Source: an uncultured Pseudomonadota bacterium (GTDB lineage Bacteria > Myxococcota_A > UBA796 > GCA-2862545). Taken from it: a DNA stretch of 64,000 nt. The position numbers were made by a program, and so were the translations under genes. Location: assembly GCA_913061235.1 (NCBI GenBank), contig CAJXTB010000025.1, positions 1 through 64,000 on the forward strand, given 5' to 3'. Positions 1 through 64,000 of this stretch are shown one piece after another; within the stretch, counting starts at the first letter, position 1; every line of letters begins with the position of its first letter. Below the pieces are notes generated by a model. That model was not told where the DNA came from and did no database searches. It worked only from the letters and a program-made list of their open reading frames with translations.

Positions 1-85
1 GGATTTCGCGCACCGCTGGACTTCCGAGCAGCTGGTTGTCCGGAATCGGGATGCCAACCTCCTGAATGTGCTTGATGGACGTCAT
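1..85 (-). CDS. 5' fragment of an unidentified gene running off the left edge (minus-strand start MTSIKHIQEVGIPIPDNQLLGSPAVREI...)
   Basis: Reverse complement of nt 1-85 reads ATG-ACG-TCC-ATC-AAG... as an open frame continuing past the window edge. No good RBS is visible and the identity is unknown. Confidence 0.25.
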   Translation of the reverse strand, partial: MTSIKHIQEVGIPIPDNQLLGSPAVREI

Positions 86-214
86 CACAGCACGCCCGGA
101 CACCTGTGGCAGTGTGTGAATCTCTAAGACCCTCAAAGCACCTCAAGAGTCGCCACGAACGCGTGAATGCGGTCTGCCGACGGGACATGAACGGGTGTCT
201 CTTGAGGAGTTCCC

Positions 215-685
215 ATGCACAGCGTTGCGTTTCCCGTCCTATTGAAAGCCCCTGTTGAAGAGGAGGCTGTGCCTACAACATGCCCGTTGACGGGGCCCGC
301 AGAGCTTGAGTTGTCTGCCACTGGCATTCGCCTGACGACGACTCGCCATCAACGTACTCTGCCCCTCGTTGCCGGTGTTCTGGCTGCTGGAGTGGGCCTT
401 GCGGTAGTGTTGCTCACCGCGGTCGCAGTGGGAGTGAGTGCGCCGTGGGCCTACGCCTTGGTAGTGCTTGCCCAGCTTCTGCTCGCGATAGCACTTGGCA
501 GTGCGGCAACTCTTGGTGTTCGTCAATGGGGCAGTGAGGTCGTGGTGGTCGACATTCCTCACGAACAGGCGCGCTGCACAGTGGACGCATCGGTGGTGCA
601 CTTGTCTTGGGGAGCAGGCCAAGAAGCCATGGCCTTGGTTCCGCCCGACCACCGGTCCGCGCTGATCAACTATCGCGTAGTGTAG
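215..685 (+). CDS. hypothetical membrane protein (two hydrophobic helices)
   Basis: 156-aa ORF with GAGGAG 5 nt upstream of the ATG. Long hydrophobic stretch LPLVAGVLAAGVGLAVVLLTAVAVGV...LVVLAQLLLAIALG. Ends 27 nt before the next gene on the same strand. Confidence 0.4.
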   Translation: MHSVAFPVLLKAPVEEEAVPTTCPLTGPAELELSATGIRLTTTRHQRTLPLVAGVLAAGVGLAVVLLTAVAVGVSAPWAYALVVLAQLLLAIALGSAATLGVRQWGSEVVVVDIPHEQARCTVDASVVHLSWGAGQEAMALVPPDHRSALINYRVV

Positions 686-711
686 GGTGCGCGAAACACG
701 TAGGAGAACGT

Positions 712-1023
712 ATGTCTCGGTGGATTCAGATGACTTTGCTCGCGCTCACCATGGCGGGCTGCGGCAATGGTGATGACAGCGACGCCACCTCGGGCCGACC
801 GTCCAATCTCGACGGCCCATGTGACGGCGGTGGTGATTGTGGGACCGGAGAGTACTGTTTCGCCGATCTAGATGCAGATCCCATCTGCCAAGCTGTTCCC
901 GACGCCTGTTCGGACGACCCGTGTGGCGAATGCGCGGAGCTCGATGCACTGTGCGAAGGGTCCGGCTCGACGTGCATCGCGTTCGGCTCAAGCGTCGACA
1001 TCGAGTGCTTCGCGATGGAGTGA
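712..1023 (+). CDS. small Cys-rich secreted lipoprotein
   Basis: AGGAGA RBS followed by ATG. Signal peptide with lipobox (MSRWIQMTLLALTMAGCG). Mature part has 10 Cys plus Asp/Gly runs (CDGGGDCGTGEYC...DPCGEC). Confidence 0.55.
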   Translation: MSRWIQMTLLALTMAGCGNGDDSDATSGRPSNLDGPCDGGGDCGTGEYCFADLDADPICQAVPDACSDDPCGECAELDALCEGSGSTCIAFGSSVDIECFAME

Positions 1024-1104
1024 GTGTTGGTTGAGGGGACATCCTCTCCCACAACGAAAGACGCCCCAGCTAAATGGCCGGGGCGTTTTCGTTGATTCAC
1101 ATGC

Positions 1105-2466
1105 CTACATGGGGGGCGGTGGCGGTCCACCACTCGGGGGCGGTGGCGGTCCAGCGGACAGCGCAGCCTTCACTTCGGCAACGTCTGTAGCGGCCTTCCA
1201 GCCGTCCCAACCGTCTTGCCACACGTGGTGCTTGCCGTCTGGGTCTGCCTTGACGGCGGCCACAACTTCGTCGAGTGATTTCTCGCTCTGACCGTCTGCG
1301 CCCGCGTAGTGGTAGCTAGCCGCACTCGGCATGGGCGGCGGTCCTGGCGGCAGCGCAGTGGCGAGCTCGGGGACATCCTTCCAGGACTTCCATGCAGCCA
1401 TTCCTGCCTTCCACACTTGGTGGTTGCCGGAGCGGTCTTGTCCAATGCGCTGGACGAGCTCTGCCGTCTTGAGCTGAGCTTGACCGGTAGGACCGTTGTA
1501 GTGCCAGGTCTCTTGGCCCGGCATGGGGGGCGGAACTGGGGCGGGACCGCCCTGCATGCCCTGGTGTGCGTTGAACGGACCGGCTTGGTTCATGGAGCCA
1601 GACATCTGGTTGCCCATCATGTTGCCCATGCCGAAGCCAACACCCATTCCTACGCCTGCACCGCCGAGACCGGTGTTTCCAGCGGCGACCTCGATAGCGT
1701 CAGCTGACTTGAGTTGTTGGTAGGCACCGAGGTTGCCGAGCACGCCCATGCGTGAGCGGTCGTCGAGCGCCTTCTCCACGTTGGCCGGCAGGCTGATGTT
1801 CTCAATGGTGAAGTCGGTGAGCGTGATGCCGTAAGACTCGTTGAACGCGGGGTTCATGCGGTCGCGCAGCTGGTCGCCGAGGTCCATGTAGTTGGCAGCC
1901 AGGTCCAAGACGGGAATCTTGGCCTTGCCAATCGTGTCCGCCAAGCCGCTGACGAGCTTGCGCTTGAGCTGGCCGGCGATTTCGTCCGTGGTGAACAGAC
2001 CGTCTGTGCCAACAACTTGCTTGAGAAAGATCTCGGGGTCGGTGACGCGGAAGCTGTAGATACCGAAGGCGCGAATACGGACGGGGCCGAACTCAGCGTC
2101 GCGCATCATGACTGGATTGCTCGTACCCCAGCGGTTCTCTGTGAACTGCGTGGTGTCGATGAAGTAGATGTCACCCTTGTACGGCATGTTGAGGCCGTAC
2201 GCGATGGACTGGAAGAACCCGGTGATGGGTGCGTTTCGCGTGTCCAGCGTGTAGGTGCCAGGGCCGAAGACGTCGGACATGGCGCCTTCGTGAATGAAGA
2301 CCGCGGCCTGTCCTTCGCGAACCACAAGCTTCGACTTGTCGGTGATTGCCTGATTGAAAATCGGGAATCGGTAGACCATTGTGTCGTTGGTGTCGTCGAG
2401 CCACTGGATGACATCCAGGAACTGAGCGCCGGCGTGCTGCTTGAGTGTGTCCCAAAGTCCCATGGG
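1105..2466 (-). CDS. SPFH/band-7 domain protein with C-terminal GYF-like (DUF4339-type) tandem repeats and a poly-Pro tail
   Basis: N-terminal MGLWDTLKQ...FLDVIQW...VVREGQAAVF matches the SPFH 'virion core protein-like' family. C-terminus has two W-rich repeats (HQVWKAGMAAWKSWKDV / HHVWQDGWDGWKAATDV) and PPPPPSGGPPPPPM. GAAGGAAG precedes the internal ATG at 2466; the longer ORF to 2517 was rejected. Confidence 0.7.
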   Translation of the reverse strand, partial: PMGLWDTLKQHAGAQFLDVIQWLDDTNDTMVYRFPIFNQAITDKSKLVVREGQAAVFIHEGAMSDVFGPGTYTLDTRNAPITGFFQSIAYGLNMPYKGDIYFIDTTQFTENRWGTSNPVMMRDAEFGPVRIRAFGIYSFRVTDPEIFLKQVVGTDGLFTTDEIAGQLKRKLVSGLADTIGKAKIPVLDLAANYMDLGDQLRDRMNPAFNESYGITLTDFTIENISLPANVEKALDDRSRMGVLGNLGAYQQLKSADAIEVAAGNTGLGGAGVGMGVGFGMGNMMGNQMSGSMNQAGPFNAHQGMQGGPAPVPPPMPGQETWHYNGPTGQAQLKTAELVQRIGQDRSGNHQVWKAGMAAWKSWKDVPELATALPPGPPPMPSAASYHYAGADGQSEKSLDEVVAAVKADPDGKHHVWQDGWDGWKAATDVAEVKAALSAGPPPPPSGGPPPPPM

Positions 2467-2657
2467 TGCTTCCTTCGAAAAAGTGTGTGAGCGGGGGTTC
2501 GCGGTGGACGTACGCACCGCTCCCGTCTACGCAACGGGGCGATAGAGTAATGCACGTCTGACTCAGGAGCCTCACGATCTCACTTTCTGACCGAATTGCC
2601 GGCACCCGCCTGGGGTCTATTGCCCTTGCTACGGGCGCTGCTGTCGGTGTTCCGCTG

Positions 2658-3182
2658 TTGGCCACGGTGAGCGCTTCGCCGGCTGGAGACATCGCGTTGA
2701 TCGCCACATCTGTGGTTGGCGCAACCGCCGCCGGTGCGGTGGTTCTGTGGCGACGCAAGCTGCGCTCTCTACCGTTGGAGCTAGCTGCAATCGCGTGCCA
2801 GAGCGTGTACGGTGGCCATCCTGTGTTCCGTTTTCGCGTGCGTCTGGGGCGGAATCGCATTCTGACCCAGGGGCAAGCATCCGTTCGATTCATAGGGGAC
2901 GGCGGGGAGGTAGAGCTGCCCATTGAGCTGCCTTCAGTCCAAGCGTGTGTAGGACCCTGGACACTCGCCGTGCTCGACCGGGACCGCCGATGTGTCGGGG
3001 ACGGGCAGTTCGTTGTCTCGGTACGCGCCAGAGAAGGTGAACGAGAGTGGCAGGTCAGCGAGACCTACCCGACCGGTACCCTGCAATCCGGACGGTTTGC
3101 TGCGGCTGCCACCCTCACCGCTGCCGCTATGACACTGGATGCGGACCACTGGGACGCCGTTGTTGCCGAGGACGGAACTTAG
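2658..3182 (+). CDS. hypothetical membrane-anchored protein, first gene of the protease operon
   Basis: 174-aa ORF beginning with TTG at 2658. The frame stays open upstream to 2562 through a hydrophobic stretch, so the true start is uncertain. Its TAG stop abuts the ATG of the S8 peptidase. Confidence 0.4.
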   Translation: MATVSASPAGDIALIATSVVGATAAGAVVLWRRKLRSLPLELAAIACQSVYGGHPVFRFRVRLGRNRILTQGQASVRFIGDGGEVELPIELPSVQACVGPWTLAVLDRDRRCVGDGQFVVSVRAREGEREWQVSETYPTGTLQSGRFAAAATLTAAAMTLDADHWDAVVAEDGT

Positions 3183-4670
3183 ATGCTGGTGTTGGCCTTG
3201 ATTCCGCTGGTTGTCGACCCCTGGTCGCTGATCCGGGTTGAGGACCCCAACTATCCCGGAGCAGAGACACACTCGGCGACTGGCTCTGTCCTGCTCGAGC
3301 CGCCTCCGCCCGGCATTGCGTGGACTGAAGAAGACGTGCCAGTGACCGATTCCTTCGTCGCTGAAGGGGCCCTGGCTGCACTGGCAGTACATCCTTGGCA
3401 TGACGGCGGCTTCACCGGTGCCGGAGTGAAGGTTGCCGTGTTCGACCTTCAGTGGTTCTCGTCCCTAGACTTGACCGAGGAACTTGGCGAGTTCACCAGT
3501 CACGACTGTTTTGCTGACGCAACCTGCGAACAACCCATCGATTTTCTGCGCCCGCGGTTCCGCTTTGAGCAAGGCGTTCACGGTATCGCTTGCGCTGAGA
3601 TCGTCCGCGACATCGCTCCAGACGTTGAACTGCACTTGGTTCGTACCCAAGGCCGCACCACGCTTGAAAATGCGATTGACTGGGCCGTACGTGAAGAGAT
3701 GGACATCATCAGCATGTCGCTGTCCTTCCTCAACAGTTCGTTTCACGATGGCCGTGGGCCTGTCTCCGAGCTCGCGGCGAAAGCGGCGGCTGGCGGAGTG
3801 CTGTTGGTCACGAGCAGCGGAAACTACGCCGATTCCCATTGGGGCGGCCCATGGATTGACGGCGACAACGACGGACGACTGGACTTTGACGGTGACAATC
3901 AGCTGGACGTGCGCTTGGGGGCTGGCCCGCAGAGCACTCTCGTTCAGTGGGACCAGCGACTGAGCTGTGGTGAGACCGACCTAGACCTTCGCTTAGTCGA
4001 TGATGAAGGCCGTATTCTCGGCGTGTCGGAAGTACGTCAGCTCCCAGGCGCCGATCGGTGTCAACCGTACGAACGTGTGCCGTCCAACGTGCAAGAAGCG
4101 CAGTGGGGACACCTCGAAGTGTGGCTGCACCGCGGTGCCACTGTGGATCTGGATGTGGACTTGCTCTCGACCAGCGGTCGTCTGCGTCCGGCGATGGCGG
4201 AAGGATCCATCGCCGATCCCGCCGCCTCGCCCTTGGCCTTCGCAGTGGGGGCTGTTCGCGCCGAAGGGTACTTCTCGAATGATGTCGAAGCGTTCAGTTC
4301 GTGGGGTTCGCGCACAATTGGCTACCCGAAACCGGACATCGTCGGACCGAATGGTGTGTCCACGGCGGCGTATGGCGCGCGGGGTTTCTACGGGACCAGC
4401 GCCTCCACGCCAGCCGTTGCAGCGGCCATTGCGCTGATCATGAGTGAAGACCCCACACTAAGTTCTTGGCAGGCCGCACGTCTCCTACAGCAGTCAGCAT
4501 TCGGTGGACAACCGGTTTTTAGCGAGCCGAGTCCGGCATTTGGAGCGGGAAAAGCGCGACTCCCATCCCTTGGGGCAACCCGGACCGGTTGCGTTCGAGG
4601 AGACCGCAGTGGGCTGTTCTTCGGGCTGCCATTGTTGTGGCTCGCGCGAAGGCGGCACCGTTCGGGGTAA
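3183..4670 (+). CDS. S8 family subtilisin-like serine peptidase with a MYXO-CTERM-type C-terminal sorting tail
   Basis: Catalytic-triad motifs in subtilase order: VAVFDLQ (Asp), GVHGIACAEI (His), GTSASTPAVAAAIAL (Ser). C-terminus is TGCVRGD...LPLLWLARRRHR. Confidence 0.8.
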   Translation: MLVLALIPLVVDPWSLIRVEDPNYPGAETHSATGSVLLEPPPPGIAWTEEDVPVTDSFVAEGALAALAVHPWHDGGFTGAGVKVAVFDLQWFSSLDLTEELGEFTSHDCFADATCEQPIDFLRPRFRFEQGVHGIACAEIVRDIAPDVELHLVRTQGRTTLENAIDWAVREEMDIISMSLSFLNSSFHDGRGPVSELAAKAAAGGVLLVTSSGNYADSHWGGPWIDGDNDGRLDFDGDNQLDVRLGAGPQSTLVQWDQRLSCGETDLDLRLVDDEGRILGVSEVRQLPGADRCQPYERVPSNVQEAQWGHLEVWLHRGATVDLDVDLLSTSGRLRPAMAEGSIADPAASPLAFAVGAVRAEGYFSNDVEAFSSWGSRTIGYPKPDIVGPNGVSTAAYGARGFYGTSASTPAVAAAIALIMSEDPTLSSWQAARLLQQSAFGGQPVFSEPSPAFGAGKARLPSLGATRTGCVRGDRSGLFFGLPLLWLARRRHRSG

Positions 4671-4683
4671 GGTGCGCGGCCTG

Positions 4684-6903
4684 ATGTCTGGAGTCCGTGT
4701 GCGTCTATCGCTCGCCCCGCTTGTGTTGCTTGCCTTTGCCTGCGAACCCGAAACCGAGGGGATTGATCCCATCGGTGTGTGGACTGCTCCTGAAGCGGCC
4801 ACCAGCATGTCCGTGCTGCCTGCGTCTGGAACTGCTCCAGTGCGTGTGGCCATACGCGGCCAAGGCAGCTGGGGTGCGGCAGTTCCCGGTGATTTGTCAG
4901 GTGTGACCCTCGATGGCGCGCCCGTCGAGATTCAGACAGACGGCGGCGGCGTGGGTGTGTTGACCCTCGACCAAGCCGGTGTGTACACCGTAGCGGCTGA
5001 CAACAGTGTTGTGGTCCCTGTGTTCGCTGGCGCACTGGGCCTTGATGTCAACCCTCGTGCACTCGCACAGGACACCCTGACTAACGTGCATGCTTCAACT
5101 GCCGGCGCCATTGGGGTCTCCGAGTCCAATGTCTGGTGGATTCCAGCTCAAGGCGAGGCGGTGTCGGTTGTAGACGTCGCTGGAGAGCGGATCATCGCAG
5201 GTAGTGCTGCAGGAGCTATCGACGCCGACGGTCTGACGGACGTTGTTGTCTGGAGCGGCGGAACCGTCGCTGTGTTGCGCAGCCATCCCATCGCGGGTCA
5301 CGTGCTCGCTGGAACCATCGAAGCCGAAGGCCGAAGCGTCGCTTCCGCTGCGATCGGTGACGTAGACGGTGACGGCCTCTCAGACATTGTGATTGCCTGG
5401 TCCGAGGCGCCCCGATTCGAGCTGGAAGTGTGGGGCGGAGACGGTGCTTTCAACTTCACCGTAGATGACACTCTGCGTCTGCGGAACGCGCCAAACTCGG
5501 TGTCTATCGGGGACAACACAGGTGAGGGACGGCCGCAGATCACCGTCCTAGACGACACCAACTTCTGGGTACGTTTCGTCCGTAGCGGCGACACCTACGC
5601 TCAGACTGGACCCACCCTCGTTGATACCTCCTTCCCGGACGCATCCACGTCGCTGTCGGGTGACGTAAACGGCGATGGCGCAGACGAATTGTTTGTGATC
5701 GGTCCGCTCGCACCTACCGTGCAACGGGACGTTCGCATGTTCGACTTGTCGGATGCGGTGTCGGTCACCAGCTTTGAGAGCGGCAGTATTGGCGCCTCCG
5801 TGGCTGTCGCAGACTCAGACCGTGATGGCCGTCAAGATGTCTGGCTGGCCCAAGAAACGGGCGAGGTCTTTGTCAGACGCATTCCTGTCGAAGCACAGGA
5901 ACAGCGAAGCGTCTGGATGGCACCCGATCCCGGTCCCATCGCGGTTGGGGACTTCAGCGGTGACGGGATTCCCGAGCTGTTTGTGGCCGGTCCGACCACT
6001 TGGGACACCATGTGGGGAGGCACCGCGACCTTCGACACGGGTGTGTGGTGGGCGCCTGCGGATGACGAGACGGTCTTCGAGACCACCTTCACTGTTCCTC
6101 CAGTCTTCATTCGCCCTGACGTTGGCTCTGGCCGGCTCGACATCGTCGGCATGACCGAGTCGGGTGCCAACGTGGACCTTGCTGTTGTGGCGTTGTCCCC
6201 TGGGCCGTCACCCATCCTCAGCGAGCTTGGGACCACCCGCGTATCGATCAGCAACGCTGATGGTGTTGCGATCGCCTATTGTGGCGGGATCGCCTACGCT
6301 CTGACCACCGCTGAGGTCGTCATGGTCGACCTCACGACCGCACCGGCGACTCTACTAGGAACGGCTGACGTCACCGGTGGAACCGTTGTGGCCTGCGGCG
6401 AAGGCCCTTCGTCCTCCACGGTCGGTGTGTTGACAGCCGGCGTTGTCAGTTTGTTTGACGACGGCGGAAATGCACAAGGAACCGAGACCATTGCCGGTGC
6501 TGTGGACATTGGTCTGGCTGGCGGTAGCGTGGAGTCCTGCACGACTGTTGGATGTAGCATTGCGGTGTTGCCCGACGGCCGGGTCGTGACATCGACCGCA
6601 GACGGCGTGTCGGTCGACGATGCGACCTACACAGGCTCGGGCCTGTTGTCGGTTGTGGACATCGATGGAGATGGCACGCAAGAAGTGCTCGCGTTTGCGG
6701 ACGGTGACTTGACCGTCTTCGACGACGCTGCGGCCTCCCTCGTGCCTCGGTACCGTGCCTACAGTGACCTCCGCGTGGACGGTGGTTTGGCTACTGTTGA
6801 TCTCTTTGCAGATGGCAGACGAACGCTTGTTGGCAGTCGTGACGGAAATATTATCGTTTCTACCGGAAATATCCCGGCTGTTGAATCGGACGACGATGAG
6901 TGA
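4684..6903 (+). CDS. FG-GAP/VCBS-repeat (integrin-alpha-like beta-propeller) lipoprotein
   Basis: Lipoprotein signal MSGVRVRLSLAPLVLLAFAC. Multiple Ca-binding-like DxDGDG blades (DVDGDGLSDIVIAW, GDVNGDGADELFVIG, DSDRDGRQDVWLA, GDFSGDGIPELFVAG, VVDIDGDGTQEVLAF). Starts 14 nt after the protease stop. The longer ORF 4504..6903 overlapping the protease was rejected. Confidence 0.7.
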   Translation: MSGVRVRLSLAPLVLLAFACEPETEGIDPIGVWTAPEAATSMSVLPASGTAPVRVAIRGQGSWGAAVPGDLSGVTLDGAPVEIQTDGGGVGVLTLDQAGVYTVAADNSVVVPVFAGALGLDVNPRALAQDTLTNVHASTAGAIGVSESNVWWIPAQGEAVSVVDVAGERIIAGSAAGAIDADGLTDVVVWSGGTVAVLRSHPIAGHVLAGTIEAEGRSVASAAIGDVDGDGLSDIVIAWSEAPRFELEVWGGDGAFNFTVDDTLRLRNAPNSVSIGDNTGEGRPQITVLDDTNFWVRFVRSGDTYAQTGPTLVDTSFPDASTSLSGDVNGDGADELFVIGPLAPTVQRDVRMFDLSDAVSVTSFESGSIGASVAVADSDRDGRQDVWLAQETGEVFVRRIPVEAQEQRSVWMAPDPGPIAVGDFSGDGIPELFVAGPTTWDTMWGGTATFDTGVWWAPADDETVFETTFTVPPVFIRPDVGSGRLDIVGMTESGANVDLAVVALSPGPSPILSELGTTRVSISNADGVAIAYCGGIAYALTTAEVVMVDLTTAPATLLGTADVTGGTVVACGEGPSSSTVGVLTAGVVSLFDDGGNAQGTETIAGAVDIGLAGGSVESCTTVGCSIAVLPDGRVVTSTADGVSVDDATYTGSGLLSVVDIDGDGTQEVLAFADGDLTVFDDAAASLVPRYRAYSDLRVDGGLATVDLFADGRRTLVGSRDGNIIVSTGNIPAVESDDDE

Positions 6904-6982
6904 GTCAATTCCTGGCTCCCTCACCCCCTGTCCGAAACCTTGTGGGTCCGTTAGCAGGCCCGACATTGTCGACACTCTGTTG

Positions 6983-7012
6983 TTGACGCAAGACGCTCGA
7001 GACGCCTATATG
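6983..7012 (+). promoter_or_regulatory. candidate sigma70-type promoter for the 7042 lipoprotein gene
   Basis: TTGACG (6983-6988), 18-nt spacer, TATATG (7007-7012), about 30 nt upstream of the ATG. Confidence 0.3.
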
Positions 7013-7041
7013 GGCTGCTCGACTGCGTCTGGATTGGAGCG

Positions 7042-8205
7042 ATGATGACTCGTATTTCGCTAGTAATTGCCCTTGGCCTCTCTGCCTGCGCCCCGAACAA
7101 CGCGACCGTCGAAGACGGGCAGTTCATGGCCTACTTGGCGGCGAACACCTCGCAGAGCCTGTTTGAAGACAAGCTCAACTTCGACGATGCTGAAGTGTCC
7201 TTCAACATCGACTGCCGCGAACTGGATGACGAATCGGATCGCCTCGAAGCTCCGATCGACAACTGCGAAAACAACTTCGAAGAAGCTTGGTTGGATTCCG
7301 ATGGGTACGTCGCTATTGGCGGACCGCTCGATCCATGGCGCGGCGAAGGTATCATCACCTCCGAAGGCGACATTCAGATCGGCTTCCATCAGCGTCTGCC
7401 CGGTGGCGAAGACTTCCGCTTTGCGTTTGTCATCGATCCCAACTTCCAGCCTCAGCGTTGCTCGGAAGATGGCAATGGCAACACTGTCTCCGAAGACATT
7501 GATGGCAATTGGATTGAGAACTGGTCTGCAGATGTCGACGGCGGCATGATGTACTACCTCACGAACGGCGGATTCCAGTTCAATCCCGCGAGCACCCAGG
7601 AAATCTGGACCTTGCCGCAGGAGTGGCGTTCGGGCGGTGCATGGGGTCGGTTTGCGGCTGAAGATCTCCAGGTTCGTGCCGGATACTACGGCAGCCCTGG
7701 TGCCTACAATGACATCGCTGCAGATGAAGATGCGGCTGTCAGCCCGAACGACCTGTTCTGGTCGGACATGGACGAAGGCGCCGATCCAACATCGGACCGT
7801 GGTCACCAGAGCTTGATTTCAGACGTGCAAGACATCTCGGACGAAGTCAACGACGAGCTAGCCGCCATCAGCGCGCCTATCTTGACCCGCGTTCACACCA
7901 ACGAATGGCGTACTCCTGACCAGTCCGCTGCTGGCCTCGATAGCTGGGTTGAACTTCACTACTCGTATGTCCACTTTGACGCTGGCTCGTCCTTCGAGAA
8001 GGGTGATGCTCTCTCCGGTGAATTCCAGCTGGTGTTTGACGCCTCCGAGTCCCAGACCCGCGTCATGGTGTCTGGCCGGTTCAACGTCGACAAGCTCAAG
8101 CGTGACCGCTGGGTCACGGATGATGTCCAGGCTGCCAAACAAACTGAGAACGGAACGGTTCTCTGTGGTGACAGCGATGACTCGGGCGACGAACCCGCTG
8201 AATAG
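7042..8205 (+). CDS. acidic secreted lipoprotein, hypothetical
   Basis: Signal and lipobox MMTRISLVIALGLSACAP. 387 aa, very Asp/Glu-rich. No recognisable enzymatic motif. Confidence 0.55.
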   Translation: MMTRISLVIALGLSACAPNNATVEDGQFMAYLAANTSQSLFEDKLNFDDAEVSFNIDCRELDDESDRLEAPIDNCENNFEEAWLDSDGYVAIGGPLDPWRGEGIITSEGDIQIGFHQRLPGGEDFRFAFVIDPNFQPQRCSEDGNGNTVSEDIDGNWIENWSADVDGGMMYYLTNGGFQFNPASTQEIWTLPQEWRSGGAWGRFAAEDLQVRAGYYGSPGAYNDIAADEDAAVSPNDLFWSDMDEGADPTSDRGHQSLISDVQDISDEVNDELAAISAPILTRVHTNEWRTPDQSAAGLDSWVELHYSYVHFDAGSSFEKGDALSGEFQLVFDASESQTRVMVSGRFNVDKLKRDRWVTDDVQAAKQTENGTVLCGDSDDSGDEPAE

Positions 8206-8257
8206 GCGCGTTTAGCGTTGTTTGAGGCGCCTTGAGGTGCCTTGATACCGAAGCCAA

Positions 8258-8632
8258 GTGAAGGGTCGCTGTCGTTCAGACAGCGACCCTTTCTTGTTGG
8301 AGTTCTCGGTGATCATCTTTAACTTTGTGGCTATTGCCCAGATAATGCTGGCCTTTCTGCCGGCCCTCGCCGTTGCGGGCCTTGCCCATCTGGTCGGCGG
8401 CGACTTCGACTTCTGGCTGTTTCTGTGCATTGCCGCCTTGGTCATGCCCATCGACGGCATCTGGCGTCTGGCTGGCATTGCTGGCAGCGAGGGAGAAGAC
8501 GGTGAAGTCATTGTTGGCGGGGGCATGCTGAACATTGTGACGCCCAGTGGCGGTGGTCACTTGTTCTTCATCCCCAACTGGATTGTCGGCGGGCTCGTCG
8601 GAGTCGGTATCTGTACCGGCTTTTTGAGCTAG
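8258..8632 (+). CDS. small Gly-rich membrane protein, hypothetical (start may be 8345)
   Basis: Two or three hydrophobic segments (IMLAFLPALAVAGLAHLVGG, FWLFLCIAALVMPIDGIW, IPNWIVGGLVGVGICTGFL). No obvious RBS. Confidence 0.3.
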   Translation: MKGRCRSDSDPFLLEFSVIIFNFVAIAQIMLAFLPALAVAGLAHLVGGDFDFWLFLCIAALVMPIDGIWRLAGIAGSEGEDGEVIVGGGMLNIVTPSGGGHLFFIPNWIVGGLVGVGICTGFLS

Positions 8633-9402
8633 GCCTCGCCCTTGCGCTCAATACACAGAATCCACTTGCTGCTCTTCGCCGTGACGTCGCGGCCGTCGAA
8701 CCCTCCGGCCTCATGGGCAATGCGAAAGCCGCCCCAGTCGAGCAGCGCCAGCATCTCCTGGTAGTGGAACACGCGAAGGTCGAGCTTTACTTCCTCCGGG
8801 GTTTCTCCCTCGGGAATGTACGTGTACTCGACATGGTGGATCTGGGCGATGGGGTCGTACCAGGACTGTTCCCAGCTGTGGATGTTCTGGCCGGTGACCG
8901 GATGCGCGAAGTCGGTGTGTCCGTATTTTTGGCTCGGATCGCGGCCGTGCAGAATGGGATCTGGAAGGTAGCAGTCCAGGTAGAAGCGCCCGTCGGGTAG
9001 CAGTACGCTGTCGACTGAGGCGAGCAAGGCCAGCACATCACTGTGGTGGGTACAGTGGTGGATGGCATTGAAAGGCAAGAAGACGGTCCGGTAGGAACGC
9101 GGTCCCTTCAAGTGGCGAAAGTCGCCCTGACGCGTACGTATACGCGCTTGCACATGCACCGGTTCGGCGTCGACTTTTCGTTGGAGGTCGCGCAGCATGT
9201 CCTGCGAGCGGTCGATGCCGTGGACTTCAATGTTCGCGCGAGCGAGGGGAAGCGCAATCCTGCCGTTGCCGACGCCGAGCTCCAACACCGGTCCGCCGCG
9301 AGCTTTTGCGAGAGCGACATAGTGCTCAATGTCTGCGGCCAGGGCCGAATACTCAAGGTCGTAGAGCATTGGGTGCCGGTAGGCGAGATCTGACGCGTCC
9401 AT
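8629..9402 (-). CDS. class I SAM-dependent methyltransferase
   Basis: Motif I VLELGVGNGRIALPLA, then LLPDGRFYLD (post-I/II region). 257 aa. Divergent from the HAL-like pair with a 58-bp gap. Confidence 0.8.
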   Translation of the reverse strand: MDASDLAYRHPMLYDLEYSALAADIEHYVALAKARGGPVLELGVGNGRIALPLARANIEVHGIDRSQDMLRDLQRKVDAEPVHVQARIRTRQGDFRHLKGPRSYRTVFLPFNAIHHCTHHSDVLALLASVDSVLLPDGRFYLDCYLPDPILHGRDPSQKYGHTDFAHPVTGQNIHSWEQSWYDPIAQIHHVEYTYIPEGETPEEVKLDLRVFHYQEMLALLDWGGFRIAHEAGGFDGRDVTAKSSKWILCIERKGEA

Positions 9403-9460
9403 CCCGTCCCCCTTTGGTTATGCAGCCTGCCTATCGGGTGGACCGACTGAAGGACAGCGC

Positions 9461-11071
9461 ATGATGGACCAACCGCACAACCCGCAACTGCCCCTCACCG
9501 GTGGGCGGCTCACACTTGACGACGTCGCCGCTGTCGCTCGAAACGGTGCCCGCGTTCACCTGGCGCATGACGCCCGTCTGCGAATGGCTGCTACCCGCGC
9601 CTGGGTTGCTTCGGTCGCACGAGGGGAGTTGCTCGGAGAGGACGGCGAGCCCATGCCGGTCTACGGCGTCAACACTGGCTACGGCTCGCTGGCACGGGTC
9701 CGCCTGCCTTTAGACGCGATTCGTGAGCTGTCGTTGAACCTCGTGCGCTCGCATGCCGCGGGAATGGGTGAACCGGTCGAGCCTGAAGTCGTGCGCGCCA
9801 TGATGGTTCTGCGCGCCAACGCTCTGGCCAAAGGCGCCTCTGGATGTCGTCCTGCACTCGTTGACACGCTGTGTGAGATGCTCGCGAAGGATGTCGTCCC
9901 AGTTGTGCCGTCTCGCGGTTCTTGCGGTTCCTCCGGCGACCTCGCTCCGCTGTCCCACTTGGGCTTGGTTCTGTTCCGCGGTGAAGAAGAAGATGAAGCA
10001 TCCAGCGGCATGGCGTGGCACAAGGGCGTGATGATGTCTGGCCTCAAGGCCATGGCGGCTGCTGGCATTCCGCGCTTGATTCCGTTGCCGAAAGAAGGTC
10101 TGGCCATCTGTAATGGCGCTCAGCTGACTACGGCGTACGCCAGTTTAGCCGTACATGATGCCTCGCGACTTGCCTTAGACGCAGACATTGCCGCCTCTAT
10201 GAGCTTTGAAGCGCTGCGCGGTACGCTACGAGCTTTTCATCCAGATGTTCACGTTCTTCGGCCGTACCCGGGAGCAATGGCCAGTGCAGCGGCAGTCCGA
10301 GGGGTCACCGCGGGGTCGTCGCTGGCGGATTCGCTGCCTGAAAAGGTCCAAGATGCCTACTCATTGCGCTGTGTTCCGCAGGTTCACGGGTCCGTTCGGG
10401 ATGGCTTGCGGTTCGTACGTAGCCAGGTCGAGATTGAGCTGAACTCGGCAACGGACAATCCCATCTTCCTGCTCAATGACCCGTCCGCGAACAAGGCATT
10501 CTCTGCCGGATTGTTCCATGGCGAGCCGATTGGGCTTGCCGCAGACCACCTGCGCTTGGTGTTGTGCGAGCTGGCTGCTATCAGTGAGCGACGCATTTAC
10601 CGCCTTGCTACCGGCACGCTGTCTGCACGCTTGCCGCCGCTATTGGTTCAGAAGGACCGGCCTGGCCTCGGCCTGCTCGCACCGCAGGCGACCGCTGCGG
10701 CCTTGGTCGCTGAGTGCCGGAGCCTGGGCTGGCCGGCTGGATCTGACTCCATTCCCACCTGTGAAGACCAAGAAGACATGGTGGCTATGTCGACGACCGC
10801 TGCGCGTCGGGCTTGGCAGGTGATGCAGTCTGCACGGCGTGTCATCGCGATTGAGATGATGAGTGCTGCGAAGGCGCTGCGCTGGCGTCTTGAGAATGAG
10901 CCTGGCACGGTGCTCGGCATTGGTACTGCTGCCGCCTACCACTGCATTGTGGCTGGACAGACGGACGACATGACGCCGTCCAAACGAATTGAAGTCGTCG
11001 AGGCCATTCTGGCGTCTGGAGACGTCCTACAGGCCGTTGTTACTGCCGGCGTACCGCTGGAGGTGGCATGA
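9461..11071 (+). CDS. histidine/phenylalanine/tyrosine ammonia-lyase family enzyme (MIO family), with Ser-Ser-Gly at the MIO position
   Basis: Full-length HAL/PAL signatures: YGVNTGYG Tyr loop, GSCGSSGDLAPLSH (aligns to GSVGASGDLAPLAH), YSLRCVPQVHG, EIELNSATDNPIF, CEDQEDMVAMS. AAGGA RBS. Confidence 0.85.
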   Translation: MMDQPHNPQLPLTGGRLTLDDVAAVARNGARVHLAHDARLRMAATRAWVASVARGELLGEDGEPMPVYGVNTGYGSLARVRLPLDAIRELSLNLVRSHAAGMGEPVEPEVVRAMMVLRANALAKGASGCRPALVDTLCEMLAKDVVPVVPSRGSCGSSGDLAPLSHLGLVLFRGEEEDEASSGMAWHKGVMMSGLKAMAAAGIPRLIPLPKEGLAICNGAQLTTAYASLAVHDASRLALDADIAASMSFEALRGTLRAFHPDVHVLRPYPGAMASAAAVRGVTAGSSLADSLPEKVQDAYSLRCVPQVHGSVRDGLRFVRSQVEIELNSATDNPIFLLNDPSANKAFSAGLFHGEPIGLAADHLRLVLCELAAISERRIYRLATGTLSARLPPLLVQKDRPGLGLLAPQATAAALVAECRSLGWPAGSDSIPTCEDQEDMVAMSTTAARRAWQVMQSARRVIAIEMMSAAKALRWRLENEPGTVLGIGTAAAYHCIVAGQTDDMTPSKRIEVVEAILASGDVLQAVVTAGVPLEVA

Positions 11072-12525
11072 CAACCCAAATTGATGGTGAGACCCTCACG
11101 ACTGCTGGTATTCATGCCATTGCAGGTGGTGCCGGGGCCTCGCTGAGTGCTTCGGCCCGCGCGCGAATGGAAGCGACCTCTCCCTTCGCGGAGCCCGTCC
11201 TACGTCAGAAGTGGGAGTGGTTGGTCGGTGGGGACGCCCCAGAAGACGACGCTGAGCTCATGACGTCGTTTGTCCACGGTCACTGTGCCGGCGTTGGAGC
11301 CCCGCTTCCTGCCCCTTTGGTTCGTGCGACGCTTGCTGCGCGTGCGAACGTTCTTGCGAAGGGCTTCTCAGGTGTCCGTCCGATGGTCGTAGACGGCGTG
11401 CTGCGGCTGCTGCAAGACAATGTGATTCCGAAAGTCCCACGCCAAGGGTCTGTTGGCACTGCTGGGTGTCCAGCCCTGTCGCATATGGCGTCAGTGGTCC
11501 TGGGATTCGGTGGAGAGGCGTGGGTCTCGGGTGAACTGCAGTGCGTTGGCACATCCTATTTGGAGCATGCACCGACCCAAAAGGAGGTGTTGTCCCTCAT
11601 CAACGGGTCCACGCTGACCACCGCTCTCGCCGCCATCGCGGTTGAGCGCAGTCGTCGCATCCTAGATGTCGCCATGAAGGCGGCAGCGATGTCCTTCGAG
11701 GTCGTCCGTGCCGACACCAGCTGCCTAGACGCCGACGTCTTGGCCCTGCGTGGACAGCCGGGCGGTGTCGTCGTCGCTGAACGGCTGCTTGCGGAGCTCT
11801 CCGGCAGCGGCATTGTGGGGGCTTGGCGTACGCCGGATGCCTTCTGTATTCGCTGTACGCCAGCGGTTCTGGGTGCCGCATACGACGCTGTTGAGGCCAC
11901 AGCAGCGATTATCAATCGCGAGCTCAACGGCGCCTGCGACAACCCCTTGGTACTGCCTGATGGGCGGGTCATTGAGGCCGGTAACTTCCACGCAGCGCCT
12001 ATTGCGCTCGCGCTCGACCACCTGAAGATTGCCATGGCGCAGGTCGCCGGGATCTCAGAGCGTCGAACCTTCCGTATGACGCATGGTCAACTCTCCGGAC
12101 TTCCCAGCTATCTGGCGGAATCCACGGGGTTGAACAGCGGTCTGATGCTCGCCCAGTACACGGCAGCGTCTCGAACTTCGGAGACCAAGGGCTTGGCGCA
12201 TCCGGCCTCGGTCGACACCATTCCCACGATTCAGCACCGCGAAGACCACGTCTCCATGGGGCCCGGCGCGGCGTACATGGCACTCGAGCTACTCGAAGCC
12301 ACCGCGGATGTTGTGGGCATTGAGCTTCTGTGCGGCGCACAGGGGGCGGACCTACACTTTGCTGCGGGCGAAGGTCCACTTGGTAAGGGTACGGCTGCGT
12401 CCCATGCCGCAGTTCGCGAGGTTGTACGCACCTGGGACCGTGACCGCGTGCTGCATCCGGACCTCGCTGCCATGTCTGCGCTGGTTCGCGGTACACGTCT
12501 GGTGGCAGACGGCCCAGCTTGGTGA
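11068..12525 (+). CDS. divergent HAL/PAL-family paralog lacking the MIO Ser and the Tyr loop (probable pseudo-enzyme or altered function)
   Basis: Retains NGACDNPLV, GNFHAAPIA, ISERR and QHREDHVSMG. Has GSVGTAGCPALSHM (Thr-Ala-Gly, one residue shorter) instead of ASG, and no YGxNTGFG loop. Start overlaps the upstream stop (ATGA). Confidence 0.75.
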   Translation: MTTQIDGETLTTAGIHAIAGGAGASLSASARARMEATSPFAEPVLRQKWEWLVGGDAPEDDAELMTSFVHGHCAGVGAPLPAPLVRATLAARANVLAKGFSGVRPMVVDGVLRLLQDNVIPKVPRQGSVGTAGCPALSHMASVVLGFGGEAWVSGELQCVGTSYLEHAPTQKEVLSLINGSTLTTALAAIAVERSRRILDVAMKAAAMSFEVVRADTSCLDADVLALRGQPGGVVVAERLLAELSGSGIVGAWRTPDAFCIRCTPAVLGAAYDAVEATAAIINRELNGACDNPLVLPDGRVIEAGNFHAAPIALALDHLKIAMAQVAGISERRTFRMTHGQLSGLPSYLAESTGLNSGLMLAQYTAASRTSETKGLAHPASVDTIPTIQHREDHVSMGPGAAYMALELLEATADVVGIELLCGAQGADLHFAAGEGPLGKGTAASHAAVREVVRTWDRDRVLHPDLAAMSALVRGTRLVADGPAW

Positions 12526-12547
12526 GCCTGTACAGGGGCGAGTGCCG

Positions 12548-13969
12548 CTAGCCCCCGTGATGAACCGCAGGTAGCCGCGTGTCCAAGTCCCATTCGGGGT
12601 CCCATGCCTGCGTGTGACACGACGTACAGATCGCCTCCAGCACACACACAGGGCAGCTCTCGCCGAGTCCCTCAATGTTGTCGCTTCCGCCACCTGCGGC
12701 AACATGGCGCTCACCGGGACCGTGGCAGCTCTCGCAGCCAACGGACTCGTCGGTCTTGAAGCCAGCGAGCTCGCTCGGCGGTGGGCCGGAGCGTGTTGGA
12801 GAGGCGTGGCAGCTGACACAGGCCACGTTGTTGGCGGCGTCTGGGTGTTCGGCGACCACTTCAGGCTTGGACAGGGTGGCCATGGCTTGGCCGTGGGGAG
12901 AGTCTTTCCACCATGCGTGCTCGGACTCGTGGCAGCTCTGGCATTGGTCCGAGCCGACGAAGGCGCCGTCTTCAAAGGCCAAGAGCGTGCGCGGTGCGGT
13001 GCCCTCGTACAGTGCGGTCCGGGCTTCGCGGTAGGTGGCGTCGTCCATGGCCGATGCCCGGTAGTGGTCAATGAGGGGCAGGCCCTTTTCGTAGGTGAAG
13101 GCGATTGAGTGGTCGGCGTCGTGGCAGCTCTCGCAGGTGCTCTGGGGCTCCACTCTCTGGCCGTCGTGTGGGCCGCCCGCGCTGTGACAGGACTCGCAGC
13201 CTACGTTGACCAGGTCGCTCGTCGCAGACCCGTCCCAACCTGTTGGGAGGCCCGCTCCGGTGACGTGGCAGCTCGTACACTTGTCGTTGGTGGTCTCTTC
13301 GTGCTTGACCAGGGTGTTCCACGCGAGGGAGTGGTGAGACAAGCCATAGGAGGCGGCTTCTTCGGTGTGGCAGGTCGCGCAGACGTTGGTGCCCTGGAAC
13401 TCGCCTTCACGGAACGCAGCGAACGGGTCGCCAGCGATACGGCCCTCGACAAAGGCGTCGTAGCCAGGGGAGTAGGGGTAGAAAGCATCCACTACTTCGA
13501 AGCCGTCGTCTACACGCTGGACCAGCAGGGCCGACGGCGTGCTGCGAATGCCCAGGATGGTCCCGATGTCGCGCATGGTGTCTGGGATGATGTCGTAGGG
13601 GACGTTGTACTCTTGGGCGTACACGTTGATCTGCCCCTGAGTCGCGCGTCCACCGGCAATACCGACGACGTCAGCGGTGCGGCCCAGTCGCTCCGACAGT
13701 GCATTGAGCTCGGGCTGAACGTGTTGGCAGTGAGGGCAGGTGGGCGAGAAGTAGACGAGCAGCGTTGGTTTGCGCTTGATCTGGCTGGCCAGCGCATCTG
13801 GGAACTGCAACACCATGCTCTCGGTCTGGCCCGCGATGACGGTTCCGGCGTTGGCTGCGGGGGTACCGCGGTGCCAGCCACGGGAATCGAGGTCCGTCGC
13901 TAAGACCACGCCAATCAGCACCAGAGCGGACACAGTGAACAACAGCAAGAAGCGGCGGGAAGACGTCAT
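12548..13969 (-). CDS. membrane-anchored thioredoxin-fold (CPHC) / octaheme cytochrome c fusion protein
   Basis: N-terminal TM segment (FLLLFTVSALVLIGVVLA). Trx-like region with YFSPTCPHCQH. Eight CxxCH motifs: CATCH, CTSCH, CESCH x3, CQSCH, CVSCH, CTSCH. The longer start at 14017 was rejected in favour of MTSSRR at 13969. Confidence 0.75.
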   Translation of the reverse strand: MTSSRRFLLLFTVSALVLIGVVLATDLDSRGWHRGTPAANAGTVIAGQTESMVLQFPDALASQIKRKPTLLVYFSPTCPHCQHVQPELNALSERLGRTADVVGIAGGRATQGQINVYAQEYNVPYDIIPDTMRDIGTILGIRSTPSALLVQRVDDGFEVVDAFYPYSPGYDAFVEGRIAGDPFAAFREGEFQGTNVCATCHTEEAASYGLSHHSLAWNTLVKHEETTNDKCTSCHVTGAGLPTGWDGSATSDLVNVGCESCHSAGGPHDGQRVEPQSTCESCHDADHSIAFTYEKGLPLIDHYRASAMDDATYREARTALYEGTAPRTLLAFEDGAFVGSDQCQSCHESEHAWWKDSPHGQAMATLSKPEVVAEHPDAANNVACVSCHASPTRSGPPPSELAGFKTDESVGCESCHGPGERHVAAGGGSDNIEGLGESCPVCVLEAICTSCHTQAWDPEWDLDTRLPAVHHGG

Positions 13970-14038
13970 GGGCTCTCGGTGGGCAGGCAGGGGCGACAAC
14001 ACGCGGTGGGACCACATTGTTGCACAGAAGACTGGACT

Positions 14039-16756
14039 CTACGGGGCGCTTCGCAGACGTGCCGCTTCGCGGGCCTCGCGCTCCGCTTCTCGTGCGTCTC
14101 GTTCGGCTTCCTTGCGCGCCTGTTCTGCATCTCGCGCAGCCTGGAGCTCTTCGATGTACACCGCGCGAAGCTCTTCGAGGTGCCGCCGGTCCCAACTGCG
14201 AGAGGGGTCTGCCACGAGTACCTGCTCGTAGGAACGCACTGCAGCGCGTTGGTTACCTGCGTCTGCGAGGCGTTCGGCTTCGGTCACCCACACATCAGCA
14301 AGGGCTTCCCCTATGCGGATGAGGTCGCGATTTCGTGGCGACCAGGCACGGGCTTGCTGCAGTAAGGCAGTGGCTTGTTCGGGCTCGGCCGTCTCTGCCT
14401 GTGAGGCGTAGCAGCTGGCCAATCCATCCCGAATCCTGTCGTCTTGGTCTTGTCGGTAGGGATGGTCGTTTGCAAGGTGGCGTCGGCCGTCGCTCCACAA
14501 CATCTCCGCCGGCTCACAGCGCATTGCCGTCAGCAGCTCGTCTACGCGAACGAGCGCACCGTCGTATCCGGCAACCATTGTGGCCTCGTCGGTGACGGTG
14601 ATGTCGCGTACCCATCGGGCCTCACCCTCCAACACCCTGGGGGTGTGGGTGACGGGAGTGGCACCAACGGGGCTTGCTGGCCAGACACCCTGGGCCTCAT
14701 CGACGCCGAACACGTACAGGCCAATGTCGTAGCGGCCTTCGGGCAAGTCCGTTGGAATGTCGATCCGGTGACGGCCGACCATCTCCTCGGTCTTGCGCCA
14801 GCGGGAGAAGGGGATGTAGTCGTAGGCCGGTGGGACTTCTACAACGTGTGTGGTCTCGTCATTGGCCAGGAACAAGAAGGCACGGAAACCGTCCGAACGA
14901 GTGGTCCGTCGCCAGCTCAACTCCACGAACAGCTCGCCGCCAGGCATCACGGACTTCACCGGAATGTCGAATCGGTTGAGCATCACAGCGCGTCCAAAAC
15001 GAACCAGGCTGTTGCTGCGGTCTGCACGCTCGACGAAGTGGTCGCGGTGAACGTGGTTGCCCTCGTGAACGCTGTACACGGACACGGGGAAGGCGGGGAC
15101 TTCTACGTAGTTGTCCCACCCATCATGGTGACGCATCTTGGTGCGGCTTGCCCAACTTGCGTGGACATGCGCGAAGGTTGGATTGCGTGCGTCGTACACG
15201 TACTCGTCGATGAAGTCGAGCTGCCAGTGGTTGTGGCCCATAGGTACGTCTACTAGGCCGGCCATGTCGACAATCTGCGGGCCGAACCACCACAAGTGAG
15301 CGCCCATGTCGACGTCCATGATGGTGGCGTTGTCGATGTTGAGGCGGTCTTGAACACCCTGCATGTACTGGACGCGTCGGTGGACATCGTACGGTGTGGT
15401 GACGGGCATGGAGACCAGCAGCACGGCGTGGACGGCGTCAGGAATGAGCAGGCCGGCGAGCAGGAGACCCGTCGCCCAGGTTCGTGCGCGTGGGCTGTTG
15501 AGCACCTCGACAACGGCATGAACACCACTGGCCAGGACAACGGAGATTGGGACGATGGCCATGGACACCCAGCGCCAGCCGCGCATCCAGTCGCCACCCG
15601 AGTACAGGGCAAAGAACAGAACGGTGCAGCCCATCAGCCAGGCGAGAACCCGGGGGGCGTCCTTTTCGCGGTCGATGGCTACGGCCGGAACCAGCAAGAC
15701 CATGGCGGCCAACCAGACGACGCGCCCACGTACCAACAGGTCCGGCTCATCCCAGCGCTTGCCCCAGTCATCTCCACCGAGCTCGAGGGCCTTCATCAGC
15801 TCACTCGGCCAAGAGATGCCCAGCGCAATCAGGATGACGGTGACAAGAGCGAGTCCCAAGCCCACGCGGCCGCGCCAGGAGCGAACGCCGGTGATGCCGA
15901 GCAAGAACAACGGGGCGACAAAGCCGCGACCGTGTCCCAAGAACCATCCGCGCAGGTAGTCCCAGCCGCGTTTGTCCCATTCCATAGGCTGGAAGCGGGC
16001 TTGTTCACCTAGCTTTGCGTAGTAGGTATTCGGGAATTCCCAGGCGAAGTACGCGTAGCGCCACCCGTGCCACAGCAGCAGTGGAATGAGCAGGAAGACG
16101 CCCCAGGACACGGCCCAGGTCATGGCTTTTCGCCAGCCCATTCGGAACGCGAAGGCCCAGCCGGTCAGTCCAGCCACTGCCACGTACATGGGGGCTTCGG
16201 GACGGGTCATGGCGAGTGCAGCGAACCATAGGGCGGACCAAGGCTTGCCGCCTTCCGTGACTTCGCGCAGCATGGCTACACAGCCTGCGGCCAGGAAGAA
16301 GCTGAAGAAGGCGTTCTCAAGACCGGAGGCACACCAGTTGGCGTGCTGAGGGGACATGGCCAGTAGCAATGGAACGAGCGCTGACCACCGTCCGAGCGGA
16401 AGCATGCGCTTTCCCCACTGTCCGCCAACAACGATGGTTGCTGCGCCGAAGAGGGCTCCCAAGAGCTTGCTCGCGACCCATGGACCCACGCCGACAACGC
16501 GCAATGCAGCCAGGGCGAGGGTCCATGTAGGATTCGAGAAGCCTTCGACGCGCTCGCCACCAATGTAGGTAACGAAGCCGTCGCCAAGGGCGAAGTTGCG
16601 CGCGTAGGCGAAGGTAATGGCGGCGTCTTCGACGAACCAAGCCGAGTACCAGGCGTAGTGGAACAAGAACAGCGCCACACAGAGCATGGTTGCGTGGTGG
16701 TGGATGCGTCCAGCCGCAGTCAGGCCATCCCACCAGTTCACAACACGCGTCTTCAC
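14039..16756 (-). CDS. GT-C fold membrane glycosyltransferase (ArnT/PMT/TMTC-like) with a large His-rich periplasmic C-terminal domain and a TPR-like/coiled tail
   Basis: 905 aa. About 12 predicted TM helices. First-loop acidic motif FVEDAAITFAYARNFALGDG resembles the ArnT/PMT DE...Y..AR motif. C-terminal domain VDVPMGHNHW..HVHASW..HVHRDHF. Tail is EAERDAREAEREAREAARL. Confidence 0.6.
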   Translation of the reverse strand: MKTRVVNWWDGLTAAGRIHHHATMLCVALFLFHYAWYSAWFVEDAAITFAYARNFALGDGFVTYIGGERVEGFSNPTWTLALAALRVVGVGPWVASKLLGALFGAATIVVGGQWGKRMLPLGRWSALVPLLLAMSPQHANWCASGLENAFFSFFLAAGCVAMLREVTEGGKPWSALWFAALAMTRPEAPMYVAVAGLTGWAFAFRMGWRKAMTWAVSWGVFLLIPLLLWHGWRYAYFAWEFPNTYYAKLGEQARFQPMEWDKRGWDYLRGWFLGHGRGFVAPLFLLGITGVRSWRGRVGLGLALVTVILIALGISWPSELMKALELGGDDWGKRWDEPDLLVRGRVVWLAAMVLLVPAVAIDREKDAPRVLAWLMGCTVLFFALYSGGDWMRGWRWVSMAIVPISVVLASGVHAVVEVLNSPRARTWATGLLLAGLLIPDAVHAVLLVSMPVTTPYDVHRRVQYMQGVQDRLNIDNATIMDVDMGAHLWWFGPQIVDMAGLVDVPMGHNHWQLDFIDEYVYDARNPTFAHVHASWASRTKMRHHDGWDNYVEVPAFPVSVYSVHEGNHVHRDHFVERADRSNSLVRFGRAVMLNRFDIPVKSVMPGGELFVELSWRRTTRSDGFRAFLFLANDETTHVVEVPPAYDYIPFSRWRKTEEMVGRHRIDIPTDLPEGRYDIGLYVFGVDEAQGVWPASPVGATPVTHTPRVLEGEARWVRDITVTDEATMVAGYDGALVRVDELLTAMRCEPAEMLWSDGRRHLANDHPYRQDQDDRIRDGLASCYASQAETAEPEQATALLQQARAWSPRNRDLIRIGEALADVWVTEAERLADAGNQRAAVRSYEQVLVADPSRSWDRRHLEELRAVYIEELQAARDAEQARKEAERDAREAEREAREAARLRSAP

Positions 16757-19461
16757 AGGCGTTCTCCATCCGTGCGCGGTGTGCGCAGTCGGCGCTGTAA
16801 GGGGTCTAGAGGGTCATCGTCGAGGTGCAGTCGCTCTCGCCTGGCGACTTCAGCGGCTCGCCGGGCGTGGCTTCGTGTGGGGTCGATGCGTAGGGCTTGA
16901 GAGAGCTGGGCGTATGCCAGGTCGTAGTCGCCTAATGACATTGCAGCGTAGCCCGCCTGTTCGAGCTGTTGTGCGACCGGTGTGGAGACGTCGTGCAGTC
17001 CAGGAACATTGATGTCCCACCAGCGTGCCTTCTCCAACATGGGCCAGGCTGTCCACTGCGGCAGACGTCGCTCAGCGTTGCCGAGCCAACACTCTGCCAG
17101 TGTGCGTGCGGCGACCTGACGGTTTGCACTGACCCATCGCGGGTCGTGCGCGCGGTAGGCTCGTGCCGCGTACCAGAGGTCTTCCGCCATGTCGCAGTCG
17201 CCCATCGATGCGGTGTCGGAGAGCATGCTCATGTGGTCGAGGGCCAGCGTCAGGATGTCTGCGGCCGGCCGAATCCAGATGACTCTTGGCCAGCGAATCT
17301 CGCCCTCAATGACGCGTGGGGAGTCGCTCTGAGCGCCTGACGACCAGCTCTGTACGGGCAGCACACCTGTGCGGTCGGTGACGAAGAAGCCAAGGTCGGG
17401 TTGGCCGCGCTCGACGTCGTCGGGGATGGGCACGGCGACTCGGCTGACAACAATGTCGCCTGGCGACCACCGCGAGGGCTCGTACCAGTCGTACCCTGGT
17501 GCGACGTCGAAGAGGACTTGTGTGCCGTCTTGCCAGACCAAGAAGCCAGTCACTCGAAAGTCGTCAGTGGCCGTCTCGATGCCCGACGCGCTTAGGGCGA
17601 CCTCTAGGAAGAGGCTACCTCCGATCTCACCTGTCTCCACCGGCGTACGCCATCCAATGATCTGGACTTCACTCGGAGCGCGAATGGTATCGGCATCGAG
17701 CGGTACTTCAGGGTCTACCGGCAATGCGAAGGTGGCTCCGCGACCGGTCTCCCAGGTGTCCGTCACCAGATGGCGCTTGGCAACGTGGTTGCCGGGATGT
17801 GAGCTCGAGCGACCGGCTGGGTAGGGCGGTAGCTCCAGGTACTGCTCTTCCCACTCTGGGTGTTGGCGAATCTTGAGCTTGCTCGCCCAGCCGCCGTGCA
17901 CGTGGGCAAAGTCGGGACGTCGCTCACTGAACAGGTACTCCTCTACGAAGTCGTGCTCGTAGTGGTTGTGGGCGATGGGGACGTCTACTAGGCCCGCAAT
18001 GTCCGACAGCTCATGGCCGGACCACCACATGATGCCGCCCATGTCCACGTCCAGCGTGACCACGTGGTCCATGTGTAGGCGTTCTTGCACACCCGCCATG
18101 TAGGACACCCGCTTCTTGATGCTGTACGGGCTGGTCTCTGGCCTTTGGGCGAACGTGTAGGTCCCGCGAATCCCAGAGGTGAGCGCCAGCAATGCCACCG
18201 CAGACATGGTGGTCACATACAGTGCGTCCCGCGCCCAACCGCGGAAGAAGCTGGCCAAGAACGTACCCAACTCAACGGTACCCACGGCGGTGAGGATGGC
18301 GATTGGAACGCTGATGAGCGACATCCAACGCCATGCTTTCATCCAGTCGCCGTCGGCATACATCGCAAAGAACAGTCCGAAACCGAGCAGGTGTAGACAC
18401 ACGCCGGTGACTGGATGGCTGAGCCCACGGCGCCCGACGATGGGCATGATGACCAGCGAGCTGACGAGCACCACCGCGAGGGCCGTCGTCCACGTACGCA
18501 TGTGCTCGCCTTCTTCACCGGTGCCACCCATCAGGTAGATGACGGCCAAGATGAACACGACCTGGGCGGTCACCAGCGGCGCCAAGAACCGGTTGCCGCG
18601 AAGCGTTGAGACGGCAGCCCACCACAGCGGAATGAGCCCGAGCTGCCACTGGCGCATGGACCAGCTGTAGACGTACGTCCATGACTTCTTGTCGAACTGC
18701 AACAGCTTGGTGTTCGCAACGCCCGATTTTGCGTAGTAGGTATTCGGAAGAGGCCAGGCGAAATACCACTGTCGCCAGATCTGATGCGCGCCAAAGGGAA
18801 CCCAGAAGGTGACCAGCCACGCCATCCATCGGCGGCCAAGCCACAAGGTCCATAGTCCAACCACCGCGGCGTAGGCGATACCCTCGGGCCGTGTCAGCGC
18901 AACGCCGGCCAGCGCGAGTGCACTCCACGGCCAGCGACCGTCTTCTTCCCGCACCATGCACCACAGACCGACTGCCAACAACGCGCTGAACAACGCGTTC
19001 TCCAGCCCGCTCGCTCCCCAGATGGCGAACTGCGGGTTTGCAGCCAGCACCAGCCCAGCAAGGACCGGTGCGACCGGGCCGTCTGGACGAATTCGACGGA
19101 CCAGGTCCACGACTACGGCCACTGTCAGCGCCGCTAGAACTGCGGCGAACACCTTGCTGCTGGTGAAGCTGGAGATGCCGACGACTTCAGGAATGGCCAG
19201 TAAGAAGGTCCACAGTGGGTTGCTGTATCCTTCGACCCGCTCCCCACCAGGGTAGGCCACGAGCCCGTATCCACCGGCGAGATTCCGAGCGAAGGTGAAG
19301 CTGATAGCGGCGTCTTCGATGTACCAGCGAACGAGCATGAGCTGGTGTACGACGGCACCGATGACGCTCACTACGCCCGCCACGAACACAGTCTGGTCCG
19401 TGCTGCGCAGTCCTTGCCACCATTGCCGGAGCCGTATCGTCACCCGTTTGCGTCCTCTCAC
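16753..19461 (-). CDS. GT-C fold membrane glycosyltransferase, paralog of the downstream gene
   Basis: 902 aa with the same architecture. WYIEDAAISFTFARNLAGGYG loop motif. C-terminal domain co-linear with the paralog (VDVPIAHNHYEHDFVEEY, HVHGGWASKLK). Stop overlaps the next start (translational coupling). Confidence 0.6.
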   Translation of the reverse strand: MRGRKRVTIRLRQWWQGLRSTDQTVFVAGVVSVIGAVVHQLMLVRWYIEDAAISFTFARNLAGGYGLVAYPGGERVEGYSNPLWTFLLAIPEVVGISSFTSSKVFAAVLAALTVAVVVDLVRRIRPDGPVAPVLAGLVLAANPQFAIWGASGLENALFSALLAVGLWCMVREEDGRWPWSALALAGVALTRPEGIAYAAVVGLWTLWLGRRWMAWLVTFWVPFGAHQIWRQWYFAWPLPNTYYAKSGVANTKLLQFDKKSWTYVYSWSMRQWQLGLIPLWWAAVSTLRGNRFLAPLVTAQVVFILAVIYLMGGTGEEGEHMRTWTTALAVVLVSSLVIMPIVGRRGLSHPVTGVCLHLLGFGLFFAMYADGDWMKAWRWMSLISVPIAILTAVGTVELGTFLASFFRGWARDALYVTTMSAVALLALTSGIRGTYTFAQRPETSPYSIKKRVSYMAGVQERLHMDHVVTLDVDMGGIMWWSGHELSDIAGLVDVPIAHNHYEHDFVEEYLFSERRPDFAHVHGGWASKLKIRQHPEWEEQYLELPPYPAGRSSSHPGNHVAKRHLVTDTWETGRGATFALPVDPEVPLDADTIRAPSEVQIIGWRTPVETGEIGGSLFLEVALSASGIETATDDFRVTGFLVWQDGTQVLFDVAPGYDWYEPSRWSPGDIVVSRVAVPIPDDVERGQPDLGFFVTDRTGVLPVQSWSSGAQSDSPRVIEGEIRWPRVIWIRPAADILTLALDHMSMLSDTASMGDCDMAEDLWYAARAYRAHDPRWVSANRQVAARTLAECWLGNAERRLPQWTAWPMLEKARWWDINVPGLHDVSTPVAQQLEQAGYAAMSLGDYDLAYAQLSQALRIDPTRSHARRAAEVARRERLHLDDDPLDPLQRRLRTPRTDGERL

Positions 19462-19585
19462 CTAGGCTCGCGGCCCTATCTCGGTGGCCGGGTTGTTTGG
19501 CGAACCACTGACTGCGGTGGACGTAGAATTTCCGCTCGCTGAGGTCTTCGACACGCTCGAGAGCATGCCGGACCTGCAGTCCACG

Positions 19586-19975
19586 TCAGTGCCGACGCGT
19601 TGACTTACCCGGTACCCGTCCAATGCGGGTGTTCTTGCCATTCGCGACGTTTCGCATGCGCTTACGGGCGCGAAGGACCATCTTCTTGCGGGTCTCTCGC
19701 CAGGCGTCATCAAGCGCACTCCACGAGTTCTCTGCCGCGGTGGGCTTGTTGAACAGGAAGAGTTTGGCTGCTTGTTGTGCCCGGTAAAGTGGTGTTCCGG
19801 GCTCAATCTCTACGCGGTCTTCCAGGAGCCCGACCAGACGTGCGGCGAGCTGTGGACGACGGGCGTCTAGGCACTCTGTAATGGCGGTCTCGAGCACACC
19901 GATGTCGTCACTGTCGGAGAGTTCCGAGACGAAGACATCTTCCGCGTGGGCGTTGCGCTCGGGAAGCTCGGCCAT
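19586..19975 (-). CDS. hypothetical protein with acidic N-terminus and strongly basic C-terminal tail, translationally coupled to pspA
   Basis: 129 aa. Start overlaps the pspA stop. C-terminus is RKKMVLRARKRMRNVANGKNTRIGRVPGKSTRRH. Confidence 0.5.
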   Translation of the reverse strand: MAELPERNAHAEDVFVSELSDSDDIGVLETAITECLDARRPQLAARLVGLLEDRVEIEPGTPLYRAQQAAKLFLFNKPTAAENSWSALDDAWRETRKKMVLRARKRMRNVANGKNTRIGRVPGKSTRRH

Positions 19976-20682
19976 CAGAGGTTCTTGCCGCCTTCTGCAG
20001 CAGCCGAACGAGCGGCCATCTGCTTCTTCATCTCTTCGAGCTGACCACGAGCCGAGCTGTTGGCGGCCTTTTCCTTGATCTTGGCCAACTTCGAGTCGAG
20101 GCTTCCACCCTGAATCTCGGTGCCAATGTCGGCTTCAGCCTGAAGCTTGTCGATGTGCGTCCGCACGTTGTCGAGAGCCTTGATGTCTGCGTCTGTGGAC
20201 AGACCGTCGAGGGTCTCTTGGATTCCAATACGCGCTTCGGCGTTGGCCTTCTTGGCCAGCATGGTCTCCTTCTCGCGCTTGAGCTTTCCGATCTCGGCCT
20301 GGAAGGCAATGAGACCGGACTTGGCGTCTTCGGCTTGGCCGCTCACCTTGGTCAGCTCGGCCGAGATGCCTTCGATCTGGCTCGTGAGCTCGTCTTTCTT
20401 CTGGATGAGCACCAGAGCCACTTCGTCTTCGCCGTCTTCCACGGCGATAGGCAGCTGCTGCATGATCTCCTTGAGCTGGCGCTCTTTGGTCTCCAGCTCG
20501 GTCGACAGCTTGTTGCGTAGGTACACAATCCCGCTGACGGCCTTCTTCAGCTCGCGGTGCTTCTTGACGCGCTCGTCAATAGCGGCTTCGTACACGGCCT
20601 CAGGGTTGCGGTTCTCGATGTCCGAGATCCACAAGCTCATGAAGCCCTTCCAGATGTTCCCGAGGCGGTCGAAAAAGCCCAT
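19975..20682 (-). CDS. pspA: PspA/IM30 (phage-shock protein A / Vipp1) family protein
   Basis: MGFFDRLGNIWKGFMS... N-terminus followed by about 220 aa of coiled-coil heptads. Length of 235 aa is typical for IM30. Confidence 0.85.
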   Translation of the reverse strand: MGFFDRLGNIWKGFMSLWISDIENRNPEAVYEAAIDERVKKHRELKKAVSGIVYLRNKLSTELETKERQLKEIMQQLPIAVEDGEDEVALVLIQKKDELTSQIEGISAELTKVSGQAEDAKSGLIAFQAEIGKLKREKETMLAKKANAEARIGIQETLDGLSTDADIKALDNVRTHIDKLQAEADIGTEIQGGSLDSKLAKIKEKAANSSARGQLEEMKKQMAARSAAAEGGKNL

Positions 20683-20881
20683 GCTTATGCTCCAAAATCA
20701 GTTGGGCATCCCTAGCCCCCGGTACACCCCGGGGCAAACCCATCGCTACCGGTACGCACGTGGTTGTCTCATCATTGCACTCGGATGTCGATGTGGGATC
20801 AACTTGGTGGCCGTCGTGCGGATTGGCGTAGGCACGGCGAACGGGTAAAACGCGAGCCTATATCTATGGGCGCGTTGGAAC

Positions 20882-23200
20882 ATGACGGACTTACCTGAAG
20901 AAACCAGTAGAGAAGACCTCATCCGTGCCACAATCGGTCATGGTGCGGTCTTGTGGACGGTCGTGCTGGTTGCCAAGACGATTCTCACCTTAGAACGTCA
21001 TGGACTCTCCAGTTTCTCATCTATTGGAAATATTGGCGAATACTTGTTCCGAGACGCTGTGGTGGCAACCGTCTGGACGGTCGTGGCCGTAGTGCTGATG
21101 GTTGGGTTCCGTGCTCACCGCTTCGTTCAGGCTGGCTTGCTTGGATCTGGCATCCTCGCGGCTCTATACACTGGCCTGAACATTGGCTTCTTCCGCTCCT
21201 TCTCGACCCCCCTGAATCGCGGGTTGCTCGGTATGGCGGGTGGCGAAGTCAATATGGGCGACTCGGCGCTTCAGTTCGTCACGGTGTCCAACTTGTGGCC
21301 CCTGGCCTTGGTGGTCGCGGCCGCGGTTCTTCCCCCACTAGTTGCTGCTCGGTTGCCTAAAATCTCGCTGGCTGGGCTGACGCTGGCTGCTCTTGCGTCC
21401 ATGATCACGTTCCTGTTCATTGGCCCCAACACGCGTCATCACGGGCCTCCCCTGGGACTCGACCGCAACGCCATCTGGGAAGCGACGCTGCTGCCTTTTC
21501 CGAAGGAAGTGGAGACCGGCGAGCGTCTGACCCTGGACATCTCGGCGCCGATTCCCCGCGGTTCCATCGTCAATCCTGGCTCACAACGTGAGGATTTGAG
21601 CCACCTGCACGGTGTCGCAGATGGCATGAACGTCGTGCTCGTCGTCTTAGAGTCGACCAGCGCGATGTACATCTCGGCGTACGGCGCAGACCCGGAACTC
21701 GACCCCATGCCGAACGTCTCGGCACTGGTCGACAACGCCTTGGTATTTGACGCTTGGTATGCACCCGTTCCGACCAGCATGAAGTGCATGTTCTCCTACT
21801 TGTGCTCCATGTACCCCTACCCGGATGCCATCGCGGAAAGTCAGCTAGCACCTGAAATTCCGTGCCATTCTCTACCCGAGGTTCTGTCGGAGACTGGCTT
21901 TAAGGGGTCATTCGTTACCTCGGCGAAGTTCACCTTCAATGACAAGACCCGCTTCCTTCGCAATCGCGGCTACAGCAGCCTGCGCGACGCCAACAATCTG
22001 GCTGGCGCGGACATGTTCTTCAGCAACAACTGGGGCCTGGCAGAAGACGCCGCTTTAGGCGAGATGAAGCGGTTCTTACATTCCCGCGGCACGAATGAAC
22101 GTTTCTTCCTGACCTATGTGCCGATTTTTCCACACCATCCCTACGTCATTCCGCCTGATGAACCACGGCGATTTGGCGACGACGACTTTGGTCGCTACCG
22201 GGACGGCTTGGCGTACACCGACCGCATTGTGGGTGAGCTGATTCAGACGCTGGAAGACAACGGCCAGCTCGACAACACCCTGGTGATGGTCATTGGCGAC
22301 CATGGTGAGCCGTTCAACCAGCACATGGGCAACCGGATGCACTCCAACGCCATTTACGAAGAGAATGTGCGGGTACCGGCGATGATCTACAACCGCGTAT
22401 TGTTCCCAGAAGAACGGCGTGTTGCGGCGACCGTCGACCACACCGCCTTGGCACCGACGCTGACCGATTTGCTCGGCATCGACCCGCCGGAACGGTGGCA
22501 AGGGTCGTCCGCGCTGTCAGGCGAACAGGACATGGCGCGGTTCTTCACCGACTACTCGTTTTTGCTTCTCGGCGTCCGTGACGGCAAGTACAAGTACATC
22601 TACAACCTCGCTACTGAGACCGATGAGCTGTTTGACCTGAACGAAGACCCGTTCGAGCAGTTCAATATCGCCGATGAAGAACCGGTTCTCGTCGACGCCT
22701 ACCGAGAACATGTTGTGTACGCGTACCATCGGCAGATTGGCGTGTTTGAAGACTACGACGCCTACCTGGCGGGCACTGTCGCGATGCCCGAGTACACGCC
22801 GCTTGAGAACGTCCCGCCTACCTTCACGCGGATTGGCTGGGGCAAGCTGCGGCCGGACTTGAGTGTAGGCGTCACGCCACTGAACATCGCAGGTGTTGGC
22901 TACTCCGATGGTCTAGGAACCCACGCCCCAGGACGTGTTCGCTACCACCTTGCTGGCCGGTACGAAAAGCTGGAAGGCGGCGTAGGCCGAGACTTCCGTG
23001 CTTGGGAAGGCGCCGCAGAAGCAGAGATTTGGGTGGATGACGTCCGCGTCTTTGCATCGGGCGTACTGACTCGACATGTTCCCGCTGTGACCTTCGAGAT
23101 TGACCTGACGGGTGCCCAAGACATGGAGTTGGTGTTCCTAGATGGCGGCGACACTAGCAAGGGCGACCATGTGGACTGGGTAGACGTCCGACTGCGATAG
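20882..23200 (+). CDS. LtaS/MdoB-like membrane sulfatase-superfamily transferase fused to a C-terminal NPCBM/NEW2 carbohydrate-binding-like domain
   Basis: N-terminal multi-TM region. Sulfatase core NVVLVVLESTSAMYISAYG (Thr/Ser nucleophile region) and MVIGDHGEPFNQH. C-terminal ~150 aa include GWGKLRPDLSVG...GDHVDWVDVRL, typical of NPCBM. Confidence 0.7.
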   Translation: MTDLPEETSREDLIRATIGHGAVLWTVVLVAKTILTLERHGLSSFSSIGNIGEYLFRDAVVATVWTVVAVVLMVGFRAHRFVQAGLLGSGILAALYTGLNIGFFRSFSTPLNRGLLGMAGGEVNMGDSALQFVTVSNLWPLALVVAAAVLPPLVAARLPKISLAGLTLAALASMITFLFIGPNTRHHGPPLGLDRNAIWEATLLPFPKEVETGERLTLDISAPIPRGSIVNPGSQREDLSHLHGVADGMNVVLVVLESTSAMYISAYGADPELDPMPNVSALVDNALVFDAWYAPVPTSMKCMFSYLCSMYPYPDAIAESQLAPEIPCHSLPEVLSETGFKGSFVTSAKFTFNDKTRFLRNRGYSSLRDANNLAGADMFFSNNWGLAEDAALGEMKRFLHSRGTNERFFLTYVPIFPHHPYVIPPDEPRRFGDDDFGRYRDGLAYTDRIVGELIQTLEDNGQLDNTLVMVIGDHGEPFNQHMGNRMHSNAIYEENVRVPAMIYNRVLFPEERRVAATVDHTALAPTLTDLLGIDPPERWQGSSALSGEQDMARFFTDYSFLLLGVRDGKYKYIYNLATETDELFDLNEDPFEQFNIADEEPVLVDAYREHVVYAYHRQIGVFEDYDAYLAGTVAMPEYTPLENVPPTFTRIGWGKLRPDLSVGVTPLNIAGVGYSDGLGTHAPGRVRYHLAGRYEKLEGGVGRDFRAWEGAAEAEIWVDDVRVFASGVLTRHVPAVTFEIDLTGAQDMELVFLDGGDTSKGDHVDWVDVRLR

Positions 23201-23283
23201 TTTGTGGTGAAAAGCAGGTGACATGAACCTGGGTGCCGTGCACATGTAGAATGGCCGGACAATCTACTTTGTAGAGGTGTTTT

Positions 23284-23832
23284 GTGACTCGACGCTATGT
23301 GTTGTCCCTTTCCGCGCTCGTCTTTGGCGCGATGGCCTGTGGCAGCTCCGATACGGAGGACGGCACGGACGGAACGGGGATGGACACGGACTCGGAGGGA
23401 ACGGAGATGGACACCGACTCGGACACTGTGGAGGCTGATGTAGATCCGTTGATTGGTGATTGGGATGCCACACAGGTCACCATCGATGAAACAACCACTG
23501 TGTTGCCCTTCGAGGAGGTCACCGAAGATGGAACTGATTCGTTTACCTCCACTCAAACACTCGCTCTACAGGTAACGCCGGAGGACGCATCAATGGTGCT
23601 CACGTCGCTAGCGACGGATGCCGATGATGAGCCCGTTGTCGAGGAGAGCTACACGTCAGTCTCCTCCGGATTGTGGTTCACGGGCACGGAGTCGTACGTC
23701 CTCACGCTCACGGACGAGGATATTGGCGACTTCACCCTGTCCTGCACACTGGATGTGGTCGAAGAGCTGACGTGCCTTTTTCAGTTCAACCAGATTCGCG
23801 CGACCTATCTGTTTGACCGCCGAGTCGAATAG
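23284..23832 (+). CDS. acidic lipoprotein, hypothetical (GTG start)
   Basis: Lipobox LVFGAMACGSS followed by a Thr/Asp/Glu-rich low-complexity region. 182 aa. Confidence 0.5.
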   Translation: MTRRYVLSLSALVFGAMACGSSDTEDGTDGTGMDTDSEGTEMDTDSDTVEADVDPLIGDWDATQVTIDETTTVLPFEEVTEDGTDSFTSTQTLALQVTPEDASMVLTSLATDADDEPVVEESYTSVSSGLWFTGTESYVLTLTDEDIGDFTLSCTLDVVEELTCLFQFNQIRATYLFDRRVE

Positions 23833-23936
23833 CTGGAACCTGCGTGAAGCCAGGTCGGTTTCAGACCGGTTCGACTTCGACGACGAGCGATGGACAATTC
23901 AGATAGAGTGCCGCGTCTAGTCCTCTCGGAGTCTTT

Positions 23937-25427
23937 ATGTCCCTGCTCCTTATTGCCCTCGCCCTTGCTGGTCCGCATGCCGACCAAGTGGAGCAGTTCG
24001 CCGGCCAGGACATCGTTGCCCAGCGTCCACTTCCTGCTCTTTTACCGGACGTCACGCCTGGGCCTGACCGCATGGTCTACGGGTATGAAGCCTACTGGAA
24101 CGCCGATCTCAACACCGTTCCCTGGGATGACCTGAGCCACCTCGCAGTGTTCTCGTCAGGCGTGACGACCTCCGGGAATCTGACCGAGACCTCTCGCTTC
24201 GACCGAGCCATTGACGCGGTGGCGATTGGGGCTGCATACGGCGTGAAGGTCCACCTGGTGGTCACCAACTTTACGACGTCGGAGCTCACCACGTTGCTCT
24301 CCAGTCCCTCGGCACGCTCGACTCTCATTGGCGAGCTGGTCGACGAGGTCGCACGGACTGGCGCTCACGGCGTGAACATCGACTTTGAGAGCATGCCGTC
24401 GTCACAGCGGGCGAACATGGTCACCTTTGTACGTGACCTGGATGCCGCCGTAGATGAGGTTGTTCTTGCGACACCGGCTGTAGATTGGTCCGGTGCCTGG
24501 GACTACGCAGCGCTTGCCGAGCACAGTCACCTGTTCATCATGGGCTATGGATATCACTGGTCTGGCAGTGACTATGCGGGGCCCGTCGATCCGCTGTTCG
24601 GCGGCGGAATCTGGAGTGCTTACAGCCTGGACTGGACCGCGCAAGACTACCTTGCCAAGGGAGCGGCCGCAGACAAAGTCATTCTTGGAATGCCGCTGTA
24701 CGGCAACAAGTGGCCTGTCAGCAGCACTGGCGTGCCGGCACCTACAACCGGTCGGGGCAGTGCGGTCATCTTCAGCACGGCATGGGCCAACGGTGCTGCA
24801 AACTCCGAAGGCTACGACGCCACATCCTTGAGTCACTACTACAATCTGGGGGGAGAGCAGGCGTGGTACGGCGACACACAGACCGTTCAAGAGCGTATTC
24901 AATATGCAGATACCGAAGGTCTGGGTGGCTTCGGCTTCTGGGCGCTTCACTACACCGGCAATGACACCGAATTCTGGGGCATGGTGCACGACGAAACGCA
25001 CATGCTCACGGATGATGACCCGAGCGACCCGGGTAGCGAAGGTGGTGAGGATGATGCTGGCCTCGTCGCCAATGCGGGTCGTCCGTTCTTGGCCTACGTC
25101 GGGGATACAGCCGTGATTGGTTCGGAGAATAGCCGCATTCCAGAGACCGGTGTCACGTACGAATGGACACAGGTGAGCGGCCCGACCGTTGGCCTCGCGA
25201 ACCCCGAGACTGCCGAGGTCTCCTTTGTCGTGACAGAGCCTGGGGTTGTGGCCCTTGAATTAGTGGTTGGCGATGGCACGAACATCAGTCGCCCTGACCC
25301 CACGTATGTGGTGGTGCTGGACCGCGACATCGGGGCTGCGTACCGCGGGTGTCAGACGATTCCGGCGCCACTCAGCGCATCACTGCTGTTGGGCGCGCTT
25401 GCGCTTGGCCTGCGTCGCCGTCGCTAG
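23937..25427 (+). CDS. GH18-family chitinase-like glycoside hydrolase with C-terminal PKD/Ig-like region and MYXO-CTERM sorting tail
   Basis: Signal peptide. GH18 core with HGVNIDFE (the D-x-E catalytic part of the DxxDxDxE motif is retained; the first two Asp are H and N) and FIMGYGYHW. C-terminus is GCQTIPAPLSASLLLGALALGLRRRR. Confidence 0.7.
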   Translation: MSLLLIALALAGPHADQVEQFAGQDIVAQRPLPALLPDVTPGPDRMVYGYEAYWNADLNTVPWDDLSHLAVFSSGVTTSGNLTETSRFDRAIDAVAIGAAYGVKVHLVVTNFTTSELTTLLSSPSARSTLIGELVDEVARTGAHGVNIDFESMPSSQRANMVTFVRDLDAAVDEVVLATPAVDWSGAWDYAALAEHSHLFIMGYGYHWSGSDYAGPVDPLFGGGIWSAYSLDWTAQDYLAKGAAADKVILGMPLYGNKWPVSSTGVPAPTTGRGSAVIFSTAWANGAANSEGYDATSLSHYYNLGGEQAWYGDTQTVQERIQYADTEGLGGFGFWALHYTGNDTEFWGMVHDETHMLTDDDPSDPGSEGGEDDAGLVANAGRPFLAYVGDTAVIGSENSRIPETGVTYEWTQVSGPTVGLANPETAEVSFVVTEPGVVALELVVGDGTNISRPDPTYVVVLDRDIGAAYRGCQTIPAPLSASLLLGALALGLRRRR

Positions 25428-25438
25428 ACGTCTGCTGC

Positions 25439-26233
25439 CTACATGCGGGACTGCCACGCACGTAGGCGGCGATTGCCCTTGCTCAGCTCGCGGAAGACAT
25501 GACCTCGGAAGAGCATCCAGATGTGTACGAGGGCCAGCAAGAGCAGTCCCATCAATGGGGCTACAACTCCGCCACGTAGGCCATCTCTTAGGTAGATGGA
25601 CGCGATGTGCAAGACCTCGAGTCGCGGGCCGCTGTCTAGCCAAAGGCCAGCAAGAGCGTCTGGTGAGAGCGAGTAGTTTGCAATGGCGGCCCACCCGGCG
25701 AGCAATCCGAGAAAGGGCACCTGCATGACCAACCACTCGGGCCAGTTCTGGCTCATGAACTGCGCGGCGTCTTGCAGCGTGCCGAAACCCTCGCCACGTT
25801 CCTGGTAGACCACTTCTGGCGCTGGATTGACGATGACACCGGCCAGAACCACGAACAACCACGCCATGGGATGTGGGATGAAGTTGGACGCGATCTCGGC
25901 CATCCAGAAGAAGAACAGCGTGTAGATGAAGGGCATGAGCAGGTTGCCCGCGTGAAGGCGGAGGTGGCGGAACAGCGTGGAGCGCTTGGCTTGCACCCAC
26001 ATGTTGATGAGCGACAGGTACGTACTGACGAACAACGCCCCCGCAACAGAGCGACAGATTCCCGACATCAGTGACCTGGCACCCATTGGCTCGAGAAACA
26101 GCATCTCCACGGCGACCAAACACAGGGCGCCAGCCACCAAGACAGCGAGGGCCAGGAGGGTTCCGACAAAGCCCGACAGTGCGGACTTCGCAGCGTTGGT
26201 GTACAAAGTGAGTGCAGCGCGAAGTTGTGGCAT
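25439..26233 (-). CDS. hypothetical polytopic membrane protein
   Basis: About 6 hydrophobic helices (LLALAVLVAGALCLVAV, ALFVSTYLSLINMWV, FIYTLFFFWMAEIASNFI, LFVVLAGVIV, FLGLLAGWAAIANY, LMGLLLLALVHIWMLF). The ORF N-terminal extension to 26512 was rejected because it overlaps the divergent gene's start region. Confidence 0.5.
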   Translation of the reverse strand: MPQLRAALTLYTNAAKSALSGFVGTLLALAVLVAGALCLVAVEMLFLEPMGARSLMSGICRSVAGALFVSTYLSLINMWVQAKRSTLFRHLRLHAGNLLMPFIYTLFFFWMAEIASNFIPHPMAWLFVVLAGVIVNPAPEVVYQERGEGFGTLQDAAQFMSQNWPEWLVMQVPFLGLLAGWAAIANYSLSPDALAGLWLDSGPRLEVLHIASIYLRDGLRGGVVAPLMGLLLLALVHIWMLFRGHVFRELSKGNRRLRAWQSRM

Positions 26234-26333
26234 GGGAGCCTCTAACCAAACGGCTGCGCTTGGTGGATGATCGAGTCGTGGTCGCGGGTTGGCCGGACGA
26301 CGCAGGTTACTGGCTTGGCCTAGGAGAGATGCA

Positions 26334-26933
26334 ATGCGGTGGTTGTCGATGATGTTGTTGTGGCCGGCAATGGCACTTGCCGCGCTCCCGCCTCCCCCGG
26401 CACCGCTGGAGCTGACAGAAGATGAACAGTCGACGCTGTCCGATCGCGATGTTGCCATTCGGCTGGAGCAGAACGACACCGGCGGGCTCTCGGTCGGCAT
26501 CATCGAGGTCAATGCGACTCCGAGTCAGACCATGGACGCCATCTTGGACTTGCCGCCTCGCGTAGCCGAAACAGGCGCACTGAAGGAAGTGGAGGTCTAC
26601 AATCAGACTCCGGCCGCCGGCGGCAACCCCGAGACGATGGGCGCCAAGTTCTCGCTGCGGGTCATGGGGTCGAGCATTGTGTTCCATGTCGCATATGAAA
26701 TCGATCGCCCCGGCTTGTGGGCGGTTTCGGTGCTGGACGAGACGAAAGAGAACGACCTTGTCAGCGTCTACGCGAGCTACCAGGTGCTCGCGACCGAGAC
26801 CGGTAGTCGCATCATTTACCGTAGCCAGTCCGACTCCGGCCGTTCCATCCCTCGCTGGATTTCAACTTGGTTGGCGAACAATGCTTTGAAAGATCAGCTG
26901 ACTGGCATCCGCGCGCGTGCCGAAGGTACATGA
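26334..26933 (+). CDS. secreted hypothetical protein (possible SRPBCC/START-like fold)
   Basis: Signal peptide MRWLSMMLLWPAMALAAL. About 180-aa mature domain with no catalytic motif recognised. Confidence 0.45.
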   Translation: MRWLSMMLLWPAMALAALPPPPAPLELTEDEQSTLSDRDVAIRLEQNDTGGLSVGIIEVNATPSQTMDAILDLPPRVAETGALKEVEVYNQTPAAGGNPETMGAKFSLRVMGSSIVFHVAYEIDRPGLWAVSVLDETKENDLVSVYASYQVLATETGSRIIYRSQSDSGRSIPRWISTWLANNALKDQLTGIRARAEGT

Positions 26934-27036
26934 CCTTGGTGTGACACCCGCAGTGTCTGGCCGGGAAAGCTGCTTAGTGTCCGGTCAGTAAAATCTAGTG
27001 GGCGACGGGTGGTAAGGTCTCCGTCTTGGAGACAGC

Positions 27037-28479
27037 GTGAATCGCGCAGCGGGACCCTTCGAAATCTTGGAAGTGCTTGGTGAGGGCTCATTCGGTACCG
27101 TGTGTGTTGCACGGGTCACTGGTGATCCACTACGCCGTAAGGTAGCGCTGAAGATTCTGAAGGGGACCTACGCCCGCAATCAGAAGATTCTCAACCGCAC
27201 TCGTGATGAAGCTCGTCTTCTCTCACGCATCAGCCATCCGAACATCGTGCGCGTCGAACGCCTGATGGATGTGGGTGGACGCCCTGTCGTAGTGATGGAG
27301 CATGTGCAGGGCGTGTCGCTCGACCAGCTGCTGGCTCGTTTTAAGCAAGGCGTACCACCGGCCGTTGCGGTTGAAGCCACTCGTCAGTGCTGTCTGGCGC
27401 TTCACGTCGCCTACAACGAAGTCGCTGGTGAAGATGGCCGACCCCTTCGCGTCATTCACCGCGACATCAAGCCGTCCAACGTCATGCTCTCCATCCACGG
27501 TGAGCTGAAAGTCCTGGACTTTGGCATTGCCAAGGGTGAGTTCGAAGGCCGAGAAGCGGAGACTGAGTCTGTCGTTATGGGCTCGCGTCCGTACATGGCG
27601 CCCGAGCGGTTGGACGGTGTGTCCGACAGCCCATCGGTCGACGTCTACTCATCGGGAATGTCGCTGTTTGAGCTGTTGACGGGCCGGACCATGAGTCTGT
27701 CCATCAACCCGATCACGCATGACCAGGCGATGAACCGGCAGCTCAAGTTCATCTCGGTAGAGGGCATGAGTGCTACGGCGCTCGAAGACTTGCGCGGTGT
27801 GATTCGTCGGATGTGTGCGTATGACCGTGACCATCGGCCTTCGGCACATGACGCCTCGCGTCAGCTTGAACAGCTGATGTACGCGATTGATCCATCGCAC
27901 CGGATTCCGCTTGAAGAGTTCGCACGCACCGTTGTGCAGCCGCTGTACGAGAGCCGTCCACGGATACCGCCGGAAGAGGCCACCCGCGCGACAGAAGACG
28001 AAGAGTTCTTCCGCGAGGTGACCGGTCAGTTCAGTCAGAGCTCCTCCGGGACCAAGGTCGCCGACAGCTCCGTCAACTGGATCCCGTACGTGTTCGTCGG
28101 TGTGCTGGCGCTGTTGTTGCTGCTGTTTGGTGGCTTGGCCTTGCGGGTCATGCTCTCTCGGGGAGACGGTCCCGTCATGGTCGACCCGATCACCGCTCCG
28201 GAAGCCAGTGCGGATGGGAAAGTAGAAGTTCGCATCTGGATTCCGTCGGATGCTCAAGCTCAGGTCGCGGGTCAGTTTGTTCCGCAGGCAAGCAAGCTTC
28301 GGCTGTACGAAGGTCCCACACTCATGGAGCTGTACTTCGACGACAACTCCGAGTTGTCCTGCGAGTTCATGGCTACTGAGGGGGCGGCGGTTCGCTACGT
28401 GGGCGAACAAGCCATCTCGGTGAATGACGGCGCTGCGGTCGCATGTCGGGTCACCAGAGAGCCGAACGAAGCCGAATAG
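27037..28479 (+). CDS. eukaryotic-like Ser/Thr protein kinase with C-terminal TM helix and ~110-aa extracytoplasmic domain
   Basis: GEGSFGTVCVARV (Gly loop), VALKILK, HRDIKPSNVML, KVLDFGIAKG, PYMAPE. TM segment WIPYVFVGVLALLLLLFGGLALRV. GTG start preceded by GGAGA. Confidence 0.85.
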   Translation: MNRAAGPFEILEVLGEGSFGTVCVARVTGDPLRRKVALKILKGTYARNQKILNRTRDEARLLSRISHPNIVRVERLMDVGGRPVVVMEHVQGVSLDQLLARFKQGVPPAVAVEATRQCCLALHVAYNEVAGEDGRPLRVIHRDIKPSNVMLSIHGELKVLDFGIAKGEFEGREAETESVVMGSRPYMAPERLDGVSDSPSVDVYSSGMSLFELLTGRTMSLSINPITHDQAMNRQLKFISVEGMSATALEDLRGVIRRMCAYDRDHRPSAHDASRQLEQLMYAIDPSHRIPLEEFARTVVQPLYESRPRIPPEEATRATEDEEFFREVTGQFSQSSSGTKVADSSVNWIPYVFVGVLALLLLLFGGLALRVMLSRGDGPVMVDPITAPEASADGKVEVRIWIPSDAQAQVAGQFVPQASKLRLYEGPTLMELYFDDNSELSCEFMATEGAAVRYVGEQAISVNDGAAVACRVTREPNEAE

Positions 28480-28511
28480 CTTAGGGCGTCGCGTACGGAG
28501 AGACGCTGTCC

Positions 28512-29423
28512 ATGAGCATGATTGAGGTCCAAAACCTGACGCGCCGATTCGGTGCGCTCACGGCTGTTGACGACCTGAGTTTTTCGGTTGGGCAGGGCGA
28601 TATCGTCGGGTTCCTCGGTCCGAATGGCGCAGGCAAGAGCACCACGATGCGCATGTTGACGGGTTCGCTCGGTGCGACCAGCGGCTCAGTCACCATTGCC
28701 GGCCATGACATCGCCACGGATGCACGCGCCGTGCAGCGTATTGTTGGCTATCTCCCTGAGACACCGCCGCTGTACACCGACATGACGGTGCGAAGCTACC
28801 TACGCTTTTGTGCCAAGATTAAGAAGGCCAAGTCACCCAATCAAGCGGCAGACAATGTCATTGACCGGGTGGATCTAGGGGCAGTGGCTGGGCGTCTCAT
28901 CGGGCATTTGTCCAAGGGATTCCGGCAACGCGTGGGGGTGGCCCAGGCGCTTGTTCATGAGCCGAGGCTGCTCATCTTGGACGAGCCGACCAGTGGTCTT
29001 GACCCCAACCAGCGCGTGGAGATTCGTGCGCTCATTGCGGACCTAGCCAAGGGAGACGTGACGGTGGTGCTGTCCACGCACATTCTTCCAGAGGTCGAGG
29101 CGGTGTGCGGACGCGTCATCATTCTGCACCAGGGCAAGATTGTGGCCCAGGACACCCTCGCTGGGCTGTCTGGTGCTGATCAAGCCGTTCGTGTGGTCGT
29201 GGCTCGACCCTCTGATGACGTGGGTAGCGCACTCTCAGCGCTTCCGGGTGTACTGCAAGTGAAGGCGCTGGATGATGGCGCGTACCGTGTAGAAGCGAAC
29301 GACGATGTCCGTGAGGCTGTTGCTGCCTGTGTGGTGGGCTTTGGCCTGTTGGAGATGGGGCGCGACCAAGCGGGCCTCGAAGACGTCTTTATCAAACTCA
29401 CTCGTTCTGATCGGGGGGCCTAA
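28512..29423 (+). CDS. ABC transporter ATP-binding protein (GldA-like)
   Basis: Walker A GPNGAGKST, signature LSKGFRQRV, Walker B LLILDEPTSGLD, H-loop STHIL. Confidence 0.9.
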   Translation: MSMIEVQNLTRRFGALTAVDDLSFSVGQGDIVGFLGPNGAGKSTTMRMLTGSLGATSGSVTIAGHDIATDARAVQRIVGYLPETPPLYTDMTVRSYLRFCAKIKKAKSPNQAADNVIDRVDLGAVAGRLIGHLSKGFRQRVGVAQALVHEPRLLILDEPTSGLDPNQRVEIRALIADLAKGDVTVVLSTHILPEVEAVCGRVIILHQGKIVAQDTLAGLSGADQAVRVVVARPSDDVGSALSALPGVLQVKALDDGAYRVEANDDVREAVAACVVGFGLLEMGRDQAGLEDVFIKLTRSDRGA

Positions 29424-30172
29424 TGGCTGTGCTGACCATCGCCGCGCGCGAGTTCCGCGCAACGTTCAACAGCACCATTGGCTGGCTCGTATTGGCCGCG
29501 TTTCTGTTTCTCAACGGCGTGTTCTTCTTGATGTGGCTGACCTACTTTGCCGAAGCATCGGCTCAGTTTTCGGGCGGTGCCTACGGGGATGTTCAGCTGC
29601 TGTTGTCCGAACAGTTGTTCGCGCCCTTCTATGGAAACGTCGCGACCATCCTGTTGTTCATCTGTCCAGCGCTCTCCATGCGCATGTTCGCCGAAGAGCG
29701 CAGCCAGCGCACCTTGGAGCTGTTGCTGACCTCTCCCATTTCGACTGCCGAGATTGTTCTCGGCAAGTTCTTGGGGGCTTTGGGGTTCGTCACTGTCTTG
29801 CTTGCTGGCTTGCTGTATGGACCACTTTTGCTGTGGTGGTGGAGTACGCCGGACATCGGGGCGTTGGTGACTGGGAATCTGGCGTTGTTCTTGGTGGCTG
29901 CTTCCACCATTGCGATTGGCGCACTGTTCAGTTCCTTCACGGACAATCAGATCACCGCGCTCGTCGTGACAGTGTCCGTTTGTTTGGCGCTGTACATCAT
30001 TGGAGCCGTGGGAGACCAGGATTCGATTTGGGGTCAGATCAGCATCCTTAGTCATATTGATGACCTGTTCCTCGGTGGTATTCGCTTGTCGGACGTCAGC
30101 TACTTTGTCGGTTTGATCGGCGTGTTCCTTTTTGCTACCCACCAGAAGGTGGAAAGCTACCGGTGGTCCTGA
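29423..30172 (+). CDS. ABC-2 type transporter permease (GldF-like)
   Basis: Six hydrophobic helices. TAATG overlap with the ATPase gene. 249 aa. Confidence 0.8.
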   Translation: MAVLTIAAREFRATFNSTIGWLVLAAFLFLNGVFFLMWLTYFAEASAQFSGGAYGDVQLLLSEQLFAPFYGNVATILLFICPALSMRMFAEERSQRTLELLLTSPISTAEIVLGKFLGALGFVTVLLAGLLYGPLLLWWWSTPDIGALVTGNLALFLVAASTIAIGALFSSFTDNQITALVVTVSVCLALYIIGAVGDQDSIWGQISILSHIDDLFLGGIRLSDVSYFVGLIGVFLFATHQKVESYRWS

Positions 30173-31767
30173 TGCAGTTCATCTCGAAGTGGTCTTGGAT
30201 ATTCGCCGTTGTTGGCGCCTTTTTTGGCGCCATCGCTGTTGTGCTGTACATGGTGATCGGCGAGCTGGGCACGGTGGGCACGTTGTTGCTGGTCGCAGGC
30301 GGCTCGCTATTCATTGCCTGGGCGGTGTTCGACAAAGACAATGTGCAGGCTGGCTTGAGCACCAAGCAGTTCCGCTACGGGTCTGGCAGTGTGGTGGTCA
30401 CAGCGCTGGCCATTATGCTGGCCGTTGGTACGTTGGTGGTGACCACGCGGCATGACGTGTCTTGGGATTTGGGCCGGGCCGGACGCTTTTCGTTGTCGGA
30501 GATGAGTGCTCAGACCGCTCAGGGACTGCAAGAAGAAGTGAGTGTATTGGCCTTCTTTCCCGAAGGTTCGCTCGATGAACAGCTGTTCCGTCGTTTGATG
30601 GAGAGCTACCAAGGTGAGACAGATCTGCTGTCCGTAGATTTTGTCGACCCGGATTCGAGTCCGATTCTTGCCGCCGACAATGACATCACCAACGCCTACG
30701 GTACGGTGATTCTGCAGGCAGGAAACCGCAGCCAGCGAATGGAGAGTGAGTTCGGCGAAGAGTCGTTCACAAACACCCTGATTCGCTTGTTCTCAGCAGA
30801 GGACTACCGGCTGTGTTGGTCGACGGGACACTTGGAGATTGATCCAGACGATGACCAGACTGCAGGGGGGCTTGGCTTTGCGGTTCTCAAGCTTGAGGGC
30901 CGGAACTACTCGGTGACCAAGAGCTCGATTCTCACAGACGGAATCGATGCGGCCTGTGACGCGGTCATTGTGGCTGCACCGCAGCGCGACTGGGAAGTTG
31001 CCGAGCGCGAGGCGTTGGCCGAGTACATCGCGGGTGGTGGCAAGGCGCTGCTGATGATTGAGCCCCGCAGTGTGCCGGAACTCAGCGCGGATATTGAGCG
31101 CTACGGCGTGATCTTGGGCAACGACCTTGTGCAAGACCCGGAAGTGCGCGGTCAAGCGATCGACGTTGCCGACAAGGCCTTCGTCATTGTCCTACCCGAA
31201 GAGATGGCGCTTCACCCCATCACCGAACAGCTGAACGGTCCTGTGCTGCTCGGTGCCAGCCGAACCGTCGCCGCCGCTCGCGGTGTTCAAGGCTACGTGC
31301 TGCACGAGCTGATGATTGGCAGTGATGAGTCGTGGGGAGAGACGAACTTCGAGCGCAACCCTCTTGAAGACCCCCTCGCATGGCAGCCGAACCTCGACAC
31401 CGAGCGTGTTGGCAGTGTGCCGCTGATGGTCGCATCGATCATTGCCGACCCGTTGGTACTGGGCACGGTGAGCCCCGACATGGCGGGGGGTTTGGTGCCA
31501 GGCGGGGCCGTGGTCGTTGCCGGAACCGCAGACTTTGCACGCAATGACCTGTACGTGCGCGGCGCCAACCAAGACCTGTTCGAGAACATCATTGGCTGGT
31601 TGGTAGACGACGAAGCGCCGCTCGCTCCGGGTCCATCTGGCGAGGGTGACGAGCTGTACTTGGACTTCGTCCGACTCTCGATTGCCGTGCTCACCGCAGT
31701 CATCATCTTGCCAGGTCTGGCGGTACTACTGGCCATGATTGCTGCTGTGCGTCGCCGCTTCCAGTAG
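30172..31767 (+). CDS. GldG-like ABC-transporter auxiliary component (N- and C-terminal TM anchors, large periplasmic domain)
   Basis: TGATG overlap with the permease. TM helices at both ends (WIFAVVGAFFGAIAVVLYMVI ... SIAVLTAVIILPGLAVLLAMIAAV). The gene order ATPase-permease-GldG is the classical gldA/F/G arrangement. Confidence 0.65.
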   Translation: MQFISKWSWIFAVVGAFFGAIAVVLYMVIGELGTVGTLLLVAGGSLFIAWAVFDKDNVQAGLSTKQFRYGSGSVVVTALAIMLAVGTLVVTTRHDVSWDLGRAGRFSLSEMSAQTAQGLQEEVSVLAFFPEGSLDEQLFRRLMESYQGETDLLSVDFVDPDSSPILAADNDITNAYGTVILQAGNRSQRMESEFGEESFTNTLIRLFSAEDYRLCWSTGHLEIDPDDDQTAGGLGFAVLKLEGRNYSVTKSSILTDGIDAACDAVIVAAPQRDWEVAEREALAEYIAGGGKALLMIEPRSVPELSADIERYGVILGNDLVQDPEVRGQAIDVADKAFVIVLPEEMALHPITEQLNGPVLLGASRTVAAARGVQGYVLHELMIGSDESWGETNFERNPLEDPLAWQPNLDTERVGSVPLMVASIIADPLVLGTVSPDMAGGLVPGGAVVVAGTADFARNDLYVRGANQDLFENIIGWLVDDEAPLAPGPSGEGDELYLDFVRLSIAVLTAVIILPGLAVLLAMIAAVRRRFQ

Positions 31768-31787
31768 CTGTTTGGCAAACAACAACG

Positions 31788-31818
31788 GCCCGCTTCCGAG
31801 AGTCTCGGAAGCGGGCCG
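31788..31818. terminator. bidirectional intrinsic terminator hairpin between convergent gldG-like and SCP2 genes
   Basis: Perfect inverted repeat GGCCCGCTTCCGAGA / TCTCGGAAGCGGGCC (15 nt arms), located 21 nt after the gldG-like stop. Confidence 0.6.
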
Positions 31819-31854
31819 TATGTCGTTGCGGGCCACTAGGACCCGCTAGAGTCT

Positions 31855-32169
31855 CTAGGAGAGAATCTTCTGCAGCGACATGGCCAAGCCGATGTTGCTG
31901 ACCTTGAGCTTGCCCTGTGTGAACAGGATCATGCCGTTGGCTGGGTTGTCCAAGAGACCTTCGAAGTCGTCCTTGGCAATGGTTACGACGCAATCAGCTG
32001 CGTCGGCTGCGCCTTCAGCAACAACGCCGCCTTCGGTCTTGAGGTCGACAGTCCAGGTGCCGGCACCGTCGATATCGAACTGGTAGACCGATCCGATGGA
32101 CGAAAGGCTCGGGTTTTCCTTGAGCTTTCCGGGGAGGTAGTCGGTGAAGAATTCGTTGGTATCAGACAT
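31855..32169 (-). CDS. SCP2 sterol-carrier/lipid-transfer family protein
   Basis: 104 aa. MSDTNEFFTDYLPGKLKENP...GKLKVSNIGLAMSLQKIL matches SCP2 domain topology. The upstream in-frame extension was rejected. Confidence 0.7.
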   Translation of the reverse strand: MSDTNEFFTDYLPGKLKENPSLSSIGSVYQFDIDGAGTWTVDLKTEGGVVAEGAADAADCVVTIAKDDFEGLLDNPANGMILFTQGKLKVSNIGLAMSLQKILS

Positions 32170-32230
32170 GGGTTCTCCAATGTGGGGCGGCACCGTACCG
32201 GGTGAGACGACGCCGGGCAAGGATCGACCT

Positions 32231-33046
32231 TCAAGCCGCGGAAAGTAGCTCTAGGAACGGTTCAAGGTCCACGCGGTTGACGTGGAAGAGGCCAAGCTGG
32301 TGGCCATTCCATCCGTGCCAGTCGGAGCCGCCGGTGAGGACCAAGTTGTAGCGCTTCGCCATTTTCTTGAAGGTCTTCCTGTCTTTTCCGCTGACGCGTG
32401 GGCGATGTGCTTCGAGTCCCTGCAGGCCCGCATCCACAAAGGTCTTCAAGTACGTGCGCGCGTGCTGCATGGGTGGGTGGGCCCAAGACGTGATGCCACC
32501 ATGTGTCACAGCCATGCGGATGGCGTCTGTGAATGAAAAGGCGATGCTTGGCACAGCTTGTGTGTCGCGGAAGGTATTGAAGGCGTCGCGCAGGTGTGTC
32601 GCGTGTCCGGCCTCGACCATCGCTTGTGCCAGGTGCAGGCGGGTAAGCGAGCGTTCACCGGCCTTTGCAGCCTCATCTGGGCCTTCGAGACCCTCTAGGT
32701 CCAGCTGTTCGATGGCACCGGCGTAGCGGTCGGCACGGGCCTGCATTTGCCGGGTGCAGAAGGTGCGGAACTCTTCGGGGATTTCGCCGGGGAAGTACAC
32801 CAGCAGGTGAAACTCGTGGCCGTCATGGTGTCCGCTGATCTCAGCGGCCCCAATCACAAAGATGTCTCGCCCATCCACGGTGTGAACACCGGGAGAGACG
32901 GGTGCGACGAGGTCATGGTCGGTCAGAGCAATCACGTCTAGACCGGTAGCAGCACAGCGGGCCAAGACCTCTTCAGGGTCGTAGCGGCCGTCGGAACGGT
33001 TTGTGTGCATGTGCAGGTCGAAGCGGCGTGCAGCGTCGGGTGTCAT
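32231..33046 (-). CDS. PHP-domain metal-dependent phosphoesterase (TrpH/YciV-like)
   Basis: FDLHMHTNRSDGRYDPEEVL..VIALTDHD N-terminal His motifs. 271 aa. Confidence 0.8.
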   Translation of the reverse strand: MTPDAARRFDLHMHTNRSDGRYDPEEVLARCAATGLDVIALTDHDLVAPVSPGVHTVDGRDIFVIGAAEISGHHDGHEFHLLVYFPGEIPEEFRTFCTRQMQARADRYAGAIEQLDLEGLEGPDEAAKAGERSLTRLHLAQAMVEAGHATHLRDAFNTFRDTQAVPSIAFSFTDAIRMAVTHGGITSWAHPPMQHARTYLKTFVDAGLQGLEAHRPRVSGKDRKTFKKMAKRYNLVLTGGSDWHGWNGHQLGLFHVNRVDLEPFLELLSAA

Positions 33047-33095
33047 GGGGCCATCCGCGGGGGGGACGCGTCATAGTAGCGACAGGTCATGTGCG

Positions 33096-34631
33096 TCAAG
33101 GAATGACAGGTGTACTGACTGCAATCACCGCATCGGGACTTCGCGTTTGTATACGACGCTGTAGGTCCCGTAGAGCGGTCGGGGAACCATCGGCAGCTGC
33201 AACGAGCGCATCGAGGTCGGGAATGGACCCCTGTGACGACGCGACGAGAACGCCATCCCCCATGATGTGGGCTCGGTAGGTGCCATCTCCTACAGCTAGG
33301 GCGGCTTTGTCCGCGATGGTCTGCGATGCGAGCAGGACATCGAGCTCACCGTCTGACATGCGCACGATGGTCAACAGGTCGCTCTCATCCAGGTTCACTT
33401 CGGTCCAGATACCGCCGCGAGCCACGGTGAACTCGTGAGTCAGCGAGCTGGTGGCCGCACGTGCAGGACCGAACGCTTGCAGTCCAACCAAGACACACAT
33501 CACCGCCAACGCAGCGACGCCTGCCCACATAGGACGAGCACTTGGAGGAGGGGGGAGCGGGGCTGGCAGCTCGCCTAGACCACCGATGAGGCCCCAAGGT
33601 GCGGCTCGGACACGGCGCTCGCCACGGGCCAATAGTGGACCCAGAAGGCCGTGGCGTGACCAACGCATAGGACCGCGTAGAGCAATGGCGCGAATGTGTT
33701 CCCGGTTTGGCATACCGGCTTCAGACGCCAACAACAGGACCCGGTGGACCTCGTCTGGGTCATCGAGGTCTACGAGCAGTAGGTCGTCCCCAACGGGAAA
33801 GACGGGCACGGTGAACTCGGCCGCAAGGGCTCCACGGTGGCGGCGTCCGTCGGGGTGCAGGTGAATCGCGAGCACGTTTCCCTGGGTTCGTGGCCAAGGC
33901 ACGGGCGAAGCAAGAACCAAGTCGGCCACGCCCAATGTACCGGCGTTCGACAGTCGACGTGCCCGCCCACACACCACACACCGACGTGTGTGCTCGCGCT
34001 CTTTGCCGTCCAACACGCGGCGCATCTGTGGGCAGGGGCCCGCAGAGAACACAGCAATACGGGCCAGCAACGCGTCTAGTCGGTCATTGTCCCACTCGGT
34101 GGCCGGTACCCGGTCGCTGATCAGCACCTCTCGGAGTTGCTCGCGCAGCTCTAGTCGCGCGGCTTCGAGGGGCTTGCGGTCAGACTTGACGGCTTGGGCG
34201 AGCACAGCGAGTGGCCGAGCATTTCCGTAGTGTTCGCGCAGCACCAACTCGCCAGCCTGACTGCTGTTCGCCAGCATGCGGCGCCGCCAGCTCTTAGCAA
34301 TCGGCCGGTTCTCGTCTGCCGAGGGGGCAATGGGTGCCTGCCGCTTCGCTGTACGTACAAAAGCGTGGGTGATGGCAATGCATCGGTCCGCAGCTTCTGA
34401 CGGAGACGTGCTCGGGTCGAGGTGTAGCAGCGCGTGGTCGCGTGCATCACGTAGGACATCGGGGGTGATGCGAATGCCTTGGCACAGCAACGTCCAGGCG
34501 ACTTGTGACGTCAAAGCAGCCCAAGTCATGGATGGGACGGTGGGGGCTCGAGAGGCGTTGCCGTGCATCAACCCAAGCGCCGGAGCGTTGTTTAGGGTCG
34601 GTGATGGGGCGATGGGGTCTTGCCGTGTCAA
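33096..34631 (-). CDS. hypothetical single-pass membrane protein with large cytoplasmic domain (CxxC) and small periplasmic domain; regulator/anti-sigma-like architecture
   Basis: 511 aa. CVVCGRARR in the cytoplasmic part. TM segment MWAGVAALAVMCVLVGLQAF at about residue 360. About 130-aa C-terminal ectodomain. Confidence 0.45.
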   Translation of the reverse strand: MTRQDPIAPSPTLNNAPALGLMHGNASRAPTVPSMTWAALTSQVAWTLLCQGIRITPDVLRDARDHALLHLDPSTSPSEAADRCIAITHAFVRTAKRQAPIAPSADENRPIAKSWRRRMLANSSQAGELVLREHYGNARPLAVLAQAVKSDRKPLEAARLELREQLREVLISDRVPATEWDNDRLDALLARIAVFSAGPCPQMRRVLDGKEREHTRRCVVCGRARRLSNAGTLGVADLVLASPVPWPRTQGNVLAIHLHPDGRRHRGALAAEFTVPVFPVGDDLLLVDLDDPDEVHRVLLLASEAGMPNREHIRAIALRGPMRWSRHGLLGPLLARGERRVRAAPWGLIGGLGELPAPLPPPPSARPMWAGVAALAVMCVLVGLQAFGPARAATSSLTHEFTVARGGIWTEVNLDESDLLTIVRMSDGELDVLLASQTIADKAALAVGDGTYRAHIMGDGVLVASSQGSIPDLDALVAAADGSPTALRDLQRRIQTRSPDAVIAVSTPVIP

Positions 34632-34755
34632 GACAGCTCCTCTAAGTAACCTCAGGTGAGGAGCAACCTAGCAGGGAGCGCGCCACTTATCGAGACATTG
34701 TCCGAAATGTCTGACGCTCTATGCGTAGAGAATCGGACTGTCAGAGTCTCGTTGA

Positions 34756-34923
34756 CTACGCAGCGTTGGCCAAGGCCTCATCTTGTACGTAGGTCTCTTC
34801 GGTCAGCAAGTCGTTGATTGTTGCTGCTGCTGCGACACTTGCGACGTCTGGGTCGCCGTACAGGGCGAGGTATTCGTCGTAGAAGAGTGTGATGAGTTCG
34901 CCGATGTTCGTTTGCGTGGTCAT
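34756..34923 (-). CDS. small (55-aa) acidic protein, hypothetical
   Basis: Strong GGAGG RBS 7 nt upstream of the ATG. MTTQTNIGELITLFYDEYLALYGDPDVASVAAAATINDLLTEETYVQDEALANAA. No Cys. Sits directly upstream of the 511-aa membrane protein. Confidence 0.45.
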   Translation of the reverse strand: MTTQTNIGELITLFYDEYLALYGDPDVASVAAAATINDLLTEETYVQDEALANAA

Positions 34924-35056
34924 GAGGACCTCCAAGGGTGTGACAATGTGAATGCAGGCCGCGTGCCAAGTGAGATGCGATGCGTGTTGCGCGCGGCCAA
35001 CCACCTTCCTGTTGTGTAGTTACGCACCGTCTCTTCGTTTCCCGTGTCGGACGTTG

Positions 35057-35680
35057 TCACCAAATCTGAAGCGCGGTTTGCGAATTAGTATCTGCGTGAC
35101 ACGCCGTTACCATCCACACGCGGCTCGCTCCTTCCTGAAGCAAGGCTAGGGCGCATGCCTCAGCGGTTGCGCCCGTTGTAAAGACGTCATCTACGAGCAA
35201 GACGTGCGGTGGTACTTGGCGACGTCCGGTGACACGACCCGCAAGGTTGAGTCGCCGCTGCACACGGTTCAGGCCGGCTTGGTGGCGAGCTCCACGCACA
35301 GACAGTGCTCGAATGTTGGGCCGGCCGAGGGCGCGAGCAACGTCATCTGCGAGAAGTGTGGCCAGCTCGAACCCCCGCCGAAAGCGTGTCCATGGGGTAC
35401 TCGGCACCGCAACCACGGCATCAATGTCGCTGGGGGAGAGGTGGCCGCGACACGCTGTGGCCATGCGGGCAGCCAACCGCTTCCCAAGATGCCGGTCAGG
35501 GCGGTACTTGACCTGTCGAATCACTGTTCCCAAGGGCCCAGCGTACTTTGCCATGTGCCAAGTGTGGGCCACGCCGTCCACCTGTGTGGTGACGTCATGC
35601 AGCTCATCAGGTGCGCAGTCTAGGCAGACCCGGTGCCCGAGCACGTCACAGCCTACGCATGTATGTGGCCACCAAGCCAT
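35057..35680 (-). CDS. comF: ComF-family protein (Zn-finger + phosphoribosyltransferase domain)
   Basis: N-terminal CVGCDVLGHRVCLDC. PRTase motif VLLVDDVFTTGATAEACALAL. Confidence 0.8.
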   Translation of the reverse strand: MAWWPHTCVGCDVLGHRVCLDCAPDELHDVTTQVDGVAHTWHMAKYAGPLGTVIRQVKYRPDRHLGKRLAARMATACRGHLSPSDIDAVVAVPSTPWTRFRRGFELATLLADDVARALGRPNIRALSVRGARHQAGLNRVQRRLNLAGRVTGRRQVPPHVLLVDDVFTTGATAEACALALLQEGASRVWMVTACHADTNSQTALQIW

Positions 35681-35899
35681 GTTTCCCTCCGTTCGCCTAC
35701 ATCACATGGGTGCCGCGCCGTGGTCGGAAGTGAAGGGGGAGCAGTGCCGTTTTGAGGTTTTTCCTCCGCCACCCGTCCGACCGATGAACCGCAACCCCAT
35801 GCAACAGACGGCGTCCCAACACTCCTTCGGCCGGTGCGAGCAAGGTTCTCCGTCCGCGACTGCTGCACGTGGTATTTTTGCCGCCGGGAGTACAGATTC

Positions 35900-38341
35900 A
35901 TGCGCATTCTCTGGTTGGTTGTTTTTGCTGCGGCATGCCGCGCCACCCTGCCTTCGGCAGACACGACTCAAGACGCAGATGGCGATGGCGTGCTGGTCGG
36001 TGACGACTGCAATGACACAGATCCTCTCGTCTTTCCGGGGGCTGTTGAGTCGTGCAACGGTGTGGATGACGACTGCAACGGTGCCATCGATGACATTGGC
36101 GAGGGGCAGGGCACAGCGCTGTACGCGGACTCCGACCAAGACGGCTACGGCGAGGGCGAGCCCATCTACGCGTGCGAAGCCTTTGATGGCGTCACCGAGC
36201 TTGCCGGCGACTGCGACGATTCAGACGGCTCCATCTTCCCCGGTGCACCAGAACCCGACTGCACCGACACCGTCGACCGCGACTGTGACGGCTTTGCCCC
36301 AGCTGAAGACGCCGACGAGGACGGCTTTGCCGCCTGCGAAGACTGCAATGATGACGACGCGAACGTGCGTCCGGGTGCGGTCGAGCGCTGCAACGGCGTG
36401 GATGACGACTGCAACGACCTGATCGACGATGATGCCGTGGATGCCCCCATCTGGTACCGCGATGGTGATGAGGACGGCTTTGGCGACGCAGACCAGACCG
36501 AGGCCGCTTGTGACGCCCCCGAGGGCTTTGTCGGGAGCAGCGCTGACTGCGACGACACCAACCAGGACATCCGACCCGGCGCTGACGAGACCTGCGATGG
36601 CGTGGATCAAGACTGCGACGGCGGAGTCGACGAGCAGTCTATCGACGCACCCCAGTGGTTCGCGGACTCCGACGAAGACGGCTTTGGCGGACCGCTGTCG
36701 GTGCGCGAGTGCTCAGCTCCAGCTGGCTTTCTGGCAGAAAGCACCGACTGCAACGACCTGGACCCGCTCGCCTTCCCGAACGCCCCCGAGACGTGCAACG
36801 GCGCCGACGATGACTGCGACCAAGTCGTAGACAACGACGCTGTCGACCCGACCACTTGGTATGCCGACCCGGACGGTGACAGCTGGGGCGATGCCTCCAC
36901 CGGCACCACCGCCGCTTGTGTGCTGCCTGACGGCTTTGCGGTGCGCAATGGCGACTGTGCCGAAGGCGACGCAGGGGTGAACCCGGGTGCTGTCGAGACG
37001 TGCAATGGCATCGACGACGACTGTGACCAAGACATCGACGAGAACGCCGTCAACCGCGACACGTTCTATGCGGACAGTGATGGCGACGGCTACGGCGACG
37101 CCCGCTTTGCCGTTCTCGCCTGTGCGCTTCCCGACGCACACGCGGACAATGCTGACGACTGCAATGACGGCCTGGCCAGCGTCAATCCCATGGCCCCCGA
37201 GCGCTGCAACGGCATTGACGACGACTGCAACAGCGAGATTGACGACGACCCCATTGACCTCGCGTCGTTCTACCGAGACACCGATGGCGACGGGTACGGC
37301 GTGGCAGGCGATGTCACCGAGGCCTGTGACGCGCCGGACGGCTACGTCGCAGATGCCGGTGACTGCGCTCCTGACGACCTGTCCGTGTTCCCGACAGCCC
37401 TCGAGCTGTGCAACGGCGTGGACGACGACTGCGACGACGAGATGGATGAGGACGCCGTCGACGCACCCTCTTGGTACGCGGACGTAGACGGCGACGGCTA
37501 CGGCGGCGAGCGCTTTGTGGAGGTGGCCTGCGACCAGCCGGAGGGCTTCTTCGCGGAGGCCGAGGACTGCGACGACCTCGATAGCGACGTCTCACCCGAG
37601 GCTGTGGACGTCTGTGGGGATGGTATCGACCAGGACTGTGACGGCGAAGACCGCACGGGGATCGATGGCGGCTCGCCTGAGTGCGCCGCCATCAGCTGCG
37701 CGGCGATCCTGGAGACTGACACCGAGAGCCCCAATGGTGCCTACTGGATCGACGCAACCGGGACGGCTCCCGTCGAGACGTGGTGCGACCAGACGGGTGG
37801 CGGCTGGACGCTCGCCTTTGTGAAGAACTCGGTCGACCAGAACGACTACGGCGACTTCGGCAGCGGCTACGTCCGTACCGAGAACCTTACCGTGGATCCT
37901 GCGGACGCCTCAGCAGCGTCGGTAGGCATGTCGGGCTGGATGGACATGAACGAGGCGTCTTGGACCGAGCTGCGCATTCACAGCTACCGAAACGGCACCG
38001 AGAGCTTCCGGAGCGACGTCATTGACCGCGCCTCCCTGCGCATCGACTTTGGTCAGGACGGCTACCTGTTGTACGGCGAGCACGGCTATTTTTGGTGCGG
38101 CGGCGACGCCAGCTACACGGACGCCGGCCGAGGCCAGGTCAATCGGCCATCTGGAGCCCCAGCGGACTGCAAGGGACACGGCAGTCTAGGCGACGGATGG
38201 GACTTTTCGCGCGTGACCCGCACGAACAGCGGCCTGACATTGTGTGGGGCGAGCGCCAGCCGATGGATGCATGACGCCTTTGCTGGCGTGTGGGTCTACT
38301 ACCCGAATGCAGGCGCCGCTCACGCCCTGTGGGTGCGCTGA
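35900..38341 (+). CDS. lipoprotein with ~12 tandem MopE-type Cys-rich 'putative metal-binding' repeats and a C-terminal fibrinogen-related-like domain
   Basis: Lipobox MRILWLVVFAAAC. Repeats of DxDxDGxxxxxDCDDxDxxxxPGAxExCNGxDDDCD. C-terminal SCAAILETDTESPNGAYWIDATGTAPVETWCDQTGGGWTLAF resembles the FReD core (SCxxIL..G.Y.I...VYCDM.TDGGGWTV). Confidence 0.75.
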   Translation: MRILWLVVFAAACRATLPSADTTQDADGDGVLVGDDCNDTDPLVFPGAVESCNGVDDDCNGAIDDIGEGQGTALYADSDQDGYGEGEPIYACEAFDGVTELAGDCDDSDGSIFPGAPEPDCTDTVDRDCDGFAPAEDADEDGFAACEDCNDDDANVRPGAVERCNGVDDDCNDLIDDDAVDAPIWYRDGDEDGFGDADQTEAACDAPEGFVGSSADCDDTNQDIRPGADETCDGVDQDCDGGVDEQSIDAPQWFADSDEDGFGGPLSVRECSAPAGFLAESTDCNDLDPLAFPNAPETCNGADDDCDQVVDNDAVDPTTWYADPDGDSWGDASTGTTAACVLPDGFAVRNGDCAEGDAGVNPGAVETCNGIDDDCDQDIDENAVNRDTFYADSDGDGYGDARFAVLACALPDAHADNADDCNDGLASVNPMAPERCNGIDDDCNSEIDDDPIDLASFYRDTDGDGYGVAGDVTEACDAPDGYVADAGDCAPDDLSVFPTALELCNGVDDDCDDEMDEDAVDAPSWYADVDGDGYGGERFVEVACDQPEGFFAEAEDCDDLDSDVSPEAVDVCGDGIDQDCDGEDRTGIDGGSPECAAISCAAILETDTESPNGAYWIDATGTAPVETWCDQTGGGWTLAFVKNSVDQNDYGDFGSGYVRTENLTVDPADASAASVGMSGWMDMNEASWTELRIHSYRNGTESFRSDVIDRASLRIDFGQDGYLLYGEHGYFWCGGDASYTDAGRGQVNRPSGAPADCKGHGSLGDGWDFSRVTRTNSGLTLCGASASRWMHDAFAGVWVYYPNAGAAHALWVR
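35950..37660 (+). repeat. intragenic tandem array of ~210-bp units encoding MopE-type Cys-rich repeats
   Basis: Recurrent tgcaacggcgtggatgacgactgcaac-type units about every 200-220 bp. Confidence 0.7.
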
Positions 38342-38350
38342 GGGGCGGTG

Positions 38351-39178
38351 CTAGCGAACGACGAGCACGTCTTTCGAAGAGGAGCGGACCAAGCGCTCGG
38401 CCGCTGAGCCCAGCACCAAGCGCGACAGACCCGTGCGACCATGGGTCGGTATGACGGTCAGGTCAATGCCCGCATCTTGAGCGTCGTGCGCAATGGCCTC
38501 TCCGGCGTTCATCTCGCCACGAACCAGAATGAAGCGTGGCAGGCCGTTGTGGCCCTCCGCCTCCAGTGCGTTCGCTAGCGCAATCTCAGCGCGTTCGTAC
38601 TCCGAGTCACCCTTTCCAGGGCCTTGGCCTCTGACCTTTGTCCACGGCAGGGCGTACACGGCGGAGGCATGCGCCTGTGGCAGGTGTTTGAGGACCCACT
38701 TGGCCCCGGCCAGGTTGGGTTCATTGATGTCGACTGGCAGGCGGACTTTGGTCTTGCCCTTGGTGGAGACCGGAAGGCCGCCTGGAGGCATGACCAAGAC
38801 GGGCACCGGGGCGTGGCGCATCATGCCCTCGGCCACCGAACCCAAGAACAGGCGACCGGTAGCGGTGCGATGCCGCGTGCCCATGGCCAGCACGTCGTAG
38901 GTCACCGCATGTGTAGCGAGTGCCGCGACAACGTCGGGTCCAGACAGGACGTGCCTACGGCCGCGGACTTCATCGGGAATCTCGAACAACAGGGCATCGA
39001 GCCATGCGCCCACCGCGGTGGTTCCAGTGCCCGCGTTTTCGTCCGGGGAACCCATTACGACGGTGACCAAGTCTAGGCGAGCGCCCAACAGTTTGGCCCA
39101 TGCGGCAGCGCGTGCGACGAGTCCAGATGGATTGTGTTCCGGTGCCACCGACACCAACAGTCTGCGTTCAAAGGACAT
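38351..39178 (-). CDS. universal stress protein, tandem UspA domains
   Basis: Two Usp halves. C-terminal motif PTHGRTGLSRLVLGSAAERLVRSSSKDVLVV and an earlier AMGTRHRTATGRLFLGSVAEGMMRHAPVPVLVM. Confidence 0.8.
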   Translation of the reverse strand: MSFERRLLVSVAPEHNPSGLVARAAAWAKLLGARLDLVTVVMGSPDENAGTGTTAVGAWLDALLFEIPDEVRGRRHVLSGPDVVAALATHAVTYDVLAMGTRHRTATGRLFLGSVAEGMMRHAPVPVLVMPPGGLPVSTKGKTKVRLPVDINEPNLAGAKWVLKHLPQAHASAVYALPWTKVRGQGPGKGDSEYERAEIALANALEAEGHNGLPRFILVRGEMNAGEAIAHDAQDAGIDLTVIPTHGRTGLSRLVLGSAAERLVRSSSKDVLVVR

Positions 39179-39308
39179 TGTGTCTCCTGGGAGCGTGAGA
39201 ACCTTCCCGGCTCCGTACGCTCAGCCTATCAGTGATTGATGCGCGCGTCTTTTGCAGGCGAATGCACACGTCGCCCGTGAAGTTCACCGGTTGGGGTACG
39301 GTGCCGGC

Positions 39309-40556
39309 ATGCAGACCCTTCGATCCTGGCAAGCCAAAGTCTTCATCGCGACCTGGCTCGCCTACGCGGCGTACTACTTCTCGCGAAAACCCTTCTTCGT
39401 AGCCAAGGCTCTGTTGGAGGAGACGTATGGCTGGGACACCGCGACACTAGGGGCTCTTGGCGCGGTTTACTTGGTCACGTACACGATTGGGCAGTTCTTG
39501 GCCGGCGGTATTGGCACCGCGCGCGGACCTCGGGCGCTGCTCGTCGGCGGCATGTTTGCCACAGCCATGGCGAACTTGGCTCTGGGCTGGGCCAACACAA
39601 CAGGAACGTTTGCGCTGTTCATGGGCATCAACGGCCTTGCGCAAGCGACCGGCTGGGCCGGCGGTGTGGGCACAATGGCCGCGTGGTTCAAGCGCGAGCA
39701 GCGCGGCACTATCATGGGCTTCTGGGCCACCAATTTCCAGGTCGGTGGCGTGCTCGCGACGGGTGCCGCCGCCTTCATGCTCGATGCCTATGGTCTGCAG
39801 TACGCCTTCATGGCGGGTAGCTGGGTCACGTTGATGGCGTGGGGGGTGGTGTTGTTGTGGCAGCGCGACACGCCCGAGGCCGTTGGACATTCCCTGCACG
39901 CGGAAGACTCGTCTACGGGCGAGGTCGGTGGTGGCGAGCCCGAGGAAGACGAACGGTGGACCTCGCGGCTCATCATCAACATCGGACTGATTGGCCTGTT
40001 CTACTTCTTCGTGAAGTTCATTCGATACGCGCTGTGGTCGTGGGCGCCGTACTTGTTGAGTACCGAGTACGGTCTCGACATTGACGACGCCGGGTACCTG
40101 TCGGTTGTGTTTGATGCCGCGGGCATCGCGGGTGTCATTGTGGCGGGTGTGTTGTCCGACCGCTTGTTCAACGGGCGCCGAACGACGGTCAGCGTCTTGT
40201 TTCTCATCGCCATGGTCGCCTCATGTGCGCTCCTGGCCTCACTCGGTCGGTCTGAGCTGCTGTGGTTCGGCATCTCGCTAGGGCTGATTGGATTCTCGCT
40301 GTATGGCCCCGACGCGTTGATGAGCGGTGCCGGCGCCATGGATGTTGGCAGTAGGCGTCAGGCTGTCGCTGCTGCTGGAATCATCAACGGCATGGGGAGC
40401 TGCGGTGCCGTTGTTCAGGAGTTTGTCCTTGGCACGGTGCTCAAGTCTACGGGGTCGGAGACGGTGTTCTTGATCTTGCTCGCAAGCGCCATGTTCGCGG
40501 TGCTGTGTTTGCTTGGCCTGTTGCTGCGCAATCGCATGGGGCTGGCGGACGTGTAG
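39309..40556 (+). CDS. MFS transporter of the organophosphate:Pi antiporter (GlpT/UhpC) family
   Basis: N-terminal FIATWLAYAAYYFSRKPFFVAKA resembles GlpT/UhpT helix 1. 12 TM helices. Start chosen at MQTLRSW. Confidence 0.7.
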   Translation: MQTLRSWQAKVFIATWLAYAAYYFSRKPFFVAKALLEETYGWDTATLGALGAVYLVTYTIGQFLAGGIGTARGPRALLVGGMFATAMANLALGWANTTGTFALFMGINGLAQATGWAGGVGTMAAWFKREQRGTIMGFWATNFQVGGVLATGAAAFMLDAYGLQYAFMAGSWVTLMAWGVVLLWQRDTPEAVGHSLHAEDSSTGEVGGGEPEEDERWTSRLIINIGLIGLFYFFVKFIRYALWSWAPYLLSTEYGLDIDDAGYLSVVFDAAGIAGVIVAGVLSDRLFNGRRTTVSVLFLIAMVASCALLASLGRSELLWFGISLGLIGFSLYGPDALMSGAGAMDVGSRRQAVAAAGIINGMGSCGAVVQEFVLGTVLKSTGSETVFLILLASAMFAVLCLLGLLLRNRMGLADV

Positions 40557-40621
40557 TGGCTAGCCCGTTGTTTGGGGGTGGCGACTGGCGCGAAGAGCGG
40601 GGGGGTGACTAGGGCGCCCGT

Positions 40622-41671
40622 ATGAATCCGACTCAAGTGCTGATCCCAACTCTCGTTCGCATCAAGCCGGGCGCGCTCAAACGGATGGGCACCTACGCCC
40701 GCCGGATGGCGCTGCGGCGAGTCGTTGTCCTTCAGAGCGAAGGTCTGCCCGAACGCTTCTTTCAGCAGATTGAGCAGTCGCTGAAGGAGCAGGGGGTCCA
40801 GGTTGCGTTGCGCCTGACCGCGCACGATGCGTCGTTTGAGGCAAGCACCGACATCTTCACGCAGATGCCGAGGCACATTGATGGAGTGTTGGGTCTGGGA
40901 GGCGGCAAAGCACTGGACGTGGCGAAGTACGTCGCTTTTTTGGCTCACCTTCCCTACATTGCGGCGCCGACCTCCCTGTCCAACGATGGTTTTTGCAGCC
41001 CACAGAGCAGCCTGACCCTCGACAATAAGCGTCGTTCCATCCATGCGGCGCTGCCCGCCGCCGTCATTGTTGACACGCAGGTCTGCCTGGATGCGCCGTC
41101 GGCCTTGTGGTGCTCAGGCGTGGGCGACCTGGCCTCGAAAGTCACGGCAGTGAATGACTGGAAGAGAGCGTTTCACGCGGTTGGCACTCCGGTGAATGAC
41201 TTTGCCGCGCTGCTCTCGGATGCCACGGTCTTTCAGTTTATCGCCCGCCCGGTGCGTGACCTGGAGGGAGTGCGCCTGCTGGCCACGGCGCTCATGCTCA
41301 ATGGGGTGGCCATGGAGATCTGCGGCTCATCCCGTCCCGCAAGCGGCAGTGAGCACCTCATCTCACACGCGCTCGACGGAATCTCCGCACGTCCACGACT
41401 ACACGGCTTGCAGGTGGGCGTGGCCACTTACCTGATGAGTCACTTGCAGCAGCAGGGAACCGAGCGCCTGGGAGCGCTGTTTCGGAACACGGGCTTTTGG
41501 GATGAAGTGGCTCGCGACCCGTTTGACCGTGATGAGTGGGAGGCTGCTTTGCGACTCGCGCCGTCGATCAAGCCGAACTTTCACACCGTTCTGAGCGAGG
41601 GAGACCACATGAGTGAGTGTTTACGCTTGATACGGGAAGATCCCGAGCTGGTGCGCTGCTTCAACCGCTGA
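40622..41671 (+). CDS. glycerol-1-phosphate dehydrogenase (AraM/EgsA)-like member of the Fe-ADH/DHQS-like superfamily
   Basis: LGLGGGKALDVAKYVA (GGGKxxDxAKY signature of G1PDH/AraM). GSEHLISHALD metal-binding region. 349 aa. Confidence 0.6.
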   Translation: MNPTQVLIPTLVRIKPGALKRMGTYARRMALRRVVVLQSEGLPERFFQQIEQSLKEQGVQVALRLTAHDASFEASTDIFTQMPRHIDGVLGLGGGKALDVAKYVAFLAHLPYIAAPTSLSNDGFCSPQSSLTLDNKRRSIHAALPAAVIVDTQVCLDAPSALWCSGVGDLASKVTAVNDWKRAFHAVGTPVNDFAALLSDATVFQFIARPVRDLEGVRLLATALMLNGVAMEICGSSRPASGSEHLISHALDGISARPRLHGLQVGVATYLMSHLQQQGTERLGALFRNTGFWDEVARDPFDRDEWEAALRLAPSIKPNFHTVLSEGDHMSECLRLIREDPELVRCFNR

Positions 41672-41785
41672 GCGTCCGTGGTCTGTATCGGTACTACACA
41701 ATCGCGCAGGCCGACCTTGTGCATCGCCTGAGTCGCTCCTCTCGCTTCGAACCGGAGGACGACCTGTGGTATTCGGGGTTCCTAT

Positions 41786-43165
41786 TTGATGGGAGACACG
41801 ATGGATCCGCGACAGGTCAAGACCGCAGAACAAGCCAAGGCAATCATCGAAGAGCGAGGATTGACGCATGTAAAGGTTGGCGTCTTCGACAACGACTGCG
41901 TGTTGCGCGGCAAATACATGTCGAAGGACAAGTTCCTGTCGTCCATTGAAGACGGCTTCGGCTTCTGCGACGTGGTTCTCGGCTGGGACAGCAACGACGA
42001 GCTTTACGACAACACCACCTTCACCGGCTGGCACACGGCCTACCCCGATGCCCCGGTGCGCATCTTGCTCGACACCTGTCGCAGCTTGCCCATGGAAGGG
42101 GACATGTTGTTCTTCCTGTGCGAGTTCGCAGACCGAGCAGAAGTTGTGGGGCCGCGCGCCATGCTGCGTCGTGTGCTGAAGAAGTGTGCTGACATGGGCT
42201 TTACGGCCTTTGGAGCCATGGAGTTCGAGTTCTTTTTGTTCGACGAGACCCCGCACTCCATTCGTGAGAAGGACTACCGCAACCTCAAGCCCATCACGCC
42301 TGGTAATTTCGGCTATTCGGTGCTTCGCAGCAGTGTCTGGGGCGAGTTCTATGCTGAACTGTTGGACACCTGCGAGAAGATGGACATGCCCATCGAGGGC
42401 TTGCACACCGAGACGGGCCCTGGCGTTCTTGAGGTAGCGATTGGTGTCGACGGCGTGCTCGCTGCGGCCGACAAGGCGGCGATGTTCAAGACCTTCGCCA
42501 AGGTTGTCGCCCAGCGCCAAGACCTGATGGCCACCTTCATGGCCAAGTGGTCGGCGGACCACGCCGGGCAGAGCGGTCACATTCATCTGTCGCTTCAAAA
42601 AGACGGCGAGACGGCCTTTCACGACCCGGCCGGTCCGCACAGGATGAGTCAGACCATGCAGCATTTCCTCGCCGGCTGTCAGACCTACCTACCCGAGACG
42701 CTGGCAATGGTGGCGTCTACCGTCAACAGCTACAGCCGCTTGGTGCCGGGTGCGTGGGCGCCGACCAGCGCCACATGGGGAGTGGAGAACCGGACCACGG
42801 CCCTGCGCGTGATTCCCGGCAGCGCAAAGAGCCAGCGCATCGAGTACCGAATTGCCGCTGCAGATGCCAACCCGTACCTCGCCATGGCTGCGGCTCTAGC
42901 GGCTGGCCTCGCCGGTATCGAGCAGGAGCTGACACCTTGGCCAGAGGTTGAGGGCAACGCGTACACGCAGAGCTTCGACCCTGCGTTGTCGCTACCGTCC
43001 ACGCTCACTGAAGCCGCCATGCGTCTGAAGAACAGCGAGATGGCACGCAGTGTGTTTGGCGCCGACTTTATCGACCACTTCGCCGCCTCCCGAGAGTGGG
43101 AAGAGCGGCAGTTCCGCAAGGCAATCACGGACTGGGAGCTGCGCCGCTACTTCGAGATCATCTGA
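41786..43165 (+). CDS. glutamine synthetase family protein (type I-like; gamma-glutamyl-amine synthetase candidate)
   Basis: GS catalytic-domain motifs: MEFEFFLFD, HTETGPGVLEVAI, GHIHLSL, NSYSRLVPG..AP, RIEYRIAAADANPYLAMAA. Confidence 0.8.
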   Translation: MMGDTMDPRQVKTAEQAKAIIEERGLTHVKVGVFDNDCVLRGKYMSKDKFLSSIEDGFGFCDVVLGWDSNDELYDNTTFTGWHTAYPDAPVRILLDTCRSLPMEGDMLFFLCEFADRAEVVGPRAMLRRVLKKCADMGFTAFGAMEFEFFLFDETPHSIREKDYRNLKPITPGNFGYSVLRSSVWGEFYAELLDTCEKMDMPIEGLHTETGPGVLEVAIGVDGVLAAADKAAMFKTFAKVVAQRQDLMATFMAKWSADHAGQSGHIHLSLQKDGETAFHDPAGPHRMSQTMQHFLAGCQTYLPETLAMVASTVNSYSRLVPGAWAPTSATWGVENRTTALRVIPGSAKSQRIEYRIAAADANPYLAMAAALAAGLAGIEQELTPWPEVEGNAYTQSFDPALSLPSTLTEAAMRLKNSEMARSVFGADFIDHFAASREWEERQFRKAITDWELRRYFEII

Positions 43166-43218
43166 CCGCGCTTGTGCGCAAAAAGTGGTTAAAACGGCGC
43201 CCTCACAGGGGGGCGTTG

Positions 43219-44595
43219 ATGACGTCGTTTCAAGCGGTGTCGCCAGTCGACGGACGCGTTTTTGTAGACCGTCCGTTCGCGGACCTGGCCCAGGTTTCCG
43301 AGCGGCTTGATGCTGCCCGTCTGGCTTTCTCCACATGGCGGGCGTTGTCCCTGGCCGAGCGAACGGCCGCAGTGCGTCGGCTGATCGATGCTGTCGAGGG
43401 GCGCTCCGAAGTCCTGGCAGACGAGCTCACCCTGCAGATGGGACGTCCGCGGCGTTTTTCAGCAGGTGAGATCGAAGGCTTTTGCTTTCGCGGCCGAACC
43501 CTGTGCGACCTCGCCACGGAAGCGTTGGCAGATGTGGTTCCGCCAGCGAAAGACGGTTTTCAGCGGTTCATCCGCTACGAACCCTTGGGCGTTGTGCTGA
43601 TCTTGGCACCCTGGAATTACCCGTGGCTGACCGCCGTCAACGCGCTCGTTCCGGCACTACTCTCCGGAAACACGGTGTTGCTCAAGCACTCCGAGCAGAC
43701 CCCGCTTGTGGCCGATAGGCTGATTGAAGCCGCCGAAGCCGCGGGTCTTCCAGCCGGTGTGTTCCAGACGGTCGACATGTCCAACTACACCACTGCTGCC
43801 GTCGTCCGCGACCCACGTGTCGCCTTTGTGAGCTTCACCGGTTCGGTCGAAGGCGGCCGCGCCGTCCACACCGCTGCCGGGGGCTCGTTCAAGGGCGTTG
43901 CTCTGGAGCTGGGTGGCAAAGACCCCGCCTACGTGCGCTCGGATGCCGACCTGGACCACGCGGTGCCCAACCTCGTTGAGGGTGCGCTGTTCAACAGTGG
44001 GCAGTCGTGCTGTTCGGTCGAGCGGATCTACGTGGACGACGGGCTGTACGACGCCTTTGTTGAGCGCTTCGTACAGGAAGCCCGGACCTGGATTGTTGGG
44101 GACCCTTCGGCCCCAGGGACCTTGTTGGGACCGATGGTTCGCGCTCGTAATGCAGACGCTGTTCGGGCACAGGTGGACGCCGCCATCGCGGCCGGTGCAA
44201 CCGCTCATCTGCCCGTCGATAGTGACGCGGGCTCCGCCTATCTCGGCCCACAGGTTCTCACTGACGTCACCGAAGACATGGCCATCATGGCCGAAGAGAC
44301 CTTTGGACCGGCAATTGGCATTGTCAGGGTCAGCGGAGATGACGAGGCTATCGAGCGCATGAACGCGTCGCGCTACGGCTTGACCGCGTCGATCTGGACC
44401 CGCTCGACAGACGCCGCCCGCGACCTAGGTGGGCGACTCGAGACCGGAACGGTGTTCGCCAACCGCTGCGACTACCTGGACCCTGAGCTTGCCTGGGTGG
44501 GTGTGAAGGACAGTGGCCGAGGCGTCTCACTCTCACGCCTTGGCTTTCAAGCCTTCACTCGTCCCAAGTCCTTTCATCTGCGAGACCACGCATGA
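43219..44595 (+). CDS. NAD(P)-dependent aldehyde dehydrogenase
   Basis: ILAPWNYPW, FTGSVEGGR, ELGGKDP (catalytic Glu), NSGQSCCSVER (catalytic Cys), EETFGP. Confidence 0.85.
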   Translation: MTSFQAVSPVDGRVFVDRPFADLAQVSERLDAARLAFSTWRALSLAERTAAVRRLIDAVEGRSEVLADELTLQMGRPRRFSAGEIEGFCFRGRTLCDLATEALADVVPPAKDGFQRFIRYEPLGVVLILAPWNYPWLTAVNALVPALLSGNTVLLKHSEQTPLVADRLIEAAEAAGLPAGVFQTVDMSNYTTAAVVRDPRVAFVSFTGSVEGGRAVHTAAGGSFKGVALELGGKDPAYVRSDADLDHAVPNLVEGALFNSGQSCCSVERIYVDDGLYDAFVERFVQEARTWIVGDPSAPGTLLGPMVRARNADAVRAQVDAAIAAGATAHLPVDSDAGSAYLGPQVLTDVTEDMAIMAEETFGPAIGIVRVSGDDEAIERMNASRYGLTASIWTRSTDAARDLGGRLETGTVFANRCDYLDPELAWVGVKDSGRGVSLSRLGFQAFTRPKSFHLRDHA

Positions 44596-45758
44596 GCTTG
44601 TCATCACACACGGGTACCTGGAATTACCCGACCCCTACGCGCTTTGGCGCAGGTCGTATCGCTGAGCTCCCTGCGGCATGCCGCGAGCTCGGGATGTCGC
44701 GTCCGTTGCTGGTGACCGACCCGGGTCTGGCTGAGCTGCCCATCACAGCGCAAGCCGTGGCCATCTGTGAAGCGGCAGGACTTCCGGTCGCCGTGTTCTC
44801 CGACATTCAGGGCAACCCGGTTGGCAGTGATGTGACGCGCGGCGTCGACGCGTTCAAGCAGGGCGGCCATGACGGCGTCATCGCATTTGGTGGCGGCTCT
44901 GCGCTGGACGTCGGCAAGGCCATCGCGCTGATGGCCGGTCAGACGCTGTCGCTGTGGGACGTCGAAGACATCGGAGACAACTGGACCCGCGTAGATGCAA
45001 GCGCCATGGCGCCCTGCGTCGCGGTTCCAACCACCAGCGGAACGGGCTCAGAGGTCGGTCGCGCTTCGGTCATCACCAAGGAAGACGAGCACCGCAAGGT
45101 CATCATCTTCCACCCGGGAATGCTGCCTGGTCGCGTGTTGTGCGACCCCGAGCTGACCGTGGGACTGCCGGCGAAGCTGACCGCCGCTGTGGGAATGGAT
45201 GCGCTGTCGCACAACCTCGAAGCGTACTGTGCACCTGGCTTTCACCCCCTCGCGGACGGCATTGCGGTCGAGGGTATGCGCCTGGTGTTCCGCTCACTGA
45301 GGGCTGCTGTCGCCGATGGCACCGATCTCGCTGCGCGCAGTGACTTGATGGCCGCGTCCCTGATGGGAGCGACCGCGTTTCAGAAGGGACTGGGTGGCAT
45401 GCACGCCATGTCACACCCCATCGGTGCGGTACTTGGCGCCCATCATGGCCTGACCAACGCCATTGTGATGCCGTACGTGCTGCGCTTCAACGCGCCGGCC
45501 ATTCGTGACCGTCTCACCGACCTGGCGCGTGCCCTGGACCTTGAGATCACCAGCGAGATGGGCCTCATCGACAGCGTTCTGGAGCTGCGCGAGGACATCG
45601 GCATTCCGCACACCTTGGCGGCGGTGGGGGTCACCGAGGCACATGCCACCTCGCTTGCACCCGCTGCCCTGGCAGACCCGAGCGCCGGTGGCAACCCCAT
45701 CCCGCTGACCGTGGCGTCGCTAGAGCAACTCTTCCGGGCTTCCCTCGCAGGGCTGTAG
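44592..45758 (+). CDS. iron-containing (group III) alcohol dehydrogenase
   Basis: GVIAFGGGSALDVGKAIAL, metal-binding His region GMDALSHNLEAY, HAMSHPIGAVLGAHHGLTNAI. ATGA overlap with the ALDH gene. Confidence 0.85.
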   Translation: MSLSSHTGTWNYPTPTRFGAGRIAELPAACRELGMSRPLLVTDPGLAELPITAQAVAICEAAGLPVAVFSDIQGNPVGSDVTRGVDAFKQGGHDGVIAFGGGSALDVGKAIALMAGQTLSLWDVEDIGDNWTRVDASAMAPCVAVPTTSGTGSEVGRASVITKEDEHRKVIIFHPGMLPGRVLCDPELTVGLPAKLTAAVGMDALSHNLEAYCAPGFHPLADGIAVEGMRLVFRSLRAAVADGTDLAARSDLMAASLMGATAFQKGLGGMHAMSHPIGAVLGAHHGLTNAIVMPYVLRFNAPAIRDRLTDLARALDLEITSEMGLIDSVLELREDIGIPHTLAAVGVTEAHATSLAPAALADPSAGGNPIPLTVASLEQLFRASLAGL

Positions 45759-45764
45759 TCCCGG

Positions 45765-46616
45765 CTACGAGGACGTATTCAGGCCTGCAATCGCCAGTAC
45801 TGCACACCGGCTGCGCAGGTCGTCGACAAACGCTCGTACGCGCGCGGACCGGCGCAGATCTACGTGAATCAAGAGCCACAGTCCCGTGCCTTTGTCGGGG
45901 TGTTCATCGCGCATAGGGACCAGCTCTGGCGGGGTCTGTGCGCAGTAGGTTGGCAGAACCCCCTGATACGGCCCTGTGCGAAGGAGGTCGCGTGCATCTG
46001 CCACACTGTCGACGGTGAAGGCGGTCTGCTCGGAGTCGCTCGGCCGCTGCCAGTCCCGCACTGCGGGGATGCGGTCGAAGCCGCGAAGTACGACCCAGCG
46101 GGCGTCTGAGCCGGCTGTCGGGTTGCGGTAGTGGCCCCATGGAACCGTGGCTAGGCGGTGCGCAATGGCGTCTTGTGGTGGGACGGCGGTGATGCGCAGG
46201 GCCACGTCAACATCTCGGCGAAGGTCAAGCAGCGAGGTCGACGCTCGGATGTCGAGGTCGATGGTTGGGCACGTCTCGCGAAATGCGATCAGCAGGGGCG
46301 CCATGGTTGGGAGCAGCGTGACCGGAAGCGTCAGGCGGACGGTGCCCTGGGCGTTCCGGTCGTGGCCGACCACAGCACGCTGTAGCGACAGGATGGCCTC
46401 TGTAGCGGACTCTGCGTGAGGTAAGGCCTCTTCGCCAACCGCTGTCAGCTGGTACCCACGGGGCGTCTTGGTGAACAGTCGCGCGCCGAGCGCTTCTTCC
46501 ATGGACGCAATGCGCCGGTGCACCGTGGAGGCGTTGAGTTCCAGCTCATCGGCGGCTGCCGCCAGTGTTCCCCGCCGTGACACCGCCTCGAACGCACGCA
46601 CCGCTTCCCAGTCCAT
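45765..46616 (-). CDS. LysR-family transcriptional regulator
   Basis: N-terminal HTH MDWEAVRAFEAVSRRGTLAAAADELELNASTVHRRIASMEEALGARLF. 283 aa. Divergent from the pirin gene. Confidence 0.85.
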   Translation of the reverse strand: MDWEAVRAFEAVSRRGTLAAAADELELNASTVHRRIASMEEALGARLFTKTPRGYQLTAVGEEALPHAESATEAILSLQRAVVGHDRNAQGTVRLTLPVTLLPTMAPLLIAFRETCPTIDLDIRASTSLLDLRRDVDVALRITAVPPQDAIAHRLATVPWGHYRNPTAGSDARWVVLRGFDRIPAVRDWQRPSDSEQTAFTVDSVADARDLLRTGPYQGVLPTYCAQTPPELVPMRDEHPDKGTGLWLLIHVDLRRSARVRAFVDDLRSRCAVLAIAGLNTSS

Positions 46617-46633
46617 CTTGCACTCCTGCAAGA

Positions 46634-46670
46634 CTATCTATCAGATTTTCACCTTTTCGTGCGTGGATAG
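46634..46670. promoter_or_regulatory. candidate LysR-type operator (inverted repeat CTATC-N27-GATAG) in the lysR/pirin divergent region
   Basis: CTATCTATC...GGATAG dyad within the 77-bp intergenic gap, AT-richer than its surroundings. Confidence 0.3.
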
Positions 46671-46693
46671 ACGTTCTAAGAGGGGCGTAACCA

Positions 46694-47404
46694 ATGGAGA
46701 GTGCAATGAACGCCCAGATTCGACCGTCCTCCGCTCGCGGCCACGCCAACCATGGCTGGCTCGACTCGCACCACAGCTTCAGCTTTGGCTCGTGGCACAA
46801 TCCAAACGCCATGGGCTTTGGTCCGCTTCGCGTCATCAACGAGGACGTTGTGCAGCCGGGTCGTGGCTTTGGCACCCACCCACATCGGGACATGGAGATT
46901 GTGTCGTACGTTCTGTCCGGTCACCTTGGACACCGCGACAGTGAGGGCAATAACGGCGTCATCCGTCCTGGTGAGGTTCAGCTTATGAGTGCTGGAACCG
47001 GTATTACGCACAGCGAGATGAACGGCTCGAACAGTGAGCCCGTGCACTTCTTGCAGATCTGGCTGTTCCCAACCGAAGCCAAGACCAAGCCACGCTACGC
47101 TCAGAAGGATTTTGGGCAGCAGCCGGGGCTCACCCTCGTTGCAAGCCCAGACGGGCGCGACGGTTCGCTTGTGATTGGCTCGAATACCGACATCCACCGC
47201 GCTCTTCTCACTGCCGGCGCGTCGCCCACAGTCGCCCTGCGTCAGCAACACGCCTACGTGCACGTTGCCTCCGGTACGCTGGATGTGAACGGGTCACGAT
47301 TGACTGCCGGCGACGGCATGTCCCTATCCGACGTCAGCACGCTCTCGCTTACCGCCCACGATGACGTCAACGCGCTGATCTTCGACCTACCACGAGGTTC
47401 CTAA
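46694..47404 (+). CDS. pirin-family protein (cupin)
   Basis: HGWLDSHHSFSFG...GFGTHPHRDMEIVSYVL..GVIRPGEVQLMSAGTGITHSE matches the pirin N-terminal cupin metal site. Confidence 0.85.
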   Translation: MESAMNAQIRPSSARGHANHGWLDSHHSFSFGSWHNPNAMGFGPLRVINEDVVQPGRGFGTHPHRDMEIVSYVLSGHLGHRDSEGNNGVIRPGEVQLMSAGTGITHSEMNGSNSEPVHFLQIWLFPTEAKTKPRYAQKDFGQQPGLTLVASPDGRDGSLVIGSNTDIHRALLTAGASPTVALRQQHAYVHVASGTLDVNGSRLTAGDGMSLSDVSTLSLTAHDDVNALIFDLPRGS

Positions 47405-47931
47405 TGGCTCGCATTCTCACCCTCTCCGGCAGCCCGCGCGCTGCATCCAACAACACCGCAGTGCTCCACACCCTCGCTGAGCTCGCTCCCGATGGCGTGG
47501 TCTTGGAGCGCTACGACTACAGCGATGTCCCGCTGTACAATCCCGACATTGAACGGCCCGAGTCCGTCGACCGCCTGATCGCCGCAATCACCGCCGCCGA
47601 TGGTGTGATTATCGCAACACCCGAGTACAACTACTCGGTACCTGGGGTGCTGAAGAATGCCCTGGATTGGGCCAGTCGTCCTGCCTACAAATCCTGCTTC
47701 TTCGGCAAGAAGACCGGTGTCGTCTCGGCTGCCGCGAGTATTGTCGGCGGCGCACGCGCACAGGCTCACCTCAAGACCATTCTGCTCGGAATGGGGTCTC
47801 CGGTCTTTGCCTACCCAGAAGTCCTCGTGCCGCAGTCGTTCAACAAGGTCGAAGACGGACGGGTCACCGATGCGACCAGCCTCAACGCACTCCAGGGCTT
47901 TGTAGACAGTTTTGCCCAGTGGGTCGATTAG
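47404..47931 (+). CDS. NADPH-dependent FMN reductase family oxidoreductase
   Basis: MARILTLSGSPRAASNN...DGVIIATPEYNYSVPGVLKNALDWAS. TAATG overlap with the pirin gene. Confidence 0.8.
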   Translation: MARILTLSGSPRAASNNTAVLHTLAELAPDGVVLERYDYSDVPLYNPDIERPESVDRLIAAITAADGVIIATPEYNYSVPGVLKNALDWASRPAYKSCFFGKKTGVVSAAASIVGGARAQAHLKTILLGMGSPVFAYPEVLVPQSFNKVEDGRVTDATSLNALQGFVDSFAQWVD

Positions 47932-47990
47932 GGGCCCGTCTCAAAGGGCCTGACGGGCGGCGAGCGGATTGCCCGCCCGCCCAACGTCGA

Positions 47991-49172
47991 CTACGGCGCG
48001 TCTGTGCAGATGGGGGACACCTGAACGCTGTCATTGATGGTGCAGCCATTCTGGCAGACGCCGCGGTTGTCCCCGTTGGGAACATGGTACGTGATGATGT
48101 TCTGCCAGCTCGTCACGCGTTGGATGCCGCTGGACACATTGCAGCTCCAGTAGGGCTGGCCCAGAACGACTGCACTCCAGGCGGATGCATCATAGCCACT
48201 GCCGTAGACGTTTGGATCGCACGAGACCGGGCGTAGGTCCGCCGCAAGACAGATGTCTCGGTACCAGGCGCGAAGGTCTCCTGCCGGCATGTTGCGGTAC
48301 TCCATCTGGTAGACCGTCTGCCCGCCCCCGGAGTGTTGGTTGATGATCACAAAGTCGCGGGCCTGTACTGCCCAGGAGGTCGAGTAGTTGGGAGCGGTGA
48401 CTGTTGCTGAGTACACCTCGCTATCGATGCTGGATGCGGTCAGTCGAAGGGTGAGCGACTGGCCTTCGGTGACGCTCGCCGACGTGGCCCAGGAGGCTCC
48501 CCCGTTGATGGACAGCTGGGGGCTACCCTGACCGGACACCGAGATGACGATGGAGTCCTCGAATCCGGAAATGGTCACCGGAGAGGACACTGCGAGCTGC
48601 CCGAGACCGCTGTTCGTGCTGCTGAACGTGAAGGGGTCGGGTGTGTTGTCCGTAGTAGAGAGCGGATTGAACGAGGTCCCATTGCACACCTCCAGCCTCT
48701 GCTGAACAGCGTTCCAGCGCAGTGCGCCGGCATCGGAGCTGTCCTCACAGACGTCGGAGAGCCCAGGCCCGCCACCACCGACGAGGGGAGAGCCGCCTGC
48801 GATGACGGTTCGGGGGCCAAGCTCCGGCCCGCTATCTACGGAGATGCCAAGCCAGCGATTTTCGCCGGGCTCAAAGACGCCGTCAGGAATGCCGTTGATG
48901 TTGGTGAAGCCGAAGGTTGCGGCGTCTCCGGTTCCGAGCAGTACCGAGTACGTGCCCCCGGCCAGAATGCTGGAGTGCGACTCGCGGTACAGGGGGGTGC
49001 TTGCCGCGAATGTCTCGTAGATCGAGAAGGTTAGGCCAACCGTGCCCACAATCGGCACCCCCGTCGCATCGTTCAGTCGACCTTGACTTGGAAGGATGGA
49101 CGTCGCGGAGATGTCCTGGGCCAAGGCACCTACGGGGCAGAGTAGGGCGATCAGGAGCGTAAATCGGAGCAT
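47991..49172 (-). CDS. secreted hypothetical protein
   Basis: Signal peptide MLRFTLLIALLCPVGALAQ. 393 aa, Gly/Ser-rich. Eight Cys in the C-terminal third. Confidence 0.5.
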   Translation of the reverse strand: MLRFTLLIALLCPVGALAQDISATSILPSQGRLNDATGVPIVGTVGLTFSIYETFAASTPLYRESHSSILAGGTYSVLLGTGDAATFGFTNINGIPDGVFEPGENRWLGISVDSGPELGPRTVIAGGSPLVGGGGPGLSDVCEDSSDAGALRWNAVQQRLEVCNGTSFNPLSTTDNTPDPFTFSSTNSGLGQLAVSSPVTISGFEDSIVISVSGQGSPQLSINGGASWATSASVTEGQSLTLRLTASSIDSEVYSATVTAPNYSTSWAVQARDFVIINQHSGGGQTVYQMEYRNMPAGDLRAWYRDICLAADLRPVSCDPNVYGSGYDASAWSAVVLGQPYWSCNVSSGIQRVTSWQNIITYHVPNGDNRGVCQNGCTINDSVQVSPICTDAP

Positions 49173-49341
49173 GGAGACCTCGGGTTCAAAGTAGGAGTCT
49201 ATCAGAACAACCCGTCGATCTCTAGATGAATGGGAACGATACCCGCTGCGTGCGCTCTGTGTGGTTCGGGAGCGCGCAGTTGTGCAGGTCCTCGAGACGC
49301 CTACCTCTGAGCGGTAGCGGCGTCAGTGGGCCAACGTTCGA

Positions 49342-51018
49342 TTACTCTGCGGCACGCGTTCGGAAGGTGATGTCTACCCGCCGGTTCTTGGCCCGCCCTT
49401 CGTCGGTGTCGTTGGACGCGACAGGCTGAGTCTCACCGGCGCCGGATGCAGTGAGCCGGTCGCTGTCCACGCCAAGCTCGCCAAGAGCGGTTGCAATAGC
49501 GTCTGCACGGCGCTGTGACAGTGTCTGGTTGCTGGCGTCGCTACCCACAGAATCCGTGTGTCCAACAATTCGAACTTGGCCGGCTTTGTACACGCCGAGA
49601 ACGTCTGCGACCTCAGCGATTGCCAAGAGGGCTTCTGGCTTGAGGTCTGCGCTGCCAAAGTCGAAGAGCAGGGTCTCGTCGAGGGTGATGGTGCGTTCAA
49701 TGGTCTCGGGAGTTGCGGGTGTGACGTCAAGCTCGGACAGAACCTCCTCGGCCTCCTCAACGGTCTCGGCACCGGTGCTGATATCGAAGGTGTAGGTACC
49801 GGTGAGCTGACGCGAGGTGTCGTCTACGGTGAGCATGAGGGTGTCGTCCTCTTCCATCAGGAGTCGGTAGACCCGAAAGCAGTCTCTGCCTCCAGTCGAC
49901 GGCCTGAAGTTGGTTGCGTATCGAATACCCGCCCCTTTTACATCCATACTCAAGATGTTCCCGTTCTCAAATTCACAGCCGCCACGTTGGGTAATCACAA
50001 CGGTTTGGCCGGCGGTCACGGGGAGGGCGTACACGTCCCGCTCGCCGGCGGGGTCCAGCCGACCGGCATCGGCAACAGGAATTCCGGGACGGACCTCGCT
50101 TCCGAATGTGAGCGGGATGACGTCGCCATTGTCTACGTCAATCACGTCGAAGGCGTAGGTGCCTGCAAGGGTGTTGCCACCAGCGATGCGGAGAGAAACA
50201 GTTCCATCCTCTGTGACTTCGTACCGTCCGGTGCCGTCGCACTGACCGATACGCCAAAATCCTTGGGGGCCACGCGCGGGGCCATCGATTTTCATGGTGA
50301 ACATCGAGCCGTCGCCGTCTGACCGTGTGCAGCCGCGTTCATTGACAACGAAGGTTTGTCCTTCGGTCACATCGAGGGTCCAAACGTCTTCGTCGCCGAT
50401 GAAGTCGATGGCGCCGGTGTGGGTTGCCTCGCCAAATGCGATGGAAATGGGCGCTTCTTCGGTCACATCAATGACGTCGAAACCGACGTGTCCACCCTTG
50501 GCGATAGTTAGGGTGACGTCTCCAGCTCTATCTGCCGTGTAGCGCCGGGCGTCGTCGCAATCGTCTCGGAAGAAGATGCCACCGCCGATGCCGCGGGGTC
50601 CATCTAGGTTTCCCACCATTGTTCCTCCACCATCAACCGTGCAGTTCCCCTTTTGGCGAACCAATATGGATTGATTGGCGGTGAGGGAAAGGGTGAACGG
50701 ACCGGCGGTCGTGGCATGGTCCACCAATTCGGTCGTCGAGCCATTGCCGAGGGTAATCGTCAGGTTCTGACCACGCTTTGAGGTGTCACCCACGGGCGTT
50801 TGCTGTGTGTCGTCGGCTTGAGTCGCTTCGCTGTCCGCATCTGCCTCTGCGTCGGAGGGCTGAGCAATTGGCGTGTCTATGGACGGTGCGGTGGGCAGCG
50901 GACCAGGGCCGTCTTCCGTACGTGCGTCTGGAGCCACGTCACCCGTGCAGGCCAAGTTGATGACGATGAAGAGTCCTGCCACTGACAGTGGCAGGAGGTT
51001 GGCTGATCTACTCAACAT
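49342..51018 (-). CDS. OmpA-family lipoprotein with repeated beta-sandwich domains
   Basis: GGAGG RBS before MLSRS. Lipobox VINLAC. About three internal ~100-aa repeats (each with RGxCxxxxG and TxDGTxSL). C-terminal OmpA_C domain FDFGSADLKPEA...GHTDSVGSDASNQTLSQRRADAI...NRRVDITF. Confidence 0.8.
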   Translation of the reverse strand: MLSRSANLLPLSVAGLFIVINLACTGDVAPDARTEDGPGPLPTAPSIDTPIAQPSDAEADADSEATQADDTQQTPVGDTSKRGQNLTITLGNGSTTELVDHATTAGPFTLSLTANQSILVRQKGNCTVDGGGTMVGNLDGPRGIGGGIFFRDDCDDARRYTADRAGDVTLTIAKGGHVGFDVIDVTEEAPISIAFGEATHTGAIDFIGDEDVWTLDVTEGQTFVVNERGCTRSDGDGSMFTMKIDGPARGPQGFWRIGQCDGTGRYEVTEDGTVSLRIAGGNTLAGTYAFDVIDVDNGDVIPLTFGSEVRPGIPVADAGRLDPAGERDVYALPVTAGQTVVITQRGGCEFENGNILSMDVKGAGIRYATNFRPSTGGRDCFRVYRLLMEEDDTLMLTVDDTSRQLTGTYTFDISTGAETVEEAEEVLSELDVTPATPETIERTITLDETLLFDFGSADLKPEALLAIAEVADVLGVYKAGQVRIVGHTDSVGSDASNQTLSQRRADAIATALGELGVDSDRLTASGAGETQPVASNDTDEGRAKNRRVDITFRTRAAE

Positions 51019-51083
51019 GCGGTCCTCCGAGGAGGCGCATCCTGCCACACGAGTGCCTGCCAGACGTCAGTGCCTCGTCTTCT

Positions 51084-52229
51084 TTACCAGGCGAAGGTCT
51101 CGCCGGTCACGAGCTCTACGCTGCGCTTCTTTACACGTTCGACGAACGGAGCGCGTTTGGACGACAGCCACTGCTCGCGGTCGTTGGCGGTCTTTAGGGG
51201 TTGCTCGGACACTGAGATGCTGACGACGGGAGCCGTGTCGCACGGAGCGTCTTCGACGGGCCACTGCTGTGCCAAGCGTTCTTCTGCGGCAGTCGCGAGG
51301 GCGTCTGGCCACATCTTGCCGTCTTCGGCGAACTCACCGCTGTGCACGATGACCGTCTGCCGGCCTGGACGGCACTCCCACGAGTATGTGGCCATAGCGG
51401 CGTAGTGGTAGCGGCCTCCGCCTACGCGCCACGCATCGGGCCAGCGGTAGCGGACGAGGGAGTCTGCGACTTCGGCTTGGCCTATACGTTGCAAGGACGC
51501 ACGAGCAATGTCGATGCGCGTTGGGTCGAGAATGTCTCCCAGCGCGAAGATGGCCTGACTGACCTGTTCGGCTTGTGCGGGGTCGACGCCTTCGTCGGTG
51601 TCGTAGCCTGCGGCTTTGGGCATGATCTGAAGGGCGTAGGCGATTTCTTCGTCGTCACCGAGCTCTCGTGCGTAGCTCTGTAGGAGCGGCAGGGCGTCAG
51701 TGCGCAGGTTGCGCGTGTACACCTCAAGGATGTCCAGGAAGCTGCCGCGCTCTGTAGCCCCCACTCCGAAGCGCTCACTCTCCAGAGCGTTCGTCAGGAT
51801 GGCGCGTCCCTCTGAGCTGCGACACTCATCGAGTCCGCGGTACCAACGGTCAATGAAGAAGCGGTCGCCCTTCTGTTCGAGCAGCGTGCCGAAGAAGGCG
51901 TTGCGCTCGGGATGGTCTTGGCAGTCATCACCGATGGACCGGAGCATGGACATGCGGTCGTCTGGCGGGATGCGTTCAAGCCAGGGGACGAGCGAATCGA
52001 GTGCGCCGACGTCGACCATGGCGCGCACAGCGATGGCTTCGTTGTCGTCTCCGAACATCTTTTCGAGGGCGATCGGTGCCATGGTGCGACCCCGAGCGGC
52101 ATCGCACTCAGCGAGCGCGACGTACGCTTCGGGCACCTTCATGGTGCTCGCTTGCTGAAGCTCCGCCTGTAGCGTCTGGCCACAGGGAGTGGTTGCGAAT
52201 GCCAACGAAGCCAACAATAGTGCGGTCAT
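51084..52229 (-). CDS. hypothetical lipoprotein
   Basis: Lipobox MTALLLASLAFATTPCG. 381 aa, alpha-helical-looking composition. No motif recognised. Confidence 0.5.
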   Translation of the reverse strand: MTALLLASLAFATTPCGQTLQAELQQASTMKVPEAYVALAECDAARGRTMAPIALEKMFGDDNEAIAVRAMVDVGALDSLVPWLERIPPDDRMSMLRSIGDDCQDHPERNAFFGTLLEQKGDRFFIDRWYRGLDECRSSEGRAILTNALESERFGVGATERGSFLDILEVYTRNLRTDALPLLQSYARELGDDEEIAYALQIMPKAAGYDTDEGVDPAQAEQVSQAIFALGDILDPTRIDIARASLQRIGQAEVADSLVRYRWPDAWRVGGGRYHYAAMATYSWECRPGRQTVIVHSGEFAEDGKMWPDALATAAEERLAQQWPVEDAPCDTAPVVSISVSEQPLKTANDREQWLSSKRAPFVERVKKRSVELVTGETFAW

Positions 52230-52337
52230 AAGGGCCCTCCAGGCAACTCAACACGCGAGCATGTCACGTCGTCCGACGAATAGCTCATCCAGAGGCGGTA
52301 TGAGTTAGTCGGTGGGCCCAACAAACACGGAGGCAAC

Positions 52338-53315
52338 ATGCCCGCTCCCATTCGCGTCGCCGTCACCGGTGCCGCCGGTAACATTGGCTACGCTCTACTC
52401 TGGCGCATCGCTAGCGGTTCCACCTTTGGCGCAGACCAGCCGGTCATCCTGCAGTTGCTCGAGATTCCCCCCGGAATGGAAAAGCTCGCAGGCGTAGTCA
52501 TGGAGCTGCGTGACTCAGCCTTCCCGCTGGTTCACGACATTATTGCGACAGACGACCCGAACGTGGCGTTCAAGGATGCCAACCAGATCTTCCTCGTCGG
52601 CTCGCGTCCGCGCAGCGCTGGCATGGACCGCGCTGACCTCGTCGCCGCAAACGGCCCCATCTTCGTGGGTCAAGGCAAGGCTATCGACAACTCCGCGGCA
52701 GATGATGTCCGCGTCGTCGTCGTTGGAAACCCCTGCAACACCAACGCTCTCATCGCCTGTGCCAACGCGCACAAGATTGCAGATGAGCAGTTCACCGCCA
52801 TGACCCGCCTGGACCACAACCGGGCCATCGGTCAGCTGTCGAAGAAGTCGGGCGTCGCCGCCTCGAAGATCGACGGAGTTGCCGTCTGGGGCAACCACGC
52901 CGACACCATGTACGCGGACTGCACGCAAGCGACTGTTGACGGCAAGTCCGCAACGGACGCCTTTGAGCAAGACTGGCTGCGTGGCGACTTCCTCAAGACC
53001 GTCGCTACCCGTGGCAAGGCCATCATCAACGCCCGTGGTGCGTCGTCAGCTGCTTCGGCCGCTTCGGCTGCTTCGGACCACATGCGTGACTGGTTCCTGG
53101 GCACCAACGGTCGCGTTGTCTCCATGGCTGTTCCGTCGAACGGTGCCTACGGTGTGCCCAAGGGCCTCATCTTCAGCTTCCCAGTCACGATTGCGGATGG
53201 CAAGTACACCATCGTCGAAGACTGGCCAGTGGACGACTTCGCCAAGCAGAAGATTGCCCAGAACGTGGAAGCGCTCGAAGGCGAACGCACCGCTGTAGCC
53301 GAACTGCTCGGCTAG
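52338..53315 (+). CDS. mdh: malate dehydrogenase (NAD-dependent, LDH-like MDH clade)
   Basis: [24 protein letters not shown]-terminal NAD fold. [20 protein letters not shown] catalytic-His region. 325 aa. Confidence 0.9.
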
Positions 53316-53362
53316 TTTCTGGTCCGAATGCAGGGCGAGTTCTGCTCGTCCTCGCCACCAAC

Positions 53363-53388
53363 GGCATCCGCTTAGGGTGCCGTTTTTG
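53363..53388 (+). terminator. weak intrinsic terminator after mdh
   Basis: GGCAUCC-loop-GGUGCC stem (contains one G-U pair) followed by UUUUU. Confidence 0.35.
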
Positions 53389-53504
53389 CGTCTGGGTGCG
53401 GTAGAAATGTCGCAGCCGGTGCCTCACTCGTCTACGATCACCCCAGAGCGTCGGATTGACATGGCACGAGAATTGCTGGCAAGTTGCTGTCTCGGAGCTG
53501 TCTC

Positions 53505-55061
53505 ATGTACCGTCTGCTCGCAATTGCCTCGGCTCTCACCTTCGCCGCTTGTTCTGAACGCGGAATCTCGTCGATTCCACCAGACAACGAGTCGCTTGAG
53601 CCCATCATTCATCTCGACCCGGAGAATATTGACTTTGGTCTGCTCCAGCCGGGCGACGAAGCCATTCAGACGGTCACCGTCACCAACATTGGCGAAGACG
53701 TCCTGAACCTGACGGGCTGGGTCTACGAAGGCCATGACAGCTTCTCGTTTCCAGACATTGACGCCTTGCCAGAACGCCTTGAGGTGGACCAAGCTGCGGC
53801 CTTTCAAGTTCGCTACTCGCCACGGCTGACCGGTGAGCTCGGCGGCACGCTGTACATTGAGTCCGATGACCCGGAGAACGGCCAGGCCTCGGTGATTCTT
53901 GCTGGGCAAGGCTCGGGACCGGCGCTGGCCATTTCACCAGACCCCTACGACTTCAACTCGGTGTTTGTGGGCTGCGGAGACGACGTTGAGCTGACGCTTG
54001 CGAACGTGGGTGACGCCGACCTTCGCATTGACGCGCTCAACCTCGACAGCGAAGATGGTCAGTTCAGGCTGGAGGGTGGCCTCTCCTTGCCATTGACCCT
54101 GCCGCCCGGTGCCAATACCAATGTGGTTGTGGCGTTTGATGCGTTGTACGCGGGAACGTCCGACGGACTGCTTGAGGTCATGTCGACCGACCCACGCGGC
54201 GTCATCACCGCAACACAGCTTGCTGAGGGCACCTACGCGGGTCAGCGTGTGGACTCGTTCACCATGCCTGAAGACCCCGCTGTGGACATCTTGTTCGCCG
54301 TGGACCAGAGCTGCTCGATGGACACGTTGAGCGCCAATTTGGCGAGCAACTTCTCGACCTTCATCTCGACTCTTGGACAGGTCACGGACAACTGGCAGAT
54401 CGGCGTTGTCACACTCGAGAATGGGTGTCGCAACGACACGGTCTTCACGTCCACAACCACCAGTCTGAACGACCGATTCTCCTCTGCGGTTGTTTCGGGC
54501 GGGCACCACGCCACCACCGAGCAGCTGTTTGTACTGGCGCAATCAGCCCTAGCCAAGACCCTTCCAGGGCAGTGCAACTCCGGCCTGCTTCGTGAGGGCG
54601 CCCTGCTCCACGTTGTCTTGGTGTCTGACGAGTACGAGCAGAGCAGCGTGTCCTCGGGCACCTTTGTGACCAGCGTGTGGAGCTACCGTCCGTCCCCGCG
54701 GGATGTTCGCATTAGCGGAATCATGTGTCCGGCGAGTGGCTGTCCCAGCGGCGGTTCGGATGGAACGAACTCTGGATACGCACAGGCAGTTGCCCAAGGT
54801 GGCGGCGAAGCGCTCAACATCAACACCAACAACTGGGGAGCGAGTGCCCAGCTGTTGGCCGAGACCTCGGTAGACGCTATTGGCCGCTTTGAACTGTCTG
54901 GTACGCCCGATGTTGGCAGCCTCACCGTGCGTGTAAACGGCGCGGTTGAAGAGTCGGGCTGGCACTTCAGCGTGACCACCAATGAGGTCGTGTTTGACGA
55001 CATCCCGCCGACTGGCGCCACCGTCGACGTGACCTACGGACTGCGCATTAGCTGTCCGTAG
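53505..55061 (+). CDS. lipoprotein with Ig-like/'choice-of-anchor'-type beta domains and a von Willebrand factor A domain
   Basis: Lipobox LAIASALTFAAC. VWA MIDAS motif ILFAVDQSCSMD. The longer start at 53484 is less likely. Confidence 0.55.
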   Translation: MYRLLAIASALTFAACSERGISSIPPDNESLEPIIHLDPENIDFGLLQPGDEAIQTVTVTNIGEDVLNLTGWVYEGHDSFSFPDIDALPERLEVDQAAAFQVRYSPRLTGELGGTLYIESDDPENGQASVILAGQGSGPALAISPDPYDFNSVFVGCGDDVELTLANVGDADLRIDALNLDSEDGQFRLEGGLSLPLTLPPGANTNVVVAFDALYAGTSDGLLEVMSTDPRGVITATQLAEGTYAGQRVDSFTMPEDPAVDILFAVDQSCSMDTLSANLASNFSTFISTLGQVTDNWQIGVVTLENGCRNDTVFTSTTTSLNDRFSSAVVSGGHHATTEQLFVLAQSALAKTLPGQCNSGLLREGALLHVVLVSDEYEQSSVSSGTFVTSVWSYRPSPRDVRISGIMCPASGCPSGGSDGTNSGYAQAVAQGGGEALNINTNNWGASAQLLAETSVDAIGRFELSGTPDVGSLTVRVNGAVEESGWHFSVTTNEVVFDDIPPTGATVDVTYGLRISCP

Positions 55062-56598
55062 TCGGTCGCTTTCCTAGCCAAGACACGCCGGTCAGATCGG
55101 TCCGTCGGTCCAGCCAGTTGTGGACAGTGCCCTCGGTCCGCTGGCGTCGTCCCATCTCCAAGTCGACCTCGTGGATGAGGATGGTTTCGTGGTTTGGCGG
55201 GGCCTCCATCGCGATTCCGTCCATCGGGAACTGAACGTCTGACGGGGTGTAGATGCCGCTCTGGGCAAAGTGAACGTCGGCGTTCTTCACATGCGACAGG
55301 TTGCCCACGCAGCCGGCGGTCATGACGAACAGATGGTTCTCAATGGCTCGTGCCCGGCAGCAGGTGCGGACGCGCACATGGCCGTAGCGGTCGGTGGTGT
55401 TGTAGGGCACGAGCAGCAGCCGTGCTCCCCACTCGGTGAGCAGTCGCGGCAGCTCTGGAAACTCGCTGTCGTAGCAGATGAGCACGCCAACGCGGCCCAC
55501 GTCCATGTCGAAGGTCTGCAGCGAGTCGCCACCCTGAACGCCCCACCAGCGGGACTCGTCTGGGGTGATGTGTAGCTTGGCCTGTGTCTCAAGACGGCCA
55601 TCTCGGTGACAGATGGGGGCAATGTTCATCAGGTTGCCGTCGTCTGTCATCACCAGCGTGGAGCCGCCAACAATGTTGACGTTGCAGCGCATGGCCTCGC
55701 GTCGCAGCAGGTCGAAGACACGGTCGCTGAACTGGGCGAGGGCACGGGCCCCCTCTGCTGGGCTGGAGACATCTCCGACCAGGGCGAGGAGAACCAGGGT
55801 GAACAGCTCCGGGAACAGCAGGATGTCCGCGCGACGGTCCGCGGCTACGTCAACGGCAAACACGACCCGTTGTTCGAAGTCTTCCCAGCTGGTGACACGG
55901 TTCATCTGCCACTGGACAAAGCCAAGGCGAACCCGCTGCACAGCACGTCTGCGACGGCGCTTGGAGCGGTTGGGCACGTAGTCGAGGTTCGGCCAGATCA
56001 GGCTCGTGGCGTAGCCCACGCTGTCTTCGTCATCAGGCAGGTAGCCGGGGATGAGCGCATCTAGGACGAATCCGTTGGCGATTTGAGAGGTAAGCACCGG
56101 GTCTTTAAGCGCCTGGTTGACGACGTTGTCGACGTACTCGGCGGCGGTCATGGTCTCTTTGTGCACGCCGTAGCCGGGGATGCGTCCACCAACGGCCATC
56201 CGGCGTAGGTTGAGACGACGCACGAGGTCTTTGCGCGCCTCGTACAGGCGTCGCGACAGTCGCTGGCCCCGCATCTTGGGATGCACCTGCATCTCGATTC
56301 CGTAGAGCGTGTCGCCGTCCGGGTCGTGGTTGGTGATGCGGCCGTCGTCTGTCAGGGTGCGCCAGTCATGCCAGTCTTCGTAGTCGTCATCGTCCAAGAT
56401 GAGAGAGGAAGACGATGCAACGAGCTCGCCGTCGAGCTCAATGCCGATCTGTCCTCTTGGAAAGGTCTTGATCTGGCTGGTGAACTCGGAACGAGTCCAC
56501 GGATCGCCGGTCGGAAAGCAGACCAACTGCATGGCTACAACAGCTTCAAAGTCAGCCACTGTGAGTGGACGTAGAATCAGCCGGGCATCGTCAGACAT
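55048..56598 (-). CDS. bifunctional GNAT N-acetyltransferase / carbon-nitrogen hydrolase (nitrilase-superfamily) fusion protein
   Basis: N-terminal GNAT region (LRPLTVADFEAVVAMQ...). C-terminal CN-hydrolase with ILLFPELF (Glu) and GVLICYDSEFPE (Cys). Start is ambiguous: 56598 (MSDDARL) versus 56697. Confidence 0.7.
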   Translation of the reverse strand: MSDDARLILRPLTVADFEAVVAMQLVCFPTGDPWTRSEFTSQIKTFPRGQIGIELDGELVASSSSLILDDDDYEDWHDWRTLTDDGRITNHDPDGDTLYGIEMQVHPKMRGQRLSRRLYEARKDLVRRLNLRRMAVGGRIPGYGVHKETMTAAEYVDNVVNQALKDPVLTSQIANGFVLDALIPGYLPDDEDSVGYATSLIWPNLDYVPNRSKRRRRRAVQRVRLGFVQWQMNRVTSWEDFEQRVVFAVDVAADRRADILLFPELFTLVLLALVGDVSSPAEGARALAQFSDRVFDLLRREAMRCNVNIVGGSTLVMTDDGNLMNIAPICHRDGRLETQAKLHITPDESRWWGVQGGDSLQTFDMDVGRVGVLICYDSEFPELPRLLTEWGARLLLVPYNTTDRYGHVRVRTCCRARAIENHLFVMTAGCVGNLSHVKNADVHFAQSGIYTPSDVQFPMDGIAMEAPPNHETILIHEVDLEMGRRQRTEGTVHNWLDRRTDLTGVSWLGKRPTTDS

Positions 56599-56907
56599 CA
56601 GCCGCTTCAAAAGCGAGGGTCGAGGGGCGCCCACGTAGCGCATCGTTCGCCACGTTGTAAGGGGTGTGTGGGCGGATTTATCAACTTCGGTATTCATGGC
56701 GTTGAGGGCCGGTCAATCCACAGTCCCGGCAGGGGTCACCGGTTGTGGGGCCACCCATCACCAGTCCGGGTACCAATCGCGCGCAAGTGATTCGACCAAC
56801 GTGTGCTACGGTCAACTCACGGCGTCGCTGGCGCAATTTCAGACGAACGACGCTCGAGTGGTGCGGCTTCGTCATGGGTCAGCGCGCGTCCTTGGGGAGT
56901 TGTACGA

Positions 56908-57657
<750 letters not shown>

Positions 57658-57749
57658 CAGGCCTTGGCGGATTGACGGGAGCGCCTGTCGCACCCAGTCC
57701 GCCAGCAAGTACCGTAGCCGTCATTGTTGGTGCACAGCAGTGCGCTCAT

Positions 57750-58298
57750 CTACGACTCTGAGGGCCAGGGAACTCGCGCGAGCTCCAGCGTATGCGACTC
57801 GCCGTCGACCTCGATGTACAGCACGCCCTCGGTCCGAGTGAGCGACCAGGTGTTTCGGCGCTCAAGGCCCTTGGCTAGGGTCTGAATCGCCTTTCTCGGC
57901 AGGGTGTACAGTGCGATCTCGTCGGACTTGTAGACGCTCTCTGAAGCCAAGCGTGACAGCCAAGCTGTGGGTTCGGTATGGCAGTAGACAACCACGTTGT
58001 CGGCGGCTTTGCTGGCCTTGTGTAGGCGGCCCGGCTCGGGCGTTCCAACGTCGACCCAGGTGACCAGTGCGCCCGTCAGGTCACGCACCCACAATGGGGG
58101 TTCGTCACCGTTGGCGAGGCCGGCGGTAAAGACCAATCCCTCGGTCAACTCCAGTGCGTAGGCGATGACCCGGGTGATGAAGTAGGGACCGGTCTCCGAC
58201 GGGTGTTTCGCGAGCTTGAGCTCCACCGTTTCGTAGACACCGCGGTCGATGTCTGCGAGTTCAATGGTTAGCGCGATTACGGTTGAGCTAATTGCCAT
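57750..58298 (-). CDS. yaeQ: YaeQ family protein
   Basis: MAISSTVIALTIELADIDRGVYETVELKLAKHPSETGPYFITRVIAYAL closely follows the YaeQ N-terminal consensus. 182 aa. Confidence 0.8.
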   Translation of the reverse strand: MAISSTVIALTIELADIDRGVYETVELKLAKHPSETGPYFITRVIAYALELTEGLVFTAGLANGDEPPLWVRDLTGALVTWVDVGTPEPGRLHKASKAADNVVVYCHTEPTAWLSRLASESVYKSDEIALYTLPRKAIQTLAKGLERRNTWSLTRTEGVLYIEVDGESHTLELARVPWPSES

Positions 58299-58299
58299 A

Positions 58300-58680
58300 T
58301 CAGGGCCTTGGGACGTGCTGGTCGATCAGGATAGCGTTTCCATCGGGGTCGACAAGGCTGAAGCTGGCAGGCCCCTCGCCATCCGCCGGCGCTTCGGTAG
58401 TCAGGGCAATGCCTTTTGCCTTGAGGTCCGCCTGCAAGTCACGGACGTCCGTAAAGCCGTCCACCGCTTTGGCATCGTGCGACCAGCCCGGGTTGAACGT
58501 GAGGATATTCCCCTGGAACATGCCCTGGAATAGGCCGATTGTCGTTGTTCCATTCTGTAGGATGAGGTAGCCCATTGCGGCGTCCCCACCCATGCTTTTA
58601 AAACCGAGCGCTTCGTAGAAGACCTTTGACGCATCCAGGTCTTTGACGGCCAGACTGACTGAGAAGGTACCGAGCTGCAT
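58300..58680 (-). CDS. VOC (glyoxalase/bleomycin-resistance) family protein
   Basis: 126 aa. [22 protein letters not shown]...[14 protein letters not shown] beta-alpha-beta(3) paired motifs. Confidence 0.75.
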
Positions 58681-58709
58681 GAGGGGCTCCTTGGTGTGGG
58701 TGACTGGGA

Positions 58710-59732
58710 CTATTGGGAAGCCACACTACGCCAGGCCCGGAACGCGACCAGAGTGCGCTCGATACCTGCATCATCAACGTCCAAATGGGTCACCAAGCGC
58801 ATCTGCGAAGGTCCGGTTGCAAAGGCTAGGACTCCGTGTGTCGCCAAGAAATCCTGCGCCTGTGCTGCCTTGGGAACATCCACGTAGACCAAATTCGTCT
58901 GCGGTGTGCGAACGGTGTAGCCTTCGACCATTAGGCCCATAGCGAGGGTTCTGGCTCGTTTGTGGTCGTCTGCCAGGCGTTCGACGTGATGGTCTAGAGC
59001 GTGCAGTGCGGCTGCGGCAAGAAGTCCGGCTTGGCGCATGCCGCCGCCGAGCATCTTTCTCACCCGTCGGCCGCGTGCGATGAGCTCGTGTGAGCCACAC
59101 AGAGCCGAGCCTACGGGAGCACCGAGACCCTTGGAGAAGCAGATGCTGACGGTGTCAAAGCGCCCCACTCGGTTGGCGAGCAGCTCGCCTGCTGCAACAG
59201 CAGCGTTGTAGGCTCTGGCGCCATCGAGGTGGGTAGCGAGGTTGTTCGCCTTGGCGGCAGCGACCAAAGCGGCGAGCAGAGCGTCGTCATGGACCGTTCC
59301 GCCGCCCTTGTTGGACGTATCTTCTACGCACAGCAGCGATGCCGGTGCGTGGTGAACGTCTGGTTTACGTACGCCCAAAGCTACGGCTTCGGCCGACATT
59401 TGGCCGTTGGTTGTCGGCAGTAGGCGGGTTTGAACACCGCTGATCATCGCCGCTCCCCCCGCTTCGTAGTGGTAGGGGTGTGCGGTGTCCGCCATCAGGA
59501 CTTCGTCGCCTGGACGCGTGTGAAGGGCAATGGCAATCTGGTTGGCCATAGTGCCAGAAGGCGTGAACAACGCCGCTTGTTGGCCGGTCTCAGCGGCGAT
59601 TCGTGCTTCGAGTGCCAAGACTGTGGGGTCGTCTCCAAGGACATCGTCCCCCAATGGAGCGGCGAACATGGCGGTCTTCATTGCGGGTGTGGGTCGGGTG
59701 ACCGTGTCGCTGCGTAGGTCGACGGGACTCAT
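58710..59732 (-). CDS. ltaE: low-specificity L-threonine aldolase (PLP-dependent)
   Basis: [35 protein letters not shown]...TMANQIA...[12 protein letters not shown] (PLP Lys)...[13 protein letters not shown]. Collinear with E. coli LtaE. Confidence 0.85.
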
Positions 59733-61354
59733 GACGGCACCACCAGGGCGGGCAAGTACTCGGGTGGCGGTTCAAGTCCGCACAGAGCAAGAATAGTGGC
59801 GCCAATACTGGCAATACCGCGGTCGCCTTCTGGGTCTACAGTCACCGCTCCCGTTGGGTCAATGACGATGAACGGCACGGCGTTGAGCGTGTGGCTGGTC
59901 TTGGGCGACGGCTTGCCGGATGCGTCCAGGACCACCTTGCCCTTCTTGCGGGTGTACATCTCTTCGCAGTTGCCGTGGTCGGCTGTCACAAGCAGGATGG
60001 CTCCGGCCTTCTTGGCGGCCTTTTCTAGTCGTGCGAGCTGCTGGTCGAGCGCGGTCAGCGAGACCCGAACAGCGTCGAGGTTGCCCGTGTGTCCAACCAT
60101 GTCGCCGTTGGCGAAGTTCAGGCGAATGTGGTCGTAGCCTTCGGAGAGGGCGGCGATAGCGGCCTCAGCAATCTCCGCGCACTTCATCCATGGGCGCTCG
60201 TCAAACGACACATTGTCCGAGGGTACTTCCAGATACGTCTCGAGCTCATCGTCGAGCTTGCCCGAGCGATTGCCGTTGAAGAAGAAGGTGACGTGACCGA
60301 ACTTCTGCGTCTCTGAACAGGCGAATGTTCGCTTGCCAGCCGCAACCAAGTACTCGCCCACAACCTTGTCAATGCTCGGTGGTTGAACCAGATAGGTCTT
60401 TGGAATGTGGGCGTCGCCGTCGTACTCCATCATTCCGGCGTAGGTCACGTCAGGGACTGTGCCACGGTCGAAGGTGTCGAGGTCGGCCTCTTCGAAGGCG
60501 CGGGAGATCTCGATGGAGCGGTCGCCGCGGAAGTTGAAGAAGAGCACGCTGTCGCCGTCTTCAATGCGTCCGCAGGGTTCACCTTGGCGGGTGATGACGA
60601 AGCCTGGCAGGTACTGGTCGTCCACCTCTGGGTCGGCTTTGTACAGCGCCTCAATGGCGTCGACGGCACTGCCGAACTGCTGGCCAACGCCGTGAACATG
60701 GGTGTCCCAGCCGCGCTTGACCATCTGCCAGTCCGCTTCGTAGCGGTCCATGGTCATGAGCATGCGACCACCGCCCGACGCGATGGCGTAGTCGTGCTCG
60801 CCATCTGACAGCTCAGCGAGCTTGTCCTCAAGCGGCTTGACCCAGGTCAACGCTGTGCGAGGCCCAACGTCGCGGCCATCGGTGAGCACATGCACGCACA
60901 ACGAGGTCACGCCATCCGCATGGGCACGGTCGATGAGCGCGTTTAGGTGATCGATATGGCTGTGAACATTCCCGTCGCTGACCAGGCCGAGCAGGTGCAG
61001 GGTCTTTCCGGCAGTGAGCGCTTTCCATACGTCTGTCTCGAAGGCCGCACCACTCGCAATGGCGGCATCTACGAGCTTGGCGCCTTGGTCAAAGACGCGT
61101 CCGGCACCCATGGCGTTGTGACCGACCTCGCTGTTGCCCATGTCGTCGTCTGTGGGCAGGCCAACCGCAATGCCGTGCGCTCGGAGGGTTCGGTTTGGGT
61201 AGTCCGCTAGCCAACGGTTGAATGTTGGCATGATGGAGGTGTGCGGGCCGTCGTCTTCTTCGCCGAGACCTACACCAACGCCATCGAGAATACAAAGGAT
61301 GACAGGTGCATTTCGTGCGGAGATGCTTGAATGAGCAGGGAGCTGTGTGGCCAA
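59729..61354 (-). CDS. gpmI: 2,3-bisphosphoglycerate-independent phosphoglycerate mutase
   Basis: ILCILDGVGVG, MGNSEVGHNAMGAGR, TADHGN, and HTLNAVPF near the C-terminus. 541 aa. Confidence 0.9.
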   Translation of the reverse strand: MATQLPAHSSISARNAPVILCILDGVGVGLGEEDDGPHTSIMPTFNRWLADYPNRTLRAHGIAVGLPTDDDMGNSEVGHNAMGAGRVFDQGAKLVDAAIASGAAFETDVWKALTAGKTLHLLGLVSDGNVHSHIDHLNALIDRAHADGVTSLCVHVLTDGRDVGPRTALTWVKPLEDKLAELSDGEHDYAIASGGGRMLMTMDRYEADWQMVKRGWDTHVHGVGQQFGSAVDAIEALYKADPEVDDQYLPGFVITRQGEPCGRIEDGDSVLFFNFRGDRSIEISRAFEEADLDTFDRGTVPDVTYAGMMEYDGDAHIPKTYLVQPPSIDKVVGEYLVAAGKRTFACSETQKFGHVTFFFNGNRSGKLDDELETYLEVPSDNVSFDERPWMKCAEIAEAAIAALSEGYDHIRLNFANGDMVGHTGNLDAVRVSLTALDQQLARLEKAAKKAGAILLVTADHGNCEEMYTRKKGKVVLDASGKPSPKTSHTLNAVPFIVIDPTGAVTVDPEGDRGIASIGATILALCGLEPPPEYLPALVVPS

Positions 61355-61447
61355 CGGTCACCTCGGGGTTGCCTGGCGCATAACGCACAGCATCGGACGG
61401 GATACATCCAGTATCTGTGGAGATGAACGCTGACTCGACCTGCTGCC

Positions 61448-62089
61448 ATGACCCTCGCGCTGATGACGTTGCTGACGGCCTGTTCGTCTGCGCCGTCGCT
61501 GAGCCATGTGGCGCCAAATCATGTGGTTGCCGGCGACTCTATTCACGTCTGGGGAAACAAGCTGACCAGTCCGCTGCGCGTGGAGTTGGTGGGTGCCCAA
61601 GGGCGGTCCATTCCGATAGAGCGGGTGGGATTTCGGGGCGGCTCGCACGTTGCGGTGAGCATTCCAGCGGACTTACCCCCTGGGTTGTGGTCGGTTCGCG
61701 TACACGCAGATGACCTGTCCCTGCGCTTGACCGATGTTCTCACGGTGGACGAAGAGTCGGCACTCTCGGTGTGTGCGTCTGGCGTGGTCTCCAATACCCG
61801 CGTCTCTCTGCTTCAGAGGACGGCGCGCGTGGAGCGGTGGCGGGAGTCAAGCGGTGAAGAGGTCGCCACCCTGGACCTGTCACGCGTTCGTCATGTCGAG
61901 CTGGACGTGCCGGAGTCCGAAGAGCCCTGCGCCGTGGTGTGGCTGCGCCTCAACGACGGACGGCGTGAGCTGTTCGACCAGTCCACCACCCGTCCCATGC
62001 GGGCACGAGCGGCACGACTGGCCTCGGACATTGGCACGCCGCTTGTGAGCTTGCAGGGCTTGGACGTCTCTTCAGCAGACGCTGACTAG
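61448..62089 (+). CDS. hypothetical lipoprotein
   Basis: Lipobox MTLALMTLLTACSS. 213 aa. Confidence 0.5.
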   Translation: MTLALMTLLTACSSAPSLSHVAPNHVVAGDSIHVWGNKLTSPLRVELVGAQGRSIPIERVGFRGGSHVAVSIPADLPPGLWSVRVHADDLSLRLTDVLTVDEESALSVCASGVVSNTRVSLLQRTARVERWRESSGEEVATLDLSRVRHVELDVPESEEPCAVVWLRLNDGRRELFDQSTTRPMRARAARLASDIGTPLVSLQGLDVSSADAD

Positions 62090-62403
62090 AGTTCTCCCTG
62101 CACCGTTACGCATCGGCCGTCGTCGCAGTCGGCTGTGAGTGGTGCACAGCCCATCTCGGTGCATGCCGTACCTGGCGCACAGGACTCGGCGTAGGTCGCT
62201 TGCACGTCATCTGCCGCGTCTGCGCGTACAGCGACAGCGCGTCCACCGTTGCAGTGGTCACAGCATCCGAGCTCTAAAACCACGCATTCTTCGGCCGTCT
62301 CACAGGTCATCAATGTGGCTGGAACGGGAGTCGGCGGTTGGTTGTCAACCACCTCTGCTGGTCCACAGGCGGTGAGCATGGAGAAGAGTACAATGAATCG
62401 CAT
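62086..62403 (-). CDS. small Cys-rich lipoprotein
   Basis: MRFIVLFSMLTACGP signal. 12 Cys in about 85 mature residues (CETAEECVVLELGCCDHCNGG...). ORF extension to 62592 rejected. Confidence 0.45.
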   Translation of the reverse strand: MRFIVLFSMLTACGPAEVVDNQPPTPVPATLMTCETAEECVVLELGCCDHCNGGRAVAVRADAADDVQATYAESCAPGTACTEMGCAPLTADCDDGRCVTVQGEL

Positions 62404-62626
62404 TGGTTGTTCCTGGGCAGTAGCGAGATTGTAGCAAAAGCCGCTGCCGAAATCACCCTTGCTGAGCCCGGGTTGAAGAGGGGGTGCGGCTTCAACGGGC
62501 GAGGGGAGCGCTTGCGTCGTCCAACAGTGCTGGACCCAGTCCACCCAATCTGTAGACGGTTTGCAGCGGTTCCATCCGCCGATCTGCTGCACACACGGAC
62601 GTGGAAAAAGCGCTAGGGTCTACCGT

Positions 62627-63136
62627 ATGAAGCTCACTCGACGACATGTTCTGGCTGCTATGGCCGCTGTTCCCGTTGCAGGGGCTGTTGGGAGTGGAAC
62701 GCTTGCTCTGCGCTGGTACAACCGAAGCCCAGCGGACGGACGCATCTTGCTGTCGTCGGACGAGTACGACTTCATTCAAGCGCTGGCTGAAGCGTGGATG
62801 CCGCCTGGCGGTGTACCCGCACTCTCCGGTGCTGACGCGGACTTGGGTGCGTGGTTCGACGAGCTGCTCACGCACATGGCACCGAACCAACAGACCTTGC
62901 TCAAGCTGCTGATTCAGATTCTGGACGACGTCCCGCTGGTATCGGATGCCAGCACCTTCCGCGGGCTCGATTTACCGCGGCGAGTCGAGCTGCTCTCCGA
63001 GTGGCTAGACTCGTCGAATTCGTTGTTCCGTGGTGGTGTTTCCGGGGTGATTGTGCTGATTGGAATGGGGTGGACAACCCACCCGGATGTTGTAGCGGTC
63101 ATTGGACCTCGTTTTCGCTGTGGATGGTCCCGATGA
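62627..63136 (+). CDS. Tat-signal small subunit of the gluconate-2-dehydrogenase-subunit-3 family (partner of a GMC oxidoreductase)
   Basis: Twin-arginine motif MKLTRRHVLAAMAAVPVAGAVG. About 170 aa. Stop overlaps the start of the downstream GMC gene. Confidence 0.6.
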   Translation: MKLTRRHVLAAMAAVPVAGAVGSGTLALRWYNRSPADGRILLSSDEYDFIQALAEAWMPPGGVPALSGADADLGAWFDELLTHMAPNQQTLLKLLIQILDDVPLVSDASTFRGLDLPRRVELLSEWLDSSNSLFRGGVSGVIVLIGMGWTTHPDVVAVIGPRFRCGWSR

Positions 63137-64000
63137 GCCTGTTTGACCATCAAGATATTACGGTGGATACCGAGATTACGGCAGACGTCGTCATTGTTGG
63201 GACGGGACCTGGCGGGGCTGCTGCGGGTAGAGTGTTTGCAGAGGCCGGTCTGTCGGTGATTTGGTTGGAAGAAGGTCCAAAAGAGAGCCGTTTCCGTCCG
63301 AATCAAGCCAATGCCACGCGGTATCACTACCAAGAGGGCGGCACGATGATTGCCCAGGGCTCTACGCTGATGCCGGTCACTGCCGGGCGGGGAGTCGGAG
63401 GTGGCTCGCTGGTCAACAGTGCTCTTGCGTTTCGGGCGCCCGACTACGTGCTGCAAGAATGGGCAGACCTGCTAGACGATGACCGGTTCTCCCCCGAGAA
63501 TGCCGGGCTCATCTACGACGAAGTCAGCGCGATTATTGGGGTAGGCATCACCCGTGCGGACATTGGCGGAGAGAACAACGCGCTTATTGTCCGCGGTGCA
63601 GCAGCGCTTGGCTACGAGGGCGGCTGGGCGCCGCGGAACACGCCCGGATGTATCGGCTGCGGCTTGTGCAATACGGGCTGCTTGTCGGGTGGAAAGGGCA
63701 GCGTTGACCGGAACCTCATTGTGATGGCGCGAGCGGCGGGTGCCAAGGTCTACGCAGACACCAAGGTGGACCAAGTGCTCGTTGAAGACGGGCGTGCGGT
63801 CGGTCTGTCGGGTCAGGTCCACCACCCAGACACTGGTGAGCCCATCGCGCGTCTGACTGTGCGGGCCCCGAAGGTGATGATCAGCGCCGGTGCCATTGGC
63901 ACGCCACGACTGCTCTTCCATGCTGGCATTGCAGACCAACTTGGACCGGCGGTTGGCAAAGGGCTGCGCGTGCATCCAGGCAGTGCGGTTCTAGCCCTGT
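63133..64000 (+). CDS. GMC-family FAD-dependent oxidoreductase (5' partial, runs off the window)
   Basis: ATGA overlap. ADVVIVGTGPGGAAAGRVFAEAGLSVIWLEEG Rossmann GxGxxG. GGGSLVNSA. No stop before the window end. Confidence 0.8.
   Translation, partial: MSLFDHQDITVDTEITADVVIVGTGPGGAAAGRVFAEAGLSVIWLEEGPKESRFRPNQANATRYHYQEGGTMIAQGSTLMPVTAGRGVGGGSLVNSALAFRAPDYVLQEWADLLDDDRFSPENAGLIYDEVSAIIGVGITRADIGGENNALIVRGAAALGYEGGWAPRNTPGCIGCGLCNTGCLSGGKGSVDRNLIVMARAAGAKVYADTKVDQVLVEDGRAVGLSGQVHHPDTGEPIARLTVRAPKVMISAGAIGTPRLLFHAGIADQLGPAVGKGLRVHPGSAVLAL

Follow-up and report, generated by a model that had tools for sequence, protein, structure and literature searches.

A translationally coupled pair of MIO-family ammonia-lyase paralogs, one predicted to lack the cofactor, as candidate subunits of a heteromeric enzyme

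MIO enzymes (HAL, PAL, TAL and the aminomutases) are textbook homotetramers with applications in biocatalysis and, as pegvaliase, in therapy. In the 64 000-nucleotide stretch of DNA analysed here (the window), two overlapping genes encode proteins of this family. A preliminary description of the sequence had taken the first for a complete enzyme and the second for a dead paralog, and had suggested that the two form a heteromer or that the second is a substrate-binding pseudo-enzyme. The locus raises the question of what an apparently dead ammonia-lyase does beside a live one: is it a subunit, a protein with a separate role, or a decaying copy?

Two PF00221 paralogs with different catalytic residues

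Both genes were assigned to the PF00221 domain of the MIO-family fold class by a Pfam scan. Gene 1 matched with an E-value of 4e-156 over profile positions 1–462, and gene 2 with 1.5e-113 over positions 60–466 only. The proteins, referred to as α and β (families A and B with their relatives), are 34% identical. The start codon of β (11068–11070) overlaps the stop codon of α (11069–11071); both reading frames and the ATGA overlap were found as described (Table 1). No regulatory RNA, promoter or terminator near the gene pair rose above background.

Table 1. Features of the paralog pair and of its divergent neighbour in the window.
Feature	Position	Strand	Remarks
Gene 1 (proposed α subunit, family A)	9461–11071	+	536 aa; full-length HAL-clade PF00221; predicted MIO-competent
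α inner loop YGVNTGYG (aa 68–75)	9662–9685	+	Carries the catalytic Tyr, equivalent of PpHAL Tyr53
α triad segment GSCGSSGDLAPLSH	9917–9958	+	Ser157-Ser158-Gly159, codons 9929–9937
α QDAYSLRC	10349–10372	+	Equivalents of Gln277/Tyr280/Arg283; invariant in family A
Coupling junction	11059–11071	+	GGAGG at 11059–11063, then ATGA at 11068–11071
Gene 2 (proposed β subunit, family B)	11068–12525	+	485 aa; HAL-clade paralog predicted to lack MIO; no Tyr loop
β degenerate triad segment GSVGTAGCPALSHM	11446–11487	+	Thr131-Ala132-Gly133 at 11458–11466; Ala replaces the MIO-forming Ser
β TPDAFCIRC	11830–11856	+	Pro replaces Gln277 and Phe replaces Tyr280; Arg283 retained
β IQHREDHVSM	12229–12258	+	Holds the Glu414 equivalent; segment of the 'third-subunit wall'
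Class I SAM methyltransferase, divergent	8629–9402	−	Pfam Methyltransf_25/11/12; starts 58 bp from gene 1

When α was aligned with PpHAL, every canonical catalytic residue was found: Tyr53, Ser82-His83, Ser143-Gly144, Asn195, Gln277, Tyr280, Arg283, Phe329 and Glu414 are all kept. Departures from HAL are Cys140, Ser142, Thr194, Leu/Met328 and a Cys-Glu-Asp stretch at 410–412. A Ser thus stands at the Ala142 position of the MIO triad. This triad tolerates a first residue other than Ala, e.g., in the Thr-Ser-Gly of Pantoea PAM; the Ser-Ser-Gly of α has the form X-Ser-Gly and would be expected to yield MIO. The sequence C-G-S-S-G is invariant among the locus-encoded members of family A (51/51), GSCGSSG occurs in 119 of the best 120 A-type database proteins, and the loop Tyr is present in 49 of the 51 members, the other two being truncated. 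With triad, Tyr loop and Gln277/Tyr280/Arg283 located, gene 1 fits its earlier description as a full-length HAL/PAL/TAL-type enzyme with Ser-Ser-Gly preceded by Cys.

In family B, the residue at the MIO-forming Ser is Ala143 in 55 of 56 members. The Tyr loop of gene 2 is absent, leaving a BLAST gap of about 20 residues against gene 1; in the family alignment, PpHAL positions 55–64 are gapped in more than 80% of family B, and position 53 is Val, Leu or Ile. Phe280 is found in all 56 members and Pro277 in 43. None of the best 120 database homologs of gene 2 has the loop; they carry Pro/Ala277 with Phe280, and their MIO Ser position is Ala or, rarely, another non-Ser residue. Since the same losses recur in all of these homologs, they are not due to chance. 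Equivalents of His83, Asn195, Arg283, Phe329 and Glu414 are retained in gene 2, and the family signatures attributed to it (NGACDNPLV, GNFHAAP, ISERR and QHREDHVSMG) were all located.

These changes support the earlier prediction that gene 2 has no catalytic Tyr and would be unable to make MIO. Comparison with a characterised HAL, which had been recommended, gave a loss of the triad, Tyr53 and Tyr280 and retention of Arg283. Two details of that description apply to gene 2 but proved lineage-specific: the family B consensus triad is Ala-Ala-Gly rather than Thr-Ala-Gly, and the segment past the triad, one residue shorter than in HAL, is shortened in just 8 of the 56 members.

The loss of several catalytic elements together is also what a decaying duplicate, or pseudogene, beside a working hutH-like gene would display. 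The frame of gene 2 is, however, intact, and comparison with an ortholog of 88% identity gives a dN/dS of 0.054 (0.035 for α; ortholog pair, dS ~1.2), values similar to those of the adjoining genes. The family B alignment has a mean column identity of 64% and more than 90 invariant positions, and the same architecture recurs across species-level genomes (at least 54) and database clusters (at least 120). The AF2 monomer model of β is confident (pLDDT 87.2, pTM 0.89) and superimposes on HAL crystal structures with TM-scores of 0.85–0.90; within it, residues 384–393 of the wall have low pLDDT. On the grounds of dN/dS, family-wide conservation and fold, the pseudogene reading was rejected and is given practically no weight. 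Gene 2 encodes a conserved, selected protein.

PF00221 enzymes that lack MIO and act on betaines do exist; these trimethylammonia-lyases keep the Tyr that abstracts the β-proton, and Lys384 serves for ergothioneine (bioRxiv 10.64898/2026.04.22.720169). β could accordingly be imagined as a MIO-independent lyase of the ergothionase or histidine-betaine-lyase type, acting on an N-methylated amino acid from the neighbouring methyltransferase. In keeping with this, the SAM methyltransferase 58 bp upstream has an N-methyltransferase as its best NCBIfam match, ergothionase (PDB 6S7J) is a structural match (TM 0.86), and β, like ergothionase and histidine betaine lyase, has no Ala-Ser-Gly. Those enzymes, however, are active alone and retain the catalytic Tyr (with Lys384 in ergothionase), whereas family B has deleted the whole Tyr loop, has Val/Leu/Ile at 53 and has Ala at 384. 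Nor have they been described as paired with a MIO-bearing paralog. Moreover, β is 22% identical to ergothionase as against 33–36% to HALs, and of the 54 loci only 6 have the methyltransferase next to the pair. Because the Tyr is missing and residue 384 is Ala, this assignment was rejected, and we regard it as very improbable.

Conservation and coupling of the pair

The preliminary description had called for a search of other genomes for the pair. An A gene was found directly upstream of the B gene in 50 of the 54 species-level genome loci that carry family B, and these upstream genes have an invariant GSCGSSGDLAPL, the Tyr loop and QDAY. Of these 50 pairs, 38 have a B start that overlaps the A stop by 4 nt and 8 have an 8-nt overlap, often behind GGAG. 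When the search began instead from two A proteins encoded on long contigs (P0207 and P0209), each had a second PF00221 gene immediately downstream, with a 4- or 8-nt overlap. The pair was thus found in about 50 uncultured Myxococcota-like genomes. Three loci (L035, L042 and L053) have a B gene without any A within 6 kb, and in L086 the A and B genes are split by two inserted genes. No A–B fusion protein was seen among the relatives examined.

Each family is monophyletic (100/100 NJ bootstraps), and the pairwise distances of A and B across the 50 loci are correlated (r = 0.85). An apparently active and an inactive paralog are co-encoded, and both are under purifying selection. It may be noted that start/stop overlaps are also known for enzymes that do not associate with each other.

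Complementary losses and the proposed heteromer

The two families were compared over 139 positions whose conservation in canonical HALs is 90% or higher. Both retained 72 of these. Of the 30 lost only by family B, most belong to the MIO domain or to 277/280, and 27 precede residue 330 (Tyr53 loop, Ser143, 190–198, Gln277, Tyr280). Family A alone lost 21, with 14 of them after residue 365, mostly in the C-terminal wall (370–418); Phe370, Gly376, Ser379, Met382, Leu383, Ala384, Tyr386 and Ser418 are among the positions lost. The C-terminal positions lost in A are kept by B at 84–100%. The losses are thus complementary (Fisher p = 4e-5).

Three monomers contribute to each MIO active site; the equivalents of Tyr280 (AvPAL Y314) and Glu414 (AvPAL Q452) and the MIO itself are on different chains (bioRxiv 10.1101/2021.06.06.447205). 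We propose that the two genes encode the α and β subunits of a heteromeric, most likely α2β2, MIO-dependent ammonia-lyase that belongs to the histidine ammonia-lyase clade, a reading to which we assign a probability of roughly 55%. Pairing, translational coupling and complementary residue loss favour this 'active plus dead paralog' idea, which the preliminary description had put forward; the physical association and the subunit arrangement are inferred.

In the proposed enzyme, α would form MIO from Ser-Ser-Gly and supply the Tyr loop and Gln277/Tyr280/Arg283. β, without MIO or the catalytic Tyr, would supply canonical-HAL C-terminal segments (~370–386 and 404–418, including Met382 and Glu414) of the kind that line the active site of another subunit in homotetrameric MIO enzymes. 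Segment 370–386 we take, partly from TAL/PAM structures, to belong to the 'third' chain. A complete site would then draw MIO, Tyr53, His83 and Asn195 from one α, Gln277/Tyr280/Arg283 from a second α, and the substrate wall from β. With the parts so divided, the tetramer is predicted to hold two complete sites plus a pair of dead pockets, each centred on β, which may by now be structural or ligand-binding.

The pocket called dead may also have a function of its own. The α wall (Cys410-Glu411-Asp412) is invariant across family A and therefore is not simply drifting. In family B, the pocket residues His83, Cys84, Asn195, Arg283, Phe329, Met382, Gln411, His412 and Glu414 are invariant, as are Asp415 and His416.

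Such conservation can be read in another way, with α and β as separate homotetramers made from one operon. α would then be a MIO-bearing enzyme, either a lyase or an aminomutase, whose substrate pocket has changed, and β a non-MIO carrier of substrate or product, a sensor, or an enzyme of different chemistry. The invariant β pocket would fit a stand-alone, ligand-binding β homotetramer; α has its own conserved wall, and the solitary B genes and the split pair agree with independent roles. If the proteins were separate, however, the complementary loss would be a coincidence. The short overlap in 46 of 50 loci, together with near-perfect co-occurrence, is more typical of subunits, and an α homotetramer would combine a wall that is non-canonical, and partly variable at 382/383, with catalytic residues that are all canonical. 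We consider separate homotetramers rather unlikely.

A more specific form of the heteromer proposal, held tentatively and at somewhat less than even odds, is that an obligate α2β2 enzyme is the first two-gene form of HAL/PAL/TAL, confined to uncultured Myxococcota-like lineages. It would have arisen by duplication followed by complementary degeneration, α keeping the MIO domain and the Tyr280 helix and β only the third-subunit substrate wall, so that two sites would stay live and two pockets would be remodelled. The remodelled pockets, with invariant His83/Cys84 from β and Cys410/Glu411/Asp412 from α, could be allosteric or metal/ligand sites.

Co-variation between α 383/384 and β 410 was perfect (8/8 loci), but was not taken as evidence of contact, since it could reflect shared ancestry. 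The lineage-specific α H416M and the shortening of the β triad segment showed no consistent linkage.

Mixed tetramers of paralogous MIO-family subunits are mentioned in PAL gene-family papers for plant PAL isoforms. Those isoforms are all catalytically complete and can homotetramerise, whereas here one partner would be constitutively dead and the losses are complementary. Outside the MIO enzymes, trypanosome PRMT1 ENZ-PRO ('prozyme') reportedly pairs an active enzyme with a catalytically dead homolog. In argininosuccinate lyase/δ-crystallin, intragenic complementation illustrates that multi-chain active sites allow complementary defects. Both differ from the present case in fold, chemistry and organism. 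Literature searches for paired lyases, heteromeric or lacking MIO, and for MIO formed from Ser-Ser-Gly gave no description, and the literature searched contained no report of an enzyme/dead-paralog heteromer among MIO enzymes, in agreement with the earlier remark that the arrangement was not a recognised one.

If the proposal is true, a three-chain MIO active site can be divided between paralogs in a natural half-of-sites design, and a bacterial case is added to the short list of enzyme/pseudoenzyme heteromers. The annotations 'histidine ammonia-lyase' and 'aromatic amino acid lyase' are carried by hundreds of family B database entries, which are almost certainly unable to catalyse that reaction alone. 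Family A may require its partner in heterologous expression.

Probable substrate and genomic context

The hutH model (TIGR01225) was the best NCBIfam model for both proteins, with 491.9 bits for α and 408.2 bits for β, both below the cutoff of 539.15. α and β share the PF00221 fold and these best scores with HutH (Pseudomonas putida HAL, PDB 1B8F/1GKM). HutH, however, is a one-gene homotetramer with Ala-Ser-Gly, and retains the MIO, Tyr loop, Gln277 and Tyr280 that β lacks. It is also usually encoded with hutU and hutI, whereas no hutU, hutI or hutG was found among the Pfam-scanned genes of the window or the called genes of the annotated loci L081–L091. A hut operon was therefore rejected for the genes covered, and these neighbourhoods lend no support to a histidine substrate.

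The selectivity residues are of the HAL type, with Ser82-His83 in α and Glu414 in both proteins. Position 382 is variable in family A; in β, both Met382 and Glu414 are invariant. As each protein holds part of the Ser82-His83/Met382/Glu414 set, the full canonical set is obtained only if the site is composite. These residues point to L-histidine, or an imidazole analogue close to it, as the probable substrate, which would be converted to a urocanate-type acid. A methylated cinnamate- or urocanate-type product, as first suggested, is weakly supported: the residues are HAL-like rather than PAL/TAL-like, which makes cinnamate unlikely, and the methyltransferase is rarely adjacent.

The methyltransferase does lie where it had been reported, divergent from gene 1, but its link to the pair is weak. 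Its best NCBIfam match is a daptide-type N-methyltransferase, at 90.5 bits against a cutoff of 175. Besides the six genome loci mentioned above, it adjoins the pair in a few metagenome relatives of one clade (L082, L085 and L087–L089); in L086 a methyltransferase gene is present close by without adjoining the pair. It is thus a lineage-specific neighbour, and a functional link is uncertain. Elsewhere the pair is flanked by SDR, GNAT, fatty-acid hydroxylase or unrelated genes, with a type I PKS nearby in about 9–14 loci and a lipoprotein and an FG-GAP protein in about 15. As the neighbours vary and only the A–B pair is constant, a biosynthetic cluster or methyltransferase-linked pathway was rejected. 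The wider window resembles ordinary chromosome, with genes for a glycosyl hydrolase, a kinase, an ABC transporter, dehydrogenases, malate dehydrogenase and phosphoglycerate mutase.

Residues and selection in the two genes

Gene 1 matched the entire Pfam PF00221 profile (E 4e-156), while the match of gene 2 (E 1.5e-113) started only at profile position 60. The closest NCBIfam model for both was hutH, with scores (491.9 bits for gene 1 and 408.2 bits for gene 2) below the cutoff of 539.15. The two proteins are 34% identical. Each was aligned to Pseudomonas putida HAL (PpHAL), whose numbering is adopted here. Gene 1 was found to have Tyr53 (YGVNTGYG), Ser82-His83, Cys140-Gly-Ser142-Ser143-Gly144, Asn195, Gln277/Tyr280/Arg283 (QDAYSLRC), Phe329, and Glu414. 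In gene 2, the Tyr loop is deleted, positions 142–144 are Thr-Ala-Gly with one residue absent after the triad, and Pro277/Phe280 (TPDAFCIRC) are present; His83, Asn195, Arg283, Phe329, and Glu414 are retained. In the proteins' own numbering, Tyr280 corresponds to Tyr300 of gene 1 and Glu414 to Glu392 of gene 2. The preliminary description, which presented the genes as a MIO ammonia-lyase pair with one dead copy, was right to within 2 nt in its coordinates and quoted motifs. The product of gene 1, predicted to be MIO-competent, is referred to as alpha (family A), and the MIO-less product of gene 2 as beta (family B).

Coordinates of the lyase genes, their neighbors and related loci
Feature	Source	Position	Strand	Remark
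Gene 1 ORF	window	9461..11071	+	536 aa
Gene 2 ORF	window	11068..12525	+	485 aa; start overlaps gene 1 stop (ATGA)
GGAGG ahead of gene 2 start	window	11059-11063	+
Alpha Met438	window	10772-10774		PpHAL position 416
Beta triad segment	window	11446-11487		shortened after the triad (GCPALSH)
S8 peptidase, FG-GAP repeat protein, lipoprotein	window	3183..8205	+	conserved block upstream of the pair
Small ORF	window	8309..8632	+	107 aa; between lipoprotein and methyltransferase
Methyltransferase	window	8629..9402	-
Multihaem cytochrome	window	12548..14017	-	N-terminal thioredoxin/AhpC-like domain
Paralog of ~900 aa	window	14039..16756	-	no Pfam match
Paralog of ~900 aa	window	16753..19461	-	no Pfam match; 4 nt overlap with the former
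MopE-repeat protein	window	35834..38341	+	835 aa
Solitary B gene	L035	5971-7533		no A-type gene within 6 kb
Solitary B gene	L042	5371-6900		no A-type gene within 6 kb
Solitary B gene	L053	5980-7533		no A-type gene within 6 kb
Split pair	L086	5454-11500		histidine kinase/response-regulator hybrid and ferredoxin gene, opposite strand, inserted between A and B

MIO-less trimethylammonia-lyases retain the catalytic Tyr, and the one for ergothioneine also Lys384 (bioRxiv 10.64898/2026.04.22.720169). Beta, although MIO-less too, has neither residue, and hence it is quite unlikely to be such a lyase.

Homologs of gene 2 were searched among 5.8 billion proteins, and the best 120 matches (50–100% identity) were taken. 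The Tyr-loop motif was absent from every one of these; the Tyr280 position was Phe, mostly preceded by Pro277, with a single Tyr (P0078), and the triad Ser was replaced wherever the motif was captured, most commonly giving Ala-Ala-Gly. An alignment of 24 diverse family B members had a mean column identity of 64% and more than 90 invariant positions. Against the ortholog pair in L087, a locus from another metagenome (dS ~1.2), gene 2 had a dN/dS of 0.054 and gene 1 one of 0.035; the neighboring methyltransferase and cytochrome gave 0.048 and 0.050. The AlphaFold2 model of gene 2 (pLDDT 87.2, pTM 0.89) superposed on HAL crystal structures with TM 0.85–0.90. Taken together, the uniformity of the matches, the conserved alignment, the low dN/dS, and the confident HAL-like model exclude that gene 2 is a pseudogene.

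Two changes are specific to the window's lineage. Alpha position 416, elsewhere a near-invariant His, is Met/Ile/Leu (QEDMVAM in the window), and the post-triad segment of beta is shortened. The two are not consistently linked across the family.

Conservation of the pair across genomes

A scan of one genome per GTDB species returned 80 loci. Family B proteins were encoded at L001–L054 and L058, and L055–L080 held ordinary solitary HALs with Gly-Ala-Ser-Gly, Tyr loop, and QDxY. A family A gene lay directly upstream of B on the same strand in 50 of 54 B loci, with invariant GSCGSSGDLAPL, Tyr loop, and QDAY. At these 50 loci, an in-frame B start overlapped the A stop codon by 4 nt in 38 cases and by 8 nt in eight. 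When the search was made from the A side, 119 of the 120 best gene 1 homologs carried GSCGSSG. P0207 and P0209, two A proteins encoded on long contigs, were each followed immediately by a second PF00221 gene, recognized by its domain match, with a 4 or 8 nt overlap. A third case, P0195 (629 aa), came from an assembly of 2.35x coverage and probably represents an assembly frameshift.

Each family was monophyletic in neighbor-joining trees (bootstraps 100/100). Identity to canonical HALs was 45% for A and 41% for B, but only 38% between A and B. Pairwise distances within A and within B correlated over the 50 loci (r = 0.85), indicating that the two genes were inherited together. All carriers in the species scan were metagenome-assembled genomes, with no cultured organism among them; most were labeled Myxococcota or 'Deltaproteobacteria', and a few bore labels, 'Enterobacterales' among them, that look like artefacts of the pipeline.

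Four of the 54 B loci had no upstream A gene. One (L040) is at a contig edge, and the other three (L035, L042, L053) carry solitary, mutually related B genes. Either their partner is elsewhere in the genome or beta can work alone. These solitary genes favor a beta that forms a homotetramer by itself and binds a ligand, which we consider possible but doubtful. All three have ExbD/DCC1-like oxidoreductase genes on one side and two Band_7 genes on the other. At L086, where the pair is split, a methyltransferase and a fatty-acid hydroxylase are found nearby.

Complementary residue losses and a candidate heteromer

Residue profiles were drawn from family A (51 sequences), family B (56), and canonical HALs (26), the last defining 139 positions conserved at 90% or more. 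Both families retained 72 of these. Thirty were lost in B alone, 27 of them before residue 330, including the Tyr53 loop, 75–82, Ser143, 190–198, Gln277, and Tyr280. Twenty-one were lost in A alone, 14 of them after residue 365; these losses include Phe370, Gly376, Ser379, Met382, Leu383, Ala384, Tyr386, Lys396, Val404, Ser418, 446/447, 469, and 478. At the C-terminal positions (>365) lost by A, retention in B was 84–100%. The uneven distribution was significant (Fisher's exact test, p = 4e-5). Family A also has fixed changes around the MIO (Val140Cys, Ala142Ser, Ile194Thr, Thr197Ala, Asn328Leu/Met), and 411–412 are altered differently in the two families (Glu-Asp in A, Gln-His in B).

Homotetrameric MIO enzymes build each active site from three monomers; in AvPAL, the MIO and the equivalents of Tyr280 and Glu414 are on different chains (bioRxiv 10.1101/2021.06.06.447205). 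For a site on subunit A of a D2 tetramer, Tyr280 is supplied by subunit B and the wall by subunit C. From TAL and PAM structures, we take segment 370–386 to lie with the Glu414 chain. Two alpha and two beta subunits could be placed in three ways, only one of which would yield fully canonical sites: in it, the 'Tyr280' axis relates the two alphas, and the 'wall' axis joins each alpha to a beta. Two live sites would result, each with MIO, Tyr53, His83, and Asn195 from one alpha, Gln277/Tyr280/Arg283 from the other, and Met382–Tyr386 and Glu414 from beta. In each of the two dead pockets, one beta would supply neither MIO nor Tyr, the other beta would bring Pro277/Phe280, and the altered wall would come from alpha. 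As this placement matches exactly what each family kept and lost, we take an alpha2beta2 heteromer, with an expected mass of about 220 kDa, to be the best explanation (probability roughly 0.55); the preliminary description had named a heteromeric enzyme among its possibilities. The sequence evidence for the pair is strong and coherent, and its function and assembly are predicted from it.

The composite live site would be nearly that of a canonical HAL, except for beta 410–413 (Val-Gln-His-His) and the MIO-proximal changes of alpha, which would make histidine or a close analogue the most likely substrate. Low pLDDT at beta 384–393 in the monomer model weakly suggests a segment ordered only against a partner. 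The invariance of alpha Cys410-Glu411-Asp412 and of beta His83/Cys84/Gln411/His412 points to a possible separate role of the beta-centred pocket, for instance as an allosteric ligand or metal site.

At eight loci (L007, L008, L015, L018, L024, L025, L032, L033), alpha 383/384 (Gly/Ala/Thr-Leu/Val/Ile instead of x-Pro) co-varies perfectly with beta 410 (Gly instead of Val/Ile/Met); common descent, not contact, may be the cause.

Bacterial HutH is the closest family to both subunits. Alpha carries the HutH catalytic residues but neither its equivalog score nor a hut gene context; beta departs from HutH in triad and Tyr. Heterotetramers have been reported for plant PAL isoforms; all of their subunits are competent, unlike a pair with a MIO-less beta. 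Heteromers of an enzyme and a dead paralog exist in other folds, one example being the trypanosome PRMT1 prozyme (bioRxiv 10.1101/776112). Full-text searches of open-access papers and bioRxiv turned up neither a MIO lyase paired with a MIO-less one nor a MIO formed from Ser-Ser-Gly, an absence that is not proof.

Surroundings of the pair

The A-B pair was the sole constant element at the compared loci. As the preliminary description had said, a methyltransferase starts 58 bp from gene 1; one adjoined the pair in six of 54 genome loci and also in several relatives, known from metagenomes, of the window's clade. In that clade, synteny is long (Band_7, S8 peptidase, FG-GAP protein, lipoprotein, methyltransferase, A-B, multihaem cytochrome, two ~900 aa proteins, PspA), so adjacency there says little about function. 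Outside it, L083 has an SDR upstream of the pair, L084 a GNAT, and L090 an unrelated gene. In ~9–14 loci, the pair is followed by a type I PKS. Neither hutU nor hutI was present among the window genes scanned against Pfam or in annotated loci, and no Rfam family or promoter- or terminator-like site stood out around the pair.

The lipoprotein of the upstream block (387 aa, lipobox LSAC, no Pfam match) precedes the pair in ~15 loci, with protein identity down to ~30%; the FG-GAP protein occurs in fewer, and the S8 peptidase also in L082. The small ORF, which public contigs annotate as a gene, has no known domain and is kept in L087 (71% identity, dN/dS 0.11). The cytochrome has several CXXCH haem-binding motifs (Cytochrome_C554/C7) and a partial match to NF041198, the model for 'UshA-like (seleno)protein' (140 bits; cutoff 275). 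Homologs of the ~900 aa paralogs were found in L006 and L014, and genes of this type adjoin the same kind of thioredoxin-fused cytochrome in L006 and L082. The MopE-repeat protein has nine putative copper-binding repeats (PF11617), and similar proteins are encoded close to the pair at L012 and L083.

Follow-up and report, generated by a model that had tools for sequence, protein, structure and literature searches.

What do two adjacent genes, each encoding a membrane protein of about 900 residues, contribute to the envelope of an uncultured bacterium? The pair, here called geneA and geneB, lies on the reverse strand of a 64,000-nucleotide stretch of DNA (the window). The original prediction was that they are translationally coupled paralogs resembling protein O-glycosyltransferases of the PMT and TMTC types, with His-rich periplasmic domains, and that they belong to a metal- or redox-linked envelope glycosylation system. 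At the level of the genes, the prediction was borne out. Both reading frames are present (Table 1), their junction reads CTG TGA, and the GTG start of geneB overlaps the stop codon of geneA, giving a 4-nt GTGA overlap. The two proteins are co-linear paralogs, and their end-to-end alignment (895 columns, 34% identity, E = 6e-135) is far beyond chance. All of the quoted motifs were also found, including the acidic WFVEDAAITFAYARNFA and WYIEDAAISFTFARNLA and the His clusters VDVPMGHNHW, HVHASW..RHHDGW and EGNHVHRDHF. As for the C-termini, a TPR-like or coiled tail had been assigned to the second gene only. It turned out that the TPR-like motif (DPxRSW..RRRAE) is present in both paralogs and throughout the family, and that within the window pair only the charged EAERDAREAEREAREA tail is peculiar to geneB. 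Such charged tails are variable, and in other genomes they occur in either paralog type.

Table 1. Genes and protein regions of the geneA/geneB locus (positions in the window)
Feature	Position	Strand	Description
pspA	19975..20682	-	PspA/IM30 family, 235 aa; first gene of the string; Pfam PspA_IM30, E 1.3e-22
orf129	19586..19975	-	small soluble protein; start overlaps pspA stop (TGATG); acidic helical N-terminal part, very basic tail
geneA	16753..19461	-	A-type, upstream paralog; 902 aa, GTG start; GT-C-fold membrane module and periplasmic domain
geneA E49-D50	19312..19317	-	invariant acidic pair directly after TM1; aligned to geneB E43-D44; family-invariant
geneB	14039..16756	-	B-type, downstream paralog; 905 aa, GTG start
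geneB residues 1-450	15407..16756	-	polytopic GT-C(A) membrane module (DSSP helices, hydropathy, fold matches)
geneB E43-D44	16625..16630	-	candidate catalytic acid, start of juxtamembrane helix 43-56
geneB residues 452-585	15002..15403	-	His-rich alpha/beta periplasmic subdomain; invariant D483, G485, D497, H530, H532, W535, H564, G566
geneB residues 586-722	14591..15001	-	beta-sandwich (Ig/CBM-like)
geneB residues 723-865	14162..14590	-	helical TPR-like domain; invariant C747 and C782
geneB residues 866-905	14042..14161	-	charged low-complexity helical tail (EAERDAREAEREAREA), not conserved
Cytochrome gene	12548..14017	-	membrane-anchored thioredoxin-like (CPHC) and octaheme c-type cytochrome; 21 nt downstream of geneB

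The two genes do not form a free-standing pair. They belong to a same-strand string that runs pspA, orf129, geneA, geneB and a gene for a thioredoxin-like octaheme cytochrome. Scanning positions 12300-21000 for sigma-70 promoters and terminators gave matches no more numerous than in shuffled sequence, so the operon boundaries are drawn from spacing and strand only.

To place the pair among known proteins, we looked at its relatives. The first homologue search returned 465 matches, and every name given by any source was 'hypothetical protein'. Among 1.84 billion representatives, 3,184 clusters at 50% identity were matched at E up to 1e-30, and at least 566 loci were present in GTDB species genomes. 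Most of these carry Myxococcota or Deltaproteobacteria labels, and the remainder have broader or evidently misassigned MAG labels. The window proteins are 90% identical to those of a Myxococcota MAG. The family is large, unannotated, essentially restricted to Myxococcota and without a Pfam or NCBIfam model. In a neighbour-joining tree, the downstream copies of tandem loci, including geneB, form one clade, and the upstream copies, including geneA, form the other, which is nearer to the single-gene forms; three loci represent independent recent duplications. The topology indicates that geneA and geneB are anciently duplicated and belong to separate A and B orthogroups.

A GT-C(A) fold and a candidate active site

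Sequence profiles had little to say about the membrane module. Pfam-A and NCBIfam scans gave no match on its ~450 residues or on the His-rich region in either protein, and the only Pfam matches of the pair were weak TPR hits near the C-terminus of geneA (residues 834-862). When all PDB sequences were searched with phmmer and with a 45-sequence family profile, only TPR proteins were found, and these through one conserved unit (profile positions 821-864). Of the 45 family members scanned singly, four matched PMT_2 (PF13231) and four matched DUF2142, while geneA and geneB themselves had no PMT_2 match. The best PMT_2 match, in residues 93-234 of family member P0063, scored 29.5 bits, just over the gathering cut-off of 26.1 (E = 1e-6). 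Both models describe GT-C-type membrane proteins, and the matches amount to a faint trace at the sequence level. Neither the pair nor the 45 family members matched PMT, PMT_4TMC or MIR at E up to 0.1, nor did any of them match DUF1736, and the STT3 profile (GT66, STT3/PglB) did not recognize geneA or geneB. Profile searches thus placed the two proteins in none of the families GT39, GT83, DUF1736 and STT3, which had been put forward as candidates.

Structure modeling was more informative. The AlphaFold2 model of geneB, generated with the family alignment as input, was confident (mean pLDDT 92.9, pTM 0.89), and a Foldseek search of the PDB with this model returned ArnT, Pmt4, ALG9, ALG12, EmbB and AftA as top matches. 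In the model, TM1 (residues 14-37) leads into a first periplasmic loop that contains two short helices (43-56 and 76-87), after which come TM2 and a kinked TM3. This arrangement agrees with the hallmarks of the GT-C(A) class as described in the AftB paper (PMC12041299), namely an N-terminal seven-TM module with two juxtamembrane helices (JM1 and JM2) between TM1 and TM2. DSSP helices, hydropathy and the positive-inside rule taken together suggest that the protein spans the membrane with about 13 helices, its N-terminus lying inside and its C-terminus outside. The claim of a GT-C-like glycosyltransferase held up as far as the fold is concerned, but the assignment to PMT/TMTC-type protein O-glycosylation was not established.

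We then asked which residues could form an active site. In all GT-C(A) enzymes, the essential catalytic Asp resides at the tip of JM1 (PMC12041299). E43-D44 (geneB numbering is used throughout) is present in 92 of 92 family sequences not cut by contig ends and opens helix 43-56. As judged from its place in the sequence only, it matches the position of the catalytic Asp and is a candidate catalytic acid. The other invariant polar positions of the module are found in G145-L146-E147, R185-P186-E187, P242/T244/K248 and D389-W390-M391/R395. Among them, R185, K248 and R395 are retained in 96 of 96 sequences and are located in predicted periplasmic loops; under the topology proposed above, the same would be true of every invariant polar residue of the module. 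Both orthogroups keep all of the family-invariant residues. This retention, together with the A/B tree and the translational coupling of the two genes, favors a heterodimer of two active subunits. By analogy, geneA and geneB probably assemble like EmbA-EmbB or like Pmt1-Pmt2, a heterodimer of paralogs that the coupled pair parallels.

The periplasmic half

A separate model of geneB residues 452-865 was likewise confident (pLDDT 93.5) and consists of three parts: an alpha/beta subdomain, a beta-sandwich and a helical TPR-like domain. The whole C-terminal domain of ~450 residues had been described as His-rich, but it is only in the alpha/beta subdomain (residues 452-585) that His is enriched. 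The His content of this subdomain is 9% in both window copies and 6.5% on average in the family, compared with 1.4-2.9% elsewhere. In 96 family sequences, D483, G485, D497, H530 and G566 are present without exception, H532 and H564 in 95 and D503 in 94. H487 and H568 are only about 80% conserved, so that H530, H532 and H564 alone count as invariant His residues; the remaining His residues vary. At position 509, 88 of the 96 sequences have His and both window copies have Asn.

The conserved Asp/His cluster is possibly a divalent-metal site. A calcineurin-like metallophosphoesterase (DxDxG..D..HxH..GNH) was considered and dropped: the motif order differs, the subdomain has only ~130 residues, and there was no such fold match. 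A profile of the alpha/beta subdomain alone found no match among PDB sequences, and no structural counterpart of the subdomain was present among the Foldseek matches listed. The beta-sandwich (586-722) resembles generic Ig, CBM and ML domains. The TPR-like domain (723-865) is a helical repeat by fold, with the one TPR unit mentioned above recognizable in sequence. C747 and C782 in this domain are invariant in the family, and the pair is compatible with a periplasmic disulfide.

Conserved linkage to pspA and orf129

The genomic context was compared in 79 distinct loci identified by tblastn, 57 of them with a single gene and 22 with a tandem pair. Loci having at least 1.5 kb of upstream sequence were regarded as informative for pspA, and neighbors were clustered with a GC3 filter against antisense shadow ORFs in high-GC DNA. 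In 53 of the 62 informative loci (43/48 single-gene and 10/14 tandem), a same-strand pspA homolog is located upstream, mostly within 600 bp, with GT-C protein identities of only 33-45%. The next commonest neighbors, a GH18 gene, an IstB-like ATPase gene and a gene for a 436-aa protein, occur in 26, 24 and 23 of the 79 loci, respectively. The link is not universal, since one more distant family member (L084) has no pspA nearby.

The small orf129 accompanies this arrangement. With jackhmmer, homologs of it were detected in 30 loci, and in each of these the homolog stands between pspA and the GT-C gene. The protein has no Pfam match, its profile found only a designed repeat protein in the PDB, and its tail carries 15 K/R within the last 45 residues. 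Moreover, in two loci (L043 and L066) the orf129 domain and the GT-C protein share one open frame; we counted as fusions only these two, whose stop-to-stop frames measure 1182 and 1145 aa. The genomes are closely related, and we therefore regard them as one fusion event seen twice. In the fusion, orf129 is located on the cytoplasmic side, at the N-terminus of the enzyme. Both PspA and orf129 are cytoplasmic and hence not substrates of an active site facing the periplasm.

A PspA/IM30 gene, a conserved same-strand neighborhood and a membrane partner are all found here. In known Psp systems (PspA with PspBC, LiaIH or PspM/N; PMC11237479), the PspA gene likewise precedes same-strand genes for a small partner and for an integral membrane protein, but here the membrane partner is a 900-aa protein with a GT-C fold. 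PspB, PspC and PspF were not seen among the window ORFs scanned. The words glycosyltransferase, PMT, GT-C and myxococc are absent from the text of a 2024 survey of PSP partners (PMC11237479), and the association of this GT-C family with pspA has not been described before. The almost constant placement of the family behind pspA suggests that it is a kind of Psp partner missing from the survey.

The cytochrome gene that had been noted downstream is indeed there. Its product has an N-terminal anchor, a Pfam Cytochrome_C554 match (9e-22), weaker AhpC-TSA and Thioredoxin matches, the CPHC motif, which is the DsbA-type active site, and eight CxxCH motifs. A gene of this kind is downstream in 14 of 19 informative tandem loci and in 5 of 47 informative single-gene loci. 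Since the five single-gene carriers fall in the A-type clade of the neighbour-joining tree, the link is real but lineage-specific rather than family-defining. Of the proposed metal- or redox-linked glycosylation, a conserved putative metal site holds up. The cytochrome link is limited to a sub-clade, where the cytochrome is a possible redox partner of the ectodomain with its invariant Cys pair. The pspA-orf129 linkage is the more informative feature of the two.

Possible function and alternatives

The explanation that we prefer, with moderate confidence in it as a whole, is that geneA and geneB belong to a new sequence family of glycosyltransferases that have the GT-C(A) fold and depend on polyprenyl-phosphate sugars, and that the two act as a pair and are deployed together with pspA and orf129. 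The donor, a sugar linked to polyprenyl phosphate, would be synthesized and flipped by enzymes with genes elsewhere and would enter the membrane module from the bilayer. R185, K248 and R395 would hold the donor phosphate, and E43-D44 would serve as catalytic base or nucleophile. The acceptor, be it an envelope glycan, a lipid or a protein, would be presented by a periplasmic cap made up of the alpha/beta subdomain, the beta-sandwich and the TPR-like domain, the latter presumably stabilized by its disulfide. geneA and geneB would be expressed along with pspA and orf129, with orf129 as a putative cytoplasmic partner of the GT-C N-terminus, and we propose that glycosylation is deployed in the membrane-stress response. 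Of all this, the fold, the invariant residues, the gene linkage and the A/B orthogroups are results of the analysis, whereas the type of donor, the roles of the residues, the heterodimer, induction by stress and any part played by the cytochrome are inferred.

The family has a recent parallel in the three-component periplasmic glycosylation systems of the GT136 ORF12 type, which founded a new GT family with a GT-C fold and no similarity to existing CAZy families (PMC11127046). Their GT-C protein also has a periplasmic domain, carbohydrate-binding-like, after the last TM helix, and so offers a precedent for geneA and geneB (PMC11127046). Unlike geneA and geneB, GT136 systems encode a polyprenyl-phosphate-sugar synthase and a flippase beside the GT-C gene (PMC11127046). 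A GT2 polyprenyl-phosphate-sugar synthase and a GtrA-like flippase were absent both from the scanned window ORFs and from the recurrent neighbors of the 79 loci, which also distinguishes the locus from Gtr-type systems.

Other readings of the enzyme differ mainly in the acceptor: a lipid as for ArnT, a protein as for PMT, TMTC and TfpW, or a polysaccharide as for AftB. An ArnT-like transfer from an undecaprenyl-phosphate sugar to a membrane lipid or an LPS/lipid A-type acceptor, altering surface charge or packing, would amount to the preferred explanation with its acceptor named, and it would constitute a direct chemical defense against insults that also induce PspA. Compared with ArnT itself (Und-P-L-Ara4N:lipid A transferase, GT83; PDB 5ezm/5f15), geneA and geneB fall short of the PMT_2 model, their ectodomain is four times larger and differs in content, and arn donor-synthesis genes are not nearby. 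We consider this reading unlikely, and give the same weight to protein O-glycosylation as originally predicted, in which the TPR-like domain would select periplasmic or outer-membrane proteins for modification from a polyprenyl-phosphate-sugar donor. Here, PMT, TMTC and TfpW enzymes (GT39, GT105 and the pilin arabinosyltransferase) do share with the pair an acidic loop 1 motif as well as the GT-C fold, and in TMTC and TfpW the last TM helix is also followed by a TPR region, lumenal or periplasmic. On the other hand, PMT, MIR and DUF1736 matches are lacking, AftB and ArnT are structurally closer, and the TPR evidence is a single recognizable unit, not an array. The TMTC (GT105) signature, which combines a C-terminal TPR array with a DUF1736 loop located between TM7 and TM8, is accordingly not seen. 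There is also no adjoining candidate acceptor gene, in contrast to pilA-tfpW, and PspA and orf129, being cytoplasmic, cannot take that role.

Somewhat less probable still is an AftB/Emb-type transferase that branches or caps exopolysaccharide or another cell-surface glycan, with the adjacency to pspA being inherited synteny without functional coupling. AftB (mycobacterial terminal beta-1,2-arabinofuranosyltransferase, GT-C(A); PDB 9dlh) has no detectable sequence relationship with the family, which in addition possesses the beta-sandwich, the TPR-like domain and the invariant Asp/His cluster. AftB showed no active-site metal, and the host here belongs to Myxococcota, with pspA in the context where AftB has arabinan genes. 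No Wzx/Wzy, glycan ABC exporter or GT2/GT4 genes adjoin the pair. Simple inheritance of gene order is at odds with an adjacency that persists at 33-45% protein identity while every other neighbor occurs in at most 26 of 79 loci, and the orf129 fusion argues for physical coupling. The least probable of these alternatives assigns catalysis elsewhere: the GT-C module would be a scaffold or sensor that binds lipid or serves as an anchor, like PIG-U in GPI transamidase, and the ectodomain would be the active part. Its His/Asp subdomain would then act as an enzyme (a metal-dependent hydrolase or a transferase) or as a metal/redox sensor, with envelope damage being signaled to PspA via orf129. It is hard to reconcile a pure scaffold with a membrane module in which the loop residues and the canonical catalytic acid stay strictly invariant over more than 90 sequences at 33-45% identity, and neither sequence nor fold relates the alpha/beta subdomain to any known hydrolase.

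A bolder version of the preferred explanation, speculative and in our view improbable in its full form, casts the GT-C family as membrane effector in a Psp system specific to Myxococcota. The cytoplasmic N-terminus would be the docking site of PspA and of orf129 as a basic adaptor, and the periplasmic His/Asp metal site and the TPR domain would sense damaged or nascent envelope material, which would then be glycosylated. Inner-membrane repair of the ESCRT-III-like kind would thereby be coupled to extracytoplasmic remodeling of glycans or lipids, and in one lineage the effector would be an A/B heterodimer receiving redox input from the DsbA-like (CPHC) octaheme cytochrome.

Much of the material outside the cytoplasmic membrane is built or decorated by GT-C enzymes, and new sequence families of them are still being founded (GT136 in 2024). 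What is new here is a GT-C family whose ectodomain is novel and whose association with Psp had not been described. For its invariant Asp/His subdomain no match was found in the PDB, and this subdomain may be a new module that binds the acceptor or a metal. Should the coupling prove functional, it would link membrane repair at the cytoplasmic face to periplasmic glycosylation, and would open a testable route into the roles of PspA-type systems in Myxococcota, a phylum in which they are unstudied.

Residue 509 in the VDVPMAHH motif

In the conserved VDVPMAHH motif of the GT-C family, position 509 is occupied by His in 88 of the 96 aligned members. Asn is found there in both window paralogs, geneA and geneB, and in their 90%-identical relatives from L005, a Myxococcota MAG locus. 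The geneA counterpart of geneB residue 509 is the Asn of VDVPIAHNHY.

Features of the window and their counterparts at other loci
Feature	Window position	Strand	Counterparts
SPFH/Band-7 (flotillin-like) protein with GYF_2 domain	1105-2517	-	
Ammonia-lyase/methyltransferase trio	8629-12525		
SAM methyltransferase	8629-9402	-	
Aromatic amino-acid ammonia-lyase	9461-11071	+	
Aromatic amino-acid ammonia-lyase paralog	11068-12525	+	
Thioredoxin-like + octaheme cytochrome	12548-14017	-	
geneB residue 509	15230-15232		
Aligned geneA residue	about 17914-17916		
orf129	19586-19975	-	L043:112-459, L066:7515-7862
Sulfatase, 772 aa, C-terminal NPCBM/NEW2 carbohydrate-binding domain	20882-23200	+	
GH18 + PKD-domain protein	23937-25427	+	e.g. 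L076:2951-4663
Large MopE-repeat protein	35834-38341	+	L002:16771-18886, L066:6-2897

orf129 and the surroundings of pspA

Between pspA and the GT-C gene, orf129 is conserved in 30 loci. It encodes a small protein, acidic and helical at the front and poly-basic in the tail, for which neither Pfam nor PDB yielded a match. In two related MAGs (L043 and L066), orf129 is joined in-frame to the GT-C N-terminus. The orf129 product may be a PspA adaptor. In Bacillus, PspA is described as being linked to the membrane by an SPFH protein (PMC8581546); the SPFH/Band-7 gene of the window lies ~17 kb away from pspA.

On the far side of pspA, the sulfatase gene is divergent from it, and the GH18/PKD gene likewise lies upstream on the opposite strand. 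Of the 79 loci, 26 have a GH18/PKD homolog close to the GT-C gene, and only pspA is a more frequent neighbour. Several loci share, in their broader surroundings, large proteins with at least nine putative Cu/metal-binding repeats of the MopE type. In P0185, a distant family member, an arylsulfotransferase domain is fused to the C-terminal end of the GT-C protein itself.

The cytochrome gene and its convergent neighbours

The two adjoining ammonia-lyase paralogs and the SAM methyltransferase form a trio that converges on the cytochrome gene. The trio occupies a matching relative position in L001/L009 and L005, as does the ammonia-lyase in L014 and L063; identities to these counterparts are 58-64%, except for the near-identical L005 (94%). 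In the cytochrome gene product, a thioredoxin-like domain with a CPHC motif of the DsbA type is fused to an octaheme cytochrome of the Cytochrome_C554 family. The product also has a partial NCBIfam match to 'UshA-like (seleno)protein' (E 9e-41), confined to its C-terminal part. It could act as a periplasmic thiol oxidase that is reoxidised by haem.

Follow-up and report, generated by a model that had tools for sequence, protein, structure and literature searches.

The gene set at positions 39309-46616 of the window (the whole stretch of 64,000 nt that was analysed, from an uncultured Myxococcota MAG) is best explained, with a probability of about 0.7, as a composite of four units: a trio operon for an ethanolamine-type amino alcohol, encoding a glutamine synthetase (GS)-like ligase, an ALDH, and an iron-type alcohol dehydrogenase (Fe-ADH); an ancestral MFS transporter partner of this trio; an inserted G1PDH-like gene; and a LysR cassette. 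Trio operons for ethanolamine-like amino alcohols are common and have been described before; here the trio is regularly accompanied by a transporter of phosphate-ester type, which is unusual. A preliminary description of this DNA had proposed a LysR-controlled five-gene module, a proposal that fails on the finding that both the G1PDH-like gene and the LysR gene are lineage-specific insertions. Its gene calls were reproduced: the six genes were recovered by profile matches in the families listed here, and the ATGA overlap of the ALDH and Fe-ADH genes was confirmed on the sequence.

39309-40556, + strand: OPA-family-like MFS transporter, 415 aa (PF07690; best NCBIfam match TIGR00881, 200 bits)
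40557-41745: lineage-specific insert of 1.19 kb in the MFS-ligase spacer, carrying the G1PDH-like gene alone
40622-41671, + strand: Fe-ADH_2 / G1PDH-like NAD(P)-dependent metal dehydrogenase, 349 aa (PF13685 and PF00465; PRK00843 214.9 bits; motif GLGGGKALDVAKY)
41801-43165, + strand: predicted GS-like gamma-glutamyl-amine ligase, 454 aa (PF00120)
43219-44595, + strand: ALDH, 458 aa, predicted gamma-glutamyl-aminoacetaldehyde dehydrogenase (PF00171)
44592-45758, + strand: Fe-ADH, 388 aa, predicted gamma-glutamyl-ethanolamide dehydrogenase (PF00465 and PF25137)
45738-47987: lineage-specific LysR-pirin-FMN-reductase block of 2.25 kb, outside the pathway
45765-46616, - strand: LysR (LysR-family HTH and substrate-binding domains)
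46616-46633: candidate LysR operator, a perfect palindrome of 18 bp (TCTTGCACTCCTGCAAGA) between LysR and pirin, at the start of LysR
46694-47404, + strand: pirin, divergent from LysR
47404-47931, + strand: FMN reductase, in the LysR-pirin block

The GS-like ligase conserves the residues involved in binding of metal, ATP, and glutamate (E129, E131, E212, E220, H269, H271, R321, R339, R344, E357, and R359), and shows substitutions at the ammonium site (W for E327, F for Y179, and A for N264) in the manner of IpuC, PuuA, and 5dm3, which sustains the earlier view that the protein is distinct from true glutamine synthetases. Scores amounted to 228 bits for TIGR00653 (GlnA; cut-off 429.15), 197.8 bits for type III GS (cut-off 469.6), and 204.5 bits for the PuuA-type model (cut-off 650), and the protein stayed below all NCBIfam equivalog cut-offs. 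On basis of the missed cut-offs, the altered ammonium site, and an identity of 26% to E. coli GlnA, assignment as a bona fide glutamine synthetase was rejected. The ligase belongs to an uncharacterised subfamily, which is part of the modest residual novelty of the locus.

Members of this ligase subfamily were found with 62-96% identity across 88+ loci. The ALDH gene lies directly 3' of the ligase gene in 68 of 88 related loci and the Fe-ADH gene follows ALDH in 61 of the 88, the order nearly always being GS, ALDH, Fe-ADH (about 60 loci), which is far beyond chance. A class-I GATase gene is located just downstream of the trio in 18/88 loci, and 11 loci have an upstream APC permease gene in the same orientation, which scores 359.6 bits for TIGR00908 (ethanolamine permease; cut-off 381.75). 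This ethanolamine-permease (EAT)-like protein, with its score just below the curated cut-off, is the commonest dedicated transporter neighbor in the subfamily, whose transporter partners vary, being APC permeases of two types or the OPA-like MFS. The locus in Stella is without an ALDH gene and is surrounded by acyl-CoA genes.

The preliminary description had placed the trio among gamma-glutamylation pathways that act on amino alcohols (ethanolamine/GlnA4 type), which agrees with the present data, and had stated that it could not be assigned to a described pathway, which no longer stands: the trio matches the described route from ethanolamine via gamma-glutamyl-ethanolamide and gamma-glutamyl-glycine to glycine (PMC10132767, PMC6529630). 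The corresponding gene architecture has been described in Phaeobacter, Chromohalobacter, and Streptomyces, including the Csal_0678 cluster of Chromohalobacter salexigens, MED193_10026-10056 of Phaeobacter sp. (ETAGA, GAADDH, GETADH, and GGAH), and GlnA4 with SCO1611, SCO1612, and SCO1615 of Streptomyces coelicolor (PMC10132767, PMC6529630). The window shares with these clusters the enzyme set and order (ligase, ALDH, Fe-type ADH) as well as a ligase in which the catalytic residues are intact and the ammonium pocket is altered. Moreover, its ALDH shares 54% and its Fe-ADH 56% identity with their counterparts in the glycine-linked cluster on Salipiger abyssi pPABY1, where the genes are ordered N-formylglutamate-amidohydrolase-like (FGase), GS, ALDH, Fe-ADH, glyA, and L-serine ammonia-lyase (sdaA). 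The differences are that the window ligase forms a separate subfamily with 34-36% identity to the 5dm3/Salipiger type, that the hydrolase partner of this subfamily is a class-I GATase instead of the FGase type, and that the window has an OPA-like MFS transporter where those clusters have a TRAP system (EtoX) or an EAT permease. The Ipu system (IpuC being a gamma-glutamyl-isopropylamide synthetase) and the E. coli Puu system (PuuA, PuuC, and PuuD) resemble the trio in employing ATP-dependent gamma-glutamylation, oxidation, and hydrolysis, and IpuC and PuuA, like the window ligase, carry an aromatic residue in place of the flap residue E327. However, the P450 monooxygenase of the Ipu cluster and the PuuB-type oxidase of the Puu cluster are absent here, and the identities are low (ligase 39% to IpuC and 31% to PuuA, ALDH only 32% to PuuC).

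In the proposed route, the GS-like ligase would join the amine and the gamma-carboxyl group of glutamate at the expense of ATP, Fe-ADH would oxidise the free alcohol of the resulting gamma-glutamyl-ethanolamide to the aldehyde, and ALDH would convert this aldehyde to gamma-glutamyl-glycine. As the ligase is merely 34-39% identical to the characterised or named types (5dm3, Salipiger, and IpuC), we infer its specificity for ethanolamine from the partner genes. Release of glycine and glutamate from gamma-glutamyl-glycine would depend on a hydrolase encoded elsewhere, which in relatives is of the class-I GATase or FGase type; tblastn with five GATase/PuuD-type, two FGase, and one M81 peptidase queries detected no gamma-glutamyl-glycine hydrolase in the 64-kb window. 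With the hydrolase gene adjacent in only 18 of the 88 related loci, its absence beside the trio is common. No EAT-permease homolog was found in the 64-kb window either, and the transporter position is occupied by the OPA-like MFS gene.

The co-occurrence of an OPA-type transporter with the trio is borne out by other genomes, and the MFS protein is a real and recurrent partner. Its gene adjoins the trio, in each case without a G1PDH-like gene, in five other lineages: it lies directly 5' of the ligase gene in L177 (77% identity for MFS and 81% for GS) and L178 (82% and 87%), the order is also MFS followed by the trio in L182, and the trio precedes the MFS gene in L181 and L183. One MFS homolog at 67% identity has no trio alongside. 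The MFS loci were partly selected as coinciding with loci of ligase matches, and therefore the frequency of the association is no unbiased estimate. The start codon at 39309 (ATG) fits the N-termini of the homologs. Among proteins of solved structure, the transporter is closest to a rice G3P-transporter-like protein, SLC37A2, and GlpT (1pw4), and it shares with the GlpT, UhpT, PgtP, and SLC37 antiporters the MFS fold. Residues R26, K27, and R239, which align with R45, K46, and R269 of GlpT, are invariant among the homologs, so that both substrate-binding arginines of the OPA family (in TM1 and TM7) are retained as R26 and R239, together with the equivalent of GlpT K46. GlpT residues K80 and H165 are replaced by Q and F, respectively, and identity to GlpT is 24%. 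In contrast to GlpT and UhpT, the genomic partner of this transporter is an amine-catabolic trio and not glp or uhp, and all curated cut-offs were missed (TIGR00881, 200.4 bits versus 407.75; GlpT, 145.1 versus 632.55; UhpC, 132.4 versus 564). As the ancestral partner of the trio in this clade, the transporter is the probable importer of the trio substrate. The predicted cargo would be ethanolamine or, as suggested by the retained phosphate-binding arginine pair of GlpT, phosphoethanolamine exchanged for phosphate. The residual novelty further includes this OPA-type transporter with its possible import of phosphoethanolamine.

The G1PDH-like gene is a passenger that arrived as a recent single-gene insertion, and it is no conserved component of the pathway. 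In a blastn comparison with the sister lineage L190 (86.5% nucleotide identity), homology ends at the stop codon of the MFS gene and resumes at approximately 41746; the MFS-ligase spacer measures merely 51 nt in L177 and 137 nt in L178, and no relic of the G1PDH-like gene was detected in L190, L191, L177, or L178. Treated in the preliminary description as part of the pathway, the gene does not co-occur with the trio in related genomes, an outcome which that description had itself named as a refutation: it was found at none of the 88 related loci and at none of those of nine further close relatives (0/97 trio loci). These 97 loci include relatives with 81-96% ligase identity. Conversely, relatives of the gene had trio or MFS neighbors in 0 of 82 loci, and inspection of 80 loci revealed no GS, no Fe-ADH, no adjacent ALDH, and no such MFS gene. 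A HAD phosphatase gene, the sole conserved neighbor in neighbor clustering, is located immediately upstream in approximately 60 of these 80 loci, and the closest relative (84% identity) is encoded by a solitary gene next to a GH9 gene.

The expected metal ligands of G1PDH are present in the 40622 product according to alignment: the residues D169, H245, H249, and H261 show no variation among 20 homologs, nor does the GGGK motif, and all of these positions can be aligned to 5fb3 and 3ce9. With archaeal EgsA and Bacillus subtilis AraM the protein has in common the PF13685 fold family, the GGGK nucleotide motif, and the Asp/His/His ligands, and its SRPASGSEH sequence conforms to the SRPxSGSEH motif of the archaeal G1PDH 5fb3. 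The gene araL adjoins araM, an arrangement echoed by distant relatives of the G1PDH-like protein (about 40% identity), which follow an AraL-like HAD-IIA phosphatase. In contrast to EgsA and AraM, the closest solved protein is the uncharacterised clostridial 3ce9, labelled glycerol dehydrogenase (237 bits, followed by the archaeal G1PDHs 5fb3 and 4rgq with 141 and 136 bits); the PRK00843 (G1PDH) score of 214.9 bits misses the equivalog cut-off of 413; and the conserved neighbor is the HAD phosphatase rather than lipid-synthesis genes (80 genomes), as no G1P-using lipid enzyme of the GGGPS/PcrB type was encountered near the relatives (80 loci, flanks of up to 6 kb). Caution on activity with G1P or DHAP is warranted because a G1PDH-annotated homolog proved to be a glycolaldehyde reductase without notable G1P or DHAP activity (PMC9700705).

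The LysR gene is part of a separately acquired LysR-pirin-FMN-reductase cassette, in which it most likely regulates pirin. It does lie on the strand opposite the five genes, as noted earlier, but the arrangement expected for control of these genes is lacking, since LysR is convergent with Fe-ADH: the two genes are tail-to-tail with 6 nt between their stop codons, LysR does not diverge from the cluster promoter, and it is divergent from pirin. In the sister lineage L190-L193, a TMEM43-like gene replaces the block from 45738 to 47987, and homology resumes at a 393-aa gene (47991-49172). Moreover, neither the sister lineage at 96% identity nor L177, L181, L182, L183, or L089 carries the LysR gene. 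The search for further copies of the palindrome TCTTGCACTCCTGCAAGA with up to two mismatches retrieved none in the window, including the regions upstream of the MFS, G1PDH-like, and GS genes. LysR control of the cluster is contradicted by the convergent orientation, the pairing with pirin, and the position in a replaceable 2.25-kb block. A LysR-regulated operon was rejected in view of the lack of a divergent promoter and of conserved co-occurrence, and the restriction of the palindrome to the LysR-pirin junction.

The five genes could alternatively constitute a single LysR-controlled pathway with a phosphorylated amino alcohol or a glycerophospho-headgroup as its substrate, in which the MFS protein would import the phosphate ester, the G1PDH-like enzyme would convert sn-G1P to DHAP, and the trio would oxidise the released amino alcohol. 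Several features agree with such a pathway: the genes share one strand with spacers of 65 nt (MFS/G1PDH-like), 129 nt (G1PDH-like/GS), and 53 nt (GS/ALDH) and a 4-nt overlap of ALDH and Fe-ADH, no terminator is predicted at their junctions, the transporter has the GlpT arginine pair, and the dehydrogenase retains the metal ligands of G1PDH as well as SRPASGSEH, a motif in common with 5fb3. Furthermore, all contigs that carry the exact same G1PDH-like protein show this arrangement. Among the loci compared, the five-gene combination was seen only in this species-level lineage. Nevertheless, this single pathway is improbable in view of the dehydrogenase gene residing in a 1.19-kb insert that is missing from all 97 other trio loci, even those closest in ligase identity, the HAD phosphatase partner of its relatives, which never pair with the MFS or trio genes, the convergent LysR in its own variable cassette, the PRK00843 score below the cut-off, and the glycolaldehyde reductase activity of a G1PDH-annotated homolog (PMC9700705). 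The shared strand, short spacers, and lack of a predicted terminator mean that the inserted dehydrogenase could be co-expressed, possibly from a common transcript, and retained for a linked function. The resemblance of the MFS protein to GlpT and SLC37 transporters and of the dehydrogenase to G1PDH, with 65 nt between their genes, could also point to a two-gene unit of its own for glycerol-phosphate uptake and oxidation, merely located beside an unrelated amine operon. Such a unit is very hard to reconcile with the absence of an adjacent MFS gene in all 82 loci of the dehydrogenase relatives, the location of the MFS gene beside the trio without the dehydrogenase in five other lineages, and the arrival of the dehydrogenase as a single-gene insert.

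The composite reading, including its assignment of the trio to ethanolamine, also has to be weighed against action of the trio on another amine, such as 1-amino-2-propanol, 3-aminopropanol, alaninol, serinol, or an amine with an anionic group that would suit an OPA-type carrier. A different substrate would be in line with the distinctness of the ligase subfamily (with 5dm3, the Salipiger type, and IpuC at 34-39% identity), its class-I GATase instead of FGase-type hydrolase partner, its varying transporter partners (the OPA-like MFS and APC permeases of two types), and the Stella locus lacking ALDH amid acyl-CoA genes. It is nonetheless considered unlikely: the ALDH and Fe-ADH of the window are as close to those of the glycine-linked Salipiger cluster (54% and 56%) as to those of Legionella (50% and 56%), which has a ligase of the same subfamily, and this equal closeness argues for the same gamma-glutamyl intermediates. 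Finally, the commonest dedicated transporter neighbor of the subfamily is ethanolamine-permease-like.

The conserved unit of this locus consists of the genes for an MFS transporter, a glutamine synthetase (GS)-like ligase, an aldehyde dehydrogenase (ALDH), and an iron-type alcohol dehydrogenase (Fe-ADH), to which a passenger gene related to glycerol-1-phosphate dehydrogenase (G1PDH) and a LysR cassette are recent additions. The main value of the analysis is corrective: what appeared to be a new pathway, in which archaeal-type glycerol-1-phosphate chemistry joins amine catabolism, proves to be an ethanolamine-type operon of a known kind with two recent insertions. Its new elements are the uncharacterised ligase subfamily and the OPA-type transporter partner. 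The preliminary description had proposed a LysR-controlled five-gene module acting on a phosphorylated amino alcohol or glycerophospho-headgroup. Its observations were confirmed in part, and of its interpretation the trio of ligase, ALDH, and Fe-ADH together with the transporter found partial support, whereas LysR control and a pathway role of the G1PDH-like gene did not. The six genes of the cluster were verified by ORF listing and family scans:

39309-40556, + strand, MFS transporter (PF07690; best NCBIfam models OPA-family TIGR00881 at 200 bits and GlpT at 145 bits, both far under their cut-offs)
40622-41671, + strand, G1PDH-like dehydrogenase (PF13685/PF00465; best model PRK00843, glycerol-1-phosphate dehydrogenase, 214.9 bits against a cut-off of 413)
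41801-43165, + strand, GS-like ligase (PF00120)
43219-44595, + strand, ALDH (PF00171)
44592-45758, + strand, Fe-ADH (PF00465 and PF25137)
45765-46616, - strand, LysR regulator (LysR-family HTH and substrate-binding domains)

The ALDH and Fe-ADH genes do overlap by ATGA, and the spacers preceding this overlap, in the order MFS, G1PDH-like, ligase, and ALDH, measure 65, 129, and 53 nt. The arrangement is identical on each contig that carries this exact G1PDH-like dehydrogenase, and members of the transporter cluster and of the close ligase cluster P0121 (96% identical) are labelled by NCBI as proteins from Myxococcota MAGs.

The ligase retains every metal, ATP, and glutamate residue of the true glutamine synthetase GlnA, and differs in the ammonium site, where Y179 is replaced by F, N264 by A, and the flap residue E327 by W; the same positions are altered in the amine ligases IpuC and PuuA and in the solved GS-like ligase 5dm3. 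Moreover, none of the curated GlnA, PuuA-type, and type-III models reached its cut-off for this protein. With its ammonium site altered and the curated models unmatched, the ligase is not a bona fide glutamine synthetase, which agrees with the preliminary description. It belongs to a clade separate from GlnA, PuuA, IpuC, and the type formed by the Salipiger ligase and 5dm3, the latter of which we take to be Csal_0679. Its relatives number thousands, the best 120 being 66-96% identical, and identity within the subfamily amounts to 62-96% across Myxococcota, Alpha-, and Gammaproteobacteria. No member of this highly conserved and very widespread subfamily has yet been characterised by experiment.

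The trio is a conserved module of an already described kind, the ethanolamine-type operon. Among 88 ligase loci from metagenomes, genomes, and plasmids, an ALDH gene was located 3' of the ligase in 68 and an Fe-ADH gene followed in 61, while a class-I glutamine-amidotransferase-type hydrolase was encoded downstream in 18, including those of Nitrincola and a Legionella lytica plasmid. A recurrent upstream neighbour (11 loci) is an APC permease whose score against the ethanolamine-permease model TIGR00908 (359.6 bits) lies slightly below the cut-off of 381.75. The same chemistry is described for ethanolamine in PMC10132767 and PMC6529630: a gamma-glutamylase acts first, followed by a gamma-glutamyl-ethanolamide dehydrogenase, then by a gamma-glutamyl-acetaldehyde-amide dehydrogenase, and lastly by the gamma-glutamyl-glycine amidohydrolase. 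Ethanolamine gamma-glutamylation has been reported for Phaeobacter and Chromohalobacter in PMC10132767, which cites Vetting et al. 2015, and for Streptomyces, where it involves GlnA4 with SCO1611, SCO1612, and SCO1615 (PMC6529630). The complete scheme is seen in a cluster on a Salipiger abyssi plasmid, which encodes, in this order, an FGase-like hydrolase, a GS-like ligase, an ALDH, an Fe-ADH, glyA, and an L-serine ammonia-lyase. The ALDH and Fe-ADH of the window are 54% and 56% identical to their Salipiger counterparts, values no lower than those against members of their own subfamily, whereas the two ligases share just 36% identity; the downstream steps are thus orthologous, and the ligase represents a paralogous subfamily.

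The inferred substrate is ethanolamine or a near amino alcohol, which would be gamma-glutamylated and oxidised twice to gamma-glutamyl-glycine; the hydrolase for this product would be encoded elsewhere in the genome, beyond the window. Searches of the whole window with five GATase/PuuD-type queries, two FGase types, and the M81 peptidase returned no hydrolase, and those for HAD-IB and HAD-IIA phosphatases, the EAT permease, and E. coli GlpQ, as well as for an Exo_endo_phos-family protein from a related locus (L181), were equally negative. An M81 (MlrC-like) metallopeptidase gene lies downstream of the trio in seven loci (L145, 7821-9302, and six others), and its product may be an alternative hydrolase of the gamma-glutamyl product. 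The locus of Stella sp. ATCC 35155 (L091, 5470-12228) combines a subfamily ligase (69% identity) and an Fe-ADH without ALDH amid genes for acyl-CoA synthetase, enoyl-CoA hydratase, and acyl-CoA dehydrogenase, a context that suggests a different downstream route.

The G1PDH-like gene does not behave as the pathway component that the preliminary description had proposed, since it is absent from all 88 trio loci and from 9 further close relatives and sits in a lineage-specific insert. The sister lineage (L190-L193) shares 86.5% nucleotide identity with the window, and amino-acid identities of 93% for the MFS transporter, 96% for the ligase, and 91% for both ALDH and Fe-ADH. The nucleotide homology stops at the MFS stop codon and returns at approximately 41746, and these break points delimit a window-specific piece (40557-41745) with the G1PDH-like gene as its sole content. 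This position is occupied in the sister lineage by 7.8 kb with opposite-strand FG-GAP/hexapeptide-repeat genes (three in L190, 1-8950) and by degenerate copies of the 3' end of the MFS gene. The differing contents identify the spacer between MFS and ligase genes as a variable insertion site, or hot spot, and imply an ancestral order with MFS directly before the ligase. L190 contains two of the degenerate MFS copies, with amino-acid identities of 73% and 39%, as would result if each successive insertion had duplicated the gene end. No relic of the G1PDH-like gene was detected in the relatives, and no MFS 3'-end duplication flanks the insert in the window. In a compositional test for foreign origin, the gene (GC 0.613, GC3 0.731) was indistinguishable from its neighbours.

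A survey of 80 genomic loci encoding G1PDH-like relatives (38-64% identity), from Verrucomicrobiota, Planctomycetota, Myxococcota, Desulfovibrionales, Acidobacteriota, and others, revealed no ligase, no Fe-ADH, no adjacent ALDH, and no copy of this MFS transporter. The sole conserved neighbour was a HAD phosphatase gene, which in about 60 loci directly precedes the G1PDH-like gene in the same orientation and is of the HAD-IB type in the close group and of the AraL-like HAD-IIA type in the distant group. In loci L007-L057 of this survey (Verrucomicrobiota, Planctomycetota, Myxococcota, Acidobacteriota, and Desulfovibrionales), the G1PDH-like protein is highly conserved and 55-64% identical to that of the window, and its gene almost always follows a same-strand gene for an MtnX-like HAD-IB phosphatase (for example, 9195-9998 and 10001-11041 in L008); relatives at about 40% identity are preceded by the AraL-like phosphatase. 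The nearest relative (84% identity) stands alone next to a GH9 gene. The protein retains the Asp/His/His metal ligands and the nucleotide motif, so that the family assignment of the preliminary description was not overturned by loss of ligands; its score, however, lies below the curated G1PDH cut-off. A G1PDH-annotated homolog was demonstrated experimentally to be a glycolaldehyde reductase without notable G1P or DHAP activity (PMC9700705). A haloarchaeal-type glycolaldehyde reductase was rejected as identity for the window protein, as the model matches the N-terminal half only (50.7 bits). Nothing links the gene to the pathway; it may be co-transcribed with its neighbours, because no terminator was found: a scan of 38300-48000 yielded zero promoter-like sites, and terminator-like sites were as numerous as expected from shuffled sequence, all of them away from the gene junctions.

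The co-occurrence of transporter and trio is genuine. Five loci combining both were picked from the overlap of the ligase and MFS match lists, which biases the frequency of association. The MFS gene lies immediately 5' of the ligase in L177 (MFS 77%, ligase 81% identity; 51-nt spacer) and L178 (82% and 87%; 137-nt spacer), 5' of the ligase in L182 (54% and 72%), and behind the trio in L181 (56% and 68%) and L183 (53% and 69%); one MFS homolog (67% identical) occurs without a linked trio. The L178 spacer (1384-1520) contains about seven tandem CAAATCT copies. Unassigned small proteins adjoining the loci L177, L182, L183, and L089 were compared mutually and formed no common family. The best solved relatives of the transporter are the rice G3P-transporter-like protein, SLC37A2, and GlpT. 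In alignment with E. coli GlpT, the MFS family retains the two substrate-binding arginines and K46, whereas K80 is replaced by Q and H165 by F. In L181, an Exo_endo_phos-family (endonuclease/exonuclease/phosphatase) protein with a hydrophobic N-terminus is encoded at 2925-3998, directly 5' of the ligase-ALDH-Fe-ADH-MFS cluster, at this single locus, and may be a headgroup-releasing phosphoesterase.

Speculatively, the carrier could either import ethanolamine or exchange phosphoethanolamine for phosphate. A phosphoethanolamine:phosphate antiporter would make MFS and trio a dedicated system for the uptake and burning of the phosphatidylethanolamine phospho-headgroup, with an unlinked phosphatase freeing the ethanolamine; this reading, which we regard as improbable, is prompted by the preserved phosphate-binding arginine pair, the loss of GlpT K80 and H165, and the L181 Exo_endo_phos protein directly 5' of the ligase. 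One source of the headgroup could then be the membranes of cells preyed upon by a myxobacterial predator, and the G1PDH-like gene could have been added recently for oxidising glycerol-phosphate substrates of the same carrier. The linkage of the ligase subfamily, in one clade, to an organophosphate-type carrier and not to an ethanolamine permease makes uptake of phospholipid headgroups a testable hypothesis. An Rfam scan of 38300-48000 for a riboswitch that would name the ligand gave zero matches at E up to 1.

The proposed LysR control of the cluster is unsupported, as the LysR gene is convergent with Fe-ADH, paired with pirin, and part of a variable block. Its 3' end faces that of the Fe-ADH gene, with 6 nt separating the stop codons, and on its other side it diverges from a pirin gene (46694-47404), behind which comes an FMN reductase gene; a TMEM43-like gene replaces all three in the sister lineage. 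No LysR gene is found beside the trio in L181, L182, L183, and L089; the L177 sequence stops within the Fe-ADH gene, short of this position. In Nitrincola, an unrelated LysR gene occupies the classical upstream position. The features of this region are:

45738-47987, second variable block with LysR, pirin, and FMN reductase genes, between Fe-ADH and a conserved 393-aa gene (47991-49172)
46616-46633, perfect 18-bp palindrome overlapping the LysR start, in the LysR-pirin spacer, candidate operator
46634-46670, CTATC(N23-27)GATAG inverted pair in the LysR-pirin intergenic region, candidate operator

No close copy of the 18-bp palindrome precedes any of the five same-strand genes. Finally, the region 35834-38341 of the window encodes a large secreted-looking protein of repeated CNGxDDDCD motifs, unrelated to the cluster, the family of which on the matching contig is PF11617 (Cu-binding MopE), typical of Myxococcota.
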